Source of the DNA: a virus
Lineage: Duplodnaviria > Heunggongvirae > Uroviricota > Caudoviricetes
Reading direction: 5' to 3' (one strand)
DNA length: 12,317 nucleotides
IMG/VR virus record: IMGVR_UViG_2802429246_000010
Coordinates: 1 to 12,317 of that record
Part shown: one piece after another, positions 1 through 12,317 of the stretch
Position numbering within the stretch: position 1 is the stretch's first letter
Layout of the letters: every line of letters begins with the position of its first letter
The notes under the pieces: generated by a model
Database searches by the model: none
What the model saw: only the letters and a program-made list of their open reading frames with translations
What the model was told of the DNA's origin: nothing
Translations under genes and position numbers: made by a program

Positions 1-1632
1 ATGGTAACTCGGACAATGCAACAAAAGTATGATCGTGTTTTATCTGGCGAATCCCATCCATTCCCTGGCATATACGAGGCGGTTTCCGAACAACTCCTTT
101 TGCTCATCTTTAAGGCTCGTCAGCTATATCAGAATCCAGAATATCGCCCCTGGTTTGAAGAACAGCACAGAGTTCTCTCTGCATTACGTGCTAATACAGA
201 GCTCTTGAGAATATTTAGAGAACAAAGAAACGCGGAAGAACCAGAGCTTATTATTAAAGAATCTACATTACCCCTACTCACTAATTCTAATCTTACAGAT
301 GCGCTTAATATTATGTGCCATTTATACAATGGTTTTGATGAAGGAAATATCAGTCTGAAAACCTGGGGGGCGATGCAAGAGGTACAGACAACATCAACCT
401 TTATCAGCCCGGGACCGAGAACCTGGAAAACACCTGAACTGGCAAAGTTTGTAGGAGATGATTTATTTAATATTCTGACTGAATGTAAAGCCTGGAGTTC
501 ACCAATTCCAGCAGAAACCCGACAGGGCTATTGCCATCAGGATCTGTCTGTTGCACACTCCTGCACCTCAGAGTTACTGGCACACCTGAATCAATACCAT
601 GAAATTGATGAATCAGCAATACTTGCCAGAGTTATTGGTATGACGGTTAACGGATTCTACAAGAAAAATAATACAGACCTCCCAGAATGGCTATCCCCCT
701 TTAAAGAGGAACATAAAATATTCAGAGATTGTCTGGAGCAAAAGACCGAGGATGTAATCAGACTGAAAGAACAACTGTTGAAAACAGGACGTTCAGAATT
801 CGTGAATAATTTGTGTCGGGTCGCCAACTGGTATGAAATTAAGTCAATATACGATGAATATGTCCGTCTTTATGCCAATGAAATCATTGGTTGGTTCAAC
901 AAAACCATGGAATATTTTAAACCAACAGATTTTATCCGATATACATGGAAATTCGCAACAGTTACTCCAGGTAAAGAGACAGAAACCAAGCATACAACTG
1001 CATGGGAAAAGGATTATTGCCAGATAACTATACAACGTGATGAACTTCTGAGATTGATTCACACGAATACCCTTCAGGATGCAGTAATTTATCTTTGCCA
1101 TTGTCTGCAGAAGAAATACAAGAAATCATCCCAAAATGAGATAGAGTTTCCAGGAATAAAACCTCCGGCATCAGAGAGTGAAATTAATATAACAGATAGT
1201 TTTGAATTTTATTCTCTCCTGGAGCTCAGTAAAGATAATGAGAGACGGCTGGAAACATTTCAAAAATGGTATGAAAAAAATAAAGTTTTGTTAGAAAGTC
1301 ATAAACAAAAACGAACAGAGAAGATTGACGTTGCCGTACGACTTGTAGGGCTGAAAGCCTATGATCTGCATGAAGGGATTCCGGATAGTCCAAAACGAAA
1401 AGTTAAAGATGGCATAAATGAAGACATCAAAGCCGATACCAGTTTACGCCTGCCAAAGACAAATATAAGTGATACGTCGCTAAACCGTTATCGCCGCACT
1501 GTTAAGGAGATTATCAATAACGAAATCGACGCATTCCTGTTGGAACAGAAGAAAAAAAATAAAAGATTTCCCTACAGTGAAGATAGAGATGTGATTCGAC
1601 CTTTATGGGGAAAATGCCTGACCGGGCAGTAG
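1..1632 (+). CDS. hypothetical protein (543 aa), AT-rich accessory/cargo gene; ATG sits at position 1 so the true 5' end may lie beyond the window
   Basis: Uninterrupted 1632-nt ORF with coding-like amino-acid composition; noticeably more AT-rich than the rest of the window; followed by a hairpin terminator; no motif I can recognise by eye. Confidence 0.5.
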   Translation: MVTRTMQQKYDRVLSGESHPFPGIYEAVSEQLLLLIFKARQLYQNPEYRPWFEEQHRVLSALRANTELLRIFREQRNAEEPELIIKESTLPLLTNSNLTDALNIMCHLYNGFDEGNISLKTWGAMQEVQTTSTFISPGPRTWKTPELAKFVGDDLFNILTECKAWSSPIPAETRQGYCHQDLSVAHSCTSELLAHLNQYHEIDESAILARVIGMTVNGFYKKNNTDLPEWLSPFKEEHKIFRDCLEQKTEDVIRLKEQLLKTGRSEFVNNLCRVANWYEIKSIYDEYVRLYANEIIGWFNKTMEYFKPTDFIRYTWKFATVTPGKETETKHTTAWEKDYCQITIQRDELLRLIHTNTLQDAVIYLCHCLQKKYKKSSQNEIEFPGIKPPASESEINITDSFEFYSLLELSKDNERRLETFQKWYEKNKVLLESHKQKRTEKIDVAVRLVGLKAYDLHEGIPDSPKRKVKDGINEDIKADTSLRLPKTNISDTSLNRYRRTVKEIINNEIDAFLLEQKKKNKRFPYSEDRDVIRPLWGKCLTGQ

Positions 1633-1640
1633 ATCACTGA

Positions 1641-1676
1641 GGGGATAACAGCCCGGTTATCCCCTGTTTGTTCTGC
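1641..1676 (+). terminator. rho-independent terminator downstream of the 543-aa ORF
   Basis: 9-bp stem GGGGATAAC (1641-1649) / GTTATCCCC (1656-1664) with 6-nt loop, followed by TGTTTGTTCTGC. Confidence 0.5.
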
Positions 1677-1718
1677 TTCAGGTTGCCAGAGCTCTAGGAA
1701 CACGAGGCAATCGGCAAA

Positions 1719-2315
1719 TTATGCGGCTTTTCCATTAACAGATTCGGCCACAAGAACGACAGTGTGTTTGTTTCGCTCAGGATGTTCACTCCAGATTTCT
1801 GATTCCGGGATGCTTTCCCCGTCATAACTGATCCGTTCGCCATCAAACGGGTAATACCGTGCGGAATCAGTATCTAAAATAAACACCTTCAGATTCGTTG
1901 AACGACGCGCAATATGCTGCCAGAGAGCTTTTCCTCCTTCATATTGCTCGTTATCACTTAATAGTACAACGCCCGCTTTTGTGACTATCGTTTCATAAAC
2001 AAACGTTGCAAGACCAACATCGCGTACAGCTCCATCGACAACAATCCCTTCAATCTGAGCAACATCCTGTTCTTCCCAGAATTTCTGGACAAACACGCCT
2101 TCAAGTCGGGGACGACGCTGAAGCTCCAGAGTGGCAACAACCTTATGGCGAACATCACCATCAATAACAGAAGGTGCAGCTTCGATTACCGCAGCAAACG
2201 GAGTCTTTGGATCCCAGATGATCTGGTAAAGCACGCCCTGAATAGTTACTCCATCCAGTATCGAAAAACGACGGGCTACAGTAGCAGGGGAGTAAGACAT
2301 TGGAATTACAGCCAT
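1719..2315 (-). CDS. hypothetical protein (198 aa from ATG at 2313-2315; the track ORF extends to an upstream GTG at 2345)
   Basis: ATG at 2315 is preceded on the minus strand by AGAGGGGA about 9 nt upstream; coding-like composition; about 100 bp downstream of the integrase on the same strand; no recognisable domain. Confidence 0.5.
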   Translation of the reverse strand: MAVIPMSYSPATVARRFSILDGVTIQGVLYQIIWDPKTPFAAVIEAAPSVIDGDVRHKVVATLELQRRPRLEGVFVQKFWEEQDVAQIEGIVVDGAVRDVGLATFVYETIVTKAGVVLLSDNEQYEGGKALWQHIARRSTNLKVFILDTDSARYYPFDGERISYDGESIPESEIWSEHPERNKHTVVLVAESVNGKAA

Positions 2316-2444
2316 TTTAGAATCCCCTCTGAGTAATACAGGCACGAAAATTTACCTCAATAATTATAGTAAACAATACCAGAGCCAGGCGCATCAACAA
2401 TACTCATCAATTGTACTCAAGTCGTACAACGATCAGGAACGCCC

Positions 2445-3761
2445 TCACCTTCTACCAAACAGATTAACAACATTATTACCTGTCTGCTGTTGGTGGTTAT
2501 TAACCCGGTCCTCCCAGATCTCAAGTGCTCTGCGTTTTTCTGGCAAATAATCGTATCGATCATAATGTTTTGAACTGACATCGTTCAACGCATGATTTTG
2601 AATACGATCGCGGATTTCCTTACTGATTCCAGCTTCTCCCATTAACGTTTTACAGGTCCGACGTAAGTCACGTGCTGTAAAAATTTTAAAGTCAGGATTA
2701 CAAGCCCGGAAATACATGATAGCGCGAGCCAGACTGTCCGTACGAACCGGACGCTTACCATTAGTCGAAAGCGGGAAAATGTAAGGGCTCGATTTTTCTT
2801 TTGTTAACTCCTGCACACAAGATAATTCCTGTAATGCTGATTCAGTCAACGGTATCAAATGTTCTCGCTTATTTTTAGAGACATCCGCAGTCACCAGCAG
2901 CGTTTTTTGCTGAAAATCAACATCACACCACTGACTGGCGATCATTTCGAAGGGACGTTGCCCCCCGGTATAGATACAGAATCGGATCAAATGTTGCATC
3001 AATAATCCAACGTTGGTTGCTTCAGCAAAATGTTCCATTAGAAAACGCAACTCTTCGAGTGTCAGCCAGGTGTCACCGACTTTTTCAGCAGATGACTGTT
3101 TCGGTATCACTGATACCGGATTGGCCTCCAGCCCAAAAGTAATCCCTACACTTGTGTTCATCGGATCGTTATCAGCTTTCAGACCATAGTTAAATGCAGC
3201 CATCAGGTAAGAACGGATCCGGTTAGAGTGAACCACTGCACCGCGCTGAATGATCCCGGCCAGGATATGTTTAATCTGTCCGGAAGTCACATCTTTAGCT
3301 TTAGTCTCACGGGGGATCACTGTATAGCATTCATTTTCAAGGCGTTTCAGAACATCCTGCCATGTTCTCTTATTATCAATTTTCATTTTGTTAACATAAC
3401 CATGAATCAATGCTTCAAATGAGCCCTGTGATTGATGGAGTTGTATCCGCTGCTGTTCTGCAAGCTGTTGTCGCTCCAGTTCTGTCTGGGGATCCTTTCC
3501 TTCAATGAGCCAGGCACCATACTTTTTTGCCAGTTCATTCGCTGTAGCCAGTTTCATCTCAGGCCATATACCCAATTGAATGAATCTTTCTTTTTTCCCT
3601 TTTTCCACGTAATAGCGGAAATAGAAAATTTTGCTGCCAGAAGACTGAACTTTGATGCCAAGTCGTCCAGTGCCACGTTGAGAACTGTTGCTCCAGACAT
3701 AGAACGATGTCTTTTTTGCTTTCAATGCTCGGATAGCTGTTTCAGTTAGATTGACGGCCAT
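2445..3761 (-). CDS. int: site-specific tyrosine recombinase (phage integrase), P4-type with N-terminal arm-binding domain
   Basis: 438 aa; N-terminus (LTETAIRALK...GSKIFYFRYY...ERFIQLGIWPEMKLATA) fits the P4-integrase N-terminal domain pattern; C-terminus has the R...H..R...Y arrangement (ARDLRRT...HALND...HYDRYDY); AAGAGG RBS about 5 nt upstream of ATG at 3761; lies next to a tRNA-derived att core. Confidence 0.9.
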   Translation of the reverse strand: MAVNLTETAIRALKAKKTSFYVWSNSSQRGTGRLGIKVQSSGSKIFYFRYYVEKGKKERFIQLGIWPEMKLATANELAKKYGAWLIEGKDPQTELERQQLAEQQRIQLHQSQGSFEALIHGYVNKMKIDNKRTWQDVLKRLENECYTVIPRETKAKDVTSGQIKHILAGIIQRGAVVHSNRIRSYLMAAFNYGLKADNDPMNTSVGITFGLEANPVSVIPKQSSAEKVGDTWLTLEELRFLMEHFAEATNVGLLMQHLIRFCIYTGGQRPFEMIASQWCDVDFQQKTLLVTADVSKNKREHLIPLTESALQELSCVQELTKEKSSPYIFPLSTNGKRPVRTDSLARAIMYFRACNPDFKIFTARDLRRTCKTLMGEAGISKEIRDRIQNHALNDVSSKHYDRYDYLPEKRRALEIWEDRVNNHQQQTGNNVVNLFGRR

Positions 3762-3808
3762 AGAACCTCTTTTCTAAACCAGTAACAATCAAAATAACTC
3801 GTAAATTT

Positions 3809-3831
3809 GGGTCAGGTAATGGGTCAGGTAA
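3809..3831. promoter_or_regulatory. tandem direct repeat GGGTCAGGTAA x2 (candidate integrase arm-type or accessory-protein site) in the int upstream region
   Basis: Exact 11-bp copies at 3809-3819 and 3821-3831 separated by 1 nt, between the int start codon and the tRNA-derived core; followed by ACAATTA-type AT-rich repeats (3900-3940). Confidence 0.3.
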
Positions 3832-3957
3832 CGATCGTACAATGGAGAAAAAACGGAACCAAGCGGAAACAGAAGCAATTACATAATTACTTGATTATAA
3901 ACAATTAATAAAACAATTACGAACAAACCAAAACAATATAGAATGGACTTGCCTCAT

Positions 3958-4004
3958 GACTCATAATCGCTTGGTCGTTGGTTCAAACCCAACAGGGGCC
4001 ACCA
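3958..4004 (+). other. att core remnant: 47-nt 3' fragment of a tRNA-Ile(CAU)-like gene (anticodon loop through CCA), truncated at the 5' side
   Basis: GACTCATAATCGCTTGGTCGTTGGTTCAAACCCAACAGGGGCCACCA closely matches the 3' part of enterobacterial ileX/ileY-type tRNA as I recall it, with compensatory T-stem changes (GTTGG/CCAAC); the upstream 30 nt cannot form an acceptor or D arm, so this is not a complete tRNA. Confidence 0.65.
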
Positions 4005-4012
4005 TATCTATC

Positions 4013-4050
4013 AAGGGGTTACGTTAACAGCGTGACCCCTTCGTTTTTTC
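4013..4050 (+). terminator. rho-independent terminator immediately after the tRNA-derived core
   Basis: Stem AAGGGGT (4013-4019) / ACCCCTT (4035-4041), 15-nt loop, then CGTTTTTTC. Confidence 0.45.
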
Positions 4051-4330
4051 TAGGATACCTATAGGATACCGTGACAGAGTATAAGCAGGTATAAAAACAA
4101 CAAGTTACGCAACATCATACCTGTCATGAAACTTTAACTATCCGACATGATAGCTGGTCGATGATCACGGATAATCCGTTATGTGGATCCCCATATCGGC
4201 ATCAGACCCACCAGCGTGAAGCGTTTTTCATTTTTCGCGGGTATAAAAAATCGATGGGGCTGGCAGTCCGGAAGACGTCAGGTCACAGGGATTTGACCCG
4301 CCCCTCCCTGTGCATGAGCACAATAAGTAA

Positions 4331-4539
4331 CCGAAGGCGGAATTCCGCCCTCGGTACTCACATATGAGAAACGATATTTCTTCCACCGATACCCTTTATT
4401 TGGGTATCGCGAGTAAGCCCCAAAATCTGGGTGTTACTCTTACTACCCAAACTACGGGTAGTTTCCGTAATTTCATGGTCGAGTTGCAGATCTGCAACTC
4501 ACCCACCAGCGCAACGCTGAAAGCCAGTCAGTAAACTGG
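4331..4539. repeat. cluster of six inverted repeats/hairpins in non-coding DNA, including a perfect 20-bp palindrome at 4481-4500
   Basis: CCGAAGGCGG-AATT-CCGCCCTCGG (4331-4354); CGATACCC/GGGTATCG (4387-4409); ACTACCC/GGGTAGT (4442-4462); GAGTTGCAGATCTGCAACTC (4481-4500); CAGCG-CAA-CGCTG (4507-4519); GCCAGT/ACTGGC (4522-4539). No convincing ORF on either strand. Confidence 0.6.
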
Positions 4540-4560
4540 CTTCGGTCATTGTGCACTACG

Positions 4561-5103
4561 TTACTTGTCTTTATCCGGCTGAAACTTATCAGGCACATTT
4601 CCGGTAGTTTCCATCAGATAATCGGACAGCATTCGCGGGATGTTTTCATCAAGTTTTGTGCATGCGTTACAGGCTCTGACAACTTCTTTTTTCAGGCCAT
4701 CCAGCATGACGGGGGTCATCTGTGGGAAGCTCCTTTGCATAGTAAGCGGCAGGCTGTCCATGATTGATGAAATCTGACTCGCCAGTTTTGAAAGCGCGTA
4801 CATGCAAAACTCTGTATCAATCACGTCACCGCGATCGCGCTCGTTTTTAAGTTCCTGCGCCTCCGCCTGTGCTGTCAGTAATCTGATCCTGACTCGTAAG
4901 AGTTCATCATCATCAATCTCGCCTTTGTCGTTTGTAAGCTGGCTAATTGCATTGTTAACCCTATTGTCTATCACGCTGGCAACATCATAAAACGCCTCAC
5001 GGCCTTTACGTTCAACGGGAGTCACTCCCCACTTGTCGAATGCTGTAGCACTTACCCGGCAGCTTTGCGCCATGGTTTTTTTGTTCATCAGGTGCGATTT
5101 CAT
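4561..5103 (-). CDS. terminase small subunit, lambda Nu1-like (N-terminal winged-HTH cosB-binding type)
   Basis: 180 aa from ATG at 5103 (lambda Nu1 is 181 aa); collinear similarity to lambda Nu1 along the whole length, e.g. LTAQAEAQELKNERD..DTEFCMYALSKLASQISSIMDSLPLTMQRSFP...LDENIPRMLSDYLMETTG against lambda LTRAQADAQELKNARD..ETAFCTFVLSRIAGEIASILDGLPLSVQRRFP...LDELIPGLLSEYIEQSG; a lambda-like cos lies directly upstream. Start is ambiguous (ATG 5103 or ATG 5085). Confidence 0.8.
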   Translation of the reverse strand: MKSHLMNKKTMAQSCRVSATAFDKWGVTPVERKGREAFYDVASVIDNRVNNAISQLTNDKGEIDDDELLRVRIRLLTAQAEAQELKNERDRGDVIDTEFCMYALSKLASQISSIMDSLPLTMQRSFPQMTPVMLDGLKKEVVRACNACTKLDENIPRMLSDYLMETTGNVPDKFQPDKDK

Positions 5104-5109
5104 CAATAT

Positions 5110-5300
5110 CCCAACTTGGTCAAGGTTTCAGGTTGGTGTGTTGGTGTTATCTTTCCCTTTTTATTCATGGAGATAGAGCAAACAACAAAACCACCACCAC
5201 CACCCTGAAAAAGCTCATAAATAGCGAAAAACCGCGAGGTCGCCGCCCCGTAGCCTACCGGATCGCCGGAAAGGACCCGCCAGCCAGAACGGGCCCTAAT
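5110..5300 (-). other. lambda-type cohesive-end site (cos); cosN 12-nt overhang sequence at 5237-5248, diverged cosB-side region 5110-5214
   Basis: Minus strand reads GGGCGGCGACCTCGCGGTTTTTCGCTATTTATGA (plus 5215-5248), matching the lambda left end GGGCGGCGACCTCGCGGGTTTTCGCTATTTATGA at 33 of 34 positions including the full cohesive-end 12-mer; sequence then diverges from lambda before the Nu1-like start. Confidence 0.8.
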
Positions 5301-5304
5301 TTCA

Positions 5305-5688
5305 TCAACCAATCAACTTATAGCGACCATCCCGTGCATTGCGGCGTACACGCTCAATCTTGAGGCATAGCGCCGCATCTGGCTTTTTTGGGACAGGTAC
5401 GCGGCAATATTCAGAAGCTCGAGGAATATTGTTTATCCAGTCGATCACTTCGCTTAAATACCAGGCCTTACGCCCTTCCGTAACCTGTACGCGTTCGGGG
5501 AACTCTCCGCGAGCCTCAAGGTTTAGCAATGTGCGACGGCTAAGGGTAGTAAGTTCCATCACCTGATTCATATCAACAAGGCGTTCACTTAAACGCATTT
5601 TGTCAGCAATAGCCTTTAATTCCTCTACTGCTGGATCCGGATACATCATTTCGGCAATTGGCTTAAGGTCATTGTAATGATTCTGCAT
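5305..5688 (-). CDS. AlpA/Vis-family HTH DNA-binding protein (127 aa, with an N-terminal extension of about 30 aa)
   Basis: Core RLVDMNQVMELTTLSRRTLLNLEARGEFPERVQVTEGRKAWYLSEVIDWINN fits the AlpA pattern; AGGGGGA RBS 5-6 nt upstream of ATG at 5688; stop lies about 57 bp from cosN. Confidence 0.7.
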   Translation of the reverse strand: MQNHYNDLKPIAEMMYPDPAVEELKAIADKMRLSERLVDMNQVMELTTLSRRTLLNLEARGEFPERVQVTEGRKAWYLSEVIDWINNIPRASEYCRVPVPKKPDAALCLKIERVRRNARDGRYKLIG

Positions 5689-5699
5689 TGTATCCCCCT

Positions 5700-6041
5700 T
5701 TACACACGAGCCAGCGGCTGAACAGAAATACCTGAGCCAACAAACGCGGCAACCTTTGCCGACAGTTCTTTTACAGACTCAGGCCAGTTCAGAGCATCAA
5801 CATTTAAAACACCTGTCTTATAAACCTGTGCCTGTGTTTTTTTCGCTGTGTCGATTTGTACAGCGGAAACATAAACCGCTTTGCCTGCGCTCGTTCCATC
5901 CCATACCACTAGCGCACCAGTTGCATCTTCCTGCATCAGTGGCGTAAACGCAGGTATTACCCCTTTATTGGCTGAAAATATCCCCAGCGTAGTAACCAGT
6001 GCTTCAGTGCCAGACATGAGTTCAGTGTAATGAGTAGCCAT
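5700..6041 (-). CDS. head decoration protein, lambda gpD-like
   Basis: 113 aa; TPLMQEDATGALVVWDGTSAGKAVYVSAVQIDTAKKTQAQVYKTGVLNVDALNWPE...AFVGSGISV aligns with lambda gpD [55 protein letters not shown]...AFAGTAISIV; AAGGGGGAG RBS overlaps the stop of the upstream capsid gene. Confidence 0.8.
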   Translation of the reverse strand: MATHYTELMSGTEALVTTLGIFSANKGVIPAFTPLMQEDATGALVVWDGTSAGKAVYVSAVQIDTAKKTQAQVYKTGVLNVDALNWPESVKELSAKVAAFVGSGISVQPLARV

Positions 6042-6050
6042 TGCTCCCCC

Positions 6051-7097
6051 TTAGCCAATGCGAACGGTAACAAAACGATTGATGCGGGCCGGTATTGGCT
6101 GTGGTGCTGAATGTGTCTGCACATATTCAATAGCCGGATCACCAGGCACAATATAGTTTTTCGGTGCAAGTTCGGCTTTAGTCAGCCCCATCCGAATTAG
6201 CTCCGGATCCTGAATACCGCCATAAGCGACAATCCCCTGAAGAGCCGTATTGCCAAGCACCATCAAATCAGGATCAAGGAAATATTTTTCAGTTCCGTCC
6301 TCGTCGGTATAACGCCCGCTGTAAACAACAATCGCAACATCGCCCATATACCCTTTAAAACTCACCGAATCACCAAGGTCTTTAAGGGCCGTTTCCAGTT
6401 CGGAATTAGAACCACGACGGGTATCCAGAGCCTCTTTTATCGCTCTGAATGAACGGTATTTCTTCCATACATTACCGCCCATAATGATGATATTAGTGAC
6501 GCCCTCACTAAATTCTGCGTAGCTCTCAATATCATCATTTGGATCAAAAGTTTCTTTATCCTTACCTGACCACTCAGCACCGCCAGACTGCGTGATAATA
6601 TTTTGTGGTTTTATATTCCAGTCCAGTTCATAACGTTCAATACCATCGCCCTCAATGATATTTTTCCCCGTTGTGATTGCCTGAACAGCAAGCCATTCAA
6701 TACGTGCACGTATAGCTTTAGCCTGATTTACAATCGCCTGTTTAACTTTAATATTACGCGCCCCAAAAGCATTGTATTGTTCAGGTGATACACCAGCAGG
6801 GCGCACAGCTAACTTATTTGGATCAATGCTGCTTTTCGGTTTCATATAGCCAGGGCGAATTGTTTTTGATTCGTATCCCTCATCTCGTGAAACTTTACTG
6901 CCCACCATAGGAGAGCAAAACGCCGCGATCGGGATATTTGGATCGTCGATCGTATCAAGAATAATGTCTCTCGATTCAAACATTACCGAGCGAGTGAAAA
7001 ACAAACTGGTAAACAACGCATTTAATTTTTTTTGCACATCTTCAGCATTAGCCACCTGCACAAGCTGTGTAGGCGAATATAAATCAACCATACTCAT
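6051..7097 (-). CDS. major capsid protein, lambda gpE-like (start at ATG 7097 or 7091; track ORF extends to 7178)
   Basis: Strong collinear similarity to lambda gpE, e.g. ITQSGGAEWSGKDKETFDPNDDIESYA...YRSFRAIKEALDTRRGSNSELETALKDLGDSVSFKGYMGDVAIVVYSG...MVLGNT...GDPA against lambda ITQSGGTEWSKRDKSTYDPTDDIEAYA...FRSFKAVKEKLDTRRGSNSELETAVKDLGKAVSYKGMYGDVAIVVYSG...MVLGNT...GDPA; N-terminus MSMVDLYSPTQL parallels lambda MSMYTTAQLL; AAAGAGG RBS just upstream. Confidence 0.85.
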   Translation of the reverse strand: MSMVDLYSPTQLVQVANAEDVQKKLNALFTSLFFTRSVMFESRDIILDTIDDPNIPIAAFCSPMVGSKVSRDEGYESKTIRPGYMKPKSSIDPNKLAVRPAGVSPEQYNAFGARNIKVKQAIVNQAKAIRARIEWLAVQAITTGKNIIEGDGIERYELDWNIKPQNIITQSGGAEWSGKDKETFDPNDDIESYAEFSEGVTNIIIMGGNVWKKYRSFRAIKEALDTRRGSNSELETALKDLGDSVSFKGYMGDVAIVVYSGRYTDEDGTEKYFLDPDLMVLGNTALQGIVAYGGIQDPELIRMGLTKAELAPKNYIVPGDPAIEYVQTHSAPQPIPARINRFVTVRIG

Positions 7098-7262
7098 CCT
7101 CTTTACATTCATTACAAATAATTGTGAATATATTCTATTACCGATGTCTGCTATGCGAATACATGCAACCAAGTGCAATGTTGTATAAAATATGCCGTGA
7201 CAACTTCAGTGCTGATAATTCGTGTTAATGTATTTACTTCCTTTGGTCGGGATTTATGTAGC

Positions 7263-7302
7263 ATGCCGGAAAATCTATTTTTTTCCGGCATCTTTTTGTT
7301 TG
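7263..7302 (+). terminator. strong hairpin plus T-tract (terminator-like, plus-strand orientation) upstream of the capsid gene
   Basis: 11-bp stem ATGCCGGAAAA (7263-7273) / TTTTCCGGCAT (7281-7291), 7-nt loop, then CTTTTTGTTTG. Orientation is antisense to the surrounding minus-strand genes, so its function is uncertain. Confidence 0.35.
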
Positions 7303-7375
7303 CAGAATTTAAAACGGTATATTATCGCCGTACGGATCATCATTCCCCGACTGTTGTTTTGCCCTGTTCAGTGCG

Positions 7376-7732
7376 TCAGTGGCCTGCCCCTGCTGGCCTT
7401 TTTTTGCCGCCCGGTCGCGCCGTTCGCGCACTGATTACGCTGTCTGCGATAACCTGCCAGCCCTGCCGCGTTTCGCCGTTCTGGCCTGTCCACTGGCTTA
7501 CCTGCATGTTACCCGCCACGCTCACCAGTTCGCCTTTGTGGTGTTTTGCCAGTGCGTCGGCCTGTCTGCCAAACGCCAGGACGGATAACCACATCGTCGC
7601 CGTTCCGTCATCTGCCTGGCTGCACGGAAGGGGGACCGCCATACTAGCCATCGCCATTTGTGTACCCTTGCTGGTGGTCTTTAACTGCGGGTCAGCCACC
7701 AGCCGTCCGTAAGCCGCTATCTGTGCTGTCAT
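7376..7732 (-). CDS. single-stranded-DNA-binding-like OB-fold protein (118 aa) with a basic C-terminal tail
   Basis: Pattern YGRLVADPQL...TMWLSVLAFGRQADALAKHHKGELVSVAGNMQVSQWTGQNGETRQGWQVIADSV parallels E. coli SSB (VGNLGQDPEV...[52 protein letters not shown]); GGAGAG RBS; ATGA start/stop overlap with the upstream gene. Confidence 0.5.
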   Translation of the reverse strand: MTAQIAAYGRLVADPQLKTTSKGTQMAMASMAVPLPCSQADDGTATMWLSVLAFGRQADALAKHHKGELVSVAGNMQVSQWTGQNGETRQGWQVIADSVISARTARPGGKKRPAGAGH

Positions 7733-7971
7733 GCTGTCTGCTCTCCGGTTTTAACGTTGATGGTTGTTACCTGTTCCGCTTCGGCAATCTCCCGTTCTGT
7801 CATCGTGGCAAAGTTTGCAGCTGCCGTTGTCATGAATGCGCTAATCAGTTCGGGATGTGCTTTCGCATATCCTTCCCCGGCGTTGCGGTCGATGATTTTT
7901 ATCGCCACTCTCAGCCAGTGCTCTGTAAGGTCAATAGCGCGGTAGTGTGGTTGTTTGCGGTTTGCCTTCAT
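7729..7971 (-). CDS. hypothetical protein (80 aa)
   Basis: ORF whose stop overlaps the start of the SSB-like gene (ATGA); coding-like composition; weak RBS; first gene after the iteron origin. Confidence 0.5.
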   Translation of the reverse strand: MKANRKQPHYRAIDLTEHWLRVAIKIIDRNAGEGYAKAHPELISAFMTTAAANFATMTEREIAEAEQVTTINVKTGEQTA

Positions 7972-8011
7972 AGTTCAGATCTCAATTTTTCGTATATATA
8001 TACAAAACAGT

Positions 8012-8334
8012 GCGGGTTATGCGGGTTAGCGGGTTAGCGGGTTATCTTCGCTTGCTAAGTATTTTTTATTCATTAATATCAATACATTACAAAATTAACT
8101 GTTTACTGTTTAGCCGTGGCGTAACCCGCAAAATGCTCAAAATAACCCGCAAACGGGGTTTTTTCTGCGGGTTACGCGTGGCTGTTTGCTGTCACTTCCT
8201 GTTATTCATCTGCGGGTTATAATCGCACTTTTGTGGGTTATAACTGCCGTTTTGCGGGTTACGTGCGGGTTATTGATTTCCTTTTTATTCATGCAGTTAA
8301 TGCACTTATACACAGAGTAACCCACATAACCCGC
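8012..8334. repeat. iteron-type replication origin: about 13 copies of GCGGGTTA (both orientations) flanking an AT-rich unwinding stretch
   Basis: Four tandem copies at 8012-8044; reverse copies TAACCCGC at 8122-8129, 8143-8150, 8327-8334; forward copies at 8167-8174, 8212-8219, 8254-8261, 8265-8272; variants GTGGGTTA (8233-8240) and TAACCCAC (8318-8325); AT-rich segment 8050-8110; located immediately downstream of the replication gene. Confidence 0.75.
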
Positions 8335-8357
8335 AACTTTTCACCTCACACAGGGGG

Positions 8358-10481
8358 TTAATCTTCTGCCTCAGGCTGGAACATCAGCACGTAAAAAACA
8401 TGCTGCTTCCCCCCAATTTTGCCGAGAGCCTTTTTCTTGTAACGGCGATCGTTACCCGCTTCCAGCATTCCGGCAGCACTCAACGCGCGGGCAAAGTGGG
8501 ACGGGTTAAATCCCTGTGCGATCTCCCCCTCAAACACATGAGGAAACGTGTAAAAACGGAACTCATCATCTTCATTTCTGATACTCCCCTTTCTGTATCC
8601 GGCAAGGTCTTTAATCGGTAAATCACGTTCATCACTGTTTGGGTAAGGAAGGTATCGACTGAACCCGAACGACGACAAAAACGCCTCAGCCTGTTCAACC
8701 ATCTGTTTAAATTCCCTGTTACCCGTGCCGAACTCCTTCACCCAGGCATTAAAGTTATGCTGTATTGCGTCCCGGCATTCCTGCGCGGCCCAGCCAGTTA
8801 CATGACCGGAAAGCACAAGCGCGGCCTCCAGTATGGCGAAACGCTCACCCACGCGGTGGACCTGCTCGCCGTAGCTCTCCGGTATCAGGTTGCGCCACCG
8901 TTCGCGGCATTCCCTTACCGTATCCTTTGCCTCCTGCTGGTGGCCTGCCAGCCATTTAACCCACTCACGACCCGCTGCCCCGTGATTTTCTGTCCAGGCA
9001 TCCTTTAACGCGTCTGCGTGCGCCTTTCCGGTGCTGTATTCGTGAAAGTGCGTGGCTTTTTCCATCGGAACGTTAAGCAGGCGGACAAGCTGCCCCGCTT
9101 TGACTTTTATCCCCTCCGTTTTGAGGAATGTCTCAACGTCCATTTCTCCGGTGCTGATTGCCACCGTGCGCCAGTGTTTTATCTCCCGGTTGCCGCCGTC
9201 CTTCGCCCCCTGTAATTTCCCGGAACCGTTAAACAACGTATAGGCTGACGTGGACACCTCCCGCGCGTTTCCGGCCTGGCCTATTTCATCCAGGGGTAAC
9301 AGCCCGTCGTTGTGCGCCTCTGCCTCGTTAGCGATACCTAACGCTGTGCCGTACCAGGTCAGCCGTTGTGCGTCCGGCTCTCCCCATAAACTTGATGCGA
9401 TGTTCTGCGTGGTGGTTTTCCCTGCCGATGACTGTTCGAAAAGATGTACCCCGAAGCCGTCAGCACCAACAAGGCCAATCAAAGGTGCTGCCAGTGACGT
9501 GGCAACACCCAGCATCATGGACGGATTGCCACCAGCCAGCCGCGCCACGCAGTCGCGCCAGCCCTCCGACGTACCCGCAACCGAATAGCCATTAACAGTG
9601 GCACTTTTTCCGGTAAACAGGATCGGTTTTTCAGAATCACCAATGATTGAGCCGTCCGGCATGATATACGCGCCAAAATGCCAGCCCGTTGTTGTGCTTA
9701 GCTGCCATTCCTCATGGCTTCCGCTTAACTGCATCCAGTCAGCCAGGATAGCCCTGTATTTGCCGTTTGTTGTCACGTTCAGCCCGTGATCTTTAAGCAA
9801 CCGCCAGCCGTCACGGTCGCCAATGCCACCACACGGGATCGCCATTGTGATGACTTCATGGTTTGCTAATTTTTTCCAGCGCATCACGCGGTAATGCTCT
9901 TTACCGATCGTCCCTGTTCCCAGTAGTTCAAGCGGAGAACATAACCACGTCTCAGGCCGGATAATTTCGCCTGACTGCTTATCCACTTTGGGCGTTACCC
10001 AGAAAACACCATCGACGCGACTTTCAACGCGGGGCTTTAATTCATCATCCTGATAGCATGGCTCTTTTTTCTTTACAGGCAGTTCAACTACCTTTTTCTT
10101 TTCCGCCTGCTCTGCCCGTTCACGTTCCAGATATTCACGCCAGTTCTCCCGTTTCTGGCTGTGCATTCCTTCAGGGTAATAATCAGCATCCCTGACACCT
10201 GCCGCTGCCAGTTTCTGCCCGATGGTATTAACAAGCCCCGGACGCAATAACCCCGCCTGATAGAGACGCACGCGATAGCGTCCGTCCGGTACGATTTGCA
10301 GGTTGTCCAGTTCGGCAAGTTGTTGCTCTCCAAGCCAGACAGGAGGCACGTTATCGCCAGCCAGTCGCCCGTCCTGTTCCTGCCACTGCTTCGCATGTGC
10401 CCACGCATCACTACCCGCAAAAATGATGACTTCCGTCATTTTGTCACGTGGCTGGTGTTTTAAATTTGGCGCTTTTTTCAT
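8358..10481 (-). CDS. replication initiator, primase/helicase-like P-loop NTPase (707 aa from ATG at 10481)
   Basis: Large ORF with Walker A-like SSAGKTT and Walker B-like LLPLDEIG motifs; GGAGAGAG RBS upstream of ATG at 10481; start overlaps the stop of the upstream gene (ATGA); cognate iterons immediately downstream. Family assignment is by context and motifs, not by confirmed homology. Confidence 0.8.
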   Translation of the reverse strand: MKKAPNLKHQPRDKMTEVIIFAGSDAWAHAKQWQEQDGRLAGDNVPPVWLGEQQLAELDNLQIVPDGRYRVRLYQAGLLRPGLVNTIGQKLAAAGVRDADYYPEGMHSQKRENWREYLERERAEQAEKKKVVELPVKKKEPCYQDDELKPRVESRVDGVFWVTPKVDKQSGEIIRPETWLCSPLELLGTGTIGKEHYRVMRWKKLANHEVITMAIPCGGIGDRDGWRLLKDHGLNVTTNGKYRAILADWMQLSGSHEEWQLSTTTGWHFGAYIMPDGSIIGDSEKPILFTGKSATVNGYSVAGTSEGWRDCVARLAGGNPSMMLGVATSLAAPLIGLVGADGFGVHLFEQSSAGKTTTQNIASSLWGEPDAQRLTWYGTALGIANEAEAHNDGLLPLDEIGQAGNAREVSTSAYTLFNGSGKLQGAKDGGNREIKHWRTVAISTGEMDVETFLKTEGIKVKAGQLVRLLNVPMEKATHFHEYSTGKAHADALKDAWTENHGAAGREWVKWLAGHQQEAKDTVRECRERWRNLIPESYGEQVHRVGERFAILEAALVLSGHVTGWAAQECRDAIQHNFNAWVKEFGTGNREFKQMVEQAEAFLSSFGFSRYLPYPNSDERDLPIKDLAGYRKGSIRNEDDEFRFYTFPHVFEGEIAQGFNPSHFARALSAAGMLEAGNDRRYKKKALGKIGGKQHVFYVLMFQPEAED

Positions 10482-10777
10482 TTCTGCTCTCTCCACGCGG
10501 CAATCATGTTTTTCAGTTCCTGTAGTTTTTTATCCACATTCACACGTGACACATGGTTATTTCTGGAAAGCGGGATTTCCCGCCTGAATCTGCTAATAAA
10601 GATCTCCACGTTCAGCGAACTATGAAATGAATAGCCATCACGAATAAAATACACACGGTCAAACATTATCGATTTTACTGTTACTCTGTTGCCGTTCTTA
10701 TCCCGATAAATAGCGCCGGGGATAATTTTGGGATGTGCATAACCGCTGGCAGTCAAGCCAGATAAATACGTTCTCAT
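10478..10777 (-). CDS. hypothetical protein (99 aa), translationally coupled to the replication gene
   Basis: ATG at 10777 with GGGGA upstream; stop overlaps the primase start codon. Confidence 0.55.
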   Translation of the reverse strand: MRTYLSGLTASGYAHPKIIPGAIYRDKNGNRVTVKSIMFDRVYFIRDGYSFHSSLNVEIFISRFRREIPLSRNNHVSRVNVDKKLQELKNMIAAWREQK

Positions 10778-10783
10778 GATTAT

Positions 10784-11104
10784 TTATCCCCGATTTGAAT
10801 CAGTATTCGCTTTCTTTATGGCATTTAATGCATCTGTGGCATTTTCAATGGTGCACCGTAACGAAATATCAAAATGTCCAAGCATTGCCAGTAACAAACC
10901 GATATTACCCATATCAATGCGCATGGCCTTTTCGTCATAGTCCTCATTTTCTGACGCATGCCACATCAGGCTACCAATTGACGCAACGGCCATTGATATA
11001 TTGTCAGTCGCCCCATCCGCAGCGGAATAAACCTTTTTAGCAATATCATGCTCACAGTTAAAATGCGGATTAATCAGGTACTGGTAATTTGACATATCAG
11101 GCAT
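10784..11104 (-). CDS. hypothetical protein (106 aa)
   Basis: ATG at 11104 with AGGGGG RBS 7 nt upstream; coding-like composition; start overlaps the end of the upstream small gene. Confidence 0.6.
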   Translation of the reverse strand: MPDMSNYQYLINPHFNCEHDIAKKVYSAADGATDNISMAVASIGSLMWHASENEDYDEKAMRIDMGNIGLLLAMLGHFDISLRCTIENATDALNAIKKANTDSNRG

Positions 11105-11300
11105 GGCACACCCCCTGACGAATACGGGCGGCGAATACCATCACGCAGCCAGCCGGGGATTGCTGGCGTGCTTCCTGTTCGCTGGTGGCCACGATGGTAA
11201 TCACACGCGGTTTTGCGGCGCTCAGGGCGATAAAACGCCAGGCGAATTTATTCAGGTTGTGCGAATCCCGCCCTTGCGGGTGTATGGTATGATTTCTCAT
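11097..11300 (-). CDS. small protein (67 aa), possibly Icd-like (P4-type host cell division inhibitor family); first gene of the leftward operon
   Basis: ATG at 11300 with GAGG 6 nt upstream; MRNHTIHPQGRDSHNLNKFAWRFIALSAAKPRVITIVATSEQEARQQSPAGCVMVFAARIRQGVCHA; the FAWRF...EAR...FAAR pattern recalls Icd-like proteins (from memory, unverified). It is the only coding-like stretch of the otherwise implausible 334-aa track ORF. Confidence 0.45.
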   Translation of the reverse strand: MRNHTIHPQGRDSHNLNKFAWRFIALSAAKPRVITIVATSEQEARQQSPAGCVMVFAARIRQGVCHA

Positions 11301-11337
11301 AGCTACCTCGATACTCTCGTTATCGTTGGTGGTTAGA

Positions 11338-11383
11338 AGCCCTGCGAGTGGTAACGACACTTGCGGGGCTTTGTTTTTTGTTG
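11338..11383 (+). terminator. hairpin plus T-tract (terminator-like, plus-strand orientation) in the divergent regulatory region
   Basis: 11-bp stem AGCCCTGCGAG (11338-11348) / CTTGCGGGGCT (11360-11370) with two G-U pairs, 11-nt loop, followed by TTGTTTTTTGTTG. Confidence 0.3.
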
Positions 11384-11396
11384 CACTTACTGTTAA

Positions 11397-11440
11397 TGTA
11401 CGTACGTAATATTGATGATAATAGGAGTTACGTACGTACA
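11397..11440. promoter_or_regulatory. twin operator: two copies of the self-complementary 10-mer TACGTACGTA (13-bp inverted repeats TGTACGTACGTAA / TTACGTACGTACA) 30 bp apart
   Basis: Copies at 11399-11408 and 11429-11438; the second lies between an AGGAG (11423-11427) and the ATG of the RHH gene; a TAATAT -10-like hexamer sits between the two copies. Confidence 0.5.
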
Positions 11441-11631
11441 TGTCAACATTAAAGCGGGATAAATCACCACGCGGCGAGGGATGGTCGCCGACATTCCAGA
11501 TACGAATTAGCAAAGAACTACGCCAGCAAGTAAACGAGGCAGCAACCGCCGATGGCCTAACCCTCGGCAATTGGTTTAAAGAATTAGCTCGTGCCGAACT
11601 AAAGCGACGTGGCATTGAACCTAAAGGCTGA
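11440..11631 (+). CDS. ribbon-helix-helix (CopG/Arc-like) DNA-binding regulator (63 aa)
   Basis: FQIRISKELRQQVNEAATADGLTLGNWFKELARAEL fits a beta-strand/helix/helix RHH pattern; the gene begins directly after the palindromic operators and is divergent from the replication operon. Confidence 0.55.
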   Translation: MSTLKRDKSPRGEGWSPTFQIRISKELRQQVNEAATADGLTLGNWFKELARAELKRRGIEPKG

Positions 11632-11634
11632 TGT

Positions 11635-11760
11635 ATGACTGAAAAGCAGACCGATAACAAACTTTCTCTACCAGAGAATAAACCAGCAGGCTTCTTACCA
11701 AGAAAAATCCTTGATGAGATCAAACGCCGCCAGCGGCGCAAGGCCAAAGAGCTGGAGTAA
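11635..11760 (+). CDS. small basic ORF (41 aa), not in the supplied track
   Basis: ATG 4 nt after the RHH stop with AAGG upstream; MTEKQTDNKLSLPENKPAGFLPRKILDEIKRRQRRKAKELE; plausible but too short to judge by composition. Confidence 0.3.
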   Translation: MTEKQTDNKLSLPENKPAGFLPRKILDEIKRRQRRKAKELE

Positions 11761-11817
11761 CCATCACCAGCGCCGTGGTGCGGTGAACTGTGGCGCACAG
11801 GGTTACAGGTATCTACG

Positions 11818-11997
11818 ATGACTGACAAATCATTAAAGAAATTATCCTCATCCAAGAAAAAACAACGCAAAAATGCGGTAAACGAACATGAACCGGAGAG
11901 ATTCGCACCATGTGCGTTTATCCTTGAGAAGTACCTTAAAGAGTATTCTAGGAAAATACGCTCATTGCAGGCATGGCAGCGAATCGAGCCAGACTGA
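11818..11997 (+). CDS. small basic ORF (59 aa), not in the supplied track
   Basis: ATG at 11818; MTDKSLKKLSSSKKKQRKNAVNEHEPERFAPCAFILEKYLKEYSRKIRSLQAWQRIEPD; N-terminus resembles the 41-aa ORF (MT-D/E-K); weak RBS. Confidence 0.25.
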   Translation: MTDKSLKKLSSSKKKQRKNAVNEHEPERFAPCAFILEKYLKEYSRKIRSLQAWQRIEPD

Positions 11998-12107
11998 TAG
12001 CATTGCCCACCAGCCAACAACCTGGTATTCTGGATATGCTCAAGTTTAGTGTTATGCCACTGGCGGCCCTCTGCGGTCGCCTTTGTTTTATGTGCCATCA
12101 CTCCCCC

Positions 12108-12317
12108 TTACACCGTCTGCGTTCTGCGAGTGGATGCAAGATAAGCATCGAGATCAGTGCGCATATACAGCACTTTGCGCCCCAGCTTATGGAAAGGGAT
12201 TTTTACCTTGCCAGTACAGGCCCAGTTCGCCAGCGTTTGATTGTTAACGCCAAGGTAGGCAGCAGCTTCAGCACGTGTAAGGCGGTCAGTTGATAAATCA
12301 GATTTCTTTAAATTCAT
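12108..12317 (-). CDS. excisionase/AlpA-family HTH DNA-binding protein (69 aa; start codon at the window edge, so it may extend upstream)
   Basis: LTRAEAAAYLGVNNQTLANW...GKVKIPFHKLGRKVLYMRTDLDAYLA matches the excisionase-type HTH pattern; position and orientation suggest an int-alpA-type pair with an integrase beyond the window edge. Confidence 0.7.
   Translation of the reverse strand: MNLKKSDLSTDRLTRAEAAAYLGVNNQTLANWACTGKVKIPFHKLGRKVLYMRTDLDAYLASTRRTQTV

Follow-up and report, generated by a model that had tools for sequence, protein, structure and literature searches.

A hybrid attachment site at the probable junction of two tandem integrative elements in ileX of Escherichia coli

Tandem arrays of integrative elements at tRNA genes have already been described (PMC7192596, PMC4383910). 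Islander recorded 125 tandems among 3919 islands, under the criterion that every member must possess an integrase and a tRNA-gene fragment of its own (PMC4383910), and the TIGER paper dealt with the mechanism of tandem arrays and their role in hybrid formation (PMC7192596). It has likewise been described that a second element is able to enter either of the regenerated cores (PMC4383910, PMC7192596), and integrative elements at E. coli ileX have been noted before (PMC7067040). Among phage satellites, EcCICFT073 is the prototype of the Gram-negative cos PICIs (Fillol-Salom et al. 2018, PMC6092414).

The stretch of DNA analyzed here, called the window throughout, is 12,317 nt long, and its positions 3762-4070 are very probably an internal att site between two independent integrative elements that stand in tandem at ileX, the tRNA-Ile (CAU) gene of E. 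coli. The left-hand member, element A, is a mosaic genomic island of 70-78 kb, and the right-hand member, element B, is by its gene content a predicted phage satellite of ~11 kb, a cos-packaged phage-inducible chromosomal island (PICI). The site has the hybrid layout P(A)-core-P'(B), in which the P arm of element A is followed by a common core and then by the P' arm of element B, and the 47-nt core (3958-4004) doubles as attR of element A and attL of element B.

The likeness to the tandem arrays of Islander and TIGER is close, since an intact tRNA gene is accompanied by two elements, each with a tyrosine integrase of its own and a 3' tRNA-gene fragment pointing the same way; the internal fragment is common to both elements, and the attachment site is anticodon-centred, with a 3' fragment of ~46-47 nt. 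There is no difference in principle; the pairing of a 70-78 kb mosaic island with a cos PICI at ileX is rare, and we know of no individual description of it. The tandem arrangement at a tRNA gene is itself familiar and ordinary, and the window is a clean, well-resolved example of a described phenomenon.

The att sites of lambda and P4 offer a second comparison. Shared with them are the PF13356 arm-binding domain, short direct repeats on both the P and P' arms at tens to ~150 bp from the core, a core in the 3' half of the tRNA gene, and the supply of a 3' end by the element. However, in P4 at leuX the int gene adjoins the regenerated tRNA gene, whereas here int of the element lies on the 5' side of the core, diverging from it, and after insertion it stands beside the displaced fragment (attR).

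The shared core and its two neighbors

The junction is composed of the following features.

2445-3761, minus strand: intA, encoding a 438-aa P4-type (heterobivalent) tyrosine integrase; the last gene of element A
3762-3957, no strand assigned: P arm of element A, a 196-bp AT-rich spacer from the intA start codon to the core
3809-3819 and 3821-3831, plus strand: tandem pair of exact GGGTCAGGTAA copies in the P arm; putative arm-type sites of IntA
3958-4004, plus strand: att core, GACTCATAATCGCTTGGTCGTTGGTTCAAACCCAACAGGGGCCACCA, 47 nt, corresponding to nt 30-76 of ileX from the anticodon loop through CCA
3959-3977, plus strand: strand-exchange interval as judged from hybrid sites, ACTCATAATCGCTTGGTCG, covering the anticodon loop, the 3' anticodon stem and the variable loop
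4005-4134, plus strand: P' arm of element B, identical to what comes after intact ileX in PICI-only strains; its right boundary is approximate
4013-4049, plus strand: intrinsic terminator, a hairpin (4013-4041) and a T run, supplied by element B for the regenerated tRNA gene
4051-4070, plus strand: tandem (T)AGGATACC pair, present as TAGGATACC at 4051-4059 and 4062-4070; putative arm-type sites of IntB

The window itself contains IntA and the middle core and has no second core copy anywhere in its 12,317 nt; the intact ileX, intB and the outer core are read from relatives, the best of which is 95.7% identical. In K-12 the site is empty, with the order mug-ileX-nfeF and no insertion. Strain SCEC020023 has element A alone, in the order mug, ileX with a T-arm found across Enterobacterales (the pan-enterobacterial T-arm), an island of ~70 kb, intA, a 47-nt fragment with the E. 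coli T-arm, and nfeF. Strain 1EC213 has element B alone, in the order mug, ileX with the pan-enterobacterial T-arm, a satellite of ~11 kb, intB, a fragment beginning AACTCAT with the E. coli T-arm, and nfeF. Both are present in A36, the closest relative (95.7% identity over window 311-12317), which reads mug, intact ileX, an island of ~78 kb, intA, core, a PICI of ~10.8 kb, intB, core and nfeF. Its three core copies share one orientation; ileX lies ~78 kb to the left of the middle core on the same strand, the right core is at L003 33432-33478, and each member has its own pair of integrase and core, namely IntA with the middle core and IntB with the right core. No full-length match reaches 99% identity; for the interval 3400-4500 taken separately, the best match is GPEC996 (98.9%).

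The point at which the two sides part is the core. In Megablast searches, satellite matches in genomes without the island start exactly at window 3958, and island matches in genomes without the satellite stop just after the core. Each side thus occurs alone at ileX with its breakpoint exactly at the core, which argues for two separate elements. This outcome bears out one of two readings offered by the original prediction, that of two elements tandemly integrated at one tRNA-Ile locus; the tRNA 3' fragment, the integrase, both repeat sets, the terminator and the cos satellite were all found where it had placed them. The composite is far less frequent than its parts: among 5426 complete E. coli genomes, 452 match the P arm and core of element A (3762-4004) and 60 match the element B junction (3958-4175), both at >=80% coverage, and 3 have the A+B junction. 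In all of the matches, the core comes after the P arm of element A.

The core corresponds to nt 30-76 of the 76-nt tRNA-Ile (CAU) gene that adjoins mug in 1EC213, SCEC020023 and A36. ARAGORN finds no tRNA gene in the whole window, and the sequence to the left of 3958 bears no likeness to a tRNA. The fragment is thus truncated on its 5' side; the start codon of the 2445-3761 ORF faces it, as predicted. A permissive Rfam scan of 3700-4400 likewise gives no tRNA match. Its sole match is a weak one to the Plastid-ycf2 5'UTR model (3951-4002, minus strand, 20.4 bits, E = 0.16), most likely a by-product of sequence in that model resembling tRNA-Ile (CAU)/trnI-CAU and no real feature.

Compared with K-12 ileX, the core is identical at 43 of 47 positions. 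The differences fall at tRNA positions 50 (C>T), 59-60 (GT>AC) and 64 (G>A), or 3978, 3987, 3988 and 3992 in the window. Because positions 50 and 64 are partners in the T stem, the differences amount to one compensatory change from C-G to U-A together with two T-loop changes, and the window-type and K-12-type ileX have the same cloverleaf fold. The exact 47-mer occurs at 101 loci across Enterobacterales when one genome per species is taken, in genera that include Klebsiella, Kluyvera, Citrobacter, Kosakonia, Serratia, Dickeya, Pectobacterium and Edwardsiella. Of 49 loci scanned, 45 have it as the 3' portion of a complete 76-nt tRNA (CAU), and in other species the tRNA gene that bears it is generally preceded by mug and followed by a conserved native terminator. 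Since the 47-mer is the normal tRNA (CAU) sequence in most Enterobacterales, the variant T-arm is no sign of decay. On these comparisons, it is the E. coli T-arm that is lineage-specific, and that of the window is the pan-enterobacterial form borne by mobile elements. The original prediction was right in taking the core to be element-derived rather than a pristine host copy, the reason being that the form borne by the mobile elements is the one prevalent outside E. coli. The compensatory change expected in the T stem is also present as the C-G to U-A pair, but the suggestion of a diverged sequence does not hold, because there is no drift and the sequence is ordinary for ileX in Enterobacterales.

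The same T-arm differences help to place the crossover. Identity between element and tRNA starts at tRNA nt 30 for element A (window 3958, a G; 47 nt) and at nt 31 for element B (window 3959; 46 nt). Where a single element is inserted, the T-arm of the regenerated ileX is of the element type and that of the displaced fragment beside nfeF is of the E. coli type. This swap puts strand exchange to the left of the first T-arm difference, within 3959-3977, and the crossover would accordingly lie in or near the anticodon loop. Islander lists a class of anticodon-centred att sites in tRNA genes, and the interval fits this class (PMC4383910). One site departs from the pattern: the middle core of GPEC996 (L001 20559-20605, equivalent to window 3958-4004) has an E. 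coli-type T-arm, yet its P'(B) arm is identical to that of the window. The simple crossover model does not predict this combination, which suggests a variant attP(B) or later recombination. When the boundary base (G or A) and the T-arm types are compared, the three sites are expected to be alike whichever element came first.

Integrases, arm repeats and terminators

Heterobivalent tyrosine integrases bind arm-type and core-type sites, as in lambda and P4, and IntA has the domains of this class. Its Pfam matches are Arm-DNA-bind_3 at the N terminus (PF13356, 1.4e-14), Phage_int_M in the central part and the catalytic Phage_integrase domain (PF00589). The intA ORF corresponds to WP_047928884.1 in RefSeq, and the exact protein is present in 2287 blocks of the assembly collection, with nfeF as the usual neighbor. 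The P arm between intA and the core presumably holds the int promoter, although a simple sigma-70 scan of the arm found no sigma-70-like promoter.

The repeats predicted on the integrase side are exact copies of GGGTCAGGTAA at the two positions given above. With up to one mismatch allowed, the window has three matches to this motif against 0.19 expected, and none of 200 shuffles reaches three; the third match, with one mismatch, lies at 6562-6572 within the capsid gene, ~2.6 kb off. There is no exact copy to the right of the core in the window. An identical pair with unchanged orientation stands at the opposite end of the island, ~57 bp downstream of the intact ileX gene, where it was located in SCEC020023 (L006 9637-9659) and in A36 (L008). 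In Enterobacter, Erwinia, Kluyvera, Citrobacter, Yokenella and Atlantibacter, the pair is kept on both arms and its flanks have diverged.

The rest of element A is known from its relatives and from the left end of the window. The island of ~70 kb in SCEC020023 carries toxin-antitoxin genes, Ag43/Cah, restriction-modification systems and IS elements. Two cargo ORFs beside intA (1-1632, plus strand, 543 aa; 1719-2345, minus strand, ~198-208 aa) accompany the exact IntA in all eight assemblies inspected; neither has a Pfam or PADLOC match.

On the other side of the core, E. coli E2855 has a stretch with 100% identity to window 3958-4175, annotated there as tRNA-Ile and downstream sequence, and the counterpart of the P'(B) arm in a PICI-only strain is at L004 8001-8113. 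The terminator expected to the right of the core is present as the hairpin at 4013-4041 (-19.3 kcal/mol, z = -5.6) with its T run. Element A, element B and the native locus have three different intrinsic terminators directly after CCA.

The predicted repeats on this side, TAGGATACC at 4051-4059 and 4062-4070, are of a different motif. The 8-mer AGGATACC by itself is insignificant in the window, two or more matches being reached in 5 of 200 shuffles; its significance comes from its recurrence at the other end of the satellite and its conservation across genera. The 21-mer AGGATACCTATAGGATACCGT recurs ~100 bp to the left of the right-hand core, between intB and the core (L003, L004 and L001), where an inverted copy, GGTATCCTG, accompanies it on the P arm of element B, and it is absent from genomes that have element A alone. 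After ileX in Pectobacterium, Symbiopectobacterium, Kosakonia, Kluyvera and Rosenbergiella, the AGGATACC pair is kept with diverged flanks. Around the conserved arm-repeat pairs of other genera, the divergence of the flanks extends to the terminator. Hence each element has its own motif in duplicate on both of its arms, GGGTCAGGTAA for element A and AGGATACC for element B, and neither motif was found on the arms of the other element. The TAGGATACC repeats are best regarded as candidate arm-type sites of the satellite itself, for a second integrase encoded outside the window. That second integrase, IntB, has 473-475 aa in relatives (473 in A36, 475 in 1EC213) and is followed by the second core. 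It shares 21% identity with IntA over 151 aa, and both have Arm-DNA-bind_3 (PF13356) and PF00589. A role of the AGGATACC repeats as part of cos or of a terminase-binding site was considered and rejected for two reasons: at its other end the element has the same 21-mer beside intB, and in other genera the repeats come after ileX whatever lies downstream.

Other tandem partners follow the IntA fragment in other genomes. At three loci (L115, L116 and L119, at about position 9803), IntA and the fragment are followed by a third kind of neighbor that is neither nfeF nor the PICI, with an adjacent AAGGGTACAAGGGGTAC repeat; a P4-like primase is present in L115, and smpB lies close by in L116. By their sequence, these loci look like further tandem partners or rearrangements at ileX. 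In Atlantibacter subterraneus, a single contig has an intact ileX with the A-type arm motif at one place (L063 718-764) and, at another (L036 3964-4010), an IntA of 85% identity and the fragment, followed by a non-native P' arm. This is a further, similar tandem array at that tRNA, outside Escherichia.

The satellite body and its cos-like region

To the right of the P' arm, the window contains the body of element B, whose features are given below; the named genes were assigned by Pfam.

4226-4308, minus strand: cos-like region, the likely cos site of the PICI
4561-12317, minus strand: body of element B, an EcCICFT073-type PICI whose integrase lies beyond the right end of the window
4561-5106, minus strand: Nu1-like small terminase
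5305-5688, minus strand: AlpA-family HTH protein
5700-6041, minus strand: homologue of the head-decoration protein D (lambda D-like)
6051-7178, minus strand: homologue of the capsid protein E (lambda E-like)
7376-7732, minus strand: SSB
8358-10481, minus strand: DUF927 primase
10478-10777, minus strand: DUF4222 protein
11097-12101, minus strand: Icd-like ORF, a mechanical ORF of 334 aa of which only the C-terminal ~66 aa match the Icd-like protein
12108-12317, minus strand: HTH_17 excisionase-like gene

The cos-satellite module predicted to the right of the core was therefore found, as PICI genes with a cos-like region. The genes and their order are those characteristic of EcCICFT073-type PICIs, namely int, alpA/HTH, pri-rep, capsid and decoration homologues and cos, with no tail, portal or large-terminase genes, and int is seen in relatives only. 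The 334-aa ORF at 11097-12101 is probably over-extended, and relatives annotate short genes on both strands there. Of the Nu1 profile, the small terminase covers just the C-terminal half (positions 77-161), and the AlpA-family HTH gene sits within the packaging and head module.

The gene order of EcCICFT073 is shared, running int, HTH, Icd-like, DUF4222, primase, SSB, capsid, decoration, small packaging genes and cos. Protein identities to EcCICFT073 range from 54% to 89% over six proteins, the capsid and decoration proteins standing at 54%, SSB at 79% and the Icd-like protein at 89%. In contrast, the two elements have different integrases and different attachment sites, ileX for element B and a site near phoQ for the CFT073 element, the N-terminal part of the primase is of the DUF927 type in the window element, the Nu1-like and AlpA-family genes replace the two hypothetical genes that follow decoration in CFT073 and have no homologues there, and the cos region resembles that of ST64B/SfIV. 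Specifically, 4226-4308 matches the HNH-terS intergenic region of Salmonella phage ST64B at 79 of 83 bases (95%), and there is a further match to 36 bp at the end of the record of Shigella phage SfIV. The matches to a record end in SfIV and to ST64B together support a cos site at this position. They hint that helper phages of this PICI may be HK97/ST64B-like, although its own head genes are lambda E/D-like.

The satellite body is also found away from ileX. An identical 707-aa DUF927 primase and the same PICI body lie between cspD and clpS with a different integrase of 412 aa (L120, L121 and L123-L125), and in these copies the integrase is always at the end opposite cos/terS. In exact-protein look-ups, the 707-aa form of the primase with an ATG start was matched, and the 712-aa form with a GTG start had no match. 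Conversely, GPEC996 (L001) has the IntB/att module with a different PICI body, one with a ClpP-capsid fusion. One body with two integrases and one IntB module with two bodies imply that int/att modules are exchangeable among PICIs.

Alternative readings, proposed mechanism and significance

One may argue, as the original prediction did in its second option, that the window holds a single unintegrated or permuted element with an intact attP, so that intA and the satellite genes belong together. Indeed, the two sets of genes flank one core, the window has no second core, and a permuted circle would look alike. Yet an intact attP would carry one motif on both arms, and the motifs on the two arms of the window differ; the true attP(A), when reconstructed, has GGGTCAGGTAA pairs on both arms. 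Moreover, hundreds of genomes have intA as the last gene of a 70-78 kb island adjoining nfeF, the far end of the satellite bears an integrase of its own in all contexts seen, and the two ends of the window, the left in island cargo and the right in the HTH gene of the PICI, are never neighbors in relatives. We therefore give this single-element option almost no credence. The same holds, with hardly any probability left to it, for a host-derived partial duplication of ileX or a pseudo-tRNA that arose with no site-specific recombination and has fortuitous repeats nearby. It is true that tRNA fragments can arise in other ways and that AGGATACC alone is statistically unremarkable in the window, but the fragment boundary matches the ends of two mobile elements to the base in many genomes, its T-arm is not that of E. 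coli, and the repeats are found again at the cognate far ends and in other genera. Two findings that would have spoken against an internal att site, namely ordinary chromosomal genes to the right of 4004 beside an intact tRNA-Ile gene, or a locus devoid of any second core, were not encountered: PICI genes follow the core, and the A36 relative has further core copies.

A tandem array in which one or both elements have become immobile, leaving the site as a scar, is a less extreme alternative that we nonetheless consider improbable. Element A is a large mosaic rich in IS elements, pseudogenes and ICE remnants, some PICI copies are frameshifted (for example, in the SSB gene of A36), and no excised forms were observed. 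However, intA is intact and its exact protein widespread, A36 retains both arm-repeat sets and every core copy intact, empty sites exist, and the occurrence of the PICI body and of int modules in several chromosomal contexts implies recent mobility. The reading that we favor is thus the junction of two independent elements integrated in tandem.

For this tandem junction, the observed architecture, repeat placement, hybrid-core pattern and independent occurrence of the elements allow a mechanism to be proposed. On the general model of heterobivalent integrases, IntA would bind the GGGTCAGGTAA pairs and IntB the AGGATACC pairs through their N-terminal arm-binding domains, and both would exchange strands within the common ileX core, in or near the anticodon loop (3959-3977). 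Each element would bring a tRNA 3' half and its own terminator, regenerating the tRNA gene upon insertion, and the original E. coli 3' half would be displaced to the outermost fragment beside nfeF. In the source genome, that outer fragment is expected beyond 12317 as AACTCATAAT and onward with the E. coli T-arm, followed by nfeF. If the elements are mobile at present, element A would be excised by recombination between ileX and the window site, and element B by recombination between the window site and the outer fragment; given that the arms differ, each should excise independently.

The finding of one PICI body with two integrases, one IntB module with two bodies and at least three kinds of neighbor after the IntA fragment also gives rise to a more speculative thought, which we regard as rather unlikely: the displaced fragment at the end of the island might be a preferred secondary landing pad for satellites, and ileX arrays might be sites at which integrase/att modules are swapped. 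A related speculation is that such elements may rewrite the T-arm of an essential tRNA-Ile in about one-tenth of E. coli genomes, perhaps with some functional consequence.

In summary, the finding does not challenge current understanding and opens no new question, and its main value is one of annotation. It fixes to the base the ends of an ileX island that is very common in E. coli and of a PICI that targets ileX, and proposes arm-site motifs for two unrelated integrases that share one target of 46-47 nt. As an example of hybrid att sites, it shows how tandem arrays arise and how they can be read, with the odd T-arm marking the element-borne half of the tRNA rather than decay.

Follow-up and report, generated by a model that had tools for sequence, protein, structure and literature searches.

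A phage satellite at a tRNA-Ile gene

The window is a stretch of viral DNA of 12,317 nucleotides (Caudoviricetes; positions 1 to 12,317 of IMG/VR virus record IMGVR_UViG_2802429246_000010). We analyzed the non-coding block in it that lies between an att core and a gene for a Nu1-like small terminase (TerS). This block and its surroundings contain these features:

3958-4004, plus strand: 3' fragment of tRNA-Ile (ileX) with its CCA end at 4004; att core, at the junction of two tandem islands
4009-4049, plus strand: match to the IHF consensus (4009-4021) and a hairpin with a T-run (4013-4041, then TTTTTT)
4051-4070, plus strand: two predicted P' arm-type integrase sites, TAGGATACC, at 4051-4059 and 4062-4070 (11-bp spacing)
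4208-4215, minus strand: Chi site GCTGGTGG, within an 11-bp direct repeat, ACCCACCAGCG, whose other copy is at 4501-4511
4226-4308, minus strand (phage orientation): homology to the cos region of SfI/SfII/SfV/SfIV/ST64B/phiP27-type phages (HK97-like, HNH-dependent)
4256-4265, minus strand: cosN as predicted by alignment, with the 10-nt cohesive end GGGGCTGGCA (TGCCAGCCCC in phage orientation)
4309-4355, minus strand: hairpins h1 (4309-4322) and h2 (4330-4355), from inverted repeats and folding
4383-4505, no strand assigned: 123-bp module of four hairpins, h3 (4387-4409), h4 (4411-4439), h5 (4442-4462), and h6 (4481-4500)
4503-4510, minus strand: second Chi site, which could be read by RecBCD entering at a cut end at 4256-4265 and moving right
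4521-4542, minus strand: hairpin h7, directly after the terS stop codon and contiguous with terS in related islands
4561-5106, minus strand: small terminase of the Nu1 type, 47% identical to gp1 of N15 and 37% identical to Nu1 of lambda
5203-5280, minus strand: cosQ-cosN segment of a second, lambda-type cos, with an exact cosN, GGGCGGCGACCT, at 5237-5248

The island extends for about 11 kb from the att core at tRNA-Ile to an integrase gene (int) that adjoins nfeF. Besides int, it contains genes for an AlpA-like protein, a DUF927 primase, SSB, an E-like MCP, a D-like decoration protein, and the Nu1-like TerS. This is the makeup of a PICI: an element of roughly 10 to 15 kb with integrase, AlpA, and primase-replication genes, packaging or capsid-interference genes, and flanking att repeats, and with no lysis or tail module. 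A related element was found as a 10.79-kb circle; it is recorded as an E. coli "plasmid" and is an excised PICI. We found no genes for HNH, for TerL, or for a matching (SfI-type) TerS in the island. When the Nu1-like TerS, the AlpA-like protein, and the phrog_1561 protein of related islands (see below) were compared for homology to Rpp or for solved relatives, only the AlpA-like protein matched a solved structure (8c3t).

From position 3958 on, the sequence is also present in other E. coli genomes, where it continues out of an intact, annotated tRNA-Ile; ARAGORN did not find a complete tRNA in the window. Overall, the block is probably the att-proximal end of a PICI-type satellite of about 11 kb at tRNA-Ile (ileX), and it consists of three adjoining parts.

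Probable integrase arm sites beside the att core

Just past the att core, the hairpin and T-run at 4013-4041 are a terminator for the tRNA that is supplied by the island. The direct repeat that follows, at 4051-4070, has a matching doublet, AGGATACC-TAT-AGGATACC (AGGATACCTATAGGATACCGT), which is upstream of the island's int, across the att core. This int-side doublet and an inverted GGTATCC are found 110-160 bp ahead of the attR core (positions 30705-30757 of locus L001). A repeat that is shared by both arms and is distinct from the core sequence is what defines attP arm sites. Also, the island's integrase has an N-terminal arm-binding domain (Arm-DNA-bind_3, PF13356, E = 2.5e-13), and a different PICI has the same architecture with its own repeats, two copies of AACTACACC on each arm. 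We consider it quite likely that 4051-4070 are integrase arm sites, as predicted. The arm domain of the tyrosine integrase would bind both of them, and with the int-side doublet they would form the attP intasome.

The earlier note proposed that the entire block might be a P' arm. This suggestion fits 4051-4070, given the int-side doublet and the arm-domain integrase, but not the rest of the block. The same note linked the arm repeats to hairpin h3 by a shared GATACC motif; we found nothing beyond the 6-mer to support this link, and as far as we can see it is a coincidence.

A copy of an SfI-type cos site

The most informative feature of the block is the 83-bp homology to phage cos sites at 4226-4308, which the earlier note missed.

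This segment is 95-96% identical over 83 bp to sequences from SfII, ST64B, SfI, SfV, SfIV, and other phages (E of about 1e-28 to 1e-29), and it is 82% identical to phiP27 in an alignment that spans the annotated cos-site of that phage. In the phages, the homologous sequence is intergenic and separates the HNH gene from terS; the island has the central 83 bp of it, without any of the flanking phage coding sequence. The annotated 10-nt cos-site of phiP27, CGCCCGCCCC, aligns to positions 4256-4265. The cohesive end of SfI, TGCCCGCCCC, was mapped by sequencing the ends of virion DNA (PMC3636060). The window matches it at 9 of 10 bases, and the end of the SfI record corresponds exactly to position 4256 of the window.

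Similar segments are present in many satellites. In 21 of 69 IMG/VR satellite loci, an SfI-type segment is found at a distance of exactly 152 bp from the hairpin anchor and always in one orientation, and these 21 loci span three different morphogenesis modules. In the complete genomes of E. coli, the cos segment and the hairpin block are contiguous in 349 cases. In the circular 10.79-kb PICI, the SfI-type segment is the only recognizable cos. In the phages, the site lies between the HNH gene and terS-terL, and the island's copy does not; however, the absence of these neighbors is expected for a pirated site, so our claim is that this is a copy of a helper's cos and not a phage cos locus. Judging from the alignments, 4226-4308 is almost certainly a homologue of cos, and it is likely to be a functional one. 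As such, it is a fresh variant of a known phenomenon, the satellite with a pirated helper cos.

If so, helper phages of the SfI/SfV/ST64B/phiP27 type would be the source of the copied cos. After induction, the island would be excised and replicated, and the helper's TerS-TerL-HNH terminase would recognize 4226-4308 and make staggered nicks at 4256-4265, which would leave 10-nt cohesive ends. Packaging from this site would run leftward over attP. Several points count against this scenario: the one mismatch in the cohesive end, the lack of HNH, TerL, and a matching TerS in the island, and the absence of an SfI-type prophage from strain A36, which is the closest sequenced host.

The Chi sites may also be related to cutting at this cos. 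To act, Chi must be on the 3'-ended strand at the end where RecBCD enters. By this rule, the Chi site that is 240 bp inside the free end that cutting would generate is oriented to stop RecBCD. The Chi site beside the cos is conserved in the circular PICI L156.

Alternatively, the 83-bp segment might be a dead relic of recombination with an SfI-type prophage, and the island might be packaged solely via its lambda-type cos and its own TerS. The island does have a Nu1-type TerS that is preceded by a canonical lambda-type cos, and the direct repeats with Chi that flank the segment are consistent with acquisition by recombination. The single mismatch in the cohesive end (G to T) also distinguishes the window from every phage that we examined, and this position is invariant in the phages. 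However, T is the majority form among the satellites, which points to an allele that is being maintained rather than to decay; other satellites have the exact phage 10-mer. A relic would also not be expected to consist of just 83 bp from the center of the intergenic sequence, or to lie beside the hairpin block in so many genomes. Nor does it fit that the segment is kept in one orientation and at 93-98% identity across satellites with three packaging modules, including some that have no other recognizable cos. We consider a relic to be quite improbable.

We also considered whether the block is the cos of the capsid-forming PICIs. We rejected this idea: in those elements, a cos-like sequence is found at the canonical position between the HNH gene and terS.

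A second cos of the lambda type

The island's TerS is not related to the TerS of SfII, and another cos lies 131 bp upstream of its gene. The cosQ-cosN segment at 5203-5280 is about 90% identical to lambda-like phages, and its cosN, on the minus strand, is the only exact match in the window; within 4004-4560, we found no lambda-type cosN with three or fewer mismatches. The position of the lambda-type cos is maintained in all of the loci with a Nu1-type TerS. With an SfI-type and a lambda-type cos, the island combines packaging sites from two families of helpers that are unrelated.

The two sites have the same orientation. The lambda-type cos, upstream of the island's own terS, would serve helpers of the lambda/N15 type, and having both types may let the satellite exploit two unrelated families of terminases. 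E. coli PICIs have been tied experimentally to helpers of the lambda/phi80 type, and capsid-forming PICIs to their own packaging machinery.

A conserved module of four hairpins

The minus strand of 4309-4560 has a predicted folding energy of -117.8 kcal/mol, as compared to -70.9 +/- 4.6 kcal/mol for 200 dinucleotide shuffles (z = -10.3), and none of the 200 shuffles folded as well. The plus strand is similar (z = -9.6). The hairpins are concentrated at about 4309-4545. Thus, the earlier note's description of a hairpin-dense block of about 500 bp holds for this part (z of about -10) but not for 4042-4225, which is not unusually structured (z = -0.86). The individual repeats that it listed are all present where it placed them: the direct repeat TAGGATACC; the perfect 20-bp palindrome that forms h6, GAGTTGCAGATCTGCAACTC (4481-4500); the arms of h3, CGATACCC (4387-4394) and GGGTATCG (4402-4409); and the other inverted repeats.

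Only h2 resembles a terminator: on the minus strand (4355-4330), a permissive scan identified an 11-bp GC-rich stem followed by a weak tail, UACUUAUUGU. Hairpins h3 to h7 have no U-tract. We did not detect a promoter for the module itself. A search of 4000-4600 against Rfam 15 gave nothing better than E = 0.28 (for a 22-nt model), the whole window had no hits at the gathering score, and a small region that was searched with lax filters gave nothing relevant either. So the covariance-model search that the earlier note had suggested yielded no match near a gathering score. A literature search for the block's sequences turned up no paper, and the hairpin module itself is possibly new.

The module is common. 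Its 123-bp core (4383-4505) is present in 664 of 5,426 complete E. coli genomes (about 12%), at 755 places with up to six copies per genome; all of these are at least 90% identical, and the module is never annotated. It lies just 3' of a gene for a phrog_1561 protein in 69 loci from IMG/VR and about 65 from metagenomes, which represent at least four types of satellites. In the window, the phrog_1561 gene has been deleted and the module is retained. In nearly every locus with a readable flank, the module follows the last late gene. The circular element has it on the same strand, with the last late gene on one side and int on the other. When genome contigs were scanned for the phrog_1561 protein, we found one locus, which lacks the block.

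Across related loci, the block averages 96% conserved while the adjacent coding gene averages 88% nucleotide identity, although the value for the block is biased because the loci were gathered via exact matches inside it. The earlier note had proposed comparing the conservation of stems and of sequence across related islands. The module is maintained at 90% identity or more, its loops and spacers are as conserved as its stems, and the loop of h5 does not vary, even among the hits of scans whose patterns did not specify it. This is more conservation than a mere terminator or stabilizer would need.

There is some covariation. Double changes that preserve pairing affect three pairs (9 cells), versus 0-1 pairs (0-2 cells) in slid controls; in h3, they replace CG with TA and AT with CG. 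The variants that break Watson-Crick pairing comprise 21 A.C, 14 G.T, and 12 mismatches, with no clear preference for either strand. The covariation is thin because divergent copies are nearly absent from our scans: when we used patterns that specified only the stems (two scans of IMG/VR and one of metagenomes), the copies found were all at least about 92% identical, along with three chance matches. One divergent copy, from the plasmid collection, is 79% identical; it has lost h4, and its h5 is weakened.

What the hairpins might do

Our best guess, which we hold with low confidence, is that the module is an RNA-level terminator or insulator that lies ahead of cos, attP, and int. Most likely, the hairpins at 4309-4545 act in the minus-strand transcript as a terminator, a stabilizer of the 3' end, or an insulator, with the 123-bp core as a separately conserved module that closes the late (capsid and packaging) operon in several lineages of satellites. 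In the integrated state, the hairpins would block late transcription from entering the tRNA gene in the antisense direction, and in the circular form, they would stop transcription from crossing cos and attP into int. This mechanism is tentative and may well be wrong. The earlier note's suggestion of a structured RNA is consistent with the stability of 4309-4545, its position at the 3' end of an operon, and the three compensatory pairs; no Rfam family matched this region.

A more ambitious idea is that the module is an undescribed cis-acting element of all of the major lineages of E. coli satellites (EcCICFT073-like PICIs, capsid-forming PICIs, helper-embedded PICIs, and DUF1441-type islands). 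Its role would depend on its sequence; for example, it might be the RNA or DNA partner of the uncharacterized phrog_1561 protein in the control of late transcription, packaging, or the exploitation of helpers, and the island would be a true dual-cos parasite of lambda-type and HK97/SfI-type terminases. This combination of claims seems unlikely to us.

It is similarly doubtful that the module works as double-stranded DNA, to which a dimeric protein would bind at an array of sites. This protein might be phrog_1561, an accessory factor of the terminase, or a factor for replication, and the operators would be three inverted repeats, (T/G)(A/C)CCC-N7-GGGT(A/G), which are centered at 4398, 4425, and 4452; they share the core CCC-N7-GGG and are exactly 27 bp apart, but this period may just reflect three hairpins of similar size that are side by side. 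Protein binding could explain why the loops and spacers are nearly invariant and why the divergent copy retains sequence better than structure. Also, the block nearly always adjoins the phrog_1561 gene, and the C-terminal helix of the encoded protein is basic and conserved; however, the window retains the block despite having lost that gene. The compensatory changes in h3 fit base pairing and not the independent recognition of two half-sites.

Another possibility is that the module is a functional non-coding RNA, or the target of an RNA-binding protein, instead of a passive terminator. It might be processed to a stable RNA that acts on the expression of helper or satellite genes, or its hairpins might be boxB-like and be bound by the phrog_1561 protein through a C-terminal helix that is rich in arginine. 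The extreme stability of the fold, the compensatory pairs, and conservation above that of the adjacent gene would all be expected. The phrog_1561 protein also has a conserved motif, YRRRSQQRRESAKNTYQWKKPERLRR, with an invariant tryptophan. By eye, we take this motif to resemble the arginine-rich motif of lambda N, and the hairpins of the module, with CCC and GGG around an A-rich 7-nt loop, loosely recall boxB to us. But BLASTP did not align the phrog_1561 protein with lambda N, and its AlphaFold model is poor (pLDDT of 60). The lack of an Rfam family or a detectable promoter for the module, and the absence of the partner gene from the window, also count against a functional RNA, which we view as improbable.

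The block could instead be conserved because its plus strand codes for a small protein (ORF 4364-4534, 56 amino acids, and longer in other elements). One plus-strand frame lacks stop codons across the 123-bp block in all 32 of 32 variants, and open stretches in related loci run from 49 to 230 codons. However, there is no excess of changes at third positions: of the 25 variable sites, 10 fall at the first codon position, 6 at the second, and 9 at the third. The N and C termini are entirely different between types of satellites, with the ORF running antisense into the neighboring gene; one variant has a 1-nt deletion that shifts the frame; neither PHROG nor Pfam gave a match; and the ORF is never annotated in RefSeq. 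So a protein-coding role is very unlikely, and we rejected a coding ORF through the block on the basis of codon position, termini, frameshift, and missing families. The earlier note was right that there is no credible ORF; the block does contain ORFs of 41-68 amino acids.

Finally, although dense inverted repeats are typical of transfer origins and partition sites, we can practically dismiss the suggestion of an orphan oriT-like or partition-like locus: the island has no genes for a relaxase, a coupling protein, or ParA/ParB-type proteins, the module is restricted to phage satellites, and blastn against 72,556 plasmids gave just three matches, none of which is to a plasmid transfer region or in a mobilizable plasmid and one of which is the excised PICI.

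Comparison to known satellites and RNA elements

A precedent for the pirated cos is SaPIbov5 and related cos-type SaPIs of Staphylococcus aureus (Quiles-Puchalt et al. 2014, as described in PMC6092414). According to that description, these are also chromosomal satellites with a copy of a helper's cos, and an HK97-like cos phage supplies the HNH-dependent terminase (TerS-TerL) that packages them and that they do not encode. As far as the description goes, the island differs in its host and sequences and in having a second, lambda-type cos and its own Nu1-like TerS; also, the cos function that we propose for the island is deduced from sequence.

The prototype cos PICI of E. coli is EcCICFT073 (PMC6092414, PMC6739421). 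Like the island, it has an integrase, AlpA, a primase, a lambda-E-like capsid protein, a decoration protein, and two cos sites, with a lambda-type cosQ/cosN and a divergent cosB. Two EcCICFT073-like loci (L016 and L020) also carry the 123-bp hairpin module. In EcCICFT073, however, both cos are of the lambda type, and there is no TerS; instead, Rpp retargets the TerS of the helper. The island has a full Nu1-type TerS, and its other cos is from a different family of phages, with a 10-nt overhang and a dependence on HNH. HK97, which has a different TerS, was reported to be insensitive to Rpp.

The island's SfI-type site shares with the cos of SfI, SfV, SfII, SfIV, ST64B, and phiP27 the conserved flanks of 30 bp and 43 bp around the cohesive end. 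Unlike in the phages, it is not flanked by HNH and terS, and the outer 40 bp or so are replaced by Chi on one side and by the hairpin block on the other.

Like P4, which has the cos of P2, the island is a satellite with a helper's cos, and it has a P4-family integrase with arm repeats on both att arms and an Icd-like gene. But the island has no psu, sid, or delta genes, and its cos is of another type. The earlier note drew an analogy to RNA-based immunity in P4; unlike the CI immunity RNA, the hairpin module is not at the immunity locus, and no Rfam model matched, including the phage c4/CI-type RNA model. Lastly, tandem stable hairpins at the 3' end of an operon, most of them without U-tracts, are reminiscent of 3'-UTR stabilizers of the REP/BIME type and of multi-hairpin terminators. 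Unlike REP/BIME elements, the module is confined to satellites and has four different hairpins in a fixed order, conserved loops and spacers, and no REP consensus.

Implications

The hairpin module is among the more widespread unannotated non-coding elements of E. coli. Its conservation exceeds that of the surrounding genes, and it is common to families of satellites whose packaging modules are otherwise different, so its role, once known, would probably expose a step that is common to the biology of satellites. In the meantime, it is a handy marker for annotating the ends of satellites.

The range of helpers that a satellite can use determines how far its cargo, which includes virulence and anti-phage genes, can travel. 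An SfI-type cos that adjoins a lambda-type cos in one element and recurs in hundreds of genomes would mean that these satellites hedge between two unrelated terminase systems, and the additional candidate helpers can be named: the serotype-converting phages of Shigella, ST64B of Salmonella, and the Stx phage phiP27.

Two tandem islands and their attachment site

The window is the junction of two tandem islands inserted at tRNA-Ile (ileX) in E. coli. Strain A36 is the closest complete genome, at 99.3-100% identity to the window. The hairpin-dense block, which occupies the noncoding stretch from the att core to the terS stop codon, is framed by these features:

2445-3761, minus strand: terminal tyrosine integrase gene of the left island
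3958-4004: att core, a 47-nt 3' fragment of tRNA-Ile
4561-5106, minus strand: Nu1-type small terminase gene (terS)

ARAGORN did not find a whole tRNA in the window. In many other genomes, the sequence rightward from 3958 directly abuts an intact tRNA-Ile, so the right-hand element begins at 3958. This element is about 11 kb and encodes, besides TerS, AlpA-like, lambda D-like decoration, lambda E-like major capsid, SSB, DUF927 primase, DUF4222, and Icd-like proteins, all on the minus strand; its own integrase lies outside the window, adjoining nfeF. It is a PICI-type phage satellite and a relative of EcCICFT073, which also encodes homologs of the capsid and decoration proteins.

Several other features of the two islands were observed. 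The tRNA-Ile fragment differs at five positions from the distal copy in the A36 locus (L001, 30866-30909), including a compensatory change in the T-stem (GTTGG/CCAAC vs. GCTGG/CCAGC), so the internal fragment is a distinct yet foldable version of the tRNA 3' end. Two cargo genes in the left island (1-1632, plus strand; 1719-2345, minus strand) have no Pfam match; the 543-aa cargo protein has no PHROG match, and the 208-aa protein matches phrog_7522 (function not known). These genes are adjacent to the integrase, which is a frequent place for accessory or defense genes. In the right island, a 334-aa reading frame is open at 11097-12101 (minus strand), of which RefSeq annotates no more than the 3' end, as a 67-aa Icd-like protein. 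The rest, upstream, may be noncoding regulatory sequence, which houses the immunity region in P4-like elements.

The earlier note had suggested that the block could be an integrase arm region. This holds for 20 bp (4051-4070), where the repeats TAGGATACC do occur at 4051 and 4062. In A36, AGGATACC-TAT-AGGATACC-GT and an inverted GGTATCC lie upstream of the island's integrase gene, 110-160 bp ahead of the attR core. In the excised circle, the core would therefore have the doublet on either side, as is classical for arm-type sites. An Arm-DNA-bind_3 domain is present in the integrase, and each side of the core has an IHF-consensus match (3884-3896 and 4009-4021). The arm-site layout recurs in an unrelated PICI, a 10.79-kb circle, whose arms each carry two copies of a different repeat, AACTACACC. 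These arm sites would assemble the integrase on attP. The hairpin and T-run at 4013-4049 are an island-supplied terminator of the tRNA. Upstream of the left island's integrase gene, a different direct repeat, GGGTCAGGTAA, occurs twice (3810-3833); these copies are probably arm-type sites of that integrase.

A predicted cos site of the SfI/phiP27 type within the block

The main result of our analysis went unrecognized in the earlier note: judging from its sequence, 4226-4308 is a pirated cos site. This 83-bp segment is 94-96% identical (E ~1e-27 to 1e-29) to SfII, ST64B, 118970_sal3, and several E. coli phages. Where the SfI, SfV, and SfIV records end, partial matches are ~96% identical; identity to phiP27 is 82%. 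In every one of these phages, the segment forms the intergenic region between the HNH endonuclease gene and terS-terL. The 10-bp "cos-site" annotated in phiP27 aligns to 4256-4265. The cohesive end of SfI, 5'-TGCCCGCCCC-3', was determined by sequencing the ends of virion DNA (PMC3636060); the SfI record terminates exactly at the base that aligns to 4256, and the minus strand of the window at the predicted cohesive end is TGCCAGCCCC, with one mismatch. On either side of the predicted cohesive end, the homology takes in 30 bp (toward the phage terS) and 43 bp (toward HNH); it makes up the middle two thirds of the phage intergenic region and brings no phage coding sequence with it. Because these phages have a TerS unrelated to the island's, the SfI-type site would be usable only by a helper's terminase, as in SaPIbov5.

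An SfI-type cos is present in 21 of 69 satellite loci from IMG/VR, always in one orientation and exactly 152 bp from the hairpin anchor. These loci have three morphogenesis modules: Nu1-type TerS with an E-like capsid, DUF1441 with a protease-capsid fusion, and capsid-forming PICIs (TerL, TerS, and HNH). At the cohesive end, most of the loci carry GGGGCTGGCA; the other alleles are GGGGCGGGCA, which matches SfI exactly, and GGAGCGGGCA. Among 5426 complete E. coli genomes, the cos is contiguous with the hairpin block in 349. The circular PICI pZ1323HEC0475-3 contains the SfI-type cos and lacks the lambda cosN. In the searchable literature, no paper that we found describes E. coli PICIs with an SfI/phiP27-type cos.

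We rejected the block as the main cos of capsid-forming PICIs, whose cos-like sequence sits canonically between HNH and terS. In one of these, from E. coli strain C3 (L011, 8690-8800), a G-rich stretch, CCCGCC, and then TTTTTAT..CGGGAA lie between HNH/hyp and terS; this sequence is built like the SfI-type cos but is divergent, and is probably that element's own cos. In five capsid-forming PICIs (L019, L030, L040, L059, and L067), the SfI-type cos adjoins the hairpin block, and in four loci (L019, L030, L043, and L059) the block is duplicated, with copies ~434 bp apart. pZ1323HEC0475-3 itself (NZ_CP148328.1; 10,790 bp) was deposited as an E. coli plasmid and is actually an excised circular PICI. 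It encodes int, alpA, Icd-like, primase, protease-capsid fusion, DUF1441, and phrog_1561; after the last of these come the hairpin block, SfI-type cos, and attP.

A second, lambda-type cos

The exact lambda cosN 12-mer, GGGCGGCGACCT, occurs once in the window, at 5237-5248 (minus strand), 131 bp upstream of terS. A segment with ~90% identity to lambda-like cosQ-cosN (5203-5280, minus strand) encloses it, and beyond this segment the cosB region diverges. Nearly all of the Nu1-TerS loci have this arrangement. A 69-aa reading frame that overlaps this cos (5103-5312) belongs to phrog_11159, but RefSeq leaves it unannotated; the frame may be no more than a by-product of cos conservation.

In our reading, the satellite's packaging and attachment functions lie at this end. 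Once the island has excised and replicated, one of the two cos sites would be cut by a helper terminase: a TerS-TerL-HNH terminase of the SfI/SfV/ST64B/phiP27 type at 4256-4265, or a lambda/N15-type TerL, recruited by the island's Nu1-like TerS, at 5237-5248. By analogy with lambda and with phage gene order, packaging from both sites would proceed leftward in window coordinates. EcCICFT073 also has two cos sites, but both are lambda-type, and it lacks TerS and uses Rpp, which retargets the helper's TerS (PMC6092414, PMC6739421); in contrast, this island has two cos families and a Nu1-like TerS.

Chi sites and a deletion

Minus-strand Chi sites (CCACCAGC) are located at 4208 and 4503; both lie within an 11-bp direct repeat, ACCCACCAGCG, whose copies (4206-4216 and 4501-4511) flank the cos-plus-hairpin segment. 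The whole island (L001, 19900-31000) contains 10 Chi octamers in ~11 kb, 7 of them in one orientation, which is far above the ~0.3 per 11 kb expected by chance. Chi stops RecBCD only when it is on the 3'-ended strand at the entry end; by this established orientation rule, we infer that the Chi at 4503 is rightly placed to stop RecBCD entering the free end after a cut at 4256-4265. Compared to otherwise identical ileX islands (L006, 13560-14115), the window lacks, at 4502-4517, ~510 bp with a 94-aa phrog_1561 gene. The deletion lies between two Chi-containing repeats, and the same 16-bp repeat, with Chi inside it, is found at both of its end points.

The hairpin module

The inverted repeats described in the earlier note are real: hairpin arms CGATACCC/GGGTATCG at 4387 and 4402, a perfect 20-bp palindrome (4481-4500), and further repeats at 4309-4322, 4330-4355, 4411-4439, 4442-4462, and 4521-4542. 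Their density is not random, as 4309-4560 has folding z scores of -10.3 (minus strand) and -9.6 (plus strand) and none of 200 shuffles folded as well; folding of the left part (4042-4225) is unremarkable (z = -0.86).

Hairpins h3, h4, and h5 and the palindrome (h6) make up a 123-bp core (4383-4505), which is a widespread, unannotated conserved element. It occurs in 664 of 5426 genomes, at 755 places and up to six per genome, all with at least 90% identity and never annotated. The mosaic structure across E. coli genomes indicates that it moves independently. Across 69 IMG/VR and ~65 metagenome loci, wherever the flank is readable, the core is 40-520 bp downstream of a 93-94-aa phrog_1561 gene; the 959 clusters of this family are without exception labeled "hypothetical" and come from Enterobacteriaceae. 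The block averages 96% nucleotide identity vs. 88% for the adjacent coding gene, a figure inflated by how the loci were collected; in comparisons with Nu1-TerS islands, block identity stays at ~94% where terS identity has fallen to ~82%. The phrog_1561 protein (L010, 12589-12870, and homologs P0001-P0120, 93-94 aa) accompanies the module in every satellite type, and a basic motif near its C terminus is invariant: YRRR..RRES.K.TYQWKKPERLRR.

Base pairing has modest support. Pairing holds in 96.8% of cells across 41 distinct variants, and three pairs (9 cells) changed on both sides, vs. 0-1 pairs (0-2 cells) in slid controls:

4387/4409: CG to TA via CA
4391/4405: AT to CG
4477/4503: double change

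Most stem positions do not vary. Loops and spacers are as constant as stems, and the h5 loop is invariant even with a search pattern that leaves it free. In the sole copy at 79% identity, h4 is lost and h5 is weakened.

The block may be a structured RNA, as proposed in the earlier note; it has no match in Rfam. Our leading, still tentative, proposal is that the hairpins are an RNA-level terminator, 3' stabilizer, or insulator at the end of the late operon. The module sits at the 3' end of the late operon in EcCICFT073-like, Nu1-TerS, DUF1441, capsid-forming, and helper-embedded PICIs, and in the circular element it is found, on the same strand, past the last late gene and ahead of attP-int. 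In the circular form, the hairpins would halt transcription before it crosses cos and attP into int; in the integrated form, they would keep antisense transcription out of the tRNA. Of the hairpins, h2 (4355-4330, minus strand) alone resembles an intrinsic terminator, and wobble-type variants favor neither strand. It is rather unlikely that the module is an array of protein-binding sites in duplex DNA. Somewhat more doubtful still is an RNA element with a sequence-specific role, whose partner might be the basic helix at the C terminus of phrog_1561: the helix's likeness to the arginine-rich motif of lambda N is only visual, BLASTP of phrog_1561 against lambda N finds nothing, and the AlphaFold model is of low confidence (pLDDT 60). 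An oriT or partition function, also raised in the earlier note, found no support; in a plasmid search the block was not plasmid-borne, except in the excised PICI, and at the blastn level it was not found in phages. Coding sequence was rejected by frame, PHROG, and Pfam tests.

None of these results overturns current understanding. The predicted helper range and the role of the module are what satellite biologists would want resolved. Satellites that carry their helper's cos are a known strategy, which this island would extend to two unrelated cos types in one element.

Follow-up and report, generated by a model that had tools for sequence, protein, structure and literature searches.

A probable Gram-negative PICI of the EcCICFT073 family with a Nu1-type small terminase and two cos sites

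Background

EcCICFT073, an E. coli phage-inducible chromosomal island (PICI) that serves as the model for Gram-negative hosts and was described by Fillol-Salom et al. (2018, 2019), is known to carry a capsid gene (c1499), a decoration gene (c1500), a cos site and the gene encoding RppA (c1503), a Nu1-like wHTH protein (PMC6092414, PMC6739421). RppA-C have been shown to form heterodimers with the small terminase (TerS) of the helper phage, blocking recognition of the helper cos (PMC6739421). Capsid genes have been found in 21 of 29 reference Gram-negative PICIs (PMC10111431), and the PICI model of SatelliteFinder includes five core components, i.e., integrase, AlpA, primase-replicase, capsid and terS (PMC10085698). 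A further PICI, 11.2 kb in length and located beside phoQ in E. coli O157:H7, appears in the supplement of Fillol-Salom 2018 and was examined here in strain TX 265-1 (L006).

Satellite-encoded packaging and head proteins are also found outside this family. In SaPI1 and SaPIbov1, a satellite-encoded TerS redirects the helper large terminase (TerL), although it serves pac (headful) packaging and not a lambda-type cos. SaPIbov5 has both a capsid homologue, Ccm, for which a size-determining role has been shown, and a helper-type cos. cf-PICIs, such as EcCIEDL933, carry an integrase, AlpA, replication modules and their own capsid protein, along with TerL, HNH, portal, protease and head-tail connector genes of HK97 type, while helper-embedded PICIs of the 11capE type (Mageeney et al. 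2023) are located inside prophages.

Results and Discussion

The window analyzed here is the whole 12,317-nucleotide stretch, and its positions 3959-12317 probably represent most of a classical Gram-negative PICI of approximately 10.8 kb, which belongs to the EcCICFT073 family and occupies an ileX-type tRNA site. In EcCICFT073, as in the window, the genes for AlpA, an Icd-like protein, a DUF4222 protein and a primase are followed by an iteron origin, a small gene and an SSB gene, and then by genes for a gpE-like capsid and a gpD-like decoration protein, a small gene, a lambda-type cos and a gene for a wHTH packaging protein. Both islands are about 10-11 kb long and go with lambdoid helpers, and their proteins share 36-89% identity (79% for SSB). 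The initial annotation had interpreted the locus as a satellite, which holds, but had considered its combination of genes to be undescribed, which does not, as the locus is syntenic with EcCICFT073, for which the same order has been published (PMC6092414, PMC6739421), and as capsid and terS are both listed in the SatelliteFinder model. The island is an E. coli phage satellite of a kind already described and not a new family. What had been proposed as a possible new satellite family is therefore corrected to a canonical Gram-negative PICI architecture that is common in E. coli and also occurs in O157:H7.

On the TerS side, the island is bounded by an att junction (3959..4004, plus strand), where 46 nt repeat the 3' portion of tRNA-Ile2 (ileX-like, anticodon CAT), which we take to be ileX; no intact tRNA was found at this junction by ARAGORN. 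By comparison, EcCICFT073 is located beside phoQ. In the syntenic island of strain A36 (L001), the 46-nt fragment at 15629-15674 recurs at 26433-26478, 10,804 bp away, where it adjoins the island integrase and nfeF. The tyrosine integrase lies beyond the end of the window and is present in A36, so that both the integrase and the att duplication characteristic of PICIs were found. Two TAGGATACC repeats (4051..4070, plus strand) are candidate integrase arm-type sites; the 45-nt block that contains them recurs near the integrase in A36 (L001 15719-15763 and 26303-26347, 78% identical). The 10.8 kb between the repeats falls within the size of Gram-negative PICIs (about 10-15 kb), and all main genes are on the minus strand, in agreement with the one-direction transcription of PICIs.

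Pfam and PHROG scans of the window did not detect TerL, portal, protease or tail genes, and the annotated content of the complete A36 island (L001 15629-26497) includes no TerL, portal, protease, tail or lysis genes. The initial annotation had noted the absence of TerL, portal, scaffold and tail genes, and this applies to the window as well as to the complete A36 island; a lambdoid helper must therefore supply these functions. Assignment to the cf-PICIs was rejected because TerL, portal, protease and head-tail connectors, which were compared with those of a cf-PICI in L011, are absent from the window and the full island, as is the HNH gene of these satellites. Neither Psu, Sid nor Delta, the capsid-hijack genes of P4-like satellites, was detected by Pfam and PHROG among the 16 main ORFs. 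Three lambda head and packaging homologues beside a lambda-like cos could also be expected in a decayed or rearranged lambdoid prophage remnant. This origin is extremely improbable, given that att repeats bound the island as a 10.8-kb unit, which carries an integrase, AlpA, primase and origin of its own, that this unit recurs at several att sites, that the module genes are under purifying selection and that TerS and capsid are at most 47.5% identical to those of any phage. A prophage remnant was thus refuted by the island boundaries and their recurrence, in agreement with the initial annotation, which had favored a satellite over a rearranged prophage.

The first gene of the leftward operon encodes an AlpA/HTH_17 regulator (12108..12317, minus strand); in A36 (L001), it is followed by a 717-bp gene and the integrase, which places an AlpA-family regulator beside an integrase as in other PICIs. 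A divergent 63-aa protein (11440..11631, plus strand) is encoded, by synteny, where other PICIs have a YlcI/YnfO-family gene. Its weak HicB-like match (E 0.004) is the sole basis for the "RHH switch" named in the initial annotation. The early small genes (10478..11300, minus strand) include a DUF4222 gene (10777-10478), a gene whose product has 106 aa (11104-10784) and, at about 11300-11097, an Icd-like ORF, which was placed by applying the coordinate offset to the syntenic island as annotated in RefSeq. The primase/helicase (8358..10496, minus strand; phrog_1139, DNA primase) is 50% identical to the EcCICFT073 primase over its N-terminal 230 aa and has a DUF927 helicase domain, whereas the EcCICFT073 primase has a different C-terminus. 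Beside this gene, as the initial annotation had proposed, is a replication origin (8011..8337) in which TGCGGGTTA iterons, present as 9 exact copies and additional degenerate ones, are arranged in both orientations around AT-rich DNA. Origins of E. coli PICIs have been described with this layout (PMC6092414), and a primase-replicase with an iteron origin is a further PICI feature of the island. Next are a conserved PICI protein of 80 aa (7729..7971, minus strand; phrog_1231), 89% identical to the product of the EcCICFT073 gene upstream of SSB, and SSB itself (7376..7732, minus strand), which is frameshifted by an extra A in an A-run and lacks the acidic C-terminal tail. The SSB gene of strain A36 is likewise annotated as frameshifted in RefSeq.

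The packaging module, encoded on the minus strand, has the order gpE-like capsid, gpD-like decoration protein, AlpA-like protein, cos and Nu1-like TerS. The similarities to gpE, gpD and Nu1 that the initial annotation had suggested were found to be real and strong by Pfam, PHROG and BLASTP. The capsid protein (6051..7097, minus strand; about 346-348 aa) was identified by Pfam (Phage_cap_E, 141.7 bits, E 3.6e-41), PHROG 29 (4e-91), BLASTP (42% identity to lambda E over the full length) and PDB (lambda capsid 7vi9, 1.5e-76). It is 54.4% identical to EcCICFT073 c1499 (PDB 3bqw), a PICI capsid homologue, and not more than 42% identical to any capsid among 50,697 phage records. The longest ORF reaches 7178, from an upstream TTG, but translation probably begins at the ATG at 7097 or 7091 (MSMVDLY..., compare lambda MSMYTT...), and an ATG start agrees with the 1041-bp RefSeq gene model. 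The decoration protein (5700..6041, minus strand; 113 aa) matches Pfam HDPD (57 bits, E 2.3e-15) and PHROG 49 (1.2e-26), shares 39.7% identity with lambda D and 53.6% with c1500, and has phage 21 SHP and lambda gpD as its top PDB matches. Adjacent to it, a second AlpA-family wHTH protein (5305..5688, minus strand; 127 aa; Pfam Phage_AlpA E 1.4e-8, PHROG 2790 E 1.8e-48) is found where EcCICFT073 has c1502, to which no similarity was detected by BLASTP; the AlpA-family regulators named in the initial annotation are present.

Capsid and decoration protein form a matched pair from a satellite-specific lineage. Our tentative view is that they are incorporated into, or themselves form, heads scaffolded by the helper. 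The dN/dS values of 0.04-0.11 for capsid, 0.07-0.15 for decoration and 0.02-0.14 for the AlpA-like gene, and of 0.02-0.21 when TerS is included, indicate purifying selection on all four genes. The initial annotation had envisaged that the island supplies its own capsid shell; in such a model, these proteins build satellite-specific, possibly smaller heads on a helper portal and scaffold, comparable to SaPIbov5 with Ccm or to a minimal cf-PICI. This model, which is possible though doubtful, agrees with the finding that both genes are intact, co-inherited, under purifying selection and of a lineage distinct from all sequenced phages, and with the small heads made by PmCI172, another PICI with a capsid homologue (PMC6092414). 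However, the island encodes no portal, protease or scaffold, and EcCICFT073 is packaged in phage-sized heads; deletion of c1499 or c1500 does not relieve interference, and the capsid gene is reported not to be required for transfer (PMC6092414, PMC10111431). The SaPI proteins TerS and Ccm are unrelated to those of the window and come from satellites of Gram-positive hosts, and the size-determining role demonstrated for Ccm is not known for the capsid genes of E. coli PICIs.

The packaging module of the window recurs at three further sites, chromosomal or in prophages, where the integrases differ. Two sister islands (L008 and L007), which have a 99%-identical capsid gene and the decoration, AlpA-like, cos and TerS module of the window, lie inside lambdoid capsid and portal genes and are in this respect like the helper-embedded PICIs of the 11capE type. 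Since many islands of this lineage insert in helper head genes, capsid and decoration genes could have been kept as a spare copy that compensates until excision, as proposed in PMC10111431. Despite the sister islands located in the lambdoid capsid and portal genes, we consider this explanation improbable, as an identity of 42% to lambda-type E makes simple substitution doubtful and as the window copy and others are at tRNA or chromosomal sites, away from prophages; the window copy sits at the ileX tRNA fragment and not within a late gene of a helper prophage.

Directly downstream of the lambda-type cos is the TerS gene (4561..5106, minus strand; start at 5103 in RefSeq gene models), providing the terminase and packaging site of a PICI. 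The 181-aa product belongs to the lambda Nu1 family over its full length, including the C-terminal part, as shown by matches to Pfam Phage_Nu1 (PF07471; 81 bits with a cut-off of 30, E 9.8e-23), to PHROG 57, terminase small subunit (residues 1-174, E 6e-52), and by BLASTP to lambda Nu1 (36.9% identity, residues 7-167 against 3-180 of 181). The closest phage TerS is N15 gp1, at 47.5% identity, and no TerS among the 50,697 phage records exceeds this value. The gene for the partner large terminase (gpA) is absent from the island, and a Nu1-family TerS without an adjoining TerL implies a satellite TerS. Among 5426 complete E. coli genomes, 766 have this gene, O157:H7 included, and it is also found in islands embedded in lambdoid prophages.

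The full-length TerS with its own cosB distinguishes the window from EcCICFT073, which has the shorter RppA (144 aa) at the same position. TerS could nevertheless act as the Rpps do, pairing with helper TerS, blocking recognition of the helper cos and redirecting the complex to the cos of the island, in which case helper TerS would be essential. The exact rppA position downstream of the PICI cos, the alignment of the N-terminal part of TerS with the DNA-binding domain of Nu1 and the wHTH fold shared by Rpp and Nu1, Rpp being thought to derive from TerS (PMC6739421), are consistent with such a mode. We consider it unlikely, since TerS has 181 aa as compared to 139-154 aa for Rpps and retains the Nu1 C-terminal region, which binds gpA in lambda and is missing from Rpps (PMC9026076), and since similarity to RppA or to the RppC structures was not detectable. 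In BLASTP, the sole alignment of a window protein to RppA was non-significant and did not involve TerS, and a phmmer search of TerS against PDB (E<=1) gave no relevant match, so that the RppC structures 6HLK and 6HN7 (PMC6739421) were not recovered. In its length, the missing RppA similarity and its alignment up to Nu1 residue 180 of 181, TerS differs from the Rpp proteins. A full-length Nu1-type TerS at the Rpp position, with a co-varying cosB, represents a natural comparison for the evolution of Rpp from TerS and bears on whether cos-type satellites can bypass helper TerS.

As the initial annotation had indicated, a cos lies between the AlpA-like and Nu1-like genes, with cosQ and cosN almost identical to those of lambda. 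Alignment to lambda and to EcCICFT073 cos1 placed cosQ, cosN and an adjacent I2-like segment at 5215..5278 (minus strand). Here, cosQ GGGTCCTTTCCGG (5278-5266), the 12-nt GGGCGGCGACCT (5248-5237) and TTTTCGCTATTTATGA (5230-5215) match the lambda end junction and EcCICFT073 cos1 almost base for base, and about 78 nt show 90-91% identity to lambdoid phages. The adjoining cosB-like segment (5126..5210, minus strand) consists of an inverted repeat, TTTCAGGGTGGTG (5210-5198) and CACCAACCTGAAA (5138-5126), with an A-rich spacer between, and is a candidate TerS binding site. In O157 and O103-type islands, this inverted repeat is retained together with the TerS cassette, while the Rpp-type EcCICFT073 has a different sequence in its place; the cosB type therefore goes with the TerS or Rpp cassette and not with the capsid type. 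The O157:H7 island beside phoQ has, like the window, a TerS of this family (84% identical at the amino-acid level) and the same cosB, both located past a lambda-type cos that comes after the capsid and decoration genes, but its capsid, decoration and c1502 genes are of EcCICFT073 type. It also differs from the window in having a RepA-type helicase and a PerC gene and in lacking a second AlpA-like gene and the SfI-type cos described below.

We infer induction, excision, packaging and transfer of the island from the work on EcCICFT073 and from what is known of the lambda terminase. A lambdoid helper would induce the island through AlpA, and the island would excise and replicate from its own origin as concatemers. 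Island TerS would then bind the island-specific cosB (inverted repeat 5210-5126), and its Nu1-like C-terminus (LDENIPRMLSDYL, compared to lambda LDELIPGLLSEYI) would recruit the gpA-type large terminase of the helper, which would cut at the lambda-like cosN. In recruiting gpA-type TerL through this C-terminus, TerS would perform by itself the function for which Rpp pairs with helper TerS, and it would resemble the SaPI TerS proteins that redirect helper TerL. Island DNA would be packaged into heads built with helper portal, scaffold, protease and tails, diverting terminase from the helper; a head the size of that of lambda has room for four copies of the island (43.2 kb).

A second cos, of SfI/SfV/ST64B/phiP27 type, was found downstream of TerS (4226..4308, minus strand), with the 10-nt cohesive-end position at 4265-4256 (TGCCAGCCCC); the second cos of EcCICFT073 is of lambda type. 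It is 95-98% identical to the intergenic region between HNH and TerS (P27 family) of prophages and phages, its matches extend to the record ends of SfI, SfV and SfIV, and the cos-site annotated in phiP27 overlaps with it. For SfI, the cohesive end TGCCCGCCCC is known from experiment (PMC3636060), and the exact SfI 10-mer is present in a sister island (L002), whereas the window copy has one substitution. With this substitution and the frameshifted SSB, the window copy may be partly impaired. The second cos probably lets HK97-type HNH-cos phages package the island as well, and a cos from an unrelated type of phage would extend the range of helpers able to spread such islands together with their cargo; we found no paper describing an SfI/phiP27-type second cos on such an island. 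Tentatively, these features could jointly indicate that TerS-type PICIs are a mechanistically distinct, possibly ancestral branch of the Rpp-type islands, in which TerS with its private cosB recruits gpA-type TerL without helper TerS, two unrelated terminase systems, those of lambda-type and of HK97/P27-type HNH-cos helpers, mobilize the island via its two cos sites, and capsid and decoration proteins provide satellite-specific shell subunits.

Between the second cos and TerS, directly downstream of the latter, is a hairpin-rich non-coding tail (4309..4560, minus strand). Folding of the RNA from 4270-4560 predicted about 9 stem-loops (z = -10.7). Although no Rfam match was obtained for this tail, parts of it are common to the tails of other PICIs and of one cf-PICI.

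Gene order and classification of the island

The main genes of the window are carried on the minus strand. The first gene from the right end encodes an HTH_17/AlpA regulator (12317-12108, minus strand; family match) and is followed by a divergent 63-aa gene on the plus strand (11440-11631; weak HicB-like match) and then, in transcription order on the minus strand, by an Icd-like ORF and genes encoding a 106-aa protein and a DUF4222 protein. A 334-aa ORF (11097-12101, minus strand), which crosses this regulatory region and overlaps annotated small genes of both strands, had no supporting family match and is most likely spurious. Further along the minus strand are the gene for a 712-aa DUF927 primase/helicase (10496-8358; Pfam and PHROG matches), a non-coding stretch in which repeat analysis found TGCGGGTTA iterons densely packed in both orientations (8011-8337) and, between this stretch and the capsid gene, genes encoding an 80-aa conserved protein and SSB. 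The packaging module, on the same strand, consists of a gpE-like capsid gene, a gpD-like decoration gene, a gene for a 127-aa AlpA-family protein, a 200-nt gap and a Nu1-family small terminase (TerS) gene. The SSB gene (7376-7732, minus strand) contains one extra A in an A-run that shifts its reading frame, and its product ends in ...GGKKRPAGAGH, without the acidic tail ...DDPYGDNIPF found in intact copies; RefSeq also annotates this gene of E. coli strain A36 as frameshifted. The island copy in the window may replicate more poorly.

This gene order is also that of EcCICFT073, the model Gram-negative PICI, where Icd-like, DUF4222, primase, small, SSB, capsid and decoration genes are followed by one small gene, a gap, a 144-aa gene, another small gene and phoQ. 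Identity to EcCICFT073 is 54% for the capsid, 54% for the decoration protein, 79% for SSB, 89% for the product of the gene upstream of SSB and 50% for the primase N-terminus. In EcCICFT073, c1499 and c1500 were named capsid protein and head decoration protein, respectively, and the island has lambda-like cos sites and is transferred by lambda and phi80 (Fillol-Salom et al. 2018, PMC6092414). Moreover, 21 of 29 reference Gram-negative PICIs have capsid genes (Mageeney et al., PMC10111431), and the SatelliteFinder PICI model has as its five core components an integrase, AlpA/MerR/Stl, a primase-replicase, a capsid and a small terminase (PMC10085698). The same TerS family is encoded by an O157:H7 island at phoQ, which is very likely the 11.2-kb O157:H7 island in the supplement of Fillol-Salom et al. 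2018 (PMC6092414), even though the strains differ. Taken together, the shared gene order, the frequency of capsid genes, the SatelliteFinder model and the O157:H7 island indicate that this combination is the standard architecture of classical Gram-negative PICIs. The initial annotation was therefore right to read the region as a satellite and to describe E-like, D-like and AlpA-like genes, a cos site and a Nu1-like gene in this order, but wrong to suggest that the exact combination is not a described family, as EcCICFT073 has the same order and both capsid and terS belong to the SatelliteFinder core. The island is a TerS-type variant among classical E. coli PICIs.

Boundaries and sites of insertion

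A search with the whole window found the region in E. coli, with strain A36 syntenic across 97% of the window. The A36 element is flanked by two 46-nt copies, 10,804 bp apart, of a tRNA 3' fragment that we take to be of the ileX type; in the window this fragment lies at 3959-4004, and a tRNA search found 3' fragments only and no intact tRNA. In A36, directly past the right end of the window but inside the repeats, are a 717-bp gene and a gene for a tyrosine integrase; with the genes described above, they make up the whole gene content between the repeats. The complete A36 island has no large terminase (TerL), portal, protease, scaffold, tail or lysis genes there, which speaks against the rearranged contiguous prophage that had been considered for the flanks. 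Gene content and boundaries ruled out a prophage remnant, a cf-PICI and a P4-like satellite.

The island core was also found with other integrases at other sites, namely between clpS and cspD, beside phoQ in O157:H7, and inside the portal and capsid genes of lambdoid prophages. Two of these sister islands, in E. coli O121 (NZ_CP119441) and in NZ_CM142696, are helper-embedded PICIs that carry the same capsid, decoration, AlpA-like, cos and TerS module; the former is inserted in the portal gene and has its own capsid gene interrupted by IS1, and the latter is inserted in the major capsid gene and carries TIR-domain and abortive-infection genes as cargo.

A second, unlike island, in tandem with the first at the tRNA-fragment junction that they share, occupies positions 1-3958 of the window and has an integrase of its own. 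This island includes a P4-type integrase (2445-3761, minus strand), a 208-aa protein matching phrog_7522 (1719-2345, minus strand) and a 543-aa protein without a Pfam family (1-1632, plus strand), and in A36 it extends to genes of the YagK/YfjJ and inovirus-Gp2 families and to a haemagglutinin locus for two-partner secretion.

Capsid, decoration and AlpA-like genes

Searches confirmed the proposed E-, D- and Nu1-like homologies. The capsid protein matched Pfam Phage_cap_E (141.7 bits) and PHROG 29 (4e-91) and is 42% identical to lambda E over its full length, when compared with the translated lambda reference proteins; the decoration protein matched Pfam HDPD (57 bits) and PHROG 49 and is 40% identical to lambda D; and TerS is 37% identical to lambda Nu1 across Nu1 residues 3-180 of 181. 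The capsid gene seen in the initial annotation is real, with its start probably at 7097 or 7091 rather than at 7178, according to the RefSeq gene model. The best PDB match of the capsid protein was 3bqw, which is EcCICFT073 c1499, and no relative more than 42% identical was found among 50,697 phage records. All four module genes (capsid, decoration, AlpA-like and TerS) are intact, with dN/dS of 0.02-0.21 against sister copies. Intact genes, low dN/dS and distance from phage capsids indicate that these are maintained, satellite-specific genes, neither recent captures nor decaying remnants.

In EcCICFT073, deletion of c1499 or c1500 did not relieve interference, and phage-sized heads were used (PMC6092414); the capsid gene has also been reported to be dispensable for transfer (PMC10111431). 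That this pair of genes gives the island a capsid shell of its own, as initially proposed, is possible but unproven. No demonstrated function for these genes in E. coli PICIs was found in the literature beyond the cited 2018, 2019, 2022 and 2023 papers.

The AlpA-family protein between the decoration gene and cos (5305-5688, minus strand) is the second of this family in the island and is strongly conserved (dN/dS 0.02-0.14); it may serve in excision, in late activation or as an accessory to packaging. This gene stands where EcCICFT073 has the unrelated c1502.

TerS and the lambda-type cos site

The assignment of the 181-aa TerS rests on Pfam (Nu1 family, 81 bits against a cut-off of 30), PHROG 57 (residues 1-174) and BLASTP to lambda Nu1 (from NC_001416). 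A search of PDB sequences, with RppC structures within its scope, gave no match, so that TerS was not placed beside the Nu1 DNA-binding domain or RppC by this route. The nearest phage relative is N15 gp1 (47.5% identity), and the gene was present at at least 80% identity in 766 of 5426 complete E. coli genomes. No characterised Nu1-type PICI TerS was found in the literature beyond the 2018, 2019, 2022 and 2023 papers cited here.

At the same position downstream of cos, EcCICFT073 encodes a redirecting phage packaging protein (Rpp), its 144-aa c1503 being RppA (Fillol-Salom et al. 2019, PMC6739421). By comparison with Rpps of 139-154 aa (PMC9026076), TerS has 181 aa, and BLASTP found no similarity between TerS and RppA. 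Moreover, the alignment with Nu1 extends to the last residues and thus takes in the C-terminal part, which in lambda Nu1 binds gpA (PMC6739421, PMC9026076). By its sequence, TerS does not belong to the Rpps; a competing view would have it work in an Rpp-like manner all the same, through a heterodimer with the helper TerS. The occurrence of TerS or Rpp at one and the same locus is a lead that remains.

The 200-nt gap contains a cos site with cosQ, the 12-nt cohesive end GGGCGGCGACCT and an adjoining segment nearly identical to lambda; about 78 nt of this region are 90-91% identical to lambdoid phages. After cosN, three TerS-type islands have a common sequence, including the inverted repeat TTTCAGGGTGGTG ... 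CACCAACCTGAAA, whereas cosB of the Rpp-type EcCICFT073 differs. The O157 island keeps the TerS-type cosB even though it agrees with CFT073 in the type of its capsid, decoration and c1502 genes. This pattern fits a cassette in which cosB and the packaging gene would form a specificity protein and its site. A GGTGGTGGTGGTGG run occurs downstream of cosN in TerS-type islands (5198-5210 in the window), and CACCACCACCAC, which looks complementary to it, is found at a similar distance in EcCICFT073 (about 7600-7625 of the CFT073 region); this pairing may be a coincidence or may represent inverted recognition elements.

By analogy with EcCICFT073, a lambdoid helper would induce the island, which would excise and replicate from its iteron origin. 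In the most likely mechanism, TerS would bind its own cosB and recruit the gpA-type TerL of the helper onto the lambda-like cosN, and the island would be packaged at the cost of the helper, as SaPI TerS does for pac phages. Four island genomes were computed to amount to 43.2 kb, or 89% of lambda, a length that a lambda-sized head would accommodate and that agrees with reports of concatemer packaging in EcCICFT073.

A second cos region in the non-coding tail

A non-coding, very hairpin-rich tail of 550 nt separates TerS from the att fragment. Within this tail, 4270-4560 (minus strand) had an RNA fold z of -10.7, with about nine stem-loops in succession, and no convincing ORF; no credible Rfam match was found in the whole window at the gathering threshold or in 3900-4620 at E<=1. 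Other PICIs and a cf-PICI have pieces of the tail at their 3' ends. The segment is a mosaic of short modules that occur separately in many genomes, one being the phage cos described below, and does not lend itself to a covariation test as a single structured RNA; 4270-4560 could represent stacked terminators, DNA-level palindromes or structured RNA.

This second cos region, of the SfI/SfV/ST64B/phiP27 type, was identified by sequence match at 4308-4226 (minus strand), about 250 nt downstream of TerS. It is 95-98% identical to the segment from the HNH endonuclease to the P27-family TerS in SfI, SfII, SfV, SfIV and ST64B-type phages and prophages. It overlaps the annotated phiP27 cos-site, and its matches to the linear SfI, SfV and SfIV records extend as far as their termini. 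The SfI cohesive end has been experimentally determined as TGCCCGCCCC (PMC3636060); the window has TGCCAGCCCC at 4265-4256, with one substitution, and the sister island between clpS and cspD keeps the exact 10-mer. With an SfI/phiP27-type cos region beside a lambda-type cos, the island would bear packaging sites for two unrelated terminase systems, whereas both cos sites of EcCICFT073 are lambda-type. No description of an SfI/P27-type cos in PICIs was found in the literature, and the dual cos on one island is a further lead. The 3' half of TerS, the hairpins and the second cos were contiguous in 114 of the 5426 complete genomes.

Follow-up and report, generated by a model that had tools for sequence, protein, structure and literature searches.

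Gene content and boundaries of the island

The window, that is, the whole stretch of 12,317 nucleotides that was analysed, is nearly identical to DNA of Escherichia coli strain A36, and the segment comprising cos and terS is 100% identical. The cos site is borne by a PICI-type satellite of E. coli of about 10.6 kb, which comparison with E. coli A36 delimits to 10,584 bp by its flanking 21-bp direct repeats. The minus-strand gene order is DUF4222, DUF927 primase, SSB (frameshifted), gpE-like capsid, gpD-like decoration, AlpA-like helix-turn-helix (HTH), cos, terS and attR. The features on either side of the cos site are the following.

4052..4072: attR core at the island end, ACGGTATCCTATAGGTATCCT on the minus strand; its 21-bp direct repeat partner lies 10,584 bp upstream, adjoining the island's own integrase, in E. 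coli A36
4561..5103, minus strand: terS, encoding a Nu1-family small terminase of 180 aa; alternative starts are TTG 5106 and ATG 5088
5305..5688, minus strand: AlpA-family HTH gene, directly upstream of cos (Pfam Phage_AlpA, E = 1.4e-8; PDB 8c3t AlpA, E = 1.6e-10)
5700-6041, minus strand: lambda gpD-like decoration protein (Pfam HDPD; RefSeq annotation in E. coli A36)
6051-7091, minus strand: lambda gpE-like major capsid protein (Pfam Phage_cap_E; RefSeq annotation in E. coli A36)

The integrase that belongs to the island itself is located past the right end of the window; the integrase at 2445-3761 is part of a second, tandem island. The PICI gene set is present, consisting of int, an HTH gene, an Icd-like gene, DUF4222, the DUF927 primase, SSB, the major capsid protein (MCP), the decoration protein (Dec), AlpA and TerS. 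The hallmarks of PICIs were found accordingly in the form of an integrase, an AlpA regulator, a primase/replication module and an own att site, in an element without lysis, tail and most head genes. The capsid and decoration genes (5700..7091), which lie upstream of cos and share its orientation, are homologues of the only structural genes seen in EcCICFT073 and are likewise the sole structural genes here. No TerL, portal, protease, tail or lysis gene was found in the island by Pfam, PHROG or the A36 annotation. After cos there is terS alone in place of the lambda-like terminase pair (Nu1 then A), and of the complete capsid and packaging set that defines cf-PICIs only MCP, Dec and TerS are present. 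By gene content, the island is assigned to the Gram-negative PICIs of the EcCICFT073 kind. The AlpA-like protein encoded upstream of cos (127 aa, HTH) was considered as a candidate Rpp and ruled out, its match being to AlpA instead; the AlpA-like gene also accompanies the MCP-Dec-cos-terS genes in Enterobacter relatives.

Of 5426 complete E. coli genomes, 762 contain the cos-terS module at ≥80% query coverage; strains of O157:H7 and O145:H28 are represented, and in the genomes examined the module always occurs in one satellite gene order. About one in seven complete E. coli genomes host such satellites, which are vehicles of horizontal transfer.

Anatomy of the cos site

Positions within the cos site are numbered from the first base of cosN (bp 1 = 5248) and read on the minus strand. 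The elements delineated are listed below in that order.

5268..5279 (bp -31..-20), minus strand: cosQ / R4 box CGGGTCCTTTCC, with sequence and spacing as in lambda and phage 21
5237..5248, minus strand: cosN cohesive end GGGCGGCGACCT, with flanks tacg...cgcg; identical to lambda, phage 21 and EcCICFT073 cos1
5214..5226 (bp 23-35), minus strand: invariant block CGCTATTTATGAG, overlapping the I2 region and common to lambda, 21 and N15
5183..5200 (bp 49-66), minus strand: R3-position element TGGTGGTGGTTTTGTTGT, the conserved 3' part of a GGT tract
5126..5143 (bp 106-123), minus strand: inverted R2-like element, GGTTGGTGTGTTG when read on the plus strand, extending to TTTCAGG
5104..5116 (bp 133-145), minus strand: AGTTGGGATATTG, a weak direct copy resembling R1, immediately ahead of the start of terS

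A first-pass annotation of this DNA had described a 12-nt cohesive end identical to that of lambda, followed by 22 nt that match lambda almost exactly, and both descriptions hold. GGGCGGCGACCT occurs as a single exact copy in the window, on the minus strand at 5248-5237, compared with ~0.0015 copies expected for an exact 12-mer in 2 x 12.3 kb, and bp 13-34 match lambda at 21 of 22 positions. The alignment to lambdoid cos regions proposed at that stage was run, and 5280-5203 matched the cos regions of over 100 lambdoid phages with 88-91% identity (E = 2e-21); from about bp 47 onwards the likeness to lambda and phage 21 is lost. The lambda-like features found are the 12-nt cosN with its conserved flanks, the cosQ box upstream and the I2 region downstream. 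The 32 nt upstream of cosN, which include the cosQ/R4 box and went unmentioned in the earlier annotation, are also conserved with lambda and phage 21.

The region in which lambda has its Nu1-binding and IHF elements had been considered lost. This is borne out insofar as the likeness to lambda ends at about bp 47; however, the I2-overlapping block is invariant, and only I1 is undetectable. No I1 IHF consensus was present in the window or in the E. coli variants, using a scan that recovered the I1 sites of lambda and 21 as controls and that was positive in one Enterobacter relative. No sigma-70-like promoter was found between cos and terS, and the sole terminator-like match at cos is the cosN stem itself.

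Conservation was examined in a cosN-anchored alignment of eight E. coli modules (that of the window and seven alleles with 84-99% identity to it) together with four Enterobacter relatives, in which TerS has 57% identity to that of the island; the block identities come from seven of the E. coli sequences and two of the Enterobacter relatives. The cosQ block (-32..-19) has a mean identity of 0.93 within E. coli and 0.90 against Enterobacter, with flanks at 0.28-0.59, and the cosN block has identities of 0.90 within E. coli and 0.95 between E. coli and Enterobacter. CGCTATTTATGAG, the position of which is overlapped by the annotated I2 of phage 21 (bp 30-44), has an identity of 1.00 in all E. coli and Enterobacter relatives.

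The GGT tract, CCACCACCACCACC on the plus strand at 5191-5204 (bp 45-58), had been proposed to replace the Nu1-binding elements. The alignment corrects this proposal, in that the 3' part of the tract is itself a conserved element at the R3 position and an R2-like element lies at the position of phage 21 R2. The consensus of bp 49-66, TGGTGGTGGT(T/G)TTGTT, occupies the R3 position of lambda and 21 and is kept into the Enterobacter relatives; it scores 0.96 among the E. coli sequences and 0.84 in the comparison with Enterobacter, and its flanks score 0.45-0.47. Its register is that of phage 21 R3 (bp 50-65) and is matched by N15 R3 at bp 48-59 (PMC4669245). The tract was also considered as a free microsatellite, which was rejected, as its length is constant among alleles and only the 5' repeats differ, by substitution alone. 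The constant length fits the strict cosN-R3 spacing known for lambda (PMC9026076).

The R2-like element at bp 106-123 forms a 13-nt inverted repeat with bp 39-51 (92% complementary), and its position is that of phage 21 R2 (bp 107-122). A match with at most two mismatches was found at the same bp in seven of the eight relatives scanned, including Enterobacter L013 and excluding L010. Of the five other relatives scanned for the R3/R2 inverted repeat, three gave no match. The R2 block has an identity of 0.94 within E. coli and 0.60 between E. coli and Enterobacter, and the spacers have identities of 0.55-0.86 and 0.17-0.47, respectively. Against the R2-derived motif, the R1-like copy has three mismatches; taken alone it lacks significance, with five matches found and 3.8 expected at random. 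Its conservation does not extend across genera, and the copy could just as well be the ribosome-binding region. In the O145 allele (L021), a perfect 11-nt inverted repeat links R2 with a directly oriented copy at bp 134-144 that looks like R1. Judged by these footprints, the cosB is structured, with a conserved putative R3 (direct) and R2 (inverted) that keep the lambda/21 geometry.

The island shares with lambda and 21 the arrangement of cosQ, cosN, the I2-overlapping block, R3 and R2 in order, orientation and spacing, and terS follows directly downstream as it does in these phages. In contrast, the R sequences are unrelated, the I1 consensus was not found in the island, no TerL gene follows terS, and cosB is ~45 bp shorter, with the terS start at bp 146 compared to 189-191. 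EcCICFT073 likewise combines a lambda-like cosQ/cosN with a non-helper cosB, has a candidate R3 at bp 48-65, and carries its specificity gene directly after cos; the island differs from it in having a longer cosB with an inverted R2, and one cos rather than two. The R3 of N15 (bp 48-59, GAGGTTGTTGTT) shows the same G-N-T periodicity in the same register as the island sequence GGTGGTGGTTTT. However, the identity between the two is only 7/12, the cosN of the island is of the lambda type and not the N15 type, and the island has an inverted R2 at approximately bp 106-123, as in complex cosBs. A simple scan for a remote rR2 inside terS was negative, but it also missed N15's own rR2.

The terS product

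Homologues of the terS product were gathered through protein database and contig look-ups; a peptide-pattern scan of GTDB genomes for TerS relatives returned nothing usable. The protein matches the Nu1 family in Pfam (Phage_Nu1, E = 9.8e-23) and PHROG 57 (E = 6e-52, residues 1-174 covered), and is collinear with lambda Nu1 over its full length with 37% identity (E = 1e-35), confirming the earlier suggestion that the element has its own Nu1 homologue next to cos. The closest phage TerS overall is N15 gp1, which is also collinear (47% identity). The DNA-binding domain (residues 1-53) is 58% identical to that of N15 gp1 and 70% to that of the Enterobacter satellite TerS (P0113/P0114), compared with 30-36% for lambda and 21. 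A recognition region, ...AFDKWGV.PVE..GRE.F.DV, is shared with N15, with SATAFDKW as the recognition helix in the island TerS and SVQAFDKW in N15.

An AlphaFold model of TerS (low confidence, pLDDT 66), used for secondary-structure order only, predicted a helix-turn-helix, a beta-hairpin wing and long helices. A Foldseek search of this model against the PDB gave no match at E <= 0.001, the top hits being MerR-type winged-HTH regulators, and a phmmer search of PDB sequences with TerS brought up neither the lambda Nu1 domain nor the Rpp entries. We classify TerS as a Nu1-family small terminase with a predicted N-terminal winged HTH, probably of the N15 class. The cosB had been called private to the island; it is indeed of a non-lambda type, but it probably falls in the packaging-specificity class of N15 and the Monarch prophage group (Feiss et al. 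2015, PMC4669245), given the 58% identity of the DNA-binding domains and an N15 R3 of the (GTT)n type in a shared register.

The remainder of the protein has other affinities. For the core (residues 75-125), identity is 49-55% with lambda-type TerS and 65% with the TerS of PhiR5_1. The last 55 residues are 98% identical to those of P0097, the TerS of another E. coli PICI (L007, phoQ site). The C-terminal block is 36% identical to that of lambda, N15 and Enterobacter helper TerS, and 45% to that of PhiR5_1, the closest phage. Among themselves, the C-terminal blocks of lambda, N15 and Enterobacter helper TerS, which come from phages with a lambda-type TerL, are 81-93% identical, and the identity between lambda and 21 in this block is 31%. 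In the literature, lambda and 21 are described as possessing separate TerS-TerL pairs. The island TerS shares with lambda-type TerS the motif A.N.A....E.IP.L...Y[IL], which phage 21 gp1 does not have. The domain structure of TerS is, by these comparisons, mosaic.

None of the six alleles examined has a disrupted terS, and purifying selection acts on the gene, with a dN/dS of 0.10-0.25 overall; the DNA-binding domain is the most constrained part (0.03-0.16), and the C-terminal part has values of 0.13-0.24. These values bear on whether cos-terS could be a decaying piece of a lambdoid or N15-like prophage without a current packaging role. Such decay would agree with the frameshift in the adjoining SSB gene, with the fact that no helper is known, and with the little or no transfer obtained in the 2018 tests of PICIs carrying terS (PMC6092414). 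However, selection on terS (intact in six alleles, dN/dS 0.10-0.25), prevalence (762/5426 genomes at ≥80% query coverage, in the same satellite gene order throughout) and the footprints, that is, non-coding subsites conserved above their spacers, make this explanation very improbable, and the element in addition has its own integrase, primase and att repeats.

cosB type, specificity protein and a packaging model

Comparison with PICI L007 locates an exchange within the cos-terS module. In L007, the DNA-binding domain of TerS has 95% identity to that of phage 21 gp1, cosB is of the 21 type, with R3, R2 and R1 at bp 50, 108 and 151, and cos is approximately the same as that of phage PhiR5_1. The DNA of the window and of L007 is unrelated from cosB to TerS codon ~71 and 97-100% identical thereafter, with a sharp recombination breakpoint at island bp ~375. 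Because relatedness sets in only after this codon, cosB and the DNA-binding domain were exchanged jointly as one block.

The Enterobacter relatives provide a second comparison. They are inserted in gene E of a lambda-like prophage, and their helper is known by virtue of this location. The terS-carrying Enterobacter satellites have a GGT-type cosB, whereas a terS-less variant (L029) has a helper/lambda-type cosB. In EcCICFT073, rppA occupies the slot after cos, together with yet another cosB. The cosQ, cosN and I2-overlapping block remain helper-like while cosB varies. In every relative examined, the type of cosB can be seen to follow the island-encoded specificity protein. The possibility that the TerS C-terminus of the embedded Enterobacter satellites is a copy of the helper's was ruled out, since the two are 38-40% identical, no closer than to other TerS. 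A counterpart of the embedded Enterobacter element in E. coli was looked for and not found.

Taken as a whole, the locus at 5104-5279 is probably the cos site of a helper-dependent PICI, in which the island TerS selects DNA through its own cosB and the helper TerL cuts cosN. We hypothesize that, following helper induction, the island TerS binds R3 and R2 of the island cosB on replicated island DNA and positions the helper TerL to nick the shared cosN, so that island DNA is packaged rather than helper DNA. Termination would proceed through the shared cosQ, cosN and I2, consistent with published genetics in which termination via these elements is independent of cosB specificity (PMC4669245). In such a scheme, the parts used by TerL (cosQ, cosN and the I2-overlapping block) would be kept lambdoid, and the cosB R elements read by TerS would be matched to the island TerS. 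The division of labour in which the island TerS chooses and the helper TerL cuts is well supported by the comparison and is the best-supported reading, because cosB type follows the island specificity protein in relatives. Dependence on a lambda-like helper phage is pointed to by the relatives embedded in lambda-like prophages. Since DNA with the N15 cosB is packaged by neither lambda nor 21 terminase (PMC4669245), an N15-class cosB, as that of the island probably is, would be poorly used by lambda or 21 helpers alone. We infer TerS-cosB binding, recruitment of the helper TerL (directly or via mixed TerS oligomers), the identity of the helper, and cutting at 5237-5248.

The first-pass annotation had proposed a hijack of packaging specificity in which helper gpA cuts and the island TerS chooses the DNA. 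The selection logic stands, with an island that lacks TerL and a cosB that tracks the specificity protein in relatives. The recruitment of gpA fares less well: the C-terminus of TerS is the part that binds TerL (PMC6739421, PMC9026076), and because the C-terminal domain of the island TerS has diverged, TerL recruitment is a putative step.

This step is where a mode of action like that of Rpp would differ. In that mode, mixed dimers or oligomers of island and helper TerS would read the island cosB, the C-terminus of the helper TerS would bring TerL, and helper packaging would be blocked as well. Rpp holds the same slot after cos in EcCICFT073 and works in this way (PMC6739421). The identity of the TerS core to lambda-type TerS (49-55%) and PhiR5_1 TerS (65%) makes co-assembly conceivable, and the C-terminal block is unlike that of all phage TerS sampled and differs markedly between satellite alleles. 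However, the island TerS is full length, whereas Rpp proteins have 144-153 aa and are without the last 30-40 residues (PMC9026076). The island TerS also retains the lambda-type C-terminal motif, under purifying selection (dN/dS 0.13-0.24), and it largely lacks the linker corresponding to lambda TerS residues 50-70, in which the Rpp-escape mutations lie. A relationship to Rpp by descent was considered and rejected, as no similarity to RppA was detectable (BLASTP E = 1.3; hhalign probability <1%). On balance we regard an Rpp-like mode as unlikely, though it is the most serious competitor to direct selection by the island TerS.

A further alternative is that the island TerS serves chiefly as a decoy, titrating helper TerL or binding to the helper's cos and thereby blocking helper packaging, with the island cos being packaged by the helper terminase at low specificity. 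PICIs in general interfere with their helpers, cloned PICI cos with foreign cosB is still packaged by lambda and phi80 alone, with reduced efficiency (PMC6092414, PMC6739421), and an N15-class terminase acts on lambda cosB at about 50% (PMC4669245). However, interference would leave unexplained the conservation of R3 and R2 at fixed spacing across genera, the joint exchange of cosB and the DNA-binding domain, and the helper-type cosB of the terS-less variant, and we consider it improbable.

The following points were counted against selection by the island TerS: the diverged C-terminal block, the C-termini of the embedded Enterobacter satellite TerS, which are no nearer to their known helper's than to others, the missing I1, the weak R1, the R3/R2 inverted repeat that three of five relatives lacked in the scan, the low-confidence structure model with its fold search lacking significant hits, the 2018 transfer result and the lack of an identified helper.

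E. coli PICIs with a lambda-like cosQ/cosN and a different cosB were described in 2018 and accounted for by way of Rpp in 2019, and a detailed model of cos appeared in 2022 (Fillol-Salom 2018, 2019; Murialdo and Feiss 2022; PMC6092414, PMC6739421, PMC9026076). TerS is encoded by some E. coli PICIs, in strains IHE3034 and 18098, and in the 2018 study two such terS-carrying PICIs showed little or no transfer (PMC6092414). The literature searched yielded no work on how the cos sites of terS-type cos PICIs are built or how they function; the principle is already published for PICIs, and the terS variant appears unstudied. What the present comparison adds is the putative R3/R2 anatomy, the probable N15-class assignment, the cassette exchange with its sharp breakpoint, and the contrast between terS-less and terS-carrying embedded satellites.

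Like the Rpp-type cos PICIs, the island has gpE-like and gpD-like genes before cos (c1499/c1500 in EcCICFT073; PMC6092414). The two differ in that the rpp slot here holds a 180-aa full-length Nu1 homologue with a C-terminal domain instead of a 144-153 aa Rpp, and in that the DNA-binding domain is probably of the N15 class, whereas that of Rpp is lambda/21-like, as judged by eye in an alignment. As the defining feature of Rpp was looked for and not found, the island is not classed with the Rpp type. In pac-type SaPIs (SaPI1 and SaPIbov1), a satellite TerS homologue redirects helper TerL to satellite DNA, as it would in the present case; these islands package by headful (pac), with a TerS of an unrelated family and a separate Ppi, whereas the present island would use cos and a Nu1-family TerS. 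By analogy, the island would act as a cos-mechanism counterpart of the SaPI TerS strategy. The Enterobacter relatives inside gene E of a lambda-like prophage resemble helper-embedded PICIs (PMC10111431), and the terS-less variant with its helper-type cosB resembles cos SaPIs such as SaPIbov5, which carry the helper cos. In contrast to both, the island of the window lies at a chromosomal att site and has its own terS and a non-helper cosB.

To our knowledge, among Gram-negative cos satellites only the Rpp mechanism has been elucidated. Those who discovered Rpp raised the questions of its origin and of why the cosBs differ. A full-length TerS in the rpp slot, with a matched cosB and natural domain swaps, is a candidate for the ancestral state of Rpp. 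Going further, we tentatively propose that the full-length TerS of enterobacterial cos satellites are modular chimeras, in which cosB and the matching DNA-binding domain form a cassette that is swapped among at least three lambdoid specificity classes (lambda/21-, N15- and Rpp-type) and joined to a satellite-specific core and C-terminal domain that capture TerL. Rpp would then be a truncated descendant of such a TerS, the swaps would keep satellites orthogonal to their helpers, and the C-terminal domain would outcompete helper TerS; this broader proposal is possible, and we hold it with considerably less confidence than selection of DNA by the island TerS itself. The natural chimeras could be used to dissect how DNA recognition (the N-terminal domain with R3/R2) is coupled to TerL recruitment (the C-terminal domain), and orthogonal cos/TerS pairs suggest themselves for engineered packaging, such as cosmid-like delivery and PICI-based "drones".

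Cos islands are said to need sizes that are fractions of the helper genome (PMC10530653), and four copies of 10.6 kb, or 42 kb, would fit a lambda-size head, in agreement with this rule.

Mosaicism in and around terS

The last 55 codons of the cos island terS (codons 126–180, window 4561–4725) are mosaic between the E. coli alleles, as compared with L019, L020 and L021. Among these alleles the dS is ~1.1 over this segment, compared to 0.07–0.14 across the central part of terS; the TerS tails also vary by allele (...PDKDK, ...QKKGE and ...LNKDK). As judged from the sequences compared, the C-terminal excess in dS together with the differing tails indicates that terS contains a second recombination point. 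On the other side of cos, directly upstream, lies the second AlpA-family HTH gene of the island (window 5305–5688). In the Enterobacter relatives L010–L015 and L026, this gene is kept together with MCP-Dec-cos-terS; in other E. coli alleles (L019, L021 and L022), its slot is occupied by an unrelated 137-aa ORF resembling c1501 of EcCICFT073.

Cohesive ends and cosB of other satellites and phages

The cohesive end is GGGCGTCAGGCG in one E. coli allele of the cos island (L020, about 453–464), GGGCGTCGACCT in the PICI at the phoQ site (L007, 6813–6824), and GGGCGGAAGGCG in phage PhiR46_1 (L033), the rest of whose cos is lambda-type. The satellite cosN variants may track different helper lineages. 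The cos of the phoQ-site PICI (6770–7000), including its whole tripartite cosB, is near-identical to that of phage PhiR5_1 (L034), and its TerS has a DNA-binding domain of the phage 21 type. This satellite seems to copy a helper's cosB instead of evading it, yet has its own TerS gene.

The putative Rpp site in cos1 of EcCICFT073 (L005, 2605–2625), GACACCACCACCAC, lies at bp 52–65; it is of the reverse-complement type of the island GGT tract (region compared, window 5183–5204), and is also similar to the inverted R2-like element of the island, ACACCAACC (window 5126–5143). These likenesses could be due to chance, or could be a vestige of shared descent of the Rpp-type and TerS-type cosB.

Enterobacter relatives and neighbouring genes

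The Enterobacter relatives L010–L015, L026, L027 and L029 are helper-embedded PICIs that interrupt a lambda-like prophage in its major capsid gene, at around codon 91. One variant, L029, is without terS and has a cosB of the lambda/helper type. Beyond int, the Enterobacter copies vary in their accessory genes, which include a TIR-domain protein, a CoiA-like nuclease and a DUF2971 protein.

In the window, another island with an integrase (1–4072) is present in tandem, directly abutting attR of the cos island:

1–1632, ORF of 543 aa
1719–2345, ORF of 208 aa, matching PHROG 7522 (a family of unknown function)
2445–3761, int

Neither the 208-aa nor the 543-aa ORF had a match in Pfam or PADLOC. Within the cos island, the SSB gene (window 7376–7732) carries a frameshift, and the annotation of E. 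coli A36, a strain to which the window is nearly identical, lists it as a pseudogene; the window and A36 differ in length by 8 bp, located somewhere to the right of terS.

Follow-up and report, generated by a model that had tools for sequence, protein, structure and literature searches.

HTH127, a 127-residue winged-helix protein of the AlpA/Xis type encoded in the capsid operon of a phage satellite, is proposed to oligomerise head-to-tail on an array of phased repeats at the promoter of this operon and to regulate its expression, probably as an activator. We give this reading a probability of about 0.5. From the anatomy of the locus and from comparative genomics we infer the binding of the array, the sign of the regulation and the role of the helical extensions that flank the winged helix.

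The window, i.e. the complete stretch of 12,317 nucleotides that was analysed, matches the chromosome of E. coli A36 (NZ_CP028739.1) at 100% identity and spans most of an island of ~11 kb, in which every gene is located on the minus strand. Judged by its gene content, the island is a Gram-negative PICI-type phage satellite of E. coli A36: it combines an integrase gene, an alpA-like gene, a primase gene with a downstream iteron origin, unidirectional genes, a λ-type cos, and genes for capsid and decoration proteins. The layout is of the same type as that of EcCICFT073, which also possesses capsid and decoration genes, c1499 and c1500 (PMC6092414). In island order, the features are as follows:

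Just outside the right edge of the window, minus strand: tyrosine integrase gene and one hypothetical gene.
12108–12317, minus strand: 69-aa alpA-like gene of the integration module with an HTH_17/TIGR01764 excisionase-family domain.
After the 12108–12317 gene, minus strand: Icd-like gene, DUF4222 gene and DUF927 primase gene.
8011–8337, no strand assigned: origin iterons TGCGGGTTA / TAACCCGCA, ~10 copies, downstream of the primase gene.
7376–7732 and upstream, minus strand: SSB gene, frameshifted (RefSeq annotation, strain A36).
6051–7091, minus strand: major capsid protein, λ gpE family (Pfam Phage_cap_E, 3.6e-41; RefSeq start).
5700–6041, minus strand: head decoration protein, λ gpD family (Pfam HDPD, 2.3e-15).
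5305–5688, minus strand: HTH127, ATG start (Pfam Phage_AlpA).
5209–5280, minus strand: cos with cosQ, cosN (5237–5248) and an I2-like block, almost identical to λ.
4561–5106, minus strand: satellite TerS, full-length Nu1 homolog (Phage_Nu1 profile match).

E. coli 2015C-3163 (L002) and other close relatives have an uninterrupted SSB gene. The minus-strand sequence of cosN is GGGCGGCGACCT; its flanks from −32 to +40 almost match λ cos, and the cosB side has diverged. The satellite TerS encoded behind cos shares 37% identity with λ Nu1 over the entire length, C-terminus included. On the cosB side, at 5179–5204 (minus strand; +45 to +70 from cosN), a (GGT)4–5 element followed by a T/G-rich run occupies the position of λ R3. 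The (GGT)4–5 element is conserved in islands with this type of TerS (the window, L005 and L007), and EcCICFT073 has the complementary (ACC)n in place of (GGT)n; a Kluyvera island without TerS (L006) retains a λ-like R3 sequence. The 5179–5204 element may be the site recognised by the satellite TerS or by Rpp (redirecting phage packaging; PMC6739421).

At its far end (3959–4023) the island shares a 65-bp direct repeat of 83% identity with positions 22364–22428 of L001; the two copies bracket the island and look like the 3′ part of a tRNA (GGTTCAAACCC...CCA). No intact tRNA was detected in the window by ARAGORN. The integrase encoded at 2445–3761, immediately past this repeat, is that of a neighbouring element, which carries YagK/YfjJ and inovirus Gp2-family genes in L001, and the two adjoining islands look like a tandem array at one site. 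The large open reading frames of the neighbouring island, 1–1632 (plus strand, 543 aa) and 1719–2345 (minus strand, 208 aa), gave no match in PADLOC, and the 208-aa protein gave none in Pfam.

In the initial annotation, the gene at 5305–5688 had been described as encoding an AlpA-family protein with an N-terminal extension of about 30 residues, coupled to the capsid and decoration genes and ending about 57 bp from cosN, and all of these points were borne out. Residues 36–85 match Pfam Phage_AlpA (PF05930) with E = 1.4e-8 and 34.9 bits against a cutoff of 21. The N-terminal extension comprises ~34 residues and is accompanied by a second extension of ~40 residues at the C-terminus, both of them conserved, and the stop codon is located 56 nt from cosN. 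The major capsid gene opens the operon and is separated from the decoration gene by a gap of 9 nt, followed by 11 nt between the decoration stop codon (5700–5702) and the HTH127 ATG (5688), a spacer with the strong Shine-Dalgarno sequence AGGGGGA. About 100 homologs, almost all 127 residues long, are present in the databases, and the gene is found in 408 of 5426 complete E. coli genomes. The dN/dS ratio amounts to 0.01–0.07 in the winged-helix core and 0.11–0.29 in the extensions. Given these homologs, the occurrence in E. coli and the low dN/dS, the open reading frame is a real conserved gene under purifying selection and not a product of chance. In the literature searched, this gene is not described.

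Among 1.84 billion cluster representatives at 50% identity, matches to the HTH127 profile extend past the core in three clusters, and all others are limited to positions about 31–95. An NCBIfam search with HTH127 yielded nothing, including no match to TIGR01764 ('excise'), to which the 12108–12317 gene does match; an Rfam search gave no match, and PADLOC just two sub-significant hits to winged-helix domains (E = 0.003–0.005). Among the PDB chains, sequence searches identified 8c3t, an AlpA-family protein deposited as the excisionase of GIsul2, as the sole relative (E = 1.6e-10, residues 35–95), and phmmer against the PDB chain sequences at E-values up to 10 added one chance match and nothing else. 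In the AlphaFold2 model calculated from a diversified alignment (mean pLDDT 79, core >90; a shallow-alignment model with a pLDDT of 54 was set aside), HTH127 is predicted to consist of N-terminal helices at residues 8–15 and 19–33, a canonical winged helix-turn-helix (wHTH) of α1, α2, β-hairpin wing and α3 at residues 40–86 (core ~35–88), and a Pro-rich linker leading into a basic C-terminal helix at residues 105–119. The closest structural relatives are 8c3t, RdfS, BldC and phage Xis proteins. Compared to the AlpA/Xis-type wHTH represented by 8c3t, HTH127 is double the usual size, carries conserved helical extensions on both sides, and neither adjoins an integrase nor is tied to any att site: in contrast to a small single-domain protein (about 60–80 aa) beside the integrase, its gene belongs to the capsid operon and, in the full record, is separated from the integrase gene of the island by about 7.5 kb.

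The view that HTH127 is a paralog of the 12108–12317 gene product, taken in the initial annotation, holds at the level of superfamily and fold, but the two proteins show no BLASTP similarity and fall into different Pfam families (HTH_17 for the latter, not Phage_AlpA). In the full record, one gene intervenes between the 12108–12317 gene and the integrase gene. A comparison with characterised AlpA and Rpp proteins, suggested in the same place, gave 33–38% identity over about 50–65 residues to the 62-aa AlpA of EcCICFT073 and to int-side relatives, and no similarity to Rpp.

Between the SSB gene and the capsid gene, the following elements are found:

7263–7291, minus strand: hairpin with an 11-bp stem, between the SSB gene and the capsid operon.
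7153–7188, minus strand: candidate operator of four hexamers with an exact 10-bp period, 62–97 nt upstream of the capsid ATG.
7132–7159, minus strand: σ70-like promoter (TTCGCA, 16 nt, TAGAAT), a consensus match only.

The resulting order is hairpin, array and promoter, capsid, decoration, HTH127. Relatives have equivalent hairpins at this position, those of L093 and L094 being accompanied by T-runs. The array reads TTATAC aaca TTGCAC ttgg TTGCAT gtat TCGCAT, and its last hexamer overlaps the −35 element of the σ70-like promoter of the E. coli type. All lineages examined have a phased array with the consensus TTRYAY, often in the form ATTGCAC, ahead of the capsid gene. Scored against four TTRYAY hexamers, the window reaches 23/24, which none of 5000 shuffles attains, in a test that is partly circular, as the motif was derived from the same sequences. 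Scores of 23–24/24, likewise attained by 0/5000 shuffles, characterise the window, L005, L006, L007, L146 and L292, i.e. lineages from E. coli, Kosakonia, Kluyvera and Superficieibacter together with the IMG/VR lineage L146 and the lineage at 50% identity, L292. The array is weaker yet detectable in Cedecea, Scandinavium and a 114-aa E. coli variant; L008, L093 and L011 score 20/24, which 3–19 of 5000 shuffles reach. In Buttiauxella and L296 it is marginal, and the four-hexamer scores of L094 and L296, the most divergent members, are reached by 273 and 336 of 5000 shuffles, respectively.

Between genera, the adjacent gene has reached saturation at synonymous sites (pS 0.6–1.0) and the intergenic DNA around the array is unalignable, and still the phased hexamers are retained even in relatives with 50% protein identity. 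Because of this saturation and the lack of alignable surroundings, the hexamers are, on comparative grounds, a footprint of selection. Repeat pairs are present in 78/80 and triples in 76/80 HTH127 loci, a sample of 80 near-identical IMG/VR copies in which most loci are close relatives, and the array is found in 0/80 sister loci that carry the gene c1501 instead, EcCICFT073 included. The promoter segment of the E. coli type occurs in 366 genomes, which is also the number of genomes carrying at least 80% of the HTH127 gene. The array is nearly always unique within 8–16 kb of the island and its flanks, and no array was found upstream of the integration-side alpA gene or near cos.

The form of the repeats is not diagnostic by itself. 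Many unrelated IMG/VR contigs (L095–L172) contain tandem TTGCAY arrays of 10-bp period, for instance four to six copies of TTGCACACAT, so a scan of IMG/VR with the motif was swamped by unrelated arrays; 10-bp TTGCAY repeats are a common form of operator or iteron, and the motif without its context identifies nothing. Every capsid-adjacent match of the scan, however, proved to be an HTH127 module. Several known site types were compared with the array and rejected. The E. coli repeats fit the box of λ CII and P22 C1 (TTGC-N6-TTGC), but TTATAC, TTAGAC and TTGTAC of the relatives do not, and the spacing from the array to the best −10 element is off by 4 nt from the CII geometry. For a σ54 promoter (TGGCAC-N5-TTGCA) the GG is absent and the spacing is wrong. 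Origin iterons differ in sequence, being represented by TGCGGGTTA at 8011–8337 in the window and by GTGTTCACC in L093, where a terminator separates them from the array. Residue 52 of the recognition helix (R, G or Q) shows suggestive covariation with hexamer positions 3–4 in Cedecea (L008) and L296, but a correspondence is not claimed, since L292 mixes TTGCAC and TTATAC under one protein. An extra pair, TTATAC-ctgc-TTATAC, is situated at 4079–4094 (minus strand), 60–130 bp inside the att repeat; it adjoins two AGGATACC direct repeats and recurs only in islands with an A36-type integrase (L018, L033). Pairs of the TTATAC-N4-TTATAC type are expected by chance at ~0.18 per window, and the extra pair may reflect chance, integrase arm sites or a second HTH127 site.

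Comparison of the loci revealed which parts of the island accompany HTH127 and which do not. The order capsid-decoration-HTH127-cos is kept in Kosakonia, Kluyvera, Superficieibacter, Cedecea, Scandinavium and Buttiauxella, and also in two metagenomic lineages at ~50% identity. HTH127 proteins that are 95–100% identical are paired with at least six integrase lineages, either of the A36 type or with 24% to 86% identity to the EcCICFT073 integrase, and with two types of AlpA, the int-side regulator being Phage_AlpA or HTH_17. The primase is of several types. Some of the islands are chromosomal and others are inserted in a prophage portal or capsid gene, a position known as the helper-embedded configuration (PMC10111431). 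Behind cos follows this TerS, a distant TerS (37–39% identity), a truncated TerS with defence-like cargo, or nothing recognisable, and a match to RppA was found by tblastn in 0/80 HTH127 loci.

An unrelated 137-aa gene, c1501 (32083–32496 of L004), fills the slot between the decoration gene and cos in EcCICFT073 and 80 relatives; it encodes an acidic protein without a match in Pfam, NCBIfam or PADLOC. The capsid protein of this sister module is 54–61% identical, and behind cos the c1501-type islands carry this TerS type in 38/80 and RppA in 20/80 cases. In these islands, a PerC gene is followed by a capsid-operon promoter close to consensus (TTGCTC, 16 nt, TATAAT). As judged from these loci, the gene in the slot tracks the capsid lineage and not the choice of integrase, cos or TerS/Rpp. 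On the reading proposed here, promoter array, capsid, decoration and HTH127 make up one cassette that moves from satellite to satellite independently of the modules for integration, replication and packaging specificity. Co-occurrence of array and HTH127, which are 1.5 kb apart in a cassette of ~2 kb, could also be plain linkage.

The region directly behind cos appears to be a hotspot for cargo. In L055 (8630–10653) a truncated Nu1-like fragment is followed by two unannotated open reading frames of 193 and 403 aa on the opposite strand, L008 (8681–9829) contains an open reading frame with an apparent N-terminal TIR-type motif, and L012 (6806–7567) an abortive-infection family gene according to the RefSeq annotation.

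No DNA-binding protein other than HTH127 is shared by all loci with the array, as integrase, AlpA type, primase and TerS vary. This exclusivity, combined with the nearly invariant recognition domain and with precedents of the same fold, leads us to propose HTH127 as the protein that binds the array and controls the operon. Outside of E. coli, no equivalent consensus σ70 promoter is found between the array and the capsid gene, which fits an activator-dependent promoter. In the E. coli type, the overlap of the last repeat with the −35 element would fit repression as well, and HTH127 may exert negative autoregulation of the capsid operon. The further TTATAC-N4-TTATAC pair near the att end of the A36-type island is another point against the proposal.

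Other roles of HTH127 have to be weighed against that of a regulator of its own operon. HTH127 might be a recombination directionality factor of the island, or a stand-in for the Xis of a helper prophage, as reported for alpA_1 of EcCIMP1. However, repeat pairs near att ends are absent outside the A36 type, nearly identical HTH127 proteins occur in islands of diverse integrase lineages with different attachment sites, including prophage portal and capsid genes, and the gene is located far from int and linked to the capsid lineage; moreover, TIGR01764 is matched by the int-side gene instead. We regard this role as improbable. The constant association with the capsid lineage across varying integrases and TerS proteins argues against an excisionase and also against functions specific for cos or terminase, among them a packaging accessory of Rpp-like or gpFI-like character that is matched to the satellite capsid and binds cos or the terminase of helper or satellite. 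Rpp is a cos-adjacent wHTH protein of the same island class. The DNA between the HTH127 stop codon and cosQ is not conserved and no TTRYAY array is present near cos, cos is equally conserved in EcCICFT073, where c1501 fills the slot of HTH127, and HTH127 persists with a full-length TerS or with none, none of its 80 loci having an RppA match. HTH127 has no sequence similarity to Rpp, Nu1 or FI. A packaging role is considered improbable, and the closeness of the gene to cos looks incidental, as the capsid operon simply ends there. Of the repurposing suggested in the initial annotation, the 'cos-proximal DNA-binding factor' is not supported, while the 'late-gene activator' gains support from an operator-like array at the protein's own capsid promoter, present only in HTH127 modules, and repurposing as such is indirectly favoured by the at least six integrase lineages.

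Satellites often carry regulators that are directed at the helper, for example P4 Delta and PLE CapR. HTH127 might act in this way on genes of helper phage or host, by interference or hijacking, with the array being bound by a host, helper or AlpA factor, and a conserved target in the helper would be compatible with the very strongly conserved recognition helix seen across hosts. However, repeat pairs were found neither in 50 kb of a λ-like helper prophage (L003) nor in the prophage flanks of helper-embedded islands, tblastn detected no HTH127 homolog in 50,697 phage records, and AlpA, as a binder of the array, differs in type among the array-bearing islands. A role in trans is therefore considered unlikely. 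The true binder of the array could also be a host factor, such as a response regulator of the OmpR type, which likewise uses 10-bp direct repeats, or a factor of the helper phage.

The proposed regulation of the capsid operon by HTH127 has parallels in Xis/MerR-like wHTH proteins. P2 Cox binds head-to-tail to direct repeats one helical turn apart and regulates promoters. BldC (PMC5859096) and RdfS (PMC11963761) likewise oligomerise head-to-tail on such repeats and regulate promoters, with an extra N-terminal helix mediating the oligomerisation of RdfS. HTH127 has a fold of this kind, and a phased array of four repeats is present at the promoter of its operon, to which HTH127 would bind in a comparable manner, but the three proteins have no sequence-level relation to HTH127 and lack its C-terminal helix. 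AlpA, the helper-induced master activator of the PICI cycle, is known to activate its own promoter (PMC6092414), which is the logic proposed here for HTH127, and the AlpA of EcCICFT073 is a small wHTH protein like HTH127. In contrast to HTH127 in the capsid operon, however, the PICI alpA gene is located just downstream of int, and the alpA promoter region does not contain the candidate operator of HTH127. While typical PICIs of E. coli encode one AlpA, EcCIMP1 also has a second AlpA-family gene at its far end, alpA_1, which lies on the opposite strand, is Xis-like and can partly replace the excisionase of the helper, being dispensable for excision of the island itself (PMC11773190). Its product resembles the helper Xis (TorI-like), and the island is without capsid genes (PMC11773190); unlike alpA_1, HTH127 is co-oriented with the island, belongs to the capsid operon and has no phage homolog.

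In a screen of the post-origin genes of EcCICFT073, an island without HTH127, only rppA blocked λ (PMC6739421). Rpp is encoded after cos in the position of TerS, where it mimics the DNA-binding domain of TerS with an N-terminal wHTH and forms a heterodimer with the helper TerS, whereas HTH127 is encoded before cos. A search of the PDB chains gave no sequence match between the deposited RppC chain and HTH127, and a match to Phage_Nu1, the profile of λ TerS, is absent in HTH127 and present in the neighbouring 4561–5106 gene. The AlpA of P. aeruginosa is a Q-like antiterminator of eight helices, in which an N-terminal segment forms a ring and an HTH is located at the C-terminus (PMC9371919); an analogy to this protein was discarded, because it has a different architecture, is unrelated to HTH127 and shares the name alone.

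Taken as a mechanism, the proposal is that several HTH127 copies, arranged head-to-tail along a single DNA face, occupy the four TTRYAY repeats phased by 10 bp. Protein-protein contacts would be provided by the N-terminal helices, the C-terminal helix, or both. The bound repeats would overlap the weak capsid promoter or immediately precede it, and HTH127 most likely activates this promoter, and since the regulator is the product of the third gene of the operon that it would control, positive feedback would result.

HTH127 and its phased operator may further constitute a capsid cassette that is self-contained and under positive autoregulation. The regulator would have arisen from an excisionase-type protein that gained oligomerisation helices, chromosomal and helper-embedded islands would exchange the cassette as one unit whatever their modules for integration, replication and packaging specificity, and no dedicated late-gene regulator of Gram-negative phage satellites would have been described before it; this wider picture is put forward tentatively and is rather less probable than not. 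For Gram-negative PICIs, the timing of capsid and decoration expression is not described in the literature searched, which deals only with AlpA as the early activator and with Rpp as the packaging factor. Through its clear candidate operator, a regulator specific to the module would make late-gene control in Gram-negative satellites directly testable. If the proposal is true, HTH127 would be another protein of the excisionase fold turned into a pure transcription factor. In a large survey of helper-embedded PICIs, all Phage_AlpA and HTH_17 genes are listed under 'Integration' (PMC10111431). For the annotation of satellites, a match to the 'AlpA family' should neither be referred automatically to the integration module nor be counted as the master regulator.

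Follow-up and report, generated by a model that had tools for sequence, protein, structure and literature searches.

Three closely spaced genes, all on the minus strand, lie in the window (the whole stretch of 12,317 nucleotides analysed here) and are followed by a cohesive-end site and a gene for a Nu1-like protein (Table 1). The first, E', encodes a homologue of the lambda E-type major capsid protein. Its open reading frame, 6051–7178(-), matched positions 4–327 of the 329 of the Phage_cap_E profile with E = 3.6e-41 and 141.7 bits (cut-off 22.9). Aligned along its full length (348 aa), the protein has 42% identity to lambda E, and its matches among solved structures were PDB 3BQW (2e-122) and lambda gpE (7VI9, 1e-76). 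The second, D', encodes a homologue of the head decoration proteins of lambda and phage 21, with a match of 2.3e-15 and 57.2 bits to the HDPD (lambda D) family (cut-off 29.1), of 2.8e-16 to PDB 1TD0/1TD3 and of 1.3e-12 to lambda gpD; identity to lambda D is 40% over 78 aa. The third encodes AlpA2. The Pfam matches of all three stand so far above the curated cut-offs that chance is excluded, and the E-like, D-like and AlpA-like identities given in a preliminary description of this DNA were thereby upheld. The tight packing it reported was also found: D' is separated from E' by 9 nt and AlpA2 from D' by 11 nt, and each gene has its own Shine-Dalgarno sequence (GGGGGAG for D', AGGGGGA for AlpA2). 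That description began the capsid gene at 7097. The ATG at 7091, which gives a protein of 346 aa, is the probable start, since GAGG (7101–7098) directly abuts the ATG at 7097, the MPDLY at the start of relatives aligns with MVDLY, and the RefSeq gene is 1041 nt long.

Table 1. Positions of genes and sequence features in and around the late module
Feature	Position	Strand	Basis or remarks
Early AlpA regulator	12108–12317	-	HTH_17, 1.2e-11
DUF927 primase-helicase	8358–10496	-	Pfam, 3.7e-47
Putative origin spacer, 386 bp	7972–8357		Repeated TGCGGGTTACG units; directly after primase
orf80, conserved small ORF	7729–7971	-	Translationally coupled to ssb
ssb, frameshifted at A7 run (7399–7405)	7309–7732	-	Pfam SSB 2.8e-16; RefSeq 'frameshifted'
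Stem-loop, 11 bp (ATGCCGGAAAA/TTTTCCGGCAT)	7263–7291	-	18 nt after ancestral ssb stop
Conserved TTTTATACA box	7181–7189	-	Directly upstream of repeats; T7189, A7186, A7184 invariant (alignment A3)
Three direct repeats, putative operator	7154–7178	-	TTGCAC 7178–7173, TTGCAT 7168–7163, TTCGCA 7159–7154
Candidate -10, TAGAAT	7137–7132 (element 7132–7140)	-	Promoter scan match and alignment
E', lambda E-type (HK97-fold) major capsid homologue	6051–7091/7097	-	Pfam Phage_cap_E
D', lambda D/phage 21 SHP-type head decoration homologue, 113 aa	5700–6041	-	Pfam HDPD
AlpA2, AlpA-family winged-HTH, 127 aa	5305–5688	-	Pfam Phage_AlpA 1.4e-8, residues 36–85
cosN/left cohesive end (GGGCGGCGACCTCGCGGTTTTTCGCTATTTATGA)	5215–5248	-	33/34 bases identical to lambda bases 1–34
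Nu1-like small terminase, 181 aa, last satellite gene	4561–5106	-	Pfam Phage_Nu1 1e-22

The cosN sequence was mis-scored as a terminator by the terminator scan. The Nu1-like protein is 37% identical to residues 3–180 of lambda Nu1 and had no match among solved chains in the PDB, RppC included. The Rpp proteins, which are 144–153 aa long and related to RppA/B/C, bind the TerS of the helper. From its sequence, the 181-aa Nu1 homologue may be the satellite's own TerS rather than an Rpp protein.

The satellite and its relatives

The module belongs to an element of approximately 10.8 kb that runs from window position 3958 to the integrase end. All its genes lie on the minus strand, in the single-direction order int-alpA-DUF927 primase-ori-orf80-ssb-E'-D'-alpA-cos-terS. 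The integrase is beyond the window; in L001, the closest genome, it lies two genes further on, at 20662–22083, beside nfeF. This size and layout are those of phage-inducible chromosomal islands (PICIs; ~10–15 kb, unidirectional) and agree with published descriptions of Gram-negative PICIs (PMC6092414; PMC10111431; PMC10085698). Phage_cap_E, HDPD and Phage_Nu1, core PICI components according to de Sousa et al., are all present downstream of ssb, and Pfam scans of the window ORFs revealed no genes for tail, lysis, portal or large terminase. Judged by its gene content, the element is a Gram-negative PICI of the EcCICFT073 family, and the neighbourhood of 6051–7097 is its late (capsid and packaging) module. 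Induction, replication and high-frequency transfer through a helper phage would be expected of it; the lambda-type cosN and the relatives that sit in lambdoid prophages speak for this indirectly.

On the chromosome the element's neighbours are a tRNA-like att fragment and a second integrase island, and it does not lie inside a prophage as the helper-embedded PICIs do. The tRNA-like sequence near 3955–4000 is a 3' fragment only; ARAGORN found no tRNA genes in the window or in L001. In an Rfam scan of the whole window no family reached its gathering score, and no known riboswitch or sRNA explains either the spacer ahead of E' or the 600-bp non-coding tail (3958–4560).

EcCICFT073, the prototype of the Gram-negative PICIs (Fillol-Salom et al. 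2018), shares with the window element the integrase, alpA and replication genes, a cos site, a Nu1-related protein, and a late zone in which a capsid gene (c1499) of the same satellite-specific family precedes a decoration gene (c1500) (PMC6092414). Nevertheless, E' and c1499 are only 56% identical, and EcCICFT073 differs in having a 68-aa ORF translationally coupled ahead of the capsid gene, a palindromic operator over the -35, a TATAAT, and an inverted repeat with a T-run in the leader. It carries the 144-aa RppA where the window element carries a full-length Nu1 homologue, and it has no AlpA gene after the decoration gene: c1501, considered as the counterpart, has no similarity to the AlpA-like gene and no Pfam domain. 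The closest relatives of the late module are of the helper-embedded type, such as 11capE (PMC10111431); the E' of one (L022) is 99% identical. Four relatives (L005, L006, L022, L027) share the E'-D'-AlpA-cos-terS order and the upstream block of the window element. They sit inside gene E of lambdoid prophages, where helper late transcription can read into them, whereas the window element is chromosomal.

More distant comparisons place the module among other capsid-encoding elements. D and E of lambda and shp and gene 7 of phage 21 encode homologues with the same folds, and the element shares with lambda a cosN and a Nu1-like gene; in contrast to lambda, the order of the two genes is reversed and they are not flanked by W, B, C/Nu3, FI or FII. 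Ccm of SaPIbov5 is, like E', a satellite-encoded HK97-fold capsid homologue of a cos-packaged satellite (PMC5052747; PMC8569155), but it has no sequence relationship to E' and no decoration partner. Ccm blocks the helper and redirects capsid size, effects that were not seen with the EcCICFT073 homologue, where packaging of DNA was at phage size (PMC6092414). The capsid-forming PICIs, such as EcCIEDL933, also combine a capsid protein of their own with int, alpA and rep genes of the classical types; they additionally encode TerL, portal, protease, HNH and head-tail connector proteins and build their own small capsids (bioRxiv 10.1101/2022.09.08.507074). The window element has none of these additional genes, and the ORFs of L001 likewise include no TerL, portal, prohead protease or head-tail connector gene.

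Order and conservation of the capsid and decoration genes

The preliminary description pointed out that E precedes D at this locus, the inverse of lambda (D, 5747–6079; E, 6135–7160), and this is confirmed. It was right about the genes and their order, and missed that E followed by D is the published norm in Gram-negative PICIs (PMC6092414). A scan of genome contigs gave four loci, and diversity was added through exact-protein look-ups. In all 25 loci examined, which represent about ten genera (Escherichia, Kluyvera, Superficieibacter, Cedecea, Kosakonia, Serratia, Edwardsiella, Salmonella and Lelliottia, with metagenomic contigs), E is followed by D. The opposite order, D then E, was seen in helper prophages within the same loci (L005, L006, L017, L018, L024), in lambda, in L002 and in 7/7 cross-checked phage records. 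E before D is thus shown to be the fixed order of the satellite lineage. The canonical head-module order C/Nu3-D-E-FI is present in the helper prophages of L005, L006, L017 and L024; in the window it is replaced by ssb-E'-D'-alpA, with no adjacent homologue of C, Nu3 or FI. The inversion is a signature of the lineage and may aid the recognition of satellites.

Sequence comparison shows E' and D' to be an old, satellite-specific pair, a separate lineage under strong purifying selection. Among satellites, identities are 55–99% for E' and 48–73% for D', against 40–49% and 35–50%, respectively, to the E and D proteins of helpers; the best phage record reached at most 44% identity to E'. Against other genera, dN/dS was 0.02–0.08 for E' and 0.07–0.18 for D', with synonymous sites saturated in the comparisons across six genera, and the pair is intact in 25/25 satellite loci. 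Co-evolution of E' with the E protein of its own helper was considered and gave essentially no signal (46–47% identity to the own helper, 44% to lambda).

Among 5,426 complete genomes of E. coli, 263–365 carry the window-type module, and 21 of 29 reference PICIs have a capsid gene. In EcCICFT073, deletion of c1499 or c1500 left both transfer and interference unchanged (PMC6092414), so that a role of E' and D' in assembly is speculative. The role of these homologues matters because they are widespread and strongly conserved, yet their deletion in the model element gave nothing measurable; an account of the timing and mode of their expression would be a first step to the condition under which they count. 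Deletion without a phenotype, and the frameshift in the adjoining ssb, would fit the possibility that E' and D' are inert leftovers from the head module of a degraded lambdoid prophage; with dN/dS far below 1 and saturated synonymous sites across six genera, the pair intact at every locus, no portal, protease or FI genes alongside, an order opposite to that of all phages examined, and so low an identity to phage E, this is scarcely credible.

The spacer ahead of the capsid gene

The GC content is 0.39 over 7001–7400 compared to 0.42–0.59 in the flanks, which bears out the AT-rich upstream region that had been described. Of the stretch then assigned to it, 7098–7375, only 7098–7308 is a true spacer; 7309–7375 encodes, out of frame, the C-terminal tail of ssb (...DDPYGDNIPF). 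Removal of one A from the A7 run restores a 140-aa SSB ending in ...GDNIPF.

A stable stem-loop follows ssb. Its folding energy is -16.2 kcal/mol (z=-2.97); on the coding strand an A-run precedes it and no U-run follows, and the scanner scored it as a terminator of the plus strand. Hairpins occur at the same place in all relatives, and in every relative a hairpin or a canonical terminator stands ahead of the capsid unit. The window hairpin is likely a weak or non-canonical end of the replication unit. Upstream, orf80 has no Pfam match and is 79–84% identical to orf81/83 of L008, L022 and L023. Since orf80-ssb-E'-D' has been passed on as a unit alongside different replication modules and in both satellite architectures described below, the module boundary appears to be at ori, not at E'.

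Across six genera a single block of the spacer is conserved, 35–100 nt upstream of the E' start codon. In an alignment of the window element with seven further sequences, 16 of the 58 columns of the block are invariant, compared with 2 of the 141 upstream columns (Fisher p=5e-8), and the invariant positions concentrate on TTTATA, the three repeats and TGnTAnnAT. T7140, T7137, A7136, A7133 and T7132 are all invariant; the extended -10 reads TGnTAGCAT in relatives, while in the window element the TG is replaced by TA. The repeats are helically phased copies of TTGCAY, spaced by 10 and 9 nt, and the third, TTCGCA, is also a -35-like hexamer 16 nt from the -10. In other genera about one helical turn is inserted between the third repeat and the -10, and the phase is kept. 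Conservation therefore suggests a block in which three phased repeats lead into what resembles an extended -10 promoter. By frequency alone neither part stands out: the promoter scan gave 3 matches where shuffles predicted 6.3, and TTGCAY-N4-TTGCAY with mismatches gave 7 where 5.8 were expected, so that the repeat pattern is informative only by its conservation. The repeats are unclear in some relatives of type A, being degenerate or different in L019, L025 and L027. A direct-repeat search found no copies of them elsewhere in the satellite, and the region upstream of the early alpA has a different repeat (AATAGCTGGCTA) and no TTGCAY. No LexA box (CTGT-N8-ACAG, at most one mismatch) is present in 7098–7308, nor was a promoter-proximal terminator found in the spacer of the window element.

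Among the relatives, an AlpA gene after D' is accompanied by the lack of a small ORF before E', and a small ORF before E' by the lack of an AlpA gene after D'. At most loci direct repeats go with AlpA, and a palindrome overlapping the -35 goes with the small ORF. Two co-varying regulatory architectures thus exist in these satellites. The AlpA gene is conserved in all type A relatives, and in three of these (L019, L025, L027) canonical or bidirectional terminators lie just upstream of the capsid unit. In type B relatives the stretch from ssb or perC to the capsid unit contains two canonical terminators, followed by a promoter close to consensus, TTGCnC-16-TATAAT, with an inverted repeat and T-run straight after the -10; a CTGG-N8-CCAG inverted repeat is confined to type B. 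The satellite kind itself was already known, and what is new here, on a modest scale, is the layout of promoter and operator; the block at 7132–7189 and the two architectures are concrete targets for work on expression and binding.

Expression and role of the late module

That the element needs its own means of expressing head genes, as the preliminary description held, is consistent with the absence from it of a Q-dependent late operon of the lambda type. The further claim that E' heads its own transcription unit fared less evenly: the hairpin after ssb and the conserved promoter-like block agree with it, while the missing U-tract and the co-travelling of orf80, ssb, E' and D' do not. Taken together, the sequences suggest, without proving, that E'-D' is expressed as its own unit.

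The reading preferred here, with a probability of roughly 0.55 as a whole, is that a sigma-70 promoter of the late module itself, just downstream of the hairpin, accounts for most of its transcription, with TTCGCA (7159–7154) and TAGAAT (7137–7132) as hexamers separated by 16 nt. Transcription would start near 7125, giving a leader of ~30 nt. The three TTGCAY repeats, which overlap and precede the -35, would serve as operator for a winged-helix protein that multimerises; AlpA2, encoded in the operon itself, is the likeliest candidate and would then be a positive autoregulator. A signal from the helper would activate the early AlpA, this would lead to replication and to read-through or derepression, and the late operon would follow, so that late expression would be tied to the satellite's own induction with no direct helper late activator. 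E' and D' might then, more speculatively, assemble into shells, or co-assemble with them, on the portal, scaffold and protease of the helper.

The best surviving alternative, though a rather unlikely one, dispenses with a separate promoter. E'-D'-AlpA2 would be the distal part of a long transcript from the AlpA-activated early promoter, and the conserved block would have some other use, for instance to bind packaging, replication or nucleoid proteins. Gram-negative PICIs have been described as unidirectional, with AlpA activating the downstream genes (PMC6092414), and since no U-tract follows the hairpin on the coding strand, read-through from these genes could provide most of the expression. 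The inheritance of orf80-ssb-E'-D' as one block and the promoter scan, which did not exceed shuffles, also fit a single transcript. Against it, the invariant positions are the very ones that count in an extended -10 (TGnTAnnAT) and lie at a plausible distance ahead of the start codon, and relatives of both types have terminators just upstream of the capsid unit, in type B succeeded by the near-consensus promoter.

It had also been proposed that the upstream region may hold a helper-responsive promoter, which in its direct form would be turned on by a late regulator of the helper phage. This is improbable for the window element. In the SaPIs, a Gram-positive precedent, the packaging operon is controlled by LexA and by late activators of the helper. 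In lambdoid helpers, however, late genes are expressed through Q antitermination, loaded at the helpers' own promoter, and these helpers are not known to have a trans-acting late activator. Helper late transcription could enter the embedded L005, L006, L022 and L027, as was proposed by Mageeney et al. (PMC10111431), but the window element is not embedded. The inverted repeat and T-run after the type B -10 recall an antitermination target of the pR'/tR' type; the window spacer has neither such a terminator nor a LexA box, and its repeats point to a satellite AlpA/Xis-type binder. The late promoter of EcCICFT073 had no convincing similarity to the region after the Q gene of its helper: a comparison with the helper prophage, including the sequence after quuD, gave a single 18/19 match, which lies within sieB and is probably due to chance. 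From these sequences, control of the spacer promoter by a satellite-encoded regulator is more likely than control by the helper.

The promoter reading can be carried further. E'-D'-AlpA2 might be a self-regulated, "half capsid-forming" module that supplies its own shell and cement from an AlpA2-controlled promoter and relies on the portal, scaffold and protease of the helper, possibly making satellite-specific shells of lower T number. This extension is doubtful. If true, such elements would sit between classical and capsid-forming PICIs, both evolutionarily and functionally, and the null phenotype in EcCICFT073 would reflect the helpers and laboratory conditions used. It would also explain the long purifying selection, the 40–49% distance of E' from every helper E, and the C-like protease that has been added in some relatives (L021).

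The satellite and its late genes

The sequence from 4500 to 7800 is 100% identical to that of Escherichia coli A36 (locus L001), and at least 80% of it is found in 263 of 5,426 complete E. coli genomes. The order in A36 is integrase, HTH regulator, small genes, DUF927 primase, orf80 (a small ORF coupled to ssb), ssb, capsid, decoration, HTH and small terminase, which is the published organization of Gram-negative phage-inducible chromosomal islands (PICIs) (PMC6092414; PMC10085698; PMC10111431). Likeness to other genomes starts at 3958, which gives a satellite of about 10.8 kb. Its right boundary is a 3' fragment of a CAU-anticodon tRNA (Ile2/Met-like, with the end GGGGCCACCA) at 3955-4005 (+). 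Directly past this fragment a second tyrosine integrase, 2445-3761 (-), opens another, neighboring island; among complete E. coli genomes the tandem is found only in A36. In the ~600 bp from the Nu1-like gene to the att fragment (3958-4560), Rfam gave no match and no ORF was convincing; other genomes with the satellite conserve this stretch too.

The minus strand carries all genes from 4561 to 11104. The capsid protein (E') is 42% identical to lambda E over its full length, the decoration protein (D') 40% to lambda D, and the Nu1-like protein 37% to lambda Nu1. Gaps of 9 nt (E'/D') and 11 nt (D'/AlpA-like gene, AlpA2) each hold a Shine-Dalgarno sequence, and ATG 7091 is a likelier start for E' than ATG 7097.

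Features of the late module and of the regions upstream of the capsid gene
Feature	Position	Strand	Basis
Phage_cap_E	6051-7178	-	Pfam E-value 3.6e-41
HDPD (lambda D)	5700-6041	-	Pfam E-value 2.3e-15
Phage_AlpA	5305-5688	-	Pfam E-value 1.4e-8
Phage_Nu1	4561-5106	-	Pfam E-value 1e-22
SSB	7376-7732	-	Pfam E-value 2.8e-16
DUF927 (primase-helicase)	8358-10496	-	Pfam E-value 3.7e-47
Repeat 1, TTGCAC	7178-7173	-	spacer alignment
Repeat 2, TTGCAT	7168-7163	-	spacer alignment
Repeat 3, TTCGCA	7159-7154	-	spacer alignment
Candidate -10 element, TAATAGAAT	hexamer 7137-7132	-	spacer alignment, last element of block
Type B upstream elements (palindrome ATTGCn-N5-TGCAAT, TATAAT)	L024 380-445; L008 8700-8770; L026 3690-3780

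Between the AlpA-like and Nu1-like genes, at 5215-5248 (-), 33 of 34 bases match lambda bases 1-34 (the left cohesive end); a terminator called here by the terminator scan was rejected, the sequence being a lambda-type cosN. Given this position, the packaged linear form would have E'-D'-alpA at its right end and terS at its left. In the interval from cosN to the Nu1-like start codon, the place of cosB in lambda, a 28-nt segment is 82% identical to one in the putative origin spacer (5153-5180, TTCCCTTTTTATTCATGGAGATAGAGCA, vs. 8277-8304, TTTCCTTTTTATTCATGCAGTTAATGCA), which could reflect a host-factor site in common, or chance.

The inverted gene order noted in the preliminary description is confirmed. 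E precedes D in every satellite locus retrieved (L001, L003-L006 and L008-L027, minus the lambda and CFT073 helper parts), from Escherichia, Kluyvera, Superficieibacter, Cedecea, Kosakonia, Serratia, Edwardsiella, Salmonella, Lelliottia and metagenomic contigs, whereas D lies upstream of E in lambda, in a myovirus record (L002) and in 7/7 phage records common to the E' and D' searches. The order is distinctive against phages, not among satellites. In four loci (L005, L006, L022 and L027) the satellite is embedded in its helper, the prophage it exploits, and both orders stand side by side: helper C-D-E(5' part), satellite int ... E'-D'-alpA-terS, helper E(3' part)-FI. In the prototype, EcCICFT073, c1499 is reported to be the capsid protein and c1500 the head decoration protein (PMC6092414); the CFT073 satellite region reads 68-aa ORF, capsid gene, decoration gene, c1501, rppA, and the helper prophage 45 kb off reads protease, D, E, FI. 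Elements of this kind are already in the literature, as are the presence and order of their capsid and decoration genes. In Lelliottia (L021, 9001-11752) E and D are followed by an S49, lambda C-like protease; with the genes co-oriented, this E-D-C is the full reverse of lambda C-D-E, beyond simple circular permutation. Protein P0005 (Logan contig, 463 aa) has Phage_cap_E and HDPD on one chain. This looks like a fusion of E' to D' or the loss of a stop codon, and it agrees with E preceding D.

The region upstream of the capsid gene

Positions 7309-7375 are the out-of-frame tail of ssb, frameshifted at an A7 run (7399-7405, -), so the true spacer upstream of E' is 7098-7308. Alignment of the spacer with those of seven relatives from six genera revealed one conserved block and almost nothing else, with 16/58 invariant columns in the block vs. 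2/141 upstream (p=5e-8). The block consists, in order, of TTTATACA, three direct repeats, and TGnTAGnAT, in which the invariant positions are exactly those defining an extended -10. In E. coli the third repeat forms a -35-like hexamer 16 nt from the -10, a pair already picked by the promoter scan. In other genera roughly one additional helical turn is inserted, and the repeats stay on the same helix face. The block may be a regulated sigma-70 promoter with an operator bound by a protein multimerizing along the direct repeats. Xis/AlpA-type winged-helix proteins multimerize in this way, and AlpA2 of the same operon is a candidate binder.

A hairpin at 7291-7263 (11-bp stem, -16.2 kcal/mol, z=-2.97) lies 18 nt past the ancestral ssb stop. 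An A-run precedes it on the coding strand, with no U-run after it, and the terminator scan scored it for the opposite strand. Relatives have hairpins at the corresponding position; in several the unusual polarity recurs, and others have canonical or bidirectional terminators. That E' heads its own transcription unit, as proposed earlier, is plausible on comparative grounds: the conserved promoter-like block and the upstream hairpin favor it, and the hairpin's lack of a U-run counts against it.

The further proposal of a helper-responsive promoter in 7098-7375 found no support. The E' spacer bears no sign of a helper late factor, with no LexA box and no promoter-proximal terminator for Q override found in it, and the EcCICFT073 late promoter has no meaningful likeness to its own helper prophage. 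An indirect route is more plausible for the helper's influence: it would run through early alpA, the separate regulator gene near the integrase, whose activation by the helper is documented (PMC6092414). For embedded satellites Mageeney et al. (PMC10111431) proposed read-in from the helper late operon, which could be a further route in the embedded relatives.

Two architectures and their regulators

The satellites have two mutually exclusive architectures. In type A (the window, L001, L003-6, L015/16, L019, L022, L023, L025 and L027) no ORF precedes E', and an AlpA-family gene directly follows D'. In type B (EcCICFT073/L024, L008-14, L017/18, L021 and L026) E' has a translationally coupled ORF of 68-90 aa ahead of it, and D' has no AlpA gene after it. 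The ORF is conserved (MAEEKKGGVSVYISSDIVEALKER...) and runs over the capsid start codon; it occurs only where D lacks a following AlpA gene, and has no Pfam match. Most type B upstream regions have two terminators, a palindrome ATTGCA-N5-TGCAAT over the -35, and a near-consensus TATAAT or TAAAAT. In the leaders of EcCICFT073, L008 and L026 a perfect inverted repeat, CTGG-N8-CCAG, is followed by a T-run. Its spacing, CTG-N10-CAG, matches that of a LexA box, and it could equally be such a box or an attenuator (a promoter-proximal terminator); both readings would have known parallels in the late-gene control of satellites or phages. No description of this arrangement was found in the literature.

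The covariation of operator type with operon-encoded regulator is the main reason for favoring AlpA2 as the putative type A binder. Upstream of early alpA (L001 ~19811-19960, outside the window) there are three to four direct repeats of AATAGCTGGCTA, and the TTGCAY unit of the E' spacer is absent, which argues weakly against early AlpA acting directly at that spacer. L004 has an analogous ATTAGCATGCTA set upstream of its early regulator gene; both sets are candidate AlpA, excisionase or integrase arm sites. In the type A relatives L019, L025 and L027 the repeats upstream of E' are degenerate or different. The promoter/operator block and the covarying regulatory architectures are new detail, and offer a concrete way into the unexplained function of PICI capsid genes.

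Capsid lineage and the replication genes

E' proteins are 55-99% identical between satellites and 40-49% identical to any helper E, that of their own helper included; D' follows the same pattern, and no entry in the phage record search exceeded 44% identity to E'. By sequence, the satellite capsid and decoration proteins are a family of their own. Among solved structures E' matches 3BQW (2e-122), which is satellite-type and which we take to be the CFT073 protein. In cross-genus comparison synonymous sites are saturated and dN is low, with a dN/dS of about 0.02-0.08 (E') and 0.07-0.18 (D'); these genes are functional, not debris. The strong constraint on a cognate shell/cement pair, and the fact that a C-like protease is sometimes added (L021), suggest that E' provides lattice surfaces for D' binding, rather than an occasional poison subunit. 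Against the lattice reading, EcCICFT073 DNA is packaged at phage size, and deletion of c1499 or c1500 left lambda interference and transfer both unchanged (PMC6092414). A genuine assembly role of E' and D' is possible but unproven.

The ssb poly-A run is A7 in the window, A8 in L023, a related satellite with a replication module unlike the window's, and AATAAA, in frame, in L022. Removal of one A from the window's run gives a full SSB with the canonical ...DIPF tail. The homopolymer could be slippage-prone, serving as a mutational on/off switch or through transcriptional slippage. The 386-bp spacer after the primase gene (7972-8357), with repeated TGCGGGTTACG units (8163-8193, 8250-8280) and several hairpins, is probably the replication origin. 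At its equivalent in related satellites the replication modules are swapped, and orf80-ssb-E'-D' is kept.

Follow-up and report, generated by a model that had tools for sequence, protein, structure and literature searches.

A one-nucleotide homopolymer insertion sets the terminus of an ssb gene in a PICI-type satellite of Escherichia coli

Gram-negative PICIs are described by a shared gene content, that is, an integrase, AlpA, a primase with a downstream origin of replication (ori), unidirectional genes, a length of 10-20 kb and, often, a captured capsid gene (PMC10111431). In these satellites the ori lies downstream of pri, and 'Primase, SSB and DUF5906' share one replication category (PMC10111431). 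Capsid genes are common, being present in 21 of 29 reference PICIs, but transfer can do without them (PMC10111431). SSB goes unmentioned in the PICI paper of Fillol-Salom 2019.

Single-stranded DNA-binding proteins (SSBs) are best approached here through the SSB of the E. coli chromosome. The nine residues at its C-terminal tip, MDFDDDIPF, form the principal contact with over 17 partner proteins, and function in vivo requires at least two tails per tetramer (PMC7145534).

In this work, we focus on an ssb gene in a 12,317-nucleotide stretch of DNA from a viral sequence record, which we call the window (i.e. the whole stretch that was analysed). A preliminary description, made from the sequence alone, had presented the product as an SSB-like OB-fold protein with a basic rather than acidic C-terminal tail, and had suggested a satellite-specific ssDNA-binding factor or something that interferes with helper or host SSB interactions. 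Our analysis leads to a more ordinary reading. The gene is very probably the ssb of a PICI replication module (a DUF927 primase-helicase, an iteron origin, orf80 and ssb), carried here as a frameshift mutant allele in which a run of six adenines (A6) has become a run of seven (A7).

The satellite and its replication module

Judged from its genes, the element is a Gram-negative PICI-type satellite residing in an E. coli chromosome, and its gene content is that listed for the group in PMC10111431. The origin from a phage satellite, already supposed in the preliminary description, is borne out by the PICI-type genes that surround ssb. The main features around that gene are as follows (the ssb locus itself is given in the next section).

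4561-5106, minus strand: Nu1-like small terminase gene (profile match)
5305-5688, minus strand: AlpA gene (profile match)
5700-6041, minus strand: gpD-like decoration protein gene (profile match)
6051-7178, minus strand: lambda gpE-like major capsid gene (profile match)
7729-7971, minus strand: orf80, encoding 80 aa, PHROG 1231
8012-8334, no strand assigned: iteron cluster, 11 exact copies of GCGGGTTA in both orientations, filling the gap between the primase gene and orf80
8358-10496, minus strand: DUF927 primase/helicase gene (satellite replicase; PF06048, E 3.7e-47; PHROG 1139 DNA primase, E 6e-180)

All the genes from 4561 to 12317 lie on the minus strand. They begin with an HTH gene, an Icd-like zone, a DUF4222 gene and the DUF927 primase-helicase gene, and after the primase come the iterons, orf80, ssb, the gpE-like capsid gene, the gpD-like decoration gene, alpA and the Nu1-like small terminase gene (TerS). 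The satellite has capsid, decoration and small terminase genes, and is without portal, protease and large terminase genes. Its 477-aa integrase falls just outside the end of the window, as seen in near-identical loci (e.g. L008, 99.9% identical).

The iterons occupy the 386-bp gap between the DUF927 primase gene and the orf80-ssb pair. The 11 exact copies of GCGGGTTA, all inside 8012-8334, compare with 0.29 expected by chance, and degenerate copies are present too; this cluster is likely the satellite's replication origin. The neighbouring orf80 has no Pfam or NCBIfam match. Its stop codon overlaps the ssb start as ATGA, and the two genes are probably translationally coupled. Moreover, the pair is kept in an island with a swapped primase (L009, which has D5_N/Pox_D5 together with the same 81-aa ORF and ssb). 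Because the pair outlasts a change of primase family, orf80 may be a partner of the SSB or of replication.

Scanning the whole window against Rfam at gathering thresholds gave no match, which includes the absence of a P4-like C4/isrK immunity RNA and of anything overlapping ssb, and a tRNA scan of the window found none. The PICI boundary is near 3958-4004, within a tRNA gene fragment (47 nt from the 3' part; anticodon CAU). ARAGORN classes this tRNA as tRNA-Met, and it is probably ileX; at the same boundary, L008 has a complete tRNA followed by mug. Positions 1-3957 of the window belong instead to a second island, with a 438-aa integrase (2445-3761), a 208-aa PHROG 7522 protein and a 543-aa hypothetical protein. 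A single tRNA site in the window therefore holds two tandem elements, an arrangement shared with strain A36. At the opposite end, a 334-aa minus-strand ORF at 11097-12101 is probably spurious. The A36 counterpart carries, in the PGAP annotation, a short Icd-like cell-division-inhibitor gene plus ORFs of 63 and 41 aa on the opposite strand, and the segment corresponds to the island's variable regulatory zone.

An OB-fold protein and its displaced acidic tail

The ssb locus consists of the truncated ORF, the homopolymer at which its frame changes, and the native end of the gene downstream.

7376-7732, minus strand: truncated ssb ORF with an ATG start, 118 aa and a premature TGA (OB-fold in residues 1 to about 104, native linker to K111, then the out-of-frame residues RPAGAGH)
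7399-7405, minus strand: homopolymer A7 (T7 on the plus strand), the frameshift site; A6 in intact alleles
7309-7398, minus strand: displaced native 3' end of ssb, out of frame, with 29 intact codons and TAA, encoding GQQGQATDALNRAKQQSGNDDPYGDNIPF*
7263-7291, no strand assigned: hairpin of 11 base pairs, about 18 nt 3' of the native full-length stop

The ORF was confirmed at the position given in the preliminary description, on the minus strand and with 118 aa. Its C-terminal end is ...ARTARPGGKKRPAGAGH, also quoted as ...SVISARTARPGGKKRPAGAGH, the same as in that description. The product matches PF00436 in Pfam (E 2.8e-16; 59.9 bits vs a cutoff of 26), PHROG 44, 'single strand DNA binding protein' (E 1e-34), and TIGR00621 in NCBIfam, where it reaches 55.8 bits vs a cutoff of 53.95 and the intact relative P0007 reaches 61 bits. 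Solved SSB sequences match it as well, with a best E of 2.8e-10. An AlphaFold2 model, for which the input alignment held 16 sequences, has a mean pLDDT of 84 and shows six beta-strands and one helix in the OB-fold pattern, with residues 105-118 predicted to be disordered (pLDDT <50). When this model was compared with the PDB using Foldseek, the best 50 matches were all SSB, SsbA or SsbB chains (E 1e-9 to 1e-7).

Identity to E. coli SSB is 26% over 100 residues. In this alignment, three of the four ssDNA-stacking aromatics appear to be kept (W54, F60 and W88 of E. coli correspond to W48, F54 and W81 of the ORF), the position of W40 is taken by Q39, and that of the tetramerization residue H55 by L49. 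Taken together, the profile matches and the predicted structure place the 118-aa product, far beyond chance, as a genuine SSB-family OB-fold protein. The OB fold proposed in the preliminary description is thus upheld by PF00436, TIGR00621, PHROG 44, AlphaFold2 and Foldseek, and structure prediction, which it had named among the checks that could overturn the proposal, returned the fold. The comparison with PriB that it had also put forward falls away. Only SSB models were matched by the ORF in the Pfam and NCBIfam profile scans, with no match to the PriB family, and a PriB identity is ruled out.

As encoded, the ORF is without the acidic SSB-Ct tip (...D-D-I-P-F). In intact alleles, the tract is A6 and forms the codons AAA AAA (K110 and K111); on the coding strand it is flanked by GGCGGC before the A run and GGCCAGCA after it. 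Removing one A from the A7 of the window yields a 140-aa protein that ends in ...GQQGQATDALNRAKQQSGNDDPYGDNIPF, with the tip DDPYGDNIPF. The displaced stretch at 7309-7398 encodes a disordered linker and a canonical acidic SSB-Ct tip, and a 40-aa ORF in the other frame (7309-7431), reading ...KKGQQGQATDALNRAKQQSGNDDPYGDNIPF*, carries this native tail. Over 95 nt the displaced tail is identical to A6 alleles and without disabling mutations. The hairpin beyond it, terminator-like on the plus strand only, marks the natural end of the ssb gene. The ORF therefore ends without an acidic tip because one extra A shifts the frame, and its unusual terminus is set by a one-nucleotide homopolymer insertion, from A6 to A7. 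Within the 17-residue tail quoted in the preliminary description, ARTARPGGKK is native to every family member and only the last seven residues (RPAGAGH) derive from the frameshift.

This reading of the terminus agrees with the relatives of the protein. A homology search returned 765 of them, almost all from E. coli. The close relatives (76-100% identical; almost entirely E. coli, with a few other enterobacteria) carry the RefSeq name 'single-stranded DNA-binding protein', align with the initial 94% of the query and have 136-149 aa, vs 118 here. They read ...ARTARPGGKKGQQGQATDALNRAKQQSGNDDPYGDNIPF, that is, they run beyond the end of the query through a short linker to an acidic SSB tip, for which the family consensus is DDPYGDxIPF. 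Intact relatives such as P0007 (140 aa), P0005 (141 aa), P0004 (136 aa), P0091 and P0094, among others, end in [DE]x[IL]PF. Scored as a terminal [DEN]x[ILV]PF, the tip is present in 123 of the 151 family sequences that were fetched; the other 28 are mostly partial sequences at contig ends, tip variants (ISF, LSF, APF) or frameshifts at the same tract. The preliminary description was right that no acidic tip is encoded in the frame of the ORF; the basic tail, however, is a product of the frameshift, and the family's own tip is canonical and acidic.

A tblastn search of deposited phage genomes found no close relative, all matches being below 30% identity and mostly from Firmicute phages. The satellite ssb thus appears to form a subfamily that the searched set of deposited phages lacks and that, in this analysis, occurs in islands alone.

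The A7 allele and how it may be read

A36, AR_0077 and F374, the three complete genomes of E. coli closest to the window, all have A7, and in each of them PGAP/RefSeq names the product 'single-stranded DNA-binding protein, frameshifted' and flags the gene as a pseudogene. The annotated span of 424 nt equals window positions 7309-7732. Four other close genomes have A6 and an annotated intact 140-aa protein, WP_000126634.1. Among the loci compared, A7 is found in the window, L001, L002, L005 and L008-L017, and A6 in L003, L004, L006 and L007. Of 5426 complete E. coli genomes, 3 contain the exact 81-mer around the tract with A7, and 52 contain its exact 80-mer counterpart with A6 and identical flanks. 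The exact 118-aa product is present on 26 contigs and in 73 index blocks, among them a metagenome and numerous draft assemblies of independent origin; out of the 73 index blocks, at least 10 more independent assemblies (draft or metagenome) were read and have A7.

An error of sequencing or assembly, in which the extra A would be a homopolymer miscall and the real gene intact, is scarcely tenable: long-read platforms err most often by homopolymer indels, the displaced tail is without a flaw and metagenome contigs with the other A7 allele break just past the tract region, but seven bases are short for systematic miscalling, and the identical A7 in three complete genomes, produced in different countries by different laboratories, plus at least 10 other assemblies, rules out error as the sole explanation. 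Since it recurs in these complete genomes and in many independent assemblies, A7 is a genuine inherited minority allele and not a one-off miscall.

The allele has several backgrounds. One island with A7 sits beside the ileX tRNA gene, between nfeF and mug; another, with a different integrase, lies between clpS and cspD; and A7 is also found in one island with a D5-type primase replacing DUF927. In total, there are at least two different integrases and integration sites and two primase modules, while the TerS-to-ssb blocks that carry A7 diverge from the window by 0 to 1.5%. The allele has persisted or spread slightly more than a dead gene would, which fits dispensability, and the spread would also fit a truncated form that is tolerated or mildly useful.

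Comparison of more distant alleles shows that the tract is a recurrent indel hotspot. A second, independent A7 is found in L018/L019, whose protein is only 84% identical and ends in RSTGPGY, and an A5 allele (L020) ends in ...KKANRGRPLTH. Between the two A7 alleles, the shifted-frame tails (RPAGAGH vs RSTGPGY) differ at 4 of 7 residues, and the native frame (GQQGQATD vs GQQDQATD) at 1 of 8. Conservation of the native frame but not of the shifted tails indicates that selection acted on the native frame.

Within the A7 alleles related to the window, the displaced tail shows 0 differences over 95 nt where about 1.4 would be expected at the largest background divergence, a comparison with no power; the lack of disabling mutations means that decay is not demonstrable, yet no more than about 1.4 changes are expected over this length. 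In L016, which has A7, there is one substitution about 10 nt past the tract (CCA to CCT), which is synonymous in the shifted frame but exchanges Q for L in the native one; it is a single event and too little to interpret. Separately, a sister allele group has N-terminally truncated SSBs of 90 aa (P0135) and 61 aa (P0139), on 130 and 8 contigs, respectively. N-terminal truncation indicates a second, more widespread route to the inactivation of satellite ssb.

Taking the gene as a frameshifted PICI ssb, the course of events can be proposed as follows. The normal protein, of 136-149 aa, consists of the OB-fold, a short disordered linker (about 25-35 aa) that begins with basic residues (RPGGKK...) and the acidic tip DDPYGDNIPF. 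By analogy with E. coli SSB, the intact island protein would coat single-stranded satellite DNA during helper-induced replication, and through its tip it would bring in SSB-interacting proteins of the host and possibly the replicase of the island. In the window, an extra A in the AAA AAA lysine codons replaces the last 29 residues with seven unrelated ones (RPAGAGH) and an early stop. The truncated product should still fold and probably binds ssDNA, but would not recruit partners through the tip. In this form, the A7 ssb is most readily taken as a recent pseudogene or a hypomorph whose loss of the tail the island would tolerate, presumably because the host SSB substitutes.

The alternative that survives best is leaky or programmed recoding, through +1 ribosomal slippage at AAA-AGG-C or through RNA polymerase slippage on A7. 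Such slippage would produce mostly tail-less SSB and a few percent of full-length, tipped SSB. The site has some of the right ingredients: a shifty lysine codon in the P site is followed in the A site by the rare codon AGG, and the +1 frame offers the abundant codon GGC. Past the tract, this +1 frame is fully open and identical to functional alleles. The yeast Ty1 frameshift site, CUU-AGG-C, resembles AAA-AGG-C. Precedents in the literature are a one-nucleotide insertion in E. coli rpoB that is suppressed at 5% by +1 slippage at CCC-AGG (PMC10861913) and the recognized class of 'savior indels' accompanied by low-level compensatory frameshifting (PMC5009743); a literature search found no paper with the string 'AAA AGG' together with frameshifting. 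The site, on the other hand, has no stimulatory RNA structure around it (fold z-score 0.31, with 122 of 200 shuffles folding at least as well), and A6 is the ancestral and majority state, so that nothing here is 'programmed'; the A5 alleles that also exist call for a shift in the other direction. In addition, competent tetramers would be few if full-length protein made up only a few percent, given the requirement for at least two tails (PMC7145534). On balance, we consider recoding quite unlikely.

Were A7 nevertheless alive in this way, slippage would give mixed SSB tetramers, in which partner recruitment or the interference with the helper would be altered, and changes among A5, A6 and A7 would amount to a crude switch with on, off and low settings for the tip; we hold this to be very doubtful. 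Across the ssb family, the KK tract reads GGKK, GGRK, GGKR, GGKA, GGSRRK or GGNRRK. This lack of conservation argues against a maintained contingency switch, and there is no sign of selection for one.

An SSB that evolved to be tail-less or basic-tailed is very unlikely too. Such a protein would be the satellite's own factor for binding ssDNA; alternatively, it would take up ssDNA or poison tetramers while attracting no partners, and in this way interfere with the SSB hubs of the helper or host. Natural tail-less paralogues do exist (B. subtilis SsbB, 3vdy, is among the sequence matches), the truncated product retains a confident OB fold and the allele persists across several island backgrounds. 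It is, however, a minority allele, in 3 complete genomes vs 52 that have A6 between the same flanks, and downstream the native tail has stayed intact. Moreover, frameshift alleles of independent origin have different seven-residue tails but a conserved native frame, loss of an A from the tract yields yet another junk tail, the lysine tract varies across the family, and other inactivating lesions of the gene are common. The basic tail, which the preliminary description took as a distinguishing and possibly adaptive feature, comes down to an A6-to-A7 allele that PGAP calls 'frameshifted' and whose shifted tail is unconserved. Nor did we find supporting evidence for the interference with helper or host SSB that it proposed; a truncated SSB could in principle interfere, but as a by-product of mutation.

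Under the favoured reading of a frameshifted PICI ssb, the gene is of a known kind, an SSB of the PICI replication module with a canonical tip, and the exact lesion is already annotated as 'frameshifted' in RefSeq; in this sense it is ordinary. It does carry a caution: an odd protein terminus seen in a single sequence can be a one-nucleotide homopolymer indel, which close relatives resolve at once. In addition, the ssb of E. coli PICIs is often inactivated, by the A7 frameshift, by the A5 variant and by N-terminal truncations on more than 100 contigs. Such frequent inactivation suggests that the island can persist in the chromosome without the satellite SSB, or at any rate without the tip of this protein. 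If the truncated form were expressed and affected helper or host replication, it would be of modest interest to the phage-satellite field.

Comparison with described systems

PriB, encoded in the operon rpsF-priB-rpsR, is likewise an OB-fold protein of small size (about 104 aa) and has no acidic tip. Unlike priB, the ssb of the window lies in a satellite replication module, and its full-length family has a linker and a tip.

A further comparison is with the tail-less SSBs, that is, B. subtilis SsbB and engineered C-terminal deletions of E. coli SSB, whose architecture, an OB fold without the SSB-Ct, the 118-aa product would share. Those proteins, however, are stable conserved forms or laboratory constructs, whereas the window has a recent minority frameshift allele. 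Another SsbB, that of Staphylococcus aureus (5yyu), is among the fold matches of the model.

With the chromosomal SSB of E. coli, the satellite family shares the OB-fold, and its intact members end in ...D-x-I-P-F, comparable to MDFDDDIPF in E. coli. The satellite proteins are much shorter, with a linker of about 27 aa vs 56 aa in E. coli, and in the window copy the tip is out of frame. The nearest counterparts are the SSB genes of Gram-negative PICIs (PMC10111431), with which the locus has in common AlpA, a primase (DUF927 or D5-type), an ori after pri, an SSB and captured late genes. From these, the window copy differs by a one-nucleotide insertion that removes the linker and the acidic tip.

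Follow-up and report, generated by a model that had tools for sequence, protein, structure and literature searches.

The repeat array at positions 8012–8334 of the window, by which we mean the whole 12,317-nucleotide stretch of DNA that was analysed, is very likely the replication origin of an EcCICFT073-type PICI of E. coli, a judgement drawn from sequence comparison and from analogy with characterised elements. A sequence-only reading of the same DNA had proposed an origin at this place, and four lines of evidence favour that proposal: an array of this kind is conserved after rep, its iterons co-vary with the C-terminus of the Rep protein, Rep is homologous to SaPIbov1 Rep, and the origin of EcCICFT073 provides a precedent. 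By homology with the SaPI Rep/ori pair and by analogy with EcCICFT073, Rep would bind the iterons, an AT-rich spacer would melt and replication would begin there.

Judging by its genes, the window is an EcCICFT073-like PICI of E. coli. Between 12317 and 4561 every gene lies on the minus strand, and together these genes form a unidirectional operon, in which an HTH protein, an Icd-like peptide, a DUF4222 protein and the DUF927 Rep precede the repeat array, and an 80-aa protein (phrog_1231, 7729–7971, minus strand), an SSB, a lambda E-like capsid protein, a D-like decoration protein and an AlpA-like HTH protein follow it. The operon closes with an exact lambda cosN (GGGCGGCGACCT, 5237–5248) just upstream of the gene for a Nu1-like small terminase (TerS; 4561–5106, minus strand). 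The 80-aa gene is the conserved flank beyond a swapped module composed of the Rep C-terminal domain and the origin. The Nu1-like protein is not similar to the one 144-aa EcCICFT073 open reading frame with which it was compared, and searches of the left-hand open reading frames at 1–1632 and 1719–2345 with PADLOC and Pfam returned nothing. The integrase of the island is probably encoded past the right-hand end of the window, and in strain A36 it adjoins nfeF.

The array occupies a non-coding gap of 386 bp (7972–8357) bounded by the rep stop codon on one side and the start of the 80-aa gene on the other. The 8-mer GCGGGTTA is present in 11 exact copies, all within 8012–8334 and none elsewhere in the window, compared with an expectation of 0.29 copies and a maximum of two in 200 shuffled sequences. 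The one-mismatch form GTGGGTTA stands at two further iteron positions (8233–8240 on the plus strand and 8318–8325 on the minus strand), and as both positions read as perfect GCGGGTTA in four of five other E. coli strains, they are counted as genuine iterons, giving a total of 13. The earlier estimate of about 13 iterons in both orientations is therefore accurate, with nine on the plus strand (starting at 8012, 8021, 8029, 8037, 8167, 8212, 8233, 8254 and 8265) and four on the minus strand (8122, 8143, 8318 and 8327). Since most copies of GCGGGTTA are preceded by a T, the effective iteron unit is the 9-bp sequence TGCGGGTTA.

These iterons form two units that follow one another with the same polarity, each containing four plus-strand iterons, an AT-rich spacer and two minus-strand iterons. 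In the Rep-proximal unit, the minus-strand pair (8318–8334) consists of GTGGGTTA at 8318–8325 and GCGGGTTA at 8327–8334, which are 9 bp apart and sit 24 and 33 nt past the rep stop. Spacer 1 (8273–8317; 45 bp, GC 0.31) separates this pair from the convergent set of four plus-strand iterons at 8212–8272 (starts 8212, 8233 in the GTGGGTTA form, 8254 and 8265), whose spacings of 21, 21 and 11 bp would place them on one face of the helix. The distal unit has two minus-strand iterons 21 bp apart (8122–8129 and 8143–8150), spacer 2 (8045–8121; 77 bp, GC 0.30, falling to 0.23 in its lowest 60-nt windows) and four contiguous tandem iterons on the plus strand (8012–8044), a block whose copy number varies from three to five across E. 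coli strains. Between the two units is a lone plus-strand iteron (8167–8174) that forms an inverted pair with the copy at 8143–8150 and has a counterpart in most loci that possess a distal unit. The GC content of the entire window is 0.465. The motif TTTTTATTCAT occurs in both AT-rich spacers.

This anatomy agrees with the pri-rep/ori arrangement of SaPIs and other PICIs to which the array had been likened, in that opposed iterons lie directly 3' of the initiator gene with at least two on each side of AT-rich DNA. The edge of the array is about 23–24 nt past the rep stop codon (8358–8360) and, counted as starting 23 nt after that stop, it is indeed directly downstream of the helicase gene. The iterons were also correctly described as flanking AT-rich DNA; the single core envisaged by the sequence-only reading gives way to two spacers, 8045–8121 and 8273–8317. 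That presumed core corresponds to spacer 2, which is in fact the most AT-rich part, whereas the unit that is universally conserved is the other one, 8212–8334.

The adjacent rep gene (8358–10481, minus strand) encodes a 707-aa helicase-initiator of the DUF927 (MCM-like) class, which is one of the two classes of SaPI Rep, the other being P4/D5-like. The program that listed open reading frames placed its start at a GTG at 10496, giving 712 aa. Both SaPIbov1 Rep and SCCmec Cch are homologous to Rep, which matches the SaPIbov1 Rep structure (PDB 8tch, E 5.8e-15) and Cch (5dgk) in sequence and also in fold. Its description as a primase/helicase holds for the helicase part only: Pfam and NCBIfam models gave no primase or TOPRIM domain, even at E values up to 10 for aa 1–170, and no DxD motif was evident when the N-terminal sequence was inspected by eye. 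The N-terminal alpha/beta domain is modelled with confidence (pLDDT 77–90) and its similarity to TOPRIM folds is generic only. Since the searches revealed no primase domain, another source must supply the priming. Some relatives do have a real TOPRIM domain, among them the locus L037.

The candidate iteron-recognition domain is the C-terminal domain of Rep, encoded at 8361–8714 on the minus strand (aa ~595–712 in the 712-aa numbering), and it is probably a winged helix. The sole Pfam match of the C-terminal 125 aa is HTH_56, the “Cch helix turn helix” (E 5.9e-4, below the gathering score), which was seen in three of 18 members of the Rep family, and a profile search of the PDB with the 18-sequence alignment of the Rep C-terminus returned no significant match. 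AlphaFold2 gave a mean pLDDT of 53 for the C-terminal 148 aa alone and of 59 for full-length Rep, with values below 50 at the C-terminus. In these low-confidence models, two helices are followed by two strands, with a basic hairpin (RRYKKKALGKIGGKQ), and this order of secondary structure is suggestive, fitting a winged helix without establishing one.

In order to follow the array across relatives, we sampled one genome per species (20 loci), public assemblies (8 loci), EDL933 and two circular “plasmid” records. An array of like geometry lies 3' of every intact Rep gene (28 of 28 further loci, from about 20 species). Wherever downstream sequence was available, 5–14 copies of one 8-mer were found within about 350 bp past the Rep stop, and this 8-mer was rare or absent in the rest of the locus. 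The 8-mer itself is lineage-specific, with GCGGGTTA, GTGGGTTA, ACGGGTTA, CGTGGTTC(A), GTTGGTTC(A), CCGGTTCA, GTTGTCCC(A), CTTATCCC(A), GTTGCCTC(A) and GTTGTCTC(A) represented, and all of these fit a single register and the same orientation with respect to rep. The geometry is retained whatever the iteron sequence: the first iteron is 22–30 nt past the rep stop, two or three adjacent iterons lie around +24 and +33 (range +22 to +45), the proximal AT-rich spacer is mostly 45 or 57 bp with a GC content of 0.12–0.33, and three or four opposite iterons come next, with 11/21/21-bp spacing in most loci.

While this Rep-proximal unit was found in all loci, a second unit, made of 1 + 2 copies, an AT-rich spacer and three or four contiguous copies, was found in roughly half of them. 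The Rep-proximal unit 8212–8334 is predicted to be the conserved minimal origin and spacer 1 (8273–8317) is its universally conserved candidate melting region, with the distal unit 8012–8150 as a putative accessory, second Rep-binding region. The Rep C-terminus and proximal unit of the window recur in 252 of 5426 complete E. coli genomes (~5%), including that of O157:H7 EDL933. The two circular “plasmid” records (12.2 kb and 16.0 kb) are PICI and cf-PICI genomes in which a DUF927 Rep with such an array is the only replication gene, which is consistent with an episomal life, without proving it.

Many relatives do without the distal unit, and it may have a role other than that of an origin. The array, or at least its distal part (8012–8174), would then be mainly a regulatory or auxiliary site bound by Rep and not the place where replication starts, for instance an operator for the 80-aa, SSB and capsid genes, a cis enhancer like crr of P4, or a handcuffing site for copy control. 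We consider this unlikely, though by no means negligible. The distal unit is missing from about 12 related loci, among them L028 and L029 with identical GCGGGTTA iterons, and it is 1.9–2.2 kb away from the proximal unit in L037 and L021; its tandem copies are polymorphic, and the tandem block usually ends 16–50 nt before the next start codon (the distance is 40 nt in the window; in L037, where the next gene is perC, it is 37 nt), all of which would suit a regulatory element. However, a scan of 7700–8600 for sigma-70 promoters found none on either strand, and the distal unit repeats the layout of the proximal one, with four iterons, an AT-rich spacer and two inverted iterons, and holds the most AT-rich DNA. 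The argument for regulation moreover concerns the distal half alone and is compatible with the proximal unit as the origin.

Evidence on which protein reads the iterons comes from the comparison of iteron types with the proteins encoded around them. Across 25 loci (the window and 24 relatives), the Hamming distance between iterons correlated with the divergence of Rep aa 595–707 (Mantel rho 0.77, p 2e-4) and showed no correlation with the divergence of the helicase core (rho 0.17, p 0.06). The Reps of E. albertii and L024 are 94–95% identical to that of the window in the core and 37–38% identical in the C-terminus, and their iterons differ from those of the window at six or seven of eight positions. 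Against the E. albertii Rep, sliding identity is 90–100% over aa 160–580 and 28–40% over the last ~110 aa, with iterons that differ at seven of eight positions. Conversely, the C-termini of L028 (of Salmonella source) and L029 (a Logan assembly) are 93–97% identical to that of the window and their iterons are identical, and between Reps sharing about 70% identity in both core and C-terminus, the iterons differ at a single position. Residues fixed for each iteron type but distinct from type to type cluster in aa 679–701. The sequence-only reading had stated that the array defines the specificity of its cognate initiator, and this pattern points the same way, as the iteron type tracks the Rep C-terminus and nothing else nearby.

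The same comparison bears on the proposal that the repeats have no function beyond transcriptional control and are bound by another island protein, be it an AlpA-type activator, the 80-aa protein or the DUF4222 protein. An array in a 386-bp intergenic gap of a unidirectional operon that encodes small DNA-binding proteins nearby would be in keeping with such a role; however, the identities of these candidates do not follow the iterons, as that of the Rep C-terminus alone does, which makes the proposal highly improbable. The DUF4222 proteins are 34–47% identical among elements with the same iteron, and the SSBs are 79–95% identical whatever the iteron. With its counterpart in CFT073, where the iterons are unrelated, the 80-aa protein shares 89% identity, and L028 and L029 lack it altogether. 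The AlpA proteins of EcCICFT073 and EcCIEDL933, two elements with unrelated iterons, are 94% identical, and the HTH protein of the window is unrelated to the EDL933 AlpA, yet the iterons of the two elements are identical. The co-variation of the Rep C-terminus with the iterons could in part reflect linkage, both having been swapped as one block. Physical linkage could account for the joint inheritance of the C-terminus and the array, but not for the concerted change of all 6–13 copies within an array.

Another explanation is that the inverted repeats work as nucleic-acid structure, whether as a terminator, a structured RNA or a hairpin for single-strand initiation. Single-stranded DNA of the minus strand folds better than shuffled sequences (z −4.9), and on that strand the copies at 8143–8150 and 8167–8174 can form a hairpin followed by TTATTTT. 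Strong folding is, however, a by-product of having one 8-mer in both orientations. The orientations are unequal (nine against four), the four contiguous direct repeats cannot pair with one another, and every stem would share a single sequence, which structure does not need. The 11- and 21-bp spacings point instead to helical phasing on duplex DNA. Rfam had no match in the window, and the terminator-like sites in 7700–8600 are on the plus strand only, the genes being on the minus strand, so that a structural role has very little to recommend it.

Lambda cosB is made of repeated TerS binding sites and a Nu1-like TerS is encoded on the island, so a cosB-like packaging site was also considered; this reading is excluded because the exact lambda cosN is 2.8 kb from the array and because cf-PICIs with an unrelated P27-family TerS and an HNH endonuclease have the same type of array after rep.

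Two further sequences were tried as parts of the origin and set aside, namely a DnaA-box-like TTATACACA (8306–8314) and a match to the IHF consensus (8077–8089), both of which are not above chance and not conserved in relatives with other iterons. Assignment to the plasmid-type iteron origins of pSC101, R6K and RK2 was likewise rejected. That class is defined by direct iterons of 17–22 bp, a winged-helix Rep that is not a helicase and conserved DnaA boxes, whereas here the iterons are 8–9 bp long and in both orientations, the initiator is a helicase and there is no conserved DnaA box.

For the array as a replication origin, the following course of events is proposed. Upon induction by a helper phage and excision of the island, the DUF927, MCM-like, self-loading hexameric helicase would be made from the adjacent gene, and its C-terminal domain, probably a winged helix, would recognise the 9-bp iteron TGCGGGTTA. 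The convergent iterons that flank an AT-rich spacer would position Rep rings, upon which the spacer would melt and the helicase would load. The island would then be copied by priming and polymerase functions of the host, together with its own SSB.

A further-reaching proposal, which we put forward only tentatively, joins two elements: an origin that is functionally bipartite, with the proximal unit serving initiation and the distal unit acting as a separable Rep-binding element like crr of P4, and a recognition code between Rep C-terminus and iteron that can be read from sequence. As part of this proposal, the distal unit might enhance or control replication, or might tie the expression of the SSB and capsid genes downstream to Rep occupancy. 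If it is true, the natural pairs of Rep C-terminus and iteron, of which there are at least 10, would make replicon compatibility groups of PICIs predictable.

The type of origin described here is already known, and the picture of PICI replication is unchanged by it; what is added is a map of specificity between Rep C-terminus and iteron, and a distal unit that is separable. The results would place a cis-acting replication site and a specificity domain for a satellite replicon that is present in about 5% of the complete E. coli genomes, and they show one and the same Rep-ori cassette passing between classical and capsid-forming PICIs. By their types of iteron and C-terminus, satellites are easily assigned to groups of replicon specificity, and the natural domain swaps are at hand for studying how self-loading helicases read their origins.

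Among the closest known systems, the initiators of SaPIs offer a framework for the mechanism. SaPI Reps are self-loading helicases whose C-terminal winged-helix domain recognises 6–12 iterons just past rep, and the SaPI origin has an AT-rich centre with at least two iterons per side in opposite directions (PMC7581432, PMC9371898). The window shares with SaPIbov1 and SaPI1 a DUF927/MCM-like initiator, an origin 3' of rep and short opposed iterons around an AT-rich centre. It differs in its Gram-negative host, in its iterons of 8–9 bp compared with 5–6 bp in SaPIs, in the doubling of the array into two units, and in having a ~150-aa N-terminal Rep domain in place of a separate upstream pri gene; in structural alignments, the SaPI and window Reps are 13–16% identical. 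The link to SCCmec is the Cch HTH domain, the only (and weak) Pfam match of the window Rep C-terminus, and the C-terminal domain of Cch2 binds direct repeats that closely follow the Cch2 gene (PMC7581432). SCC elements, however, are not phage satellites, and the Cch2 repeats number only three, are 5 nt long and come without demonstrated replication in vivo.

A parallel for two separate units is found in the satellite P4. Replication there is initiated by the alpha protein, a primase-helicase whose DNA-binding domain is C-terminal and which recognises octamer iterons (TGTTCACC) both at ori and at crr, a second cis region apart from it. This pair resembles the two units of the window, proximal and distal, whose counterparts in L037 and L021 are 2 kb apart. 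Unlike the window Rep, alpha is a P4/D5-class helicase, and its primase domain is a genuine one.

Origins of E. coli PICIs consist of two iteron sets that flank an AT-rich region immediately 3' of rep, and the pri-ori segment of EcCICFT073 sustains a thermosensitive plasmid, an activity that is lost or reduced without pri or ori (Fillol-Salom et al. 2018, PMC6092414). The window is of the same island type and has the same order of DUF4222, rep, ori, 80-aa gene, SSB, and E-like and D-like capsid genes; its origin occupies the corresponding gap between genes, where sets of iterons likewise flank AT-rich DNA, and the downstream 80-aa proteins are 89% identical. The N-terminal ~150 aa of Rep are common to both elements (BLASTP gives 50% identity across the first 231 aligned residues), whereas beyond the aligned part the EcCICFT073 Pri-Rep is unrelated, being a P4/D5 “primase_Cterm” helicase where the window has DUF927. 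The EcCICFT073 iterons (TGTCTACC/GGTAGAYA) are likewise unrelated to GCGGGTTA, in a comparable layout. As the flanks are shared and both helicase and iterons differ, the helicase body and the array have been exchanged together.

EcCIEDL933, the prototype cf-PICI, differs from the window in its morphogenesis and packaging module (HK97-type capsid, protease, portal, HNH, TerS and TerL) and in a tandem block of two copies compared with four. It nevertheless has the same type of DUF927 Rep and 11 exact copies of GCGGGTTA in the same layout, and the DNA for its Rep C-terminal domain and proximal unit is 85.6% identical to that of the window. After helper induction, EcCIEDL933 yields DNA bands of replication and of packaging (bioRxiv 10.1101/2022.09.08.507074).

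The replication gene and its iteron origin are found beside more than one kind of satellite gene content. In L025 and L026, two comparison loci from Salmonella and other hosts, a Rep/ori of the window family adjoins a fused Clp-protease/capsid gene, which represents yet another morphogenesis module, and this association with a differing module shows the Rep-ori cassette to be mobile between types of satellite. Two circular records deposited as small non-mobilizable plasmids, L037 (NZ_CP148430.1) and L038 (NZ_CP069874.1), actually represent whole PICI and cf-PICI (capsid-forming PICI) genomes in circular form, with a gene content of integrase, AlpA or Icd-like genes and a DUF927 Rep, in addition to a capsid module in one of them.

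E. coli strains differ in the number of iterons in the contiguous tandem block of the array. Comparison of the window with loci L001, L032-L035 and L036 showed that this block, which holds four copies here (8012-8044), has three copies in four strains, five in 2015C-3163 and two in EDL933, variation that points to slippage or to selection on copy number. An extra one-mismatch copy, GGGGGTTA, lies at 8353-8360 (plus strand), overlapping the rep stop codon, and was left out of the iteron count.

Upstream of rep, the stop codon of the DUF4222 gene overlaps the rep start in an ATGA (10478-10481), an overlap also annotated in A36, CFT073 and EDL933, and this arrangement of the reading frames suggests translational coupling of the two genes. 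The 334-aa open reading frame at 11097-12101 (minus strand) is probably an over-call, with a family match confined to its last ~45 residues, which resemble an Icd-like cell-division inhibitor, and no known-family match in the remainder; the RefSeq annotation of strain A36 has only a short Icd-like gene at this place.

An exact match to the lambda cohesive-end sequence (cosN, GGGCGGCGACCT) at 5237-5248 lies directly upstream of a Nu1-like small-terminase gene (4561-5106), both on the minus strand, and thus the island carries a cos site of the lambda type as well as a TerS-like protein of its own. The Nu1-like protein showed no similarity to the one EcCICFT073 open reading frame compared with it, of 144 aa. 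Past this packaging end of the PICI, the window holds a second tyrosine integrase (2445-3761, minus strand), accompanied by two large open reading frames of 543 aa (1-1632, plus strand) and 208 aa (1719-2345, minus strand) that yielded zero matches in Pfam, NCBIfam and PADLOC. The same arrangement is present in strain A36, and positions 1-3761 have the appearance of a distinct island inserted in tandem next to the PICI.

The N-terminal domain of Rep (residues ~1-150; 10050-10481, minus strand) has a confidently predicted alpha/beta fold (pLDDT 77-90), in which inspection by eye found no evident DxD motif. This domain is shared with the EcCICFT073 Pri-Rep (50% identical across the initial 231 residues of the alignment), whose helicase is of an unrelated class. 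Other relatives have longer N-termini in its place, some with a real TOPRIM, as in L037. The layout of the iterons also differs among relatives. L013, a 6.5-kb locus of Yersinia pekkanenii with a frameshifted Rep gene, contains three distinct clusters of GTTGGTTC iterons (143-403, 4725-4985 and 5906-6196), possibly a satellite array in tandem or rearranged form. In two others, the second iteron unit is set apart from the Rep-proximal unit by ~2 kb of genes (6540-6650 and 8436-8556 in L037; 4269-4379 and 6493-6615 in L021), resembling satellite phage P4, where ori and crr form a split layout.

Follow-up and report, generated by a model that had tools for sequence, protein, structure and literature searches.

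The best-supported model for the control region of this E. coli phage satellite is silencing of its early leftward operon in two layers, in which a small ribbon-helix-helix (RHH) protein would act at the operon promoter, P_L, and an antisense RNA on the translation start of the Icd-like gene that heads the operon. Taken as a whole, the explanation by an RHH repressor, two sites, P_L and an antisense RNA is in our view likely to be correct, judging from the comparison of related loci. Both the position and the promoter geometry of the RHH module appear to fit repression. From these features we infer binding, repression, expression of the RNA and the way in which induction overrides the repressor.

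The window, i.e. the whole 12.3-kb stretch of DNA that was analysed, is a phage-inducible chromosomal island (PICI) of the classical EcCICFT073 type, because its gene order is the same as that of EcCICFT073. The latter, the prototype Gram-negative PICI, was located at NC_004431.1 1,377,930-1,388,654, with the order int, alpA, two small opposite-strand genes, Icd-like gene, DUF4222, primase, SSB, capsid and decoration, and the window matches this order. An alpA-position regulator, a primase replication module and a packaging-hijack module were all found in the conserved arrangement, and the integrase is next to the counterpart island of strain 06-00048. In E. coli strain 06-00048, the counterpart of 11250-11700 is 99.8% identical over the tested stretch and belongs to a near-identical island, with the integrase at one end and a tRNA-Ile past the other end. 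The genes and signals surrounding the control region of the window are as follows.

12108-12317, minus strand: HTH_17/excisionase-type gene at the alpA position, running in the same direction as the leftward operon and convergent with the RHH operon.
12062-12091, plus strand: terminator-like hairpin and T-run, found by the window scan at the end of the rightward RHH operon.
11818-11997, plus strand: 59-aa ORF downstream of the RHH gene, of the conserved family phrog_21027.
11635-11760, plus strand: 41-aa ORF downstream of the RHH gene, with a C-terminus in common with the CFT073 regulator.
11440-11631, plus strand: gene of the 63-aa Arc-like RHH protein, the presumed repressor, with the beta-strand PTFQIRI at residues 17-23.
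11097-11300, minus strand: Icd-like gene (match with E = 2e-18), head of the leftward operon, with the Shine-Dalgarno sequence GAGGT at 11309-11305.
8358-11104, minus strand: rest of the early leftward operon, consisting of a 106-aa ORF, the DUF4222 protein and the DUF927 primase-helicase, assigned by domain matches and ordered as in EcCICFT073.

Further to the left are genes for SSB, a lambda E-type capsid protein, a D-type decoration protein, an AlpA-domain protein and a Nu1-like protein. The alpA-position protein is a different allele from that of EcCICFT073, and the window scan revealed no strong minus-strand terminator behind its gene. Judging from its sequence, the 41-aa ORF is probably the remnant of a CFT073-type regulator gene, and its presence suggests a past exchange of the regulator module, since it shares its C-terminus with the CFT073 regulator. 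A 77-aa ORF on the plus strand at 11103-11336, antisense to the Icd-like gene, had no family match and was discarded as spurious. When the leader and operator region was translated in the Icd-like frame, Pfam detected neither Phage_ASH nor any other family, and the annotations 'ash family protein' or over-long Icd-like protein that relatives carry on this DNA are probably artefacts of a 334-codon open frame.

The window contains TACGTACGTA in exactly two places, both near the start of the RHH gene (11399-11408 and 11429-11438), and the two copies form the centres of a perfect 14-nt inverted repeat, ATGTACGTACGTAA at 11396-11409 and TTACGTACGTACAT at 11428-11441. Allowing one mismatch yielded no extra match in the window (0.16 expected), and at least two hits were obtained in 3 of 200 shuffles; the sites are commoner than chance predicts. 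The right copy adjoins the ATG (11440) and extends into the AGGAG of 11424-11428. The original prediction had named two self-palindromic 10-mers here, and both are indeed exact copies within the inverted repeat. Their spacing of 30 bp, or three helical turns, on the other hand, is true only in the register of TACGTACGTA, which exists here only because the E. coli sites extend a (TACG)n run, whereas the conserved cores are about 34 bp apart. Likewise, of the interval 11338-11440 that had been read as a regulatory switch, the right part does hold the putative operators, while 11338-11379 was not recognised for what it appears to be, the terminator of an antisense RNA with a G+C-rich hairpin and a T-run. 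The two sites are therefore described here by their conserved cores.

11396-11409, no strand assigned: putative left operator O_L, ATGTACGTACGTAA, with the core GTACGTAC at 11398-11405; with respect to the leftward promoter it is placed at about +2 to +16, and its position is fixed in 60 loci.
11428-11441, no strand assigned: putative right operator O_R, TTACGTACGTACAT, with the core GTACGTAC at 11432-11439; it fills the spacer of P_L and adjoins the RHH start codon.

A scan of one genome per species resulted in 61 loci across Enterobacterales, and the comparison set comprised 60 distinct loci, among them the window and four relatives from E. coli. Throughout these 60 loci the conserved unit is an 8-mer core (GTACGTAC in the window), two copies of which are placed 33-35 bp apart, start to start, while the DNA between both sites diverges freely among relatives. 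In the window the core spacing is 34 bp and, as in the other loci, the right core directly adjoins the start codon; elsewhere in the window, additional GTACGTAC sites were not found above chance. Two observations on the sites count against the model: a spacing of 34 bp corresponds to a non-integral number of helical turns, and in some loci with the PTFQIRI strand there is one site only or the right site has diverged. Modules of the GTACGTAC type are rare, with 24 of 5426 complete E. coli genomes having one. Across relatives, the cassette of RHH gene, operators and RNA is coupled to varied downstream genes, and tblastn with the neighbouring genes of the window gave few matches in the 61 related loci. 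The phage collection contained zero DNA matches and only 5 protein matches; some of the latter are probably satellites, among them a 15-kb Pasteurella record that we take to be one.

The sequence of the core follows that of the presumed DNA-contacting beta-strand of the protein, a pattern first seen in two E. coli strains. Loci encoding the strand PTFQIRI carried GTACGTAC in both copies in 39 of 53 cases, and all seven loci with another strand (7/7) had another core, the same in both copies. The following pairs of beta-strand and core were observed.

Beta-strand PPFHMRI: core GTGTACAC.
Beta-strand PIFSVRL: core GTATGGAC.
Beta-strand PMFNVRI: core GTATAGAC.
Beta-strand PMLPIRI: core GTATATGC.
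Beta-strand PQFKMRI: core GTGGCCTC.

The varying strand positions 18 and 20 align with Gln9 and Asn11 of Arc, which contact bases, and the invariant arginine aligns with Arc Arg13. In this RHH family at least six putative operator specificities were found, with several others for regulators of the YlcI/YnfO type. As the protein and its sites are tightly linked, the co-variation could partly reflect the shared inheritance of one module; linkage could explain some of the correlation, but not why two sites lying apart have changed in concert to one and the same new sequence. The comparison therefore supports the view that the twin sites are operators of the adjacent RHH protein.

To the extent that a predicted structure can tell, the 63-aa protein is accepted as having an Arc-like RHH fold. 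In the AlphaFold2 model (mean pLDDT 75) the basic N-terminus is disordered, residues 18-24 are extended and residues 25-37 and 42-56 form helices, which gives the beta-alpha-alpha fold of ~45 residues that is typical of RHH proteins. In a Foldseek search of the PDB, the first 25 matches were all RHH proteins, as were most of the top 50, and the best was P22 Arc (1myl) with a probability of 0.98, a TM-score of 0.85 and an rmsd of 1.6 A over 44 columns, although at so small a domain size the Foldseek E-values are non-significant. A profile of 17 homologues searched against the PDB also found P22 Arc as the best match (E = 0.22), with PTFQIRI aligned on Arc PQFNLRW, and the best PHROGs match was phrog_228, 'Arc-like repressor' (E = 1.8e-4). 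No sequence match to a curated RHH family rose above its threshold: the Pfam-type matches to the C-terminal region of HicB (17.6 bits, cut-off 21), DUF6290 (14.2, cut-off 27), Arc (12.2, cut-off 20.4) and YlcI_YnfO_N (20.3, cut-off 30), as well as those to MobA and RelB, were all sub-threshold, though every one of these weak matches indicates a single fold. The label 'HicB antitoxin' given by PGAP and Pfam was rejected, as the protein is too short (63 residues) and its sub-threshold HicB match covers residues 18-46 only. The protein belongs to an uncharacterised family, and the arrangement is one of its own.

What the two sites surround is a predicted promoter of the leftward operon.

11418-11446, minus strand: predicted sigma-70 promoter P_L, with the -35 TTGACA at 11446-11441, a 17-nt spacer, the -10 TATTAT at 11423-11418 and a start near 11411.

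P_L agrees with the consensus at 11 of 12 positions and was the sole strong promoter that the scan found in the region. Its -35 lies, as the reverse complement, inside codons 1-3 of the RHH gene. Of 58 distinct relatives, 56 have TTGACA, and 50 have a TAnnnT -10 following at 16-18 nt. Codon 2 of the RHH gene was TCA in all 58 cases of serine (58/58), and the first base of codon 3 was always A, regardless of whether Thr, Ile, Arg or Met was encoded. As far as codon usage can tell, conservation of the -35 exceeds coding needs, being kept at synonymous sites of codons 2-3. The -10 is bracketed by the two sites, the right one being in the spacer and the left one at ~+2 to +16, and this predicted layout is the classic geometry of repression by occlusion. 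In 11380-11439, no sigma-70 promoter for the RHH gene reached the threshold of the scan, which counts against the model, and GATAAT at 11417-11422, a candidate -10 for the RHH gene picked by eye, was dismissed as it is not conserved.

These results bear on where the sites had been thought to act. The original prediction placed them over the promoter and ribosome-binding region of the RHH gene; their overlap with the AGGAG and the ATG stands, but the decisive feature is that they bracket the -10 of the leftward promoter. That they are operators with an RHH regulator on one side is supported by their fixed positions in 60 loci and by cores that follow the beta-strand, and that they face a leftward operon headed by the Icd-like gene is borne out by the comparison and the promoter geometry.

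The same layout was found with other regulators. In EcCICFT073, the divergent gene encodes a YlcI/YnfO-type protein of 59 aa, between which and the RHH protein of the window BLASTP found no similarity, and two direct repeats of AGGTGTGGCCCAC are located 23 bp apart. Read by eye, the operon strand of EcCICFT073 has TTGACG-18-TATAGT; one copy of the repeat occupies the spacer and the second comes shortly after the -10. A promoter directed at the operon was likewise read in an O157 island (L071), again with a repeat in its spacer and another shortly after its -10. Three E. coli islands with unrelated-looking YlcI/YnfO-type regulators (L071, L072 and L074) each contain three copies of a motif of their own. 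A fourth E. coli island (L073), encoding a distant RHH homologue, has two copies of ATGGTACGTACCAT at a distance of 33 bp, in which the core is again GTACGTAC.

We considered whether the RHH protein could be purely autoregulatory, or the antitoxin of a toxin-antitoxin pair, in which case P_L would be non-working and transcripts of the leftward operon would come from another source, such as read-through out of alpA. The start of the RHH gene is itself covered by the right site, PGAP calls the homologues 'HicB family antitoxin', the alpA-position gene is co-directional with the operon and has no strong minus-strand terminator behind it, and AlpA is required for the induction of EcCICFT073 (PMC6092414). 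However, the protein has 63 residues only and its HicB match extends over 29 residues at 17.6 bits against the cut-off of 21. Family searches detected neither HicA nor any other toxin family in the ORFs neighbouring the RHH gene, and the downstream genes vary among relatives. Moreover, self-regulation alone needs neither a TTGACA kept at synonymous sites nor a -10 at 16-18 nt in 50/58 relatives, and the module is always found opposite a leftward gene with a conserved leader. We therefore regard this explanation as unlikely.

The 14-nt inverted repeat could also act as RNA, as a hairpin in the rightward transcript whose stem would include the RHH start codon and whose loop would include the Shine-Dalgarno sequence, giving translational control instead of, or besides, operators. 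The plus strand of 11390-11447 folds at -20 kcal/mol (z = -3.9), a read-through transcript from an upstream promoter would hold both arms, and three of the four classes with a non-palindromic core (L010, L029 and L052/L053) have inverted copies. In the fourth, L051, both copies of the asymmetric core GTGGCCTC point the same way; EcCICFT073 also has direct repeats, and the O157 and CUVET20 islands mix direct and inverted ones. In most classes each site is palindromic or nearly so, which is needless for a hairpin between arms, and in Pectobacterium-type loci the complementarity of the arms ends at the ~10-bp core. Furthermore, the core changes track the presumed DNA-contact residues of the protein, and the leftward mRNA would hold one arm only. 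A hairpin in place of operators is thus rather improbable, but since an arm-to-arm hairpin is thermodynamically possible it may add translational control. Finally, that the repeat is a functionless chance product of a (TACG)n microsatellite-like run, as its 4-nt period and the two hits in 3/200 shuffles with one mismatch might suggest, is contradicted by the comparative data and has a negligible probability, as the copies keep fixed positions in 60 loci of many genera while the spacer diverges, and non-repetitive cores such as GTATGGAC and GTGGCCTC take the same places in other classes.

Returning to the model of operators for an RHH repressor, a second element was found between the operators and the Icd-like gene.

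11285-11293, plus strand: predicted extended -10 promoter element TGGTATGAT of a plus-strand RNA, within the first Icd-like codons; across 40 diverse loci the hexamer shows little or no variation at its T, A and final T, though the leftward gene differs.
11299-11379, plus strand: predicted structured RNA of ~80 nt, with hairpin 1 at 11303-11332, hairpin 2 at 11336-11372 and a U-tail at 11373-11379.

The predicted ~80-nt RNA is fully complementary to the Icd-like gene at its Shine-Dalgarno sequence and start codon. Leftward of the operators, the plus strand of relatives keeps TGn-TAnnnT, the leftward start codon in reverse complement, a small hairpin with an anti-Shine-Dalgarno sequence, GGT(T/C)AG and a G+C-rich hairpin, usually followed by a U-run. 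These leader features persist in front of different first leftward genes, which are Icd-like in the window and several relatives and unrelated in L051, where the protein is presumably SymE/AbrB-like. The two hairpins are more stable as plus-strand RNA than as the complement, in 38/40 and 40/40 loci, because of G-U pairs; in the window, 11299-11381 folds at -40.1 kcal/mol (z = -7.4) and the complement at -21.9.

RNAalifold on MAFFT alignments recovered hairpin 2 partially or not at all owing to indels, and this was resolved by a structure given by hand and a covariance model built from eight sequences. The search with this model resulted in 42 matches, at most one per locus, all on the strand of the RHH gene and nearly all at the expected place, EcCICFT073 included. 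In the covariance alignment, 95.4% of the cells were paired, compared with 75% in shuffles and 31-52% when the partners were slid, and both-sided changes were seen in 18 of 21 pairs; as the alignment was fitted to the structure and the loci are related, these statistics are optimistic. The element matched 857 of 5426 complete E. coli genomes (~16%), among them EcCICFT073, whose copy is nearly identical to that of the window. A search of the whole window against Rfam, including C4, sar, CopA and Sok, at E <= 1 gave nothing near 11299-11379 on either strand and a spurious match to a eukaryotic lncRNA only, and an identity with Esr41 was rejected, as Esr41 lies in SpLE1. Having a putative promoter of its own, conserved structure on one strand, an intrinsic terminator and complementarity to a translation start, the predicted element is read as an antisense RNA that would act in cis where translation of the first gene of the operon begins. 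In the Pectobacterium group the U-run is absent and the RNA would run on into the RHH gene; therefore the same promoter may also supply the RHH mRNA, and in relatives without the U-tail the RNA is probably the RHH mRNA leader.

According to the model, one Arc-like RHH dimer would bind each of the two GTACGTAC-core sites, and with both sites occupied RNA polymerase would be excluded from P_L. We infer that the 63-aa protein would in this way repress the Icd-like/primase operon, so that the Icd-like, DUF4222 and primase genes would be silent during integration, as would the SSB, capsid and packaging genes, provided that they form a single transcription unit. The RHH protein probably also limits its own synthesis, because the right site covers the RHH ribosome-binding site and start codon. 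As a second layer, transcription from the extended -10 at 11285-11293 would give the ~80-nt RNA ending at the hairpin and U-run of 11336-11379, and this RNA would block the translation of leaky leftward transcripts. Read-through of the terminator may yield RHH mRNA, in which case two promoters would face each other across ~110 bp.

For induction, the published evidence concerns EcCICFT073, the only island of its type to have been studied, in which AlpA is an activator that is required for transfer and induction and is itself induced by helper phages (PMC6092414). The authors of that study call the existence of a repressor unclear; none was described, and the published model is one of activation by AlpA (PMC6092414). 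Since overexpressed AlpA alone induces EcCICFT073 (PMC6092414), any repressor must be one that AlpA can override. That a helper phage would have to relieve the repressor, as the original prediction supposed, is a conjecture for this island. Speculatively, transcription of alpA could both silence the RHH gene and enter the operon, because alpA is co-directional with the operon, convergent on the RHH gene and without a strong terminator behind it. No literature linking PICIs to AlpA antitermination, an RHH repressor or an antisense RNA was found. In later surveys these small genes are listed as HicB antitoxins or 'prophage-associated' accessory genes (PMC13612085).

More broadly, and quite tentatively, the small divergent RHH-type genes that separate alpA from the Icd-like gene might, along with their operators and the antisense RNA, be the missing immunity system of Gram-negative PICIs and related satellites. 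They would silence the island and define immunity types, and induction by AlpA would override them, for instance by antisense transcription from alpA through the repressor gene into the operon. The analysis provides a testable set of candidates, namely a repressor, its operators, the controlled promoter and a companion antisense RNA, all of which are present in EcCICFT073 with a different regulator allele. The natural pairs of strand and core could serve for the study and engineering of RHH specificity and as orthogonal switches in PICI-based delivery vehicles.

Several known systems resemble parts of this arrangement. In the immI region of phage P22, a small RHH repressor acts in or over a strong early promoter within a compact divergent control region, and the sar antisense RNA acts on the ribosome-binding site of ant. 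The window would share with it both the small RHH repressor and the short cis-antisense RNA over a ribosome-binding site, that of ant in P22 and of the Icd-like gene here. Arc is the best sequence and fold match of the window protein, yet the likeness goes no further than the fold (E = 0.22). An Arc tetramer occupies a single 21-bp operator made up of two half-sites side by side, and arc itself heads the operon under its repression, whereas the window has two separate sites 34 bp apart flanking the -10 and a divergent gene for the presumed repressor, and the element is a satellite instead of a phage.

Plasmid pMV158 controls its replication gene dually, by the RHH protein CopG at the promoter and by the terminator-ended antisense RNAII against the translation start region. 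The dual control by RHH protein and antisense RNA would be alike, and CopG was among the fold matches of the window protein. On the other hand, copG is co-transcribed with repB while the presumed repressor of the window is divergent, the replicon is of another type and there is no detectable sequence relationship. In immI of phage P1, icd stands at the head of an operon and the small C4 RNA masks its translation start, so that both systems have an Icd-family gene heading an operon that is, or here would be, controlled by a small RNA. C4, however, arises by processing of the same transcript and has repeated sequences as its targets, and the C4 family of Rfam gave no match to the window at E <= 1. 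In coliphages 186 and P2 the lytic and lysogenic promoters are placed face to face, with transcriptional interference in 186. Given read-through into the RHH mRNA, the window would resemble them in having convergent promoters that overlap by ~110 bp, and interference would be possible, but a strong terminator is situated between its two promoters and the repressor family is unrelated.

Among satellites, the Stl and Rpr repressors are larger and of other DNA-binding types, and their relief by a helper-phage protein has been demonstrated. What the window has in common with SaPI Stl and Rpr of Gram-positive PICIs is a repressor gene, here a presumed one, divergent from the satellite replication and packaging operon (PMC6092414). 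EcCICFT073 and the window are alike in gene order and in the antisense-RNA element and differ in the regulator, the operators and the alpA-position allele, and the published model of EcCICFT073 has neither a repressor nor an antisense RNA. By analogy, the kind of device is familiar from Arc and sar of P22 immI and from CopG and RNAII of pMV158, and here it is situated in a class of satellites for which no repressor has been described.

The RNA/operator control cassette upstream of the Icd-like gene is evidently attached to differing downstream genes. In a Kluyvera island (L051), this cassette is followed by a first leftward gene (2084-2374) whose 96-aa product is unrelated to the Icd-like protein and is presumed, from the look of its sequence, to be SymE/AbrB-like.

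The operators and the RHH (ribbon-helix-helix) homologues also vary among the related loci. The PTFQIRI strand of the presumed repressor is encoded in L054, L063, and L065, whose sites were read in the region about 60 nt ahead of the RHH start. When the left core was compared in L054 and L063, GTACGTAC was found to be retained in both, while the right site was GTCCATAC or GTTCATAC, a core of the type carried by the PIFSVRL class. GTCCATAC is present in L065 as well. The sites of these three loci are hybrid or decaying operators. A distant RHH homologue with the strand KKNIRFE and the C-terminus LRKEGIEPKG is encoded in E. coli STEC313 (L073, 985-1100), where it is preceded by two copies of ATGGTACGTACCAT placed 33 bp apart. 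The core in this strain is the same GTACGTAC, yet the contact residues are different (Lys, Asn, and Arg).

Read in the frame of the Icd-like gene, the minus strand remains open over 334 codons (window 11097-12101), a stretch that takes in the RHH operon and the operators as well as the RNA element. In the relatives, PGAP called parts of this frame either an 'ash family protein' pseudogene or over-long Icd-like proteins, and both calls are probably annotation artefacts. The Pfam scan of the translated leader in this frame matched no family. The stretches of the relatives listed for the open frame are:

L005, 1234-1692
L004, 1348-1611
L073, 715-1515

The names given to the Icd-like protein itself disagree. 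The protein encoded at 11097-11300 received the NCBIfam name 'host cell division inhibitor Icd-like' (E = 2e-18), whereas the PHROGs families in which it falls carry the label 'transcriptional repressor' (phrog_6196, E = 1e-42); both names are putative for this protein.

The following features were found at the left end and in the packaging module of the window, and opposite the RHH gene:

1-3761, left end: a 543-aa ORF, a 208-aa ORF, and a tyrosine integrase gene (2445-3761)
5305-5688, minus strand: 127-aa Phage_AlpA-domain protein (PF05930; phrog_2790, 'excisionase and transcriptional regulator')
11584-11602 and 11538-11550, minus strand: a pair of weak hairpins resembling terminators, antisense to the RHH gene

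No Pfam family was assigned to the 543-aa and 208-aa ORFs. Strain 06-00048 carries a near-identical island, but its left end is different: there, a terminase gene is interrupted by an IS21 element. Positions 1-3761 of the window may represent cargo or a neighbouring element.

The 127-aa protein, whose gene lies between a decoration gene and a Nu1-like gene, is the second AlpA-type protein of the window besides the product of the alpA-position gene at the right end. Transcripts of the latter gene heading for the Icd-like/primase operon would have the two hairpins in their path. What makes these hairpins interesting is that the AlpA protein of Pseudomonas aeruginosa acts as a processive antiterminator (PMC9371919).

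The following reading frame lies downstream of the RHH gene:

11635-11760: 41-aa ORF with the C-terminal end EIKRRQRRKAKELE

In EcCICFT073, the prototype Gram-negative PICI, the YlcI/YnfO-type regulator has a matching C-terminus (GEIKRRQRRKAKEQE). From this resemblance, the ORF looks like a leftover of a CFT073-type regulator gene, the front part of which has been replaced by the RHH module.
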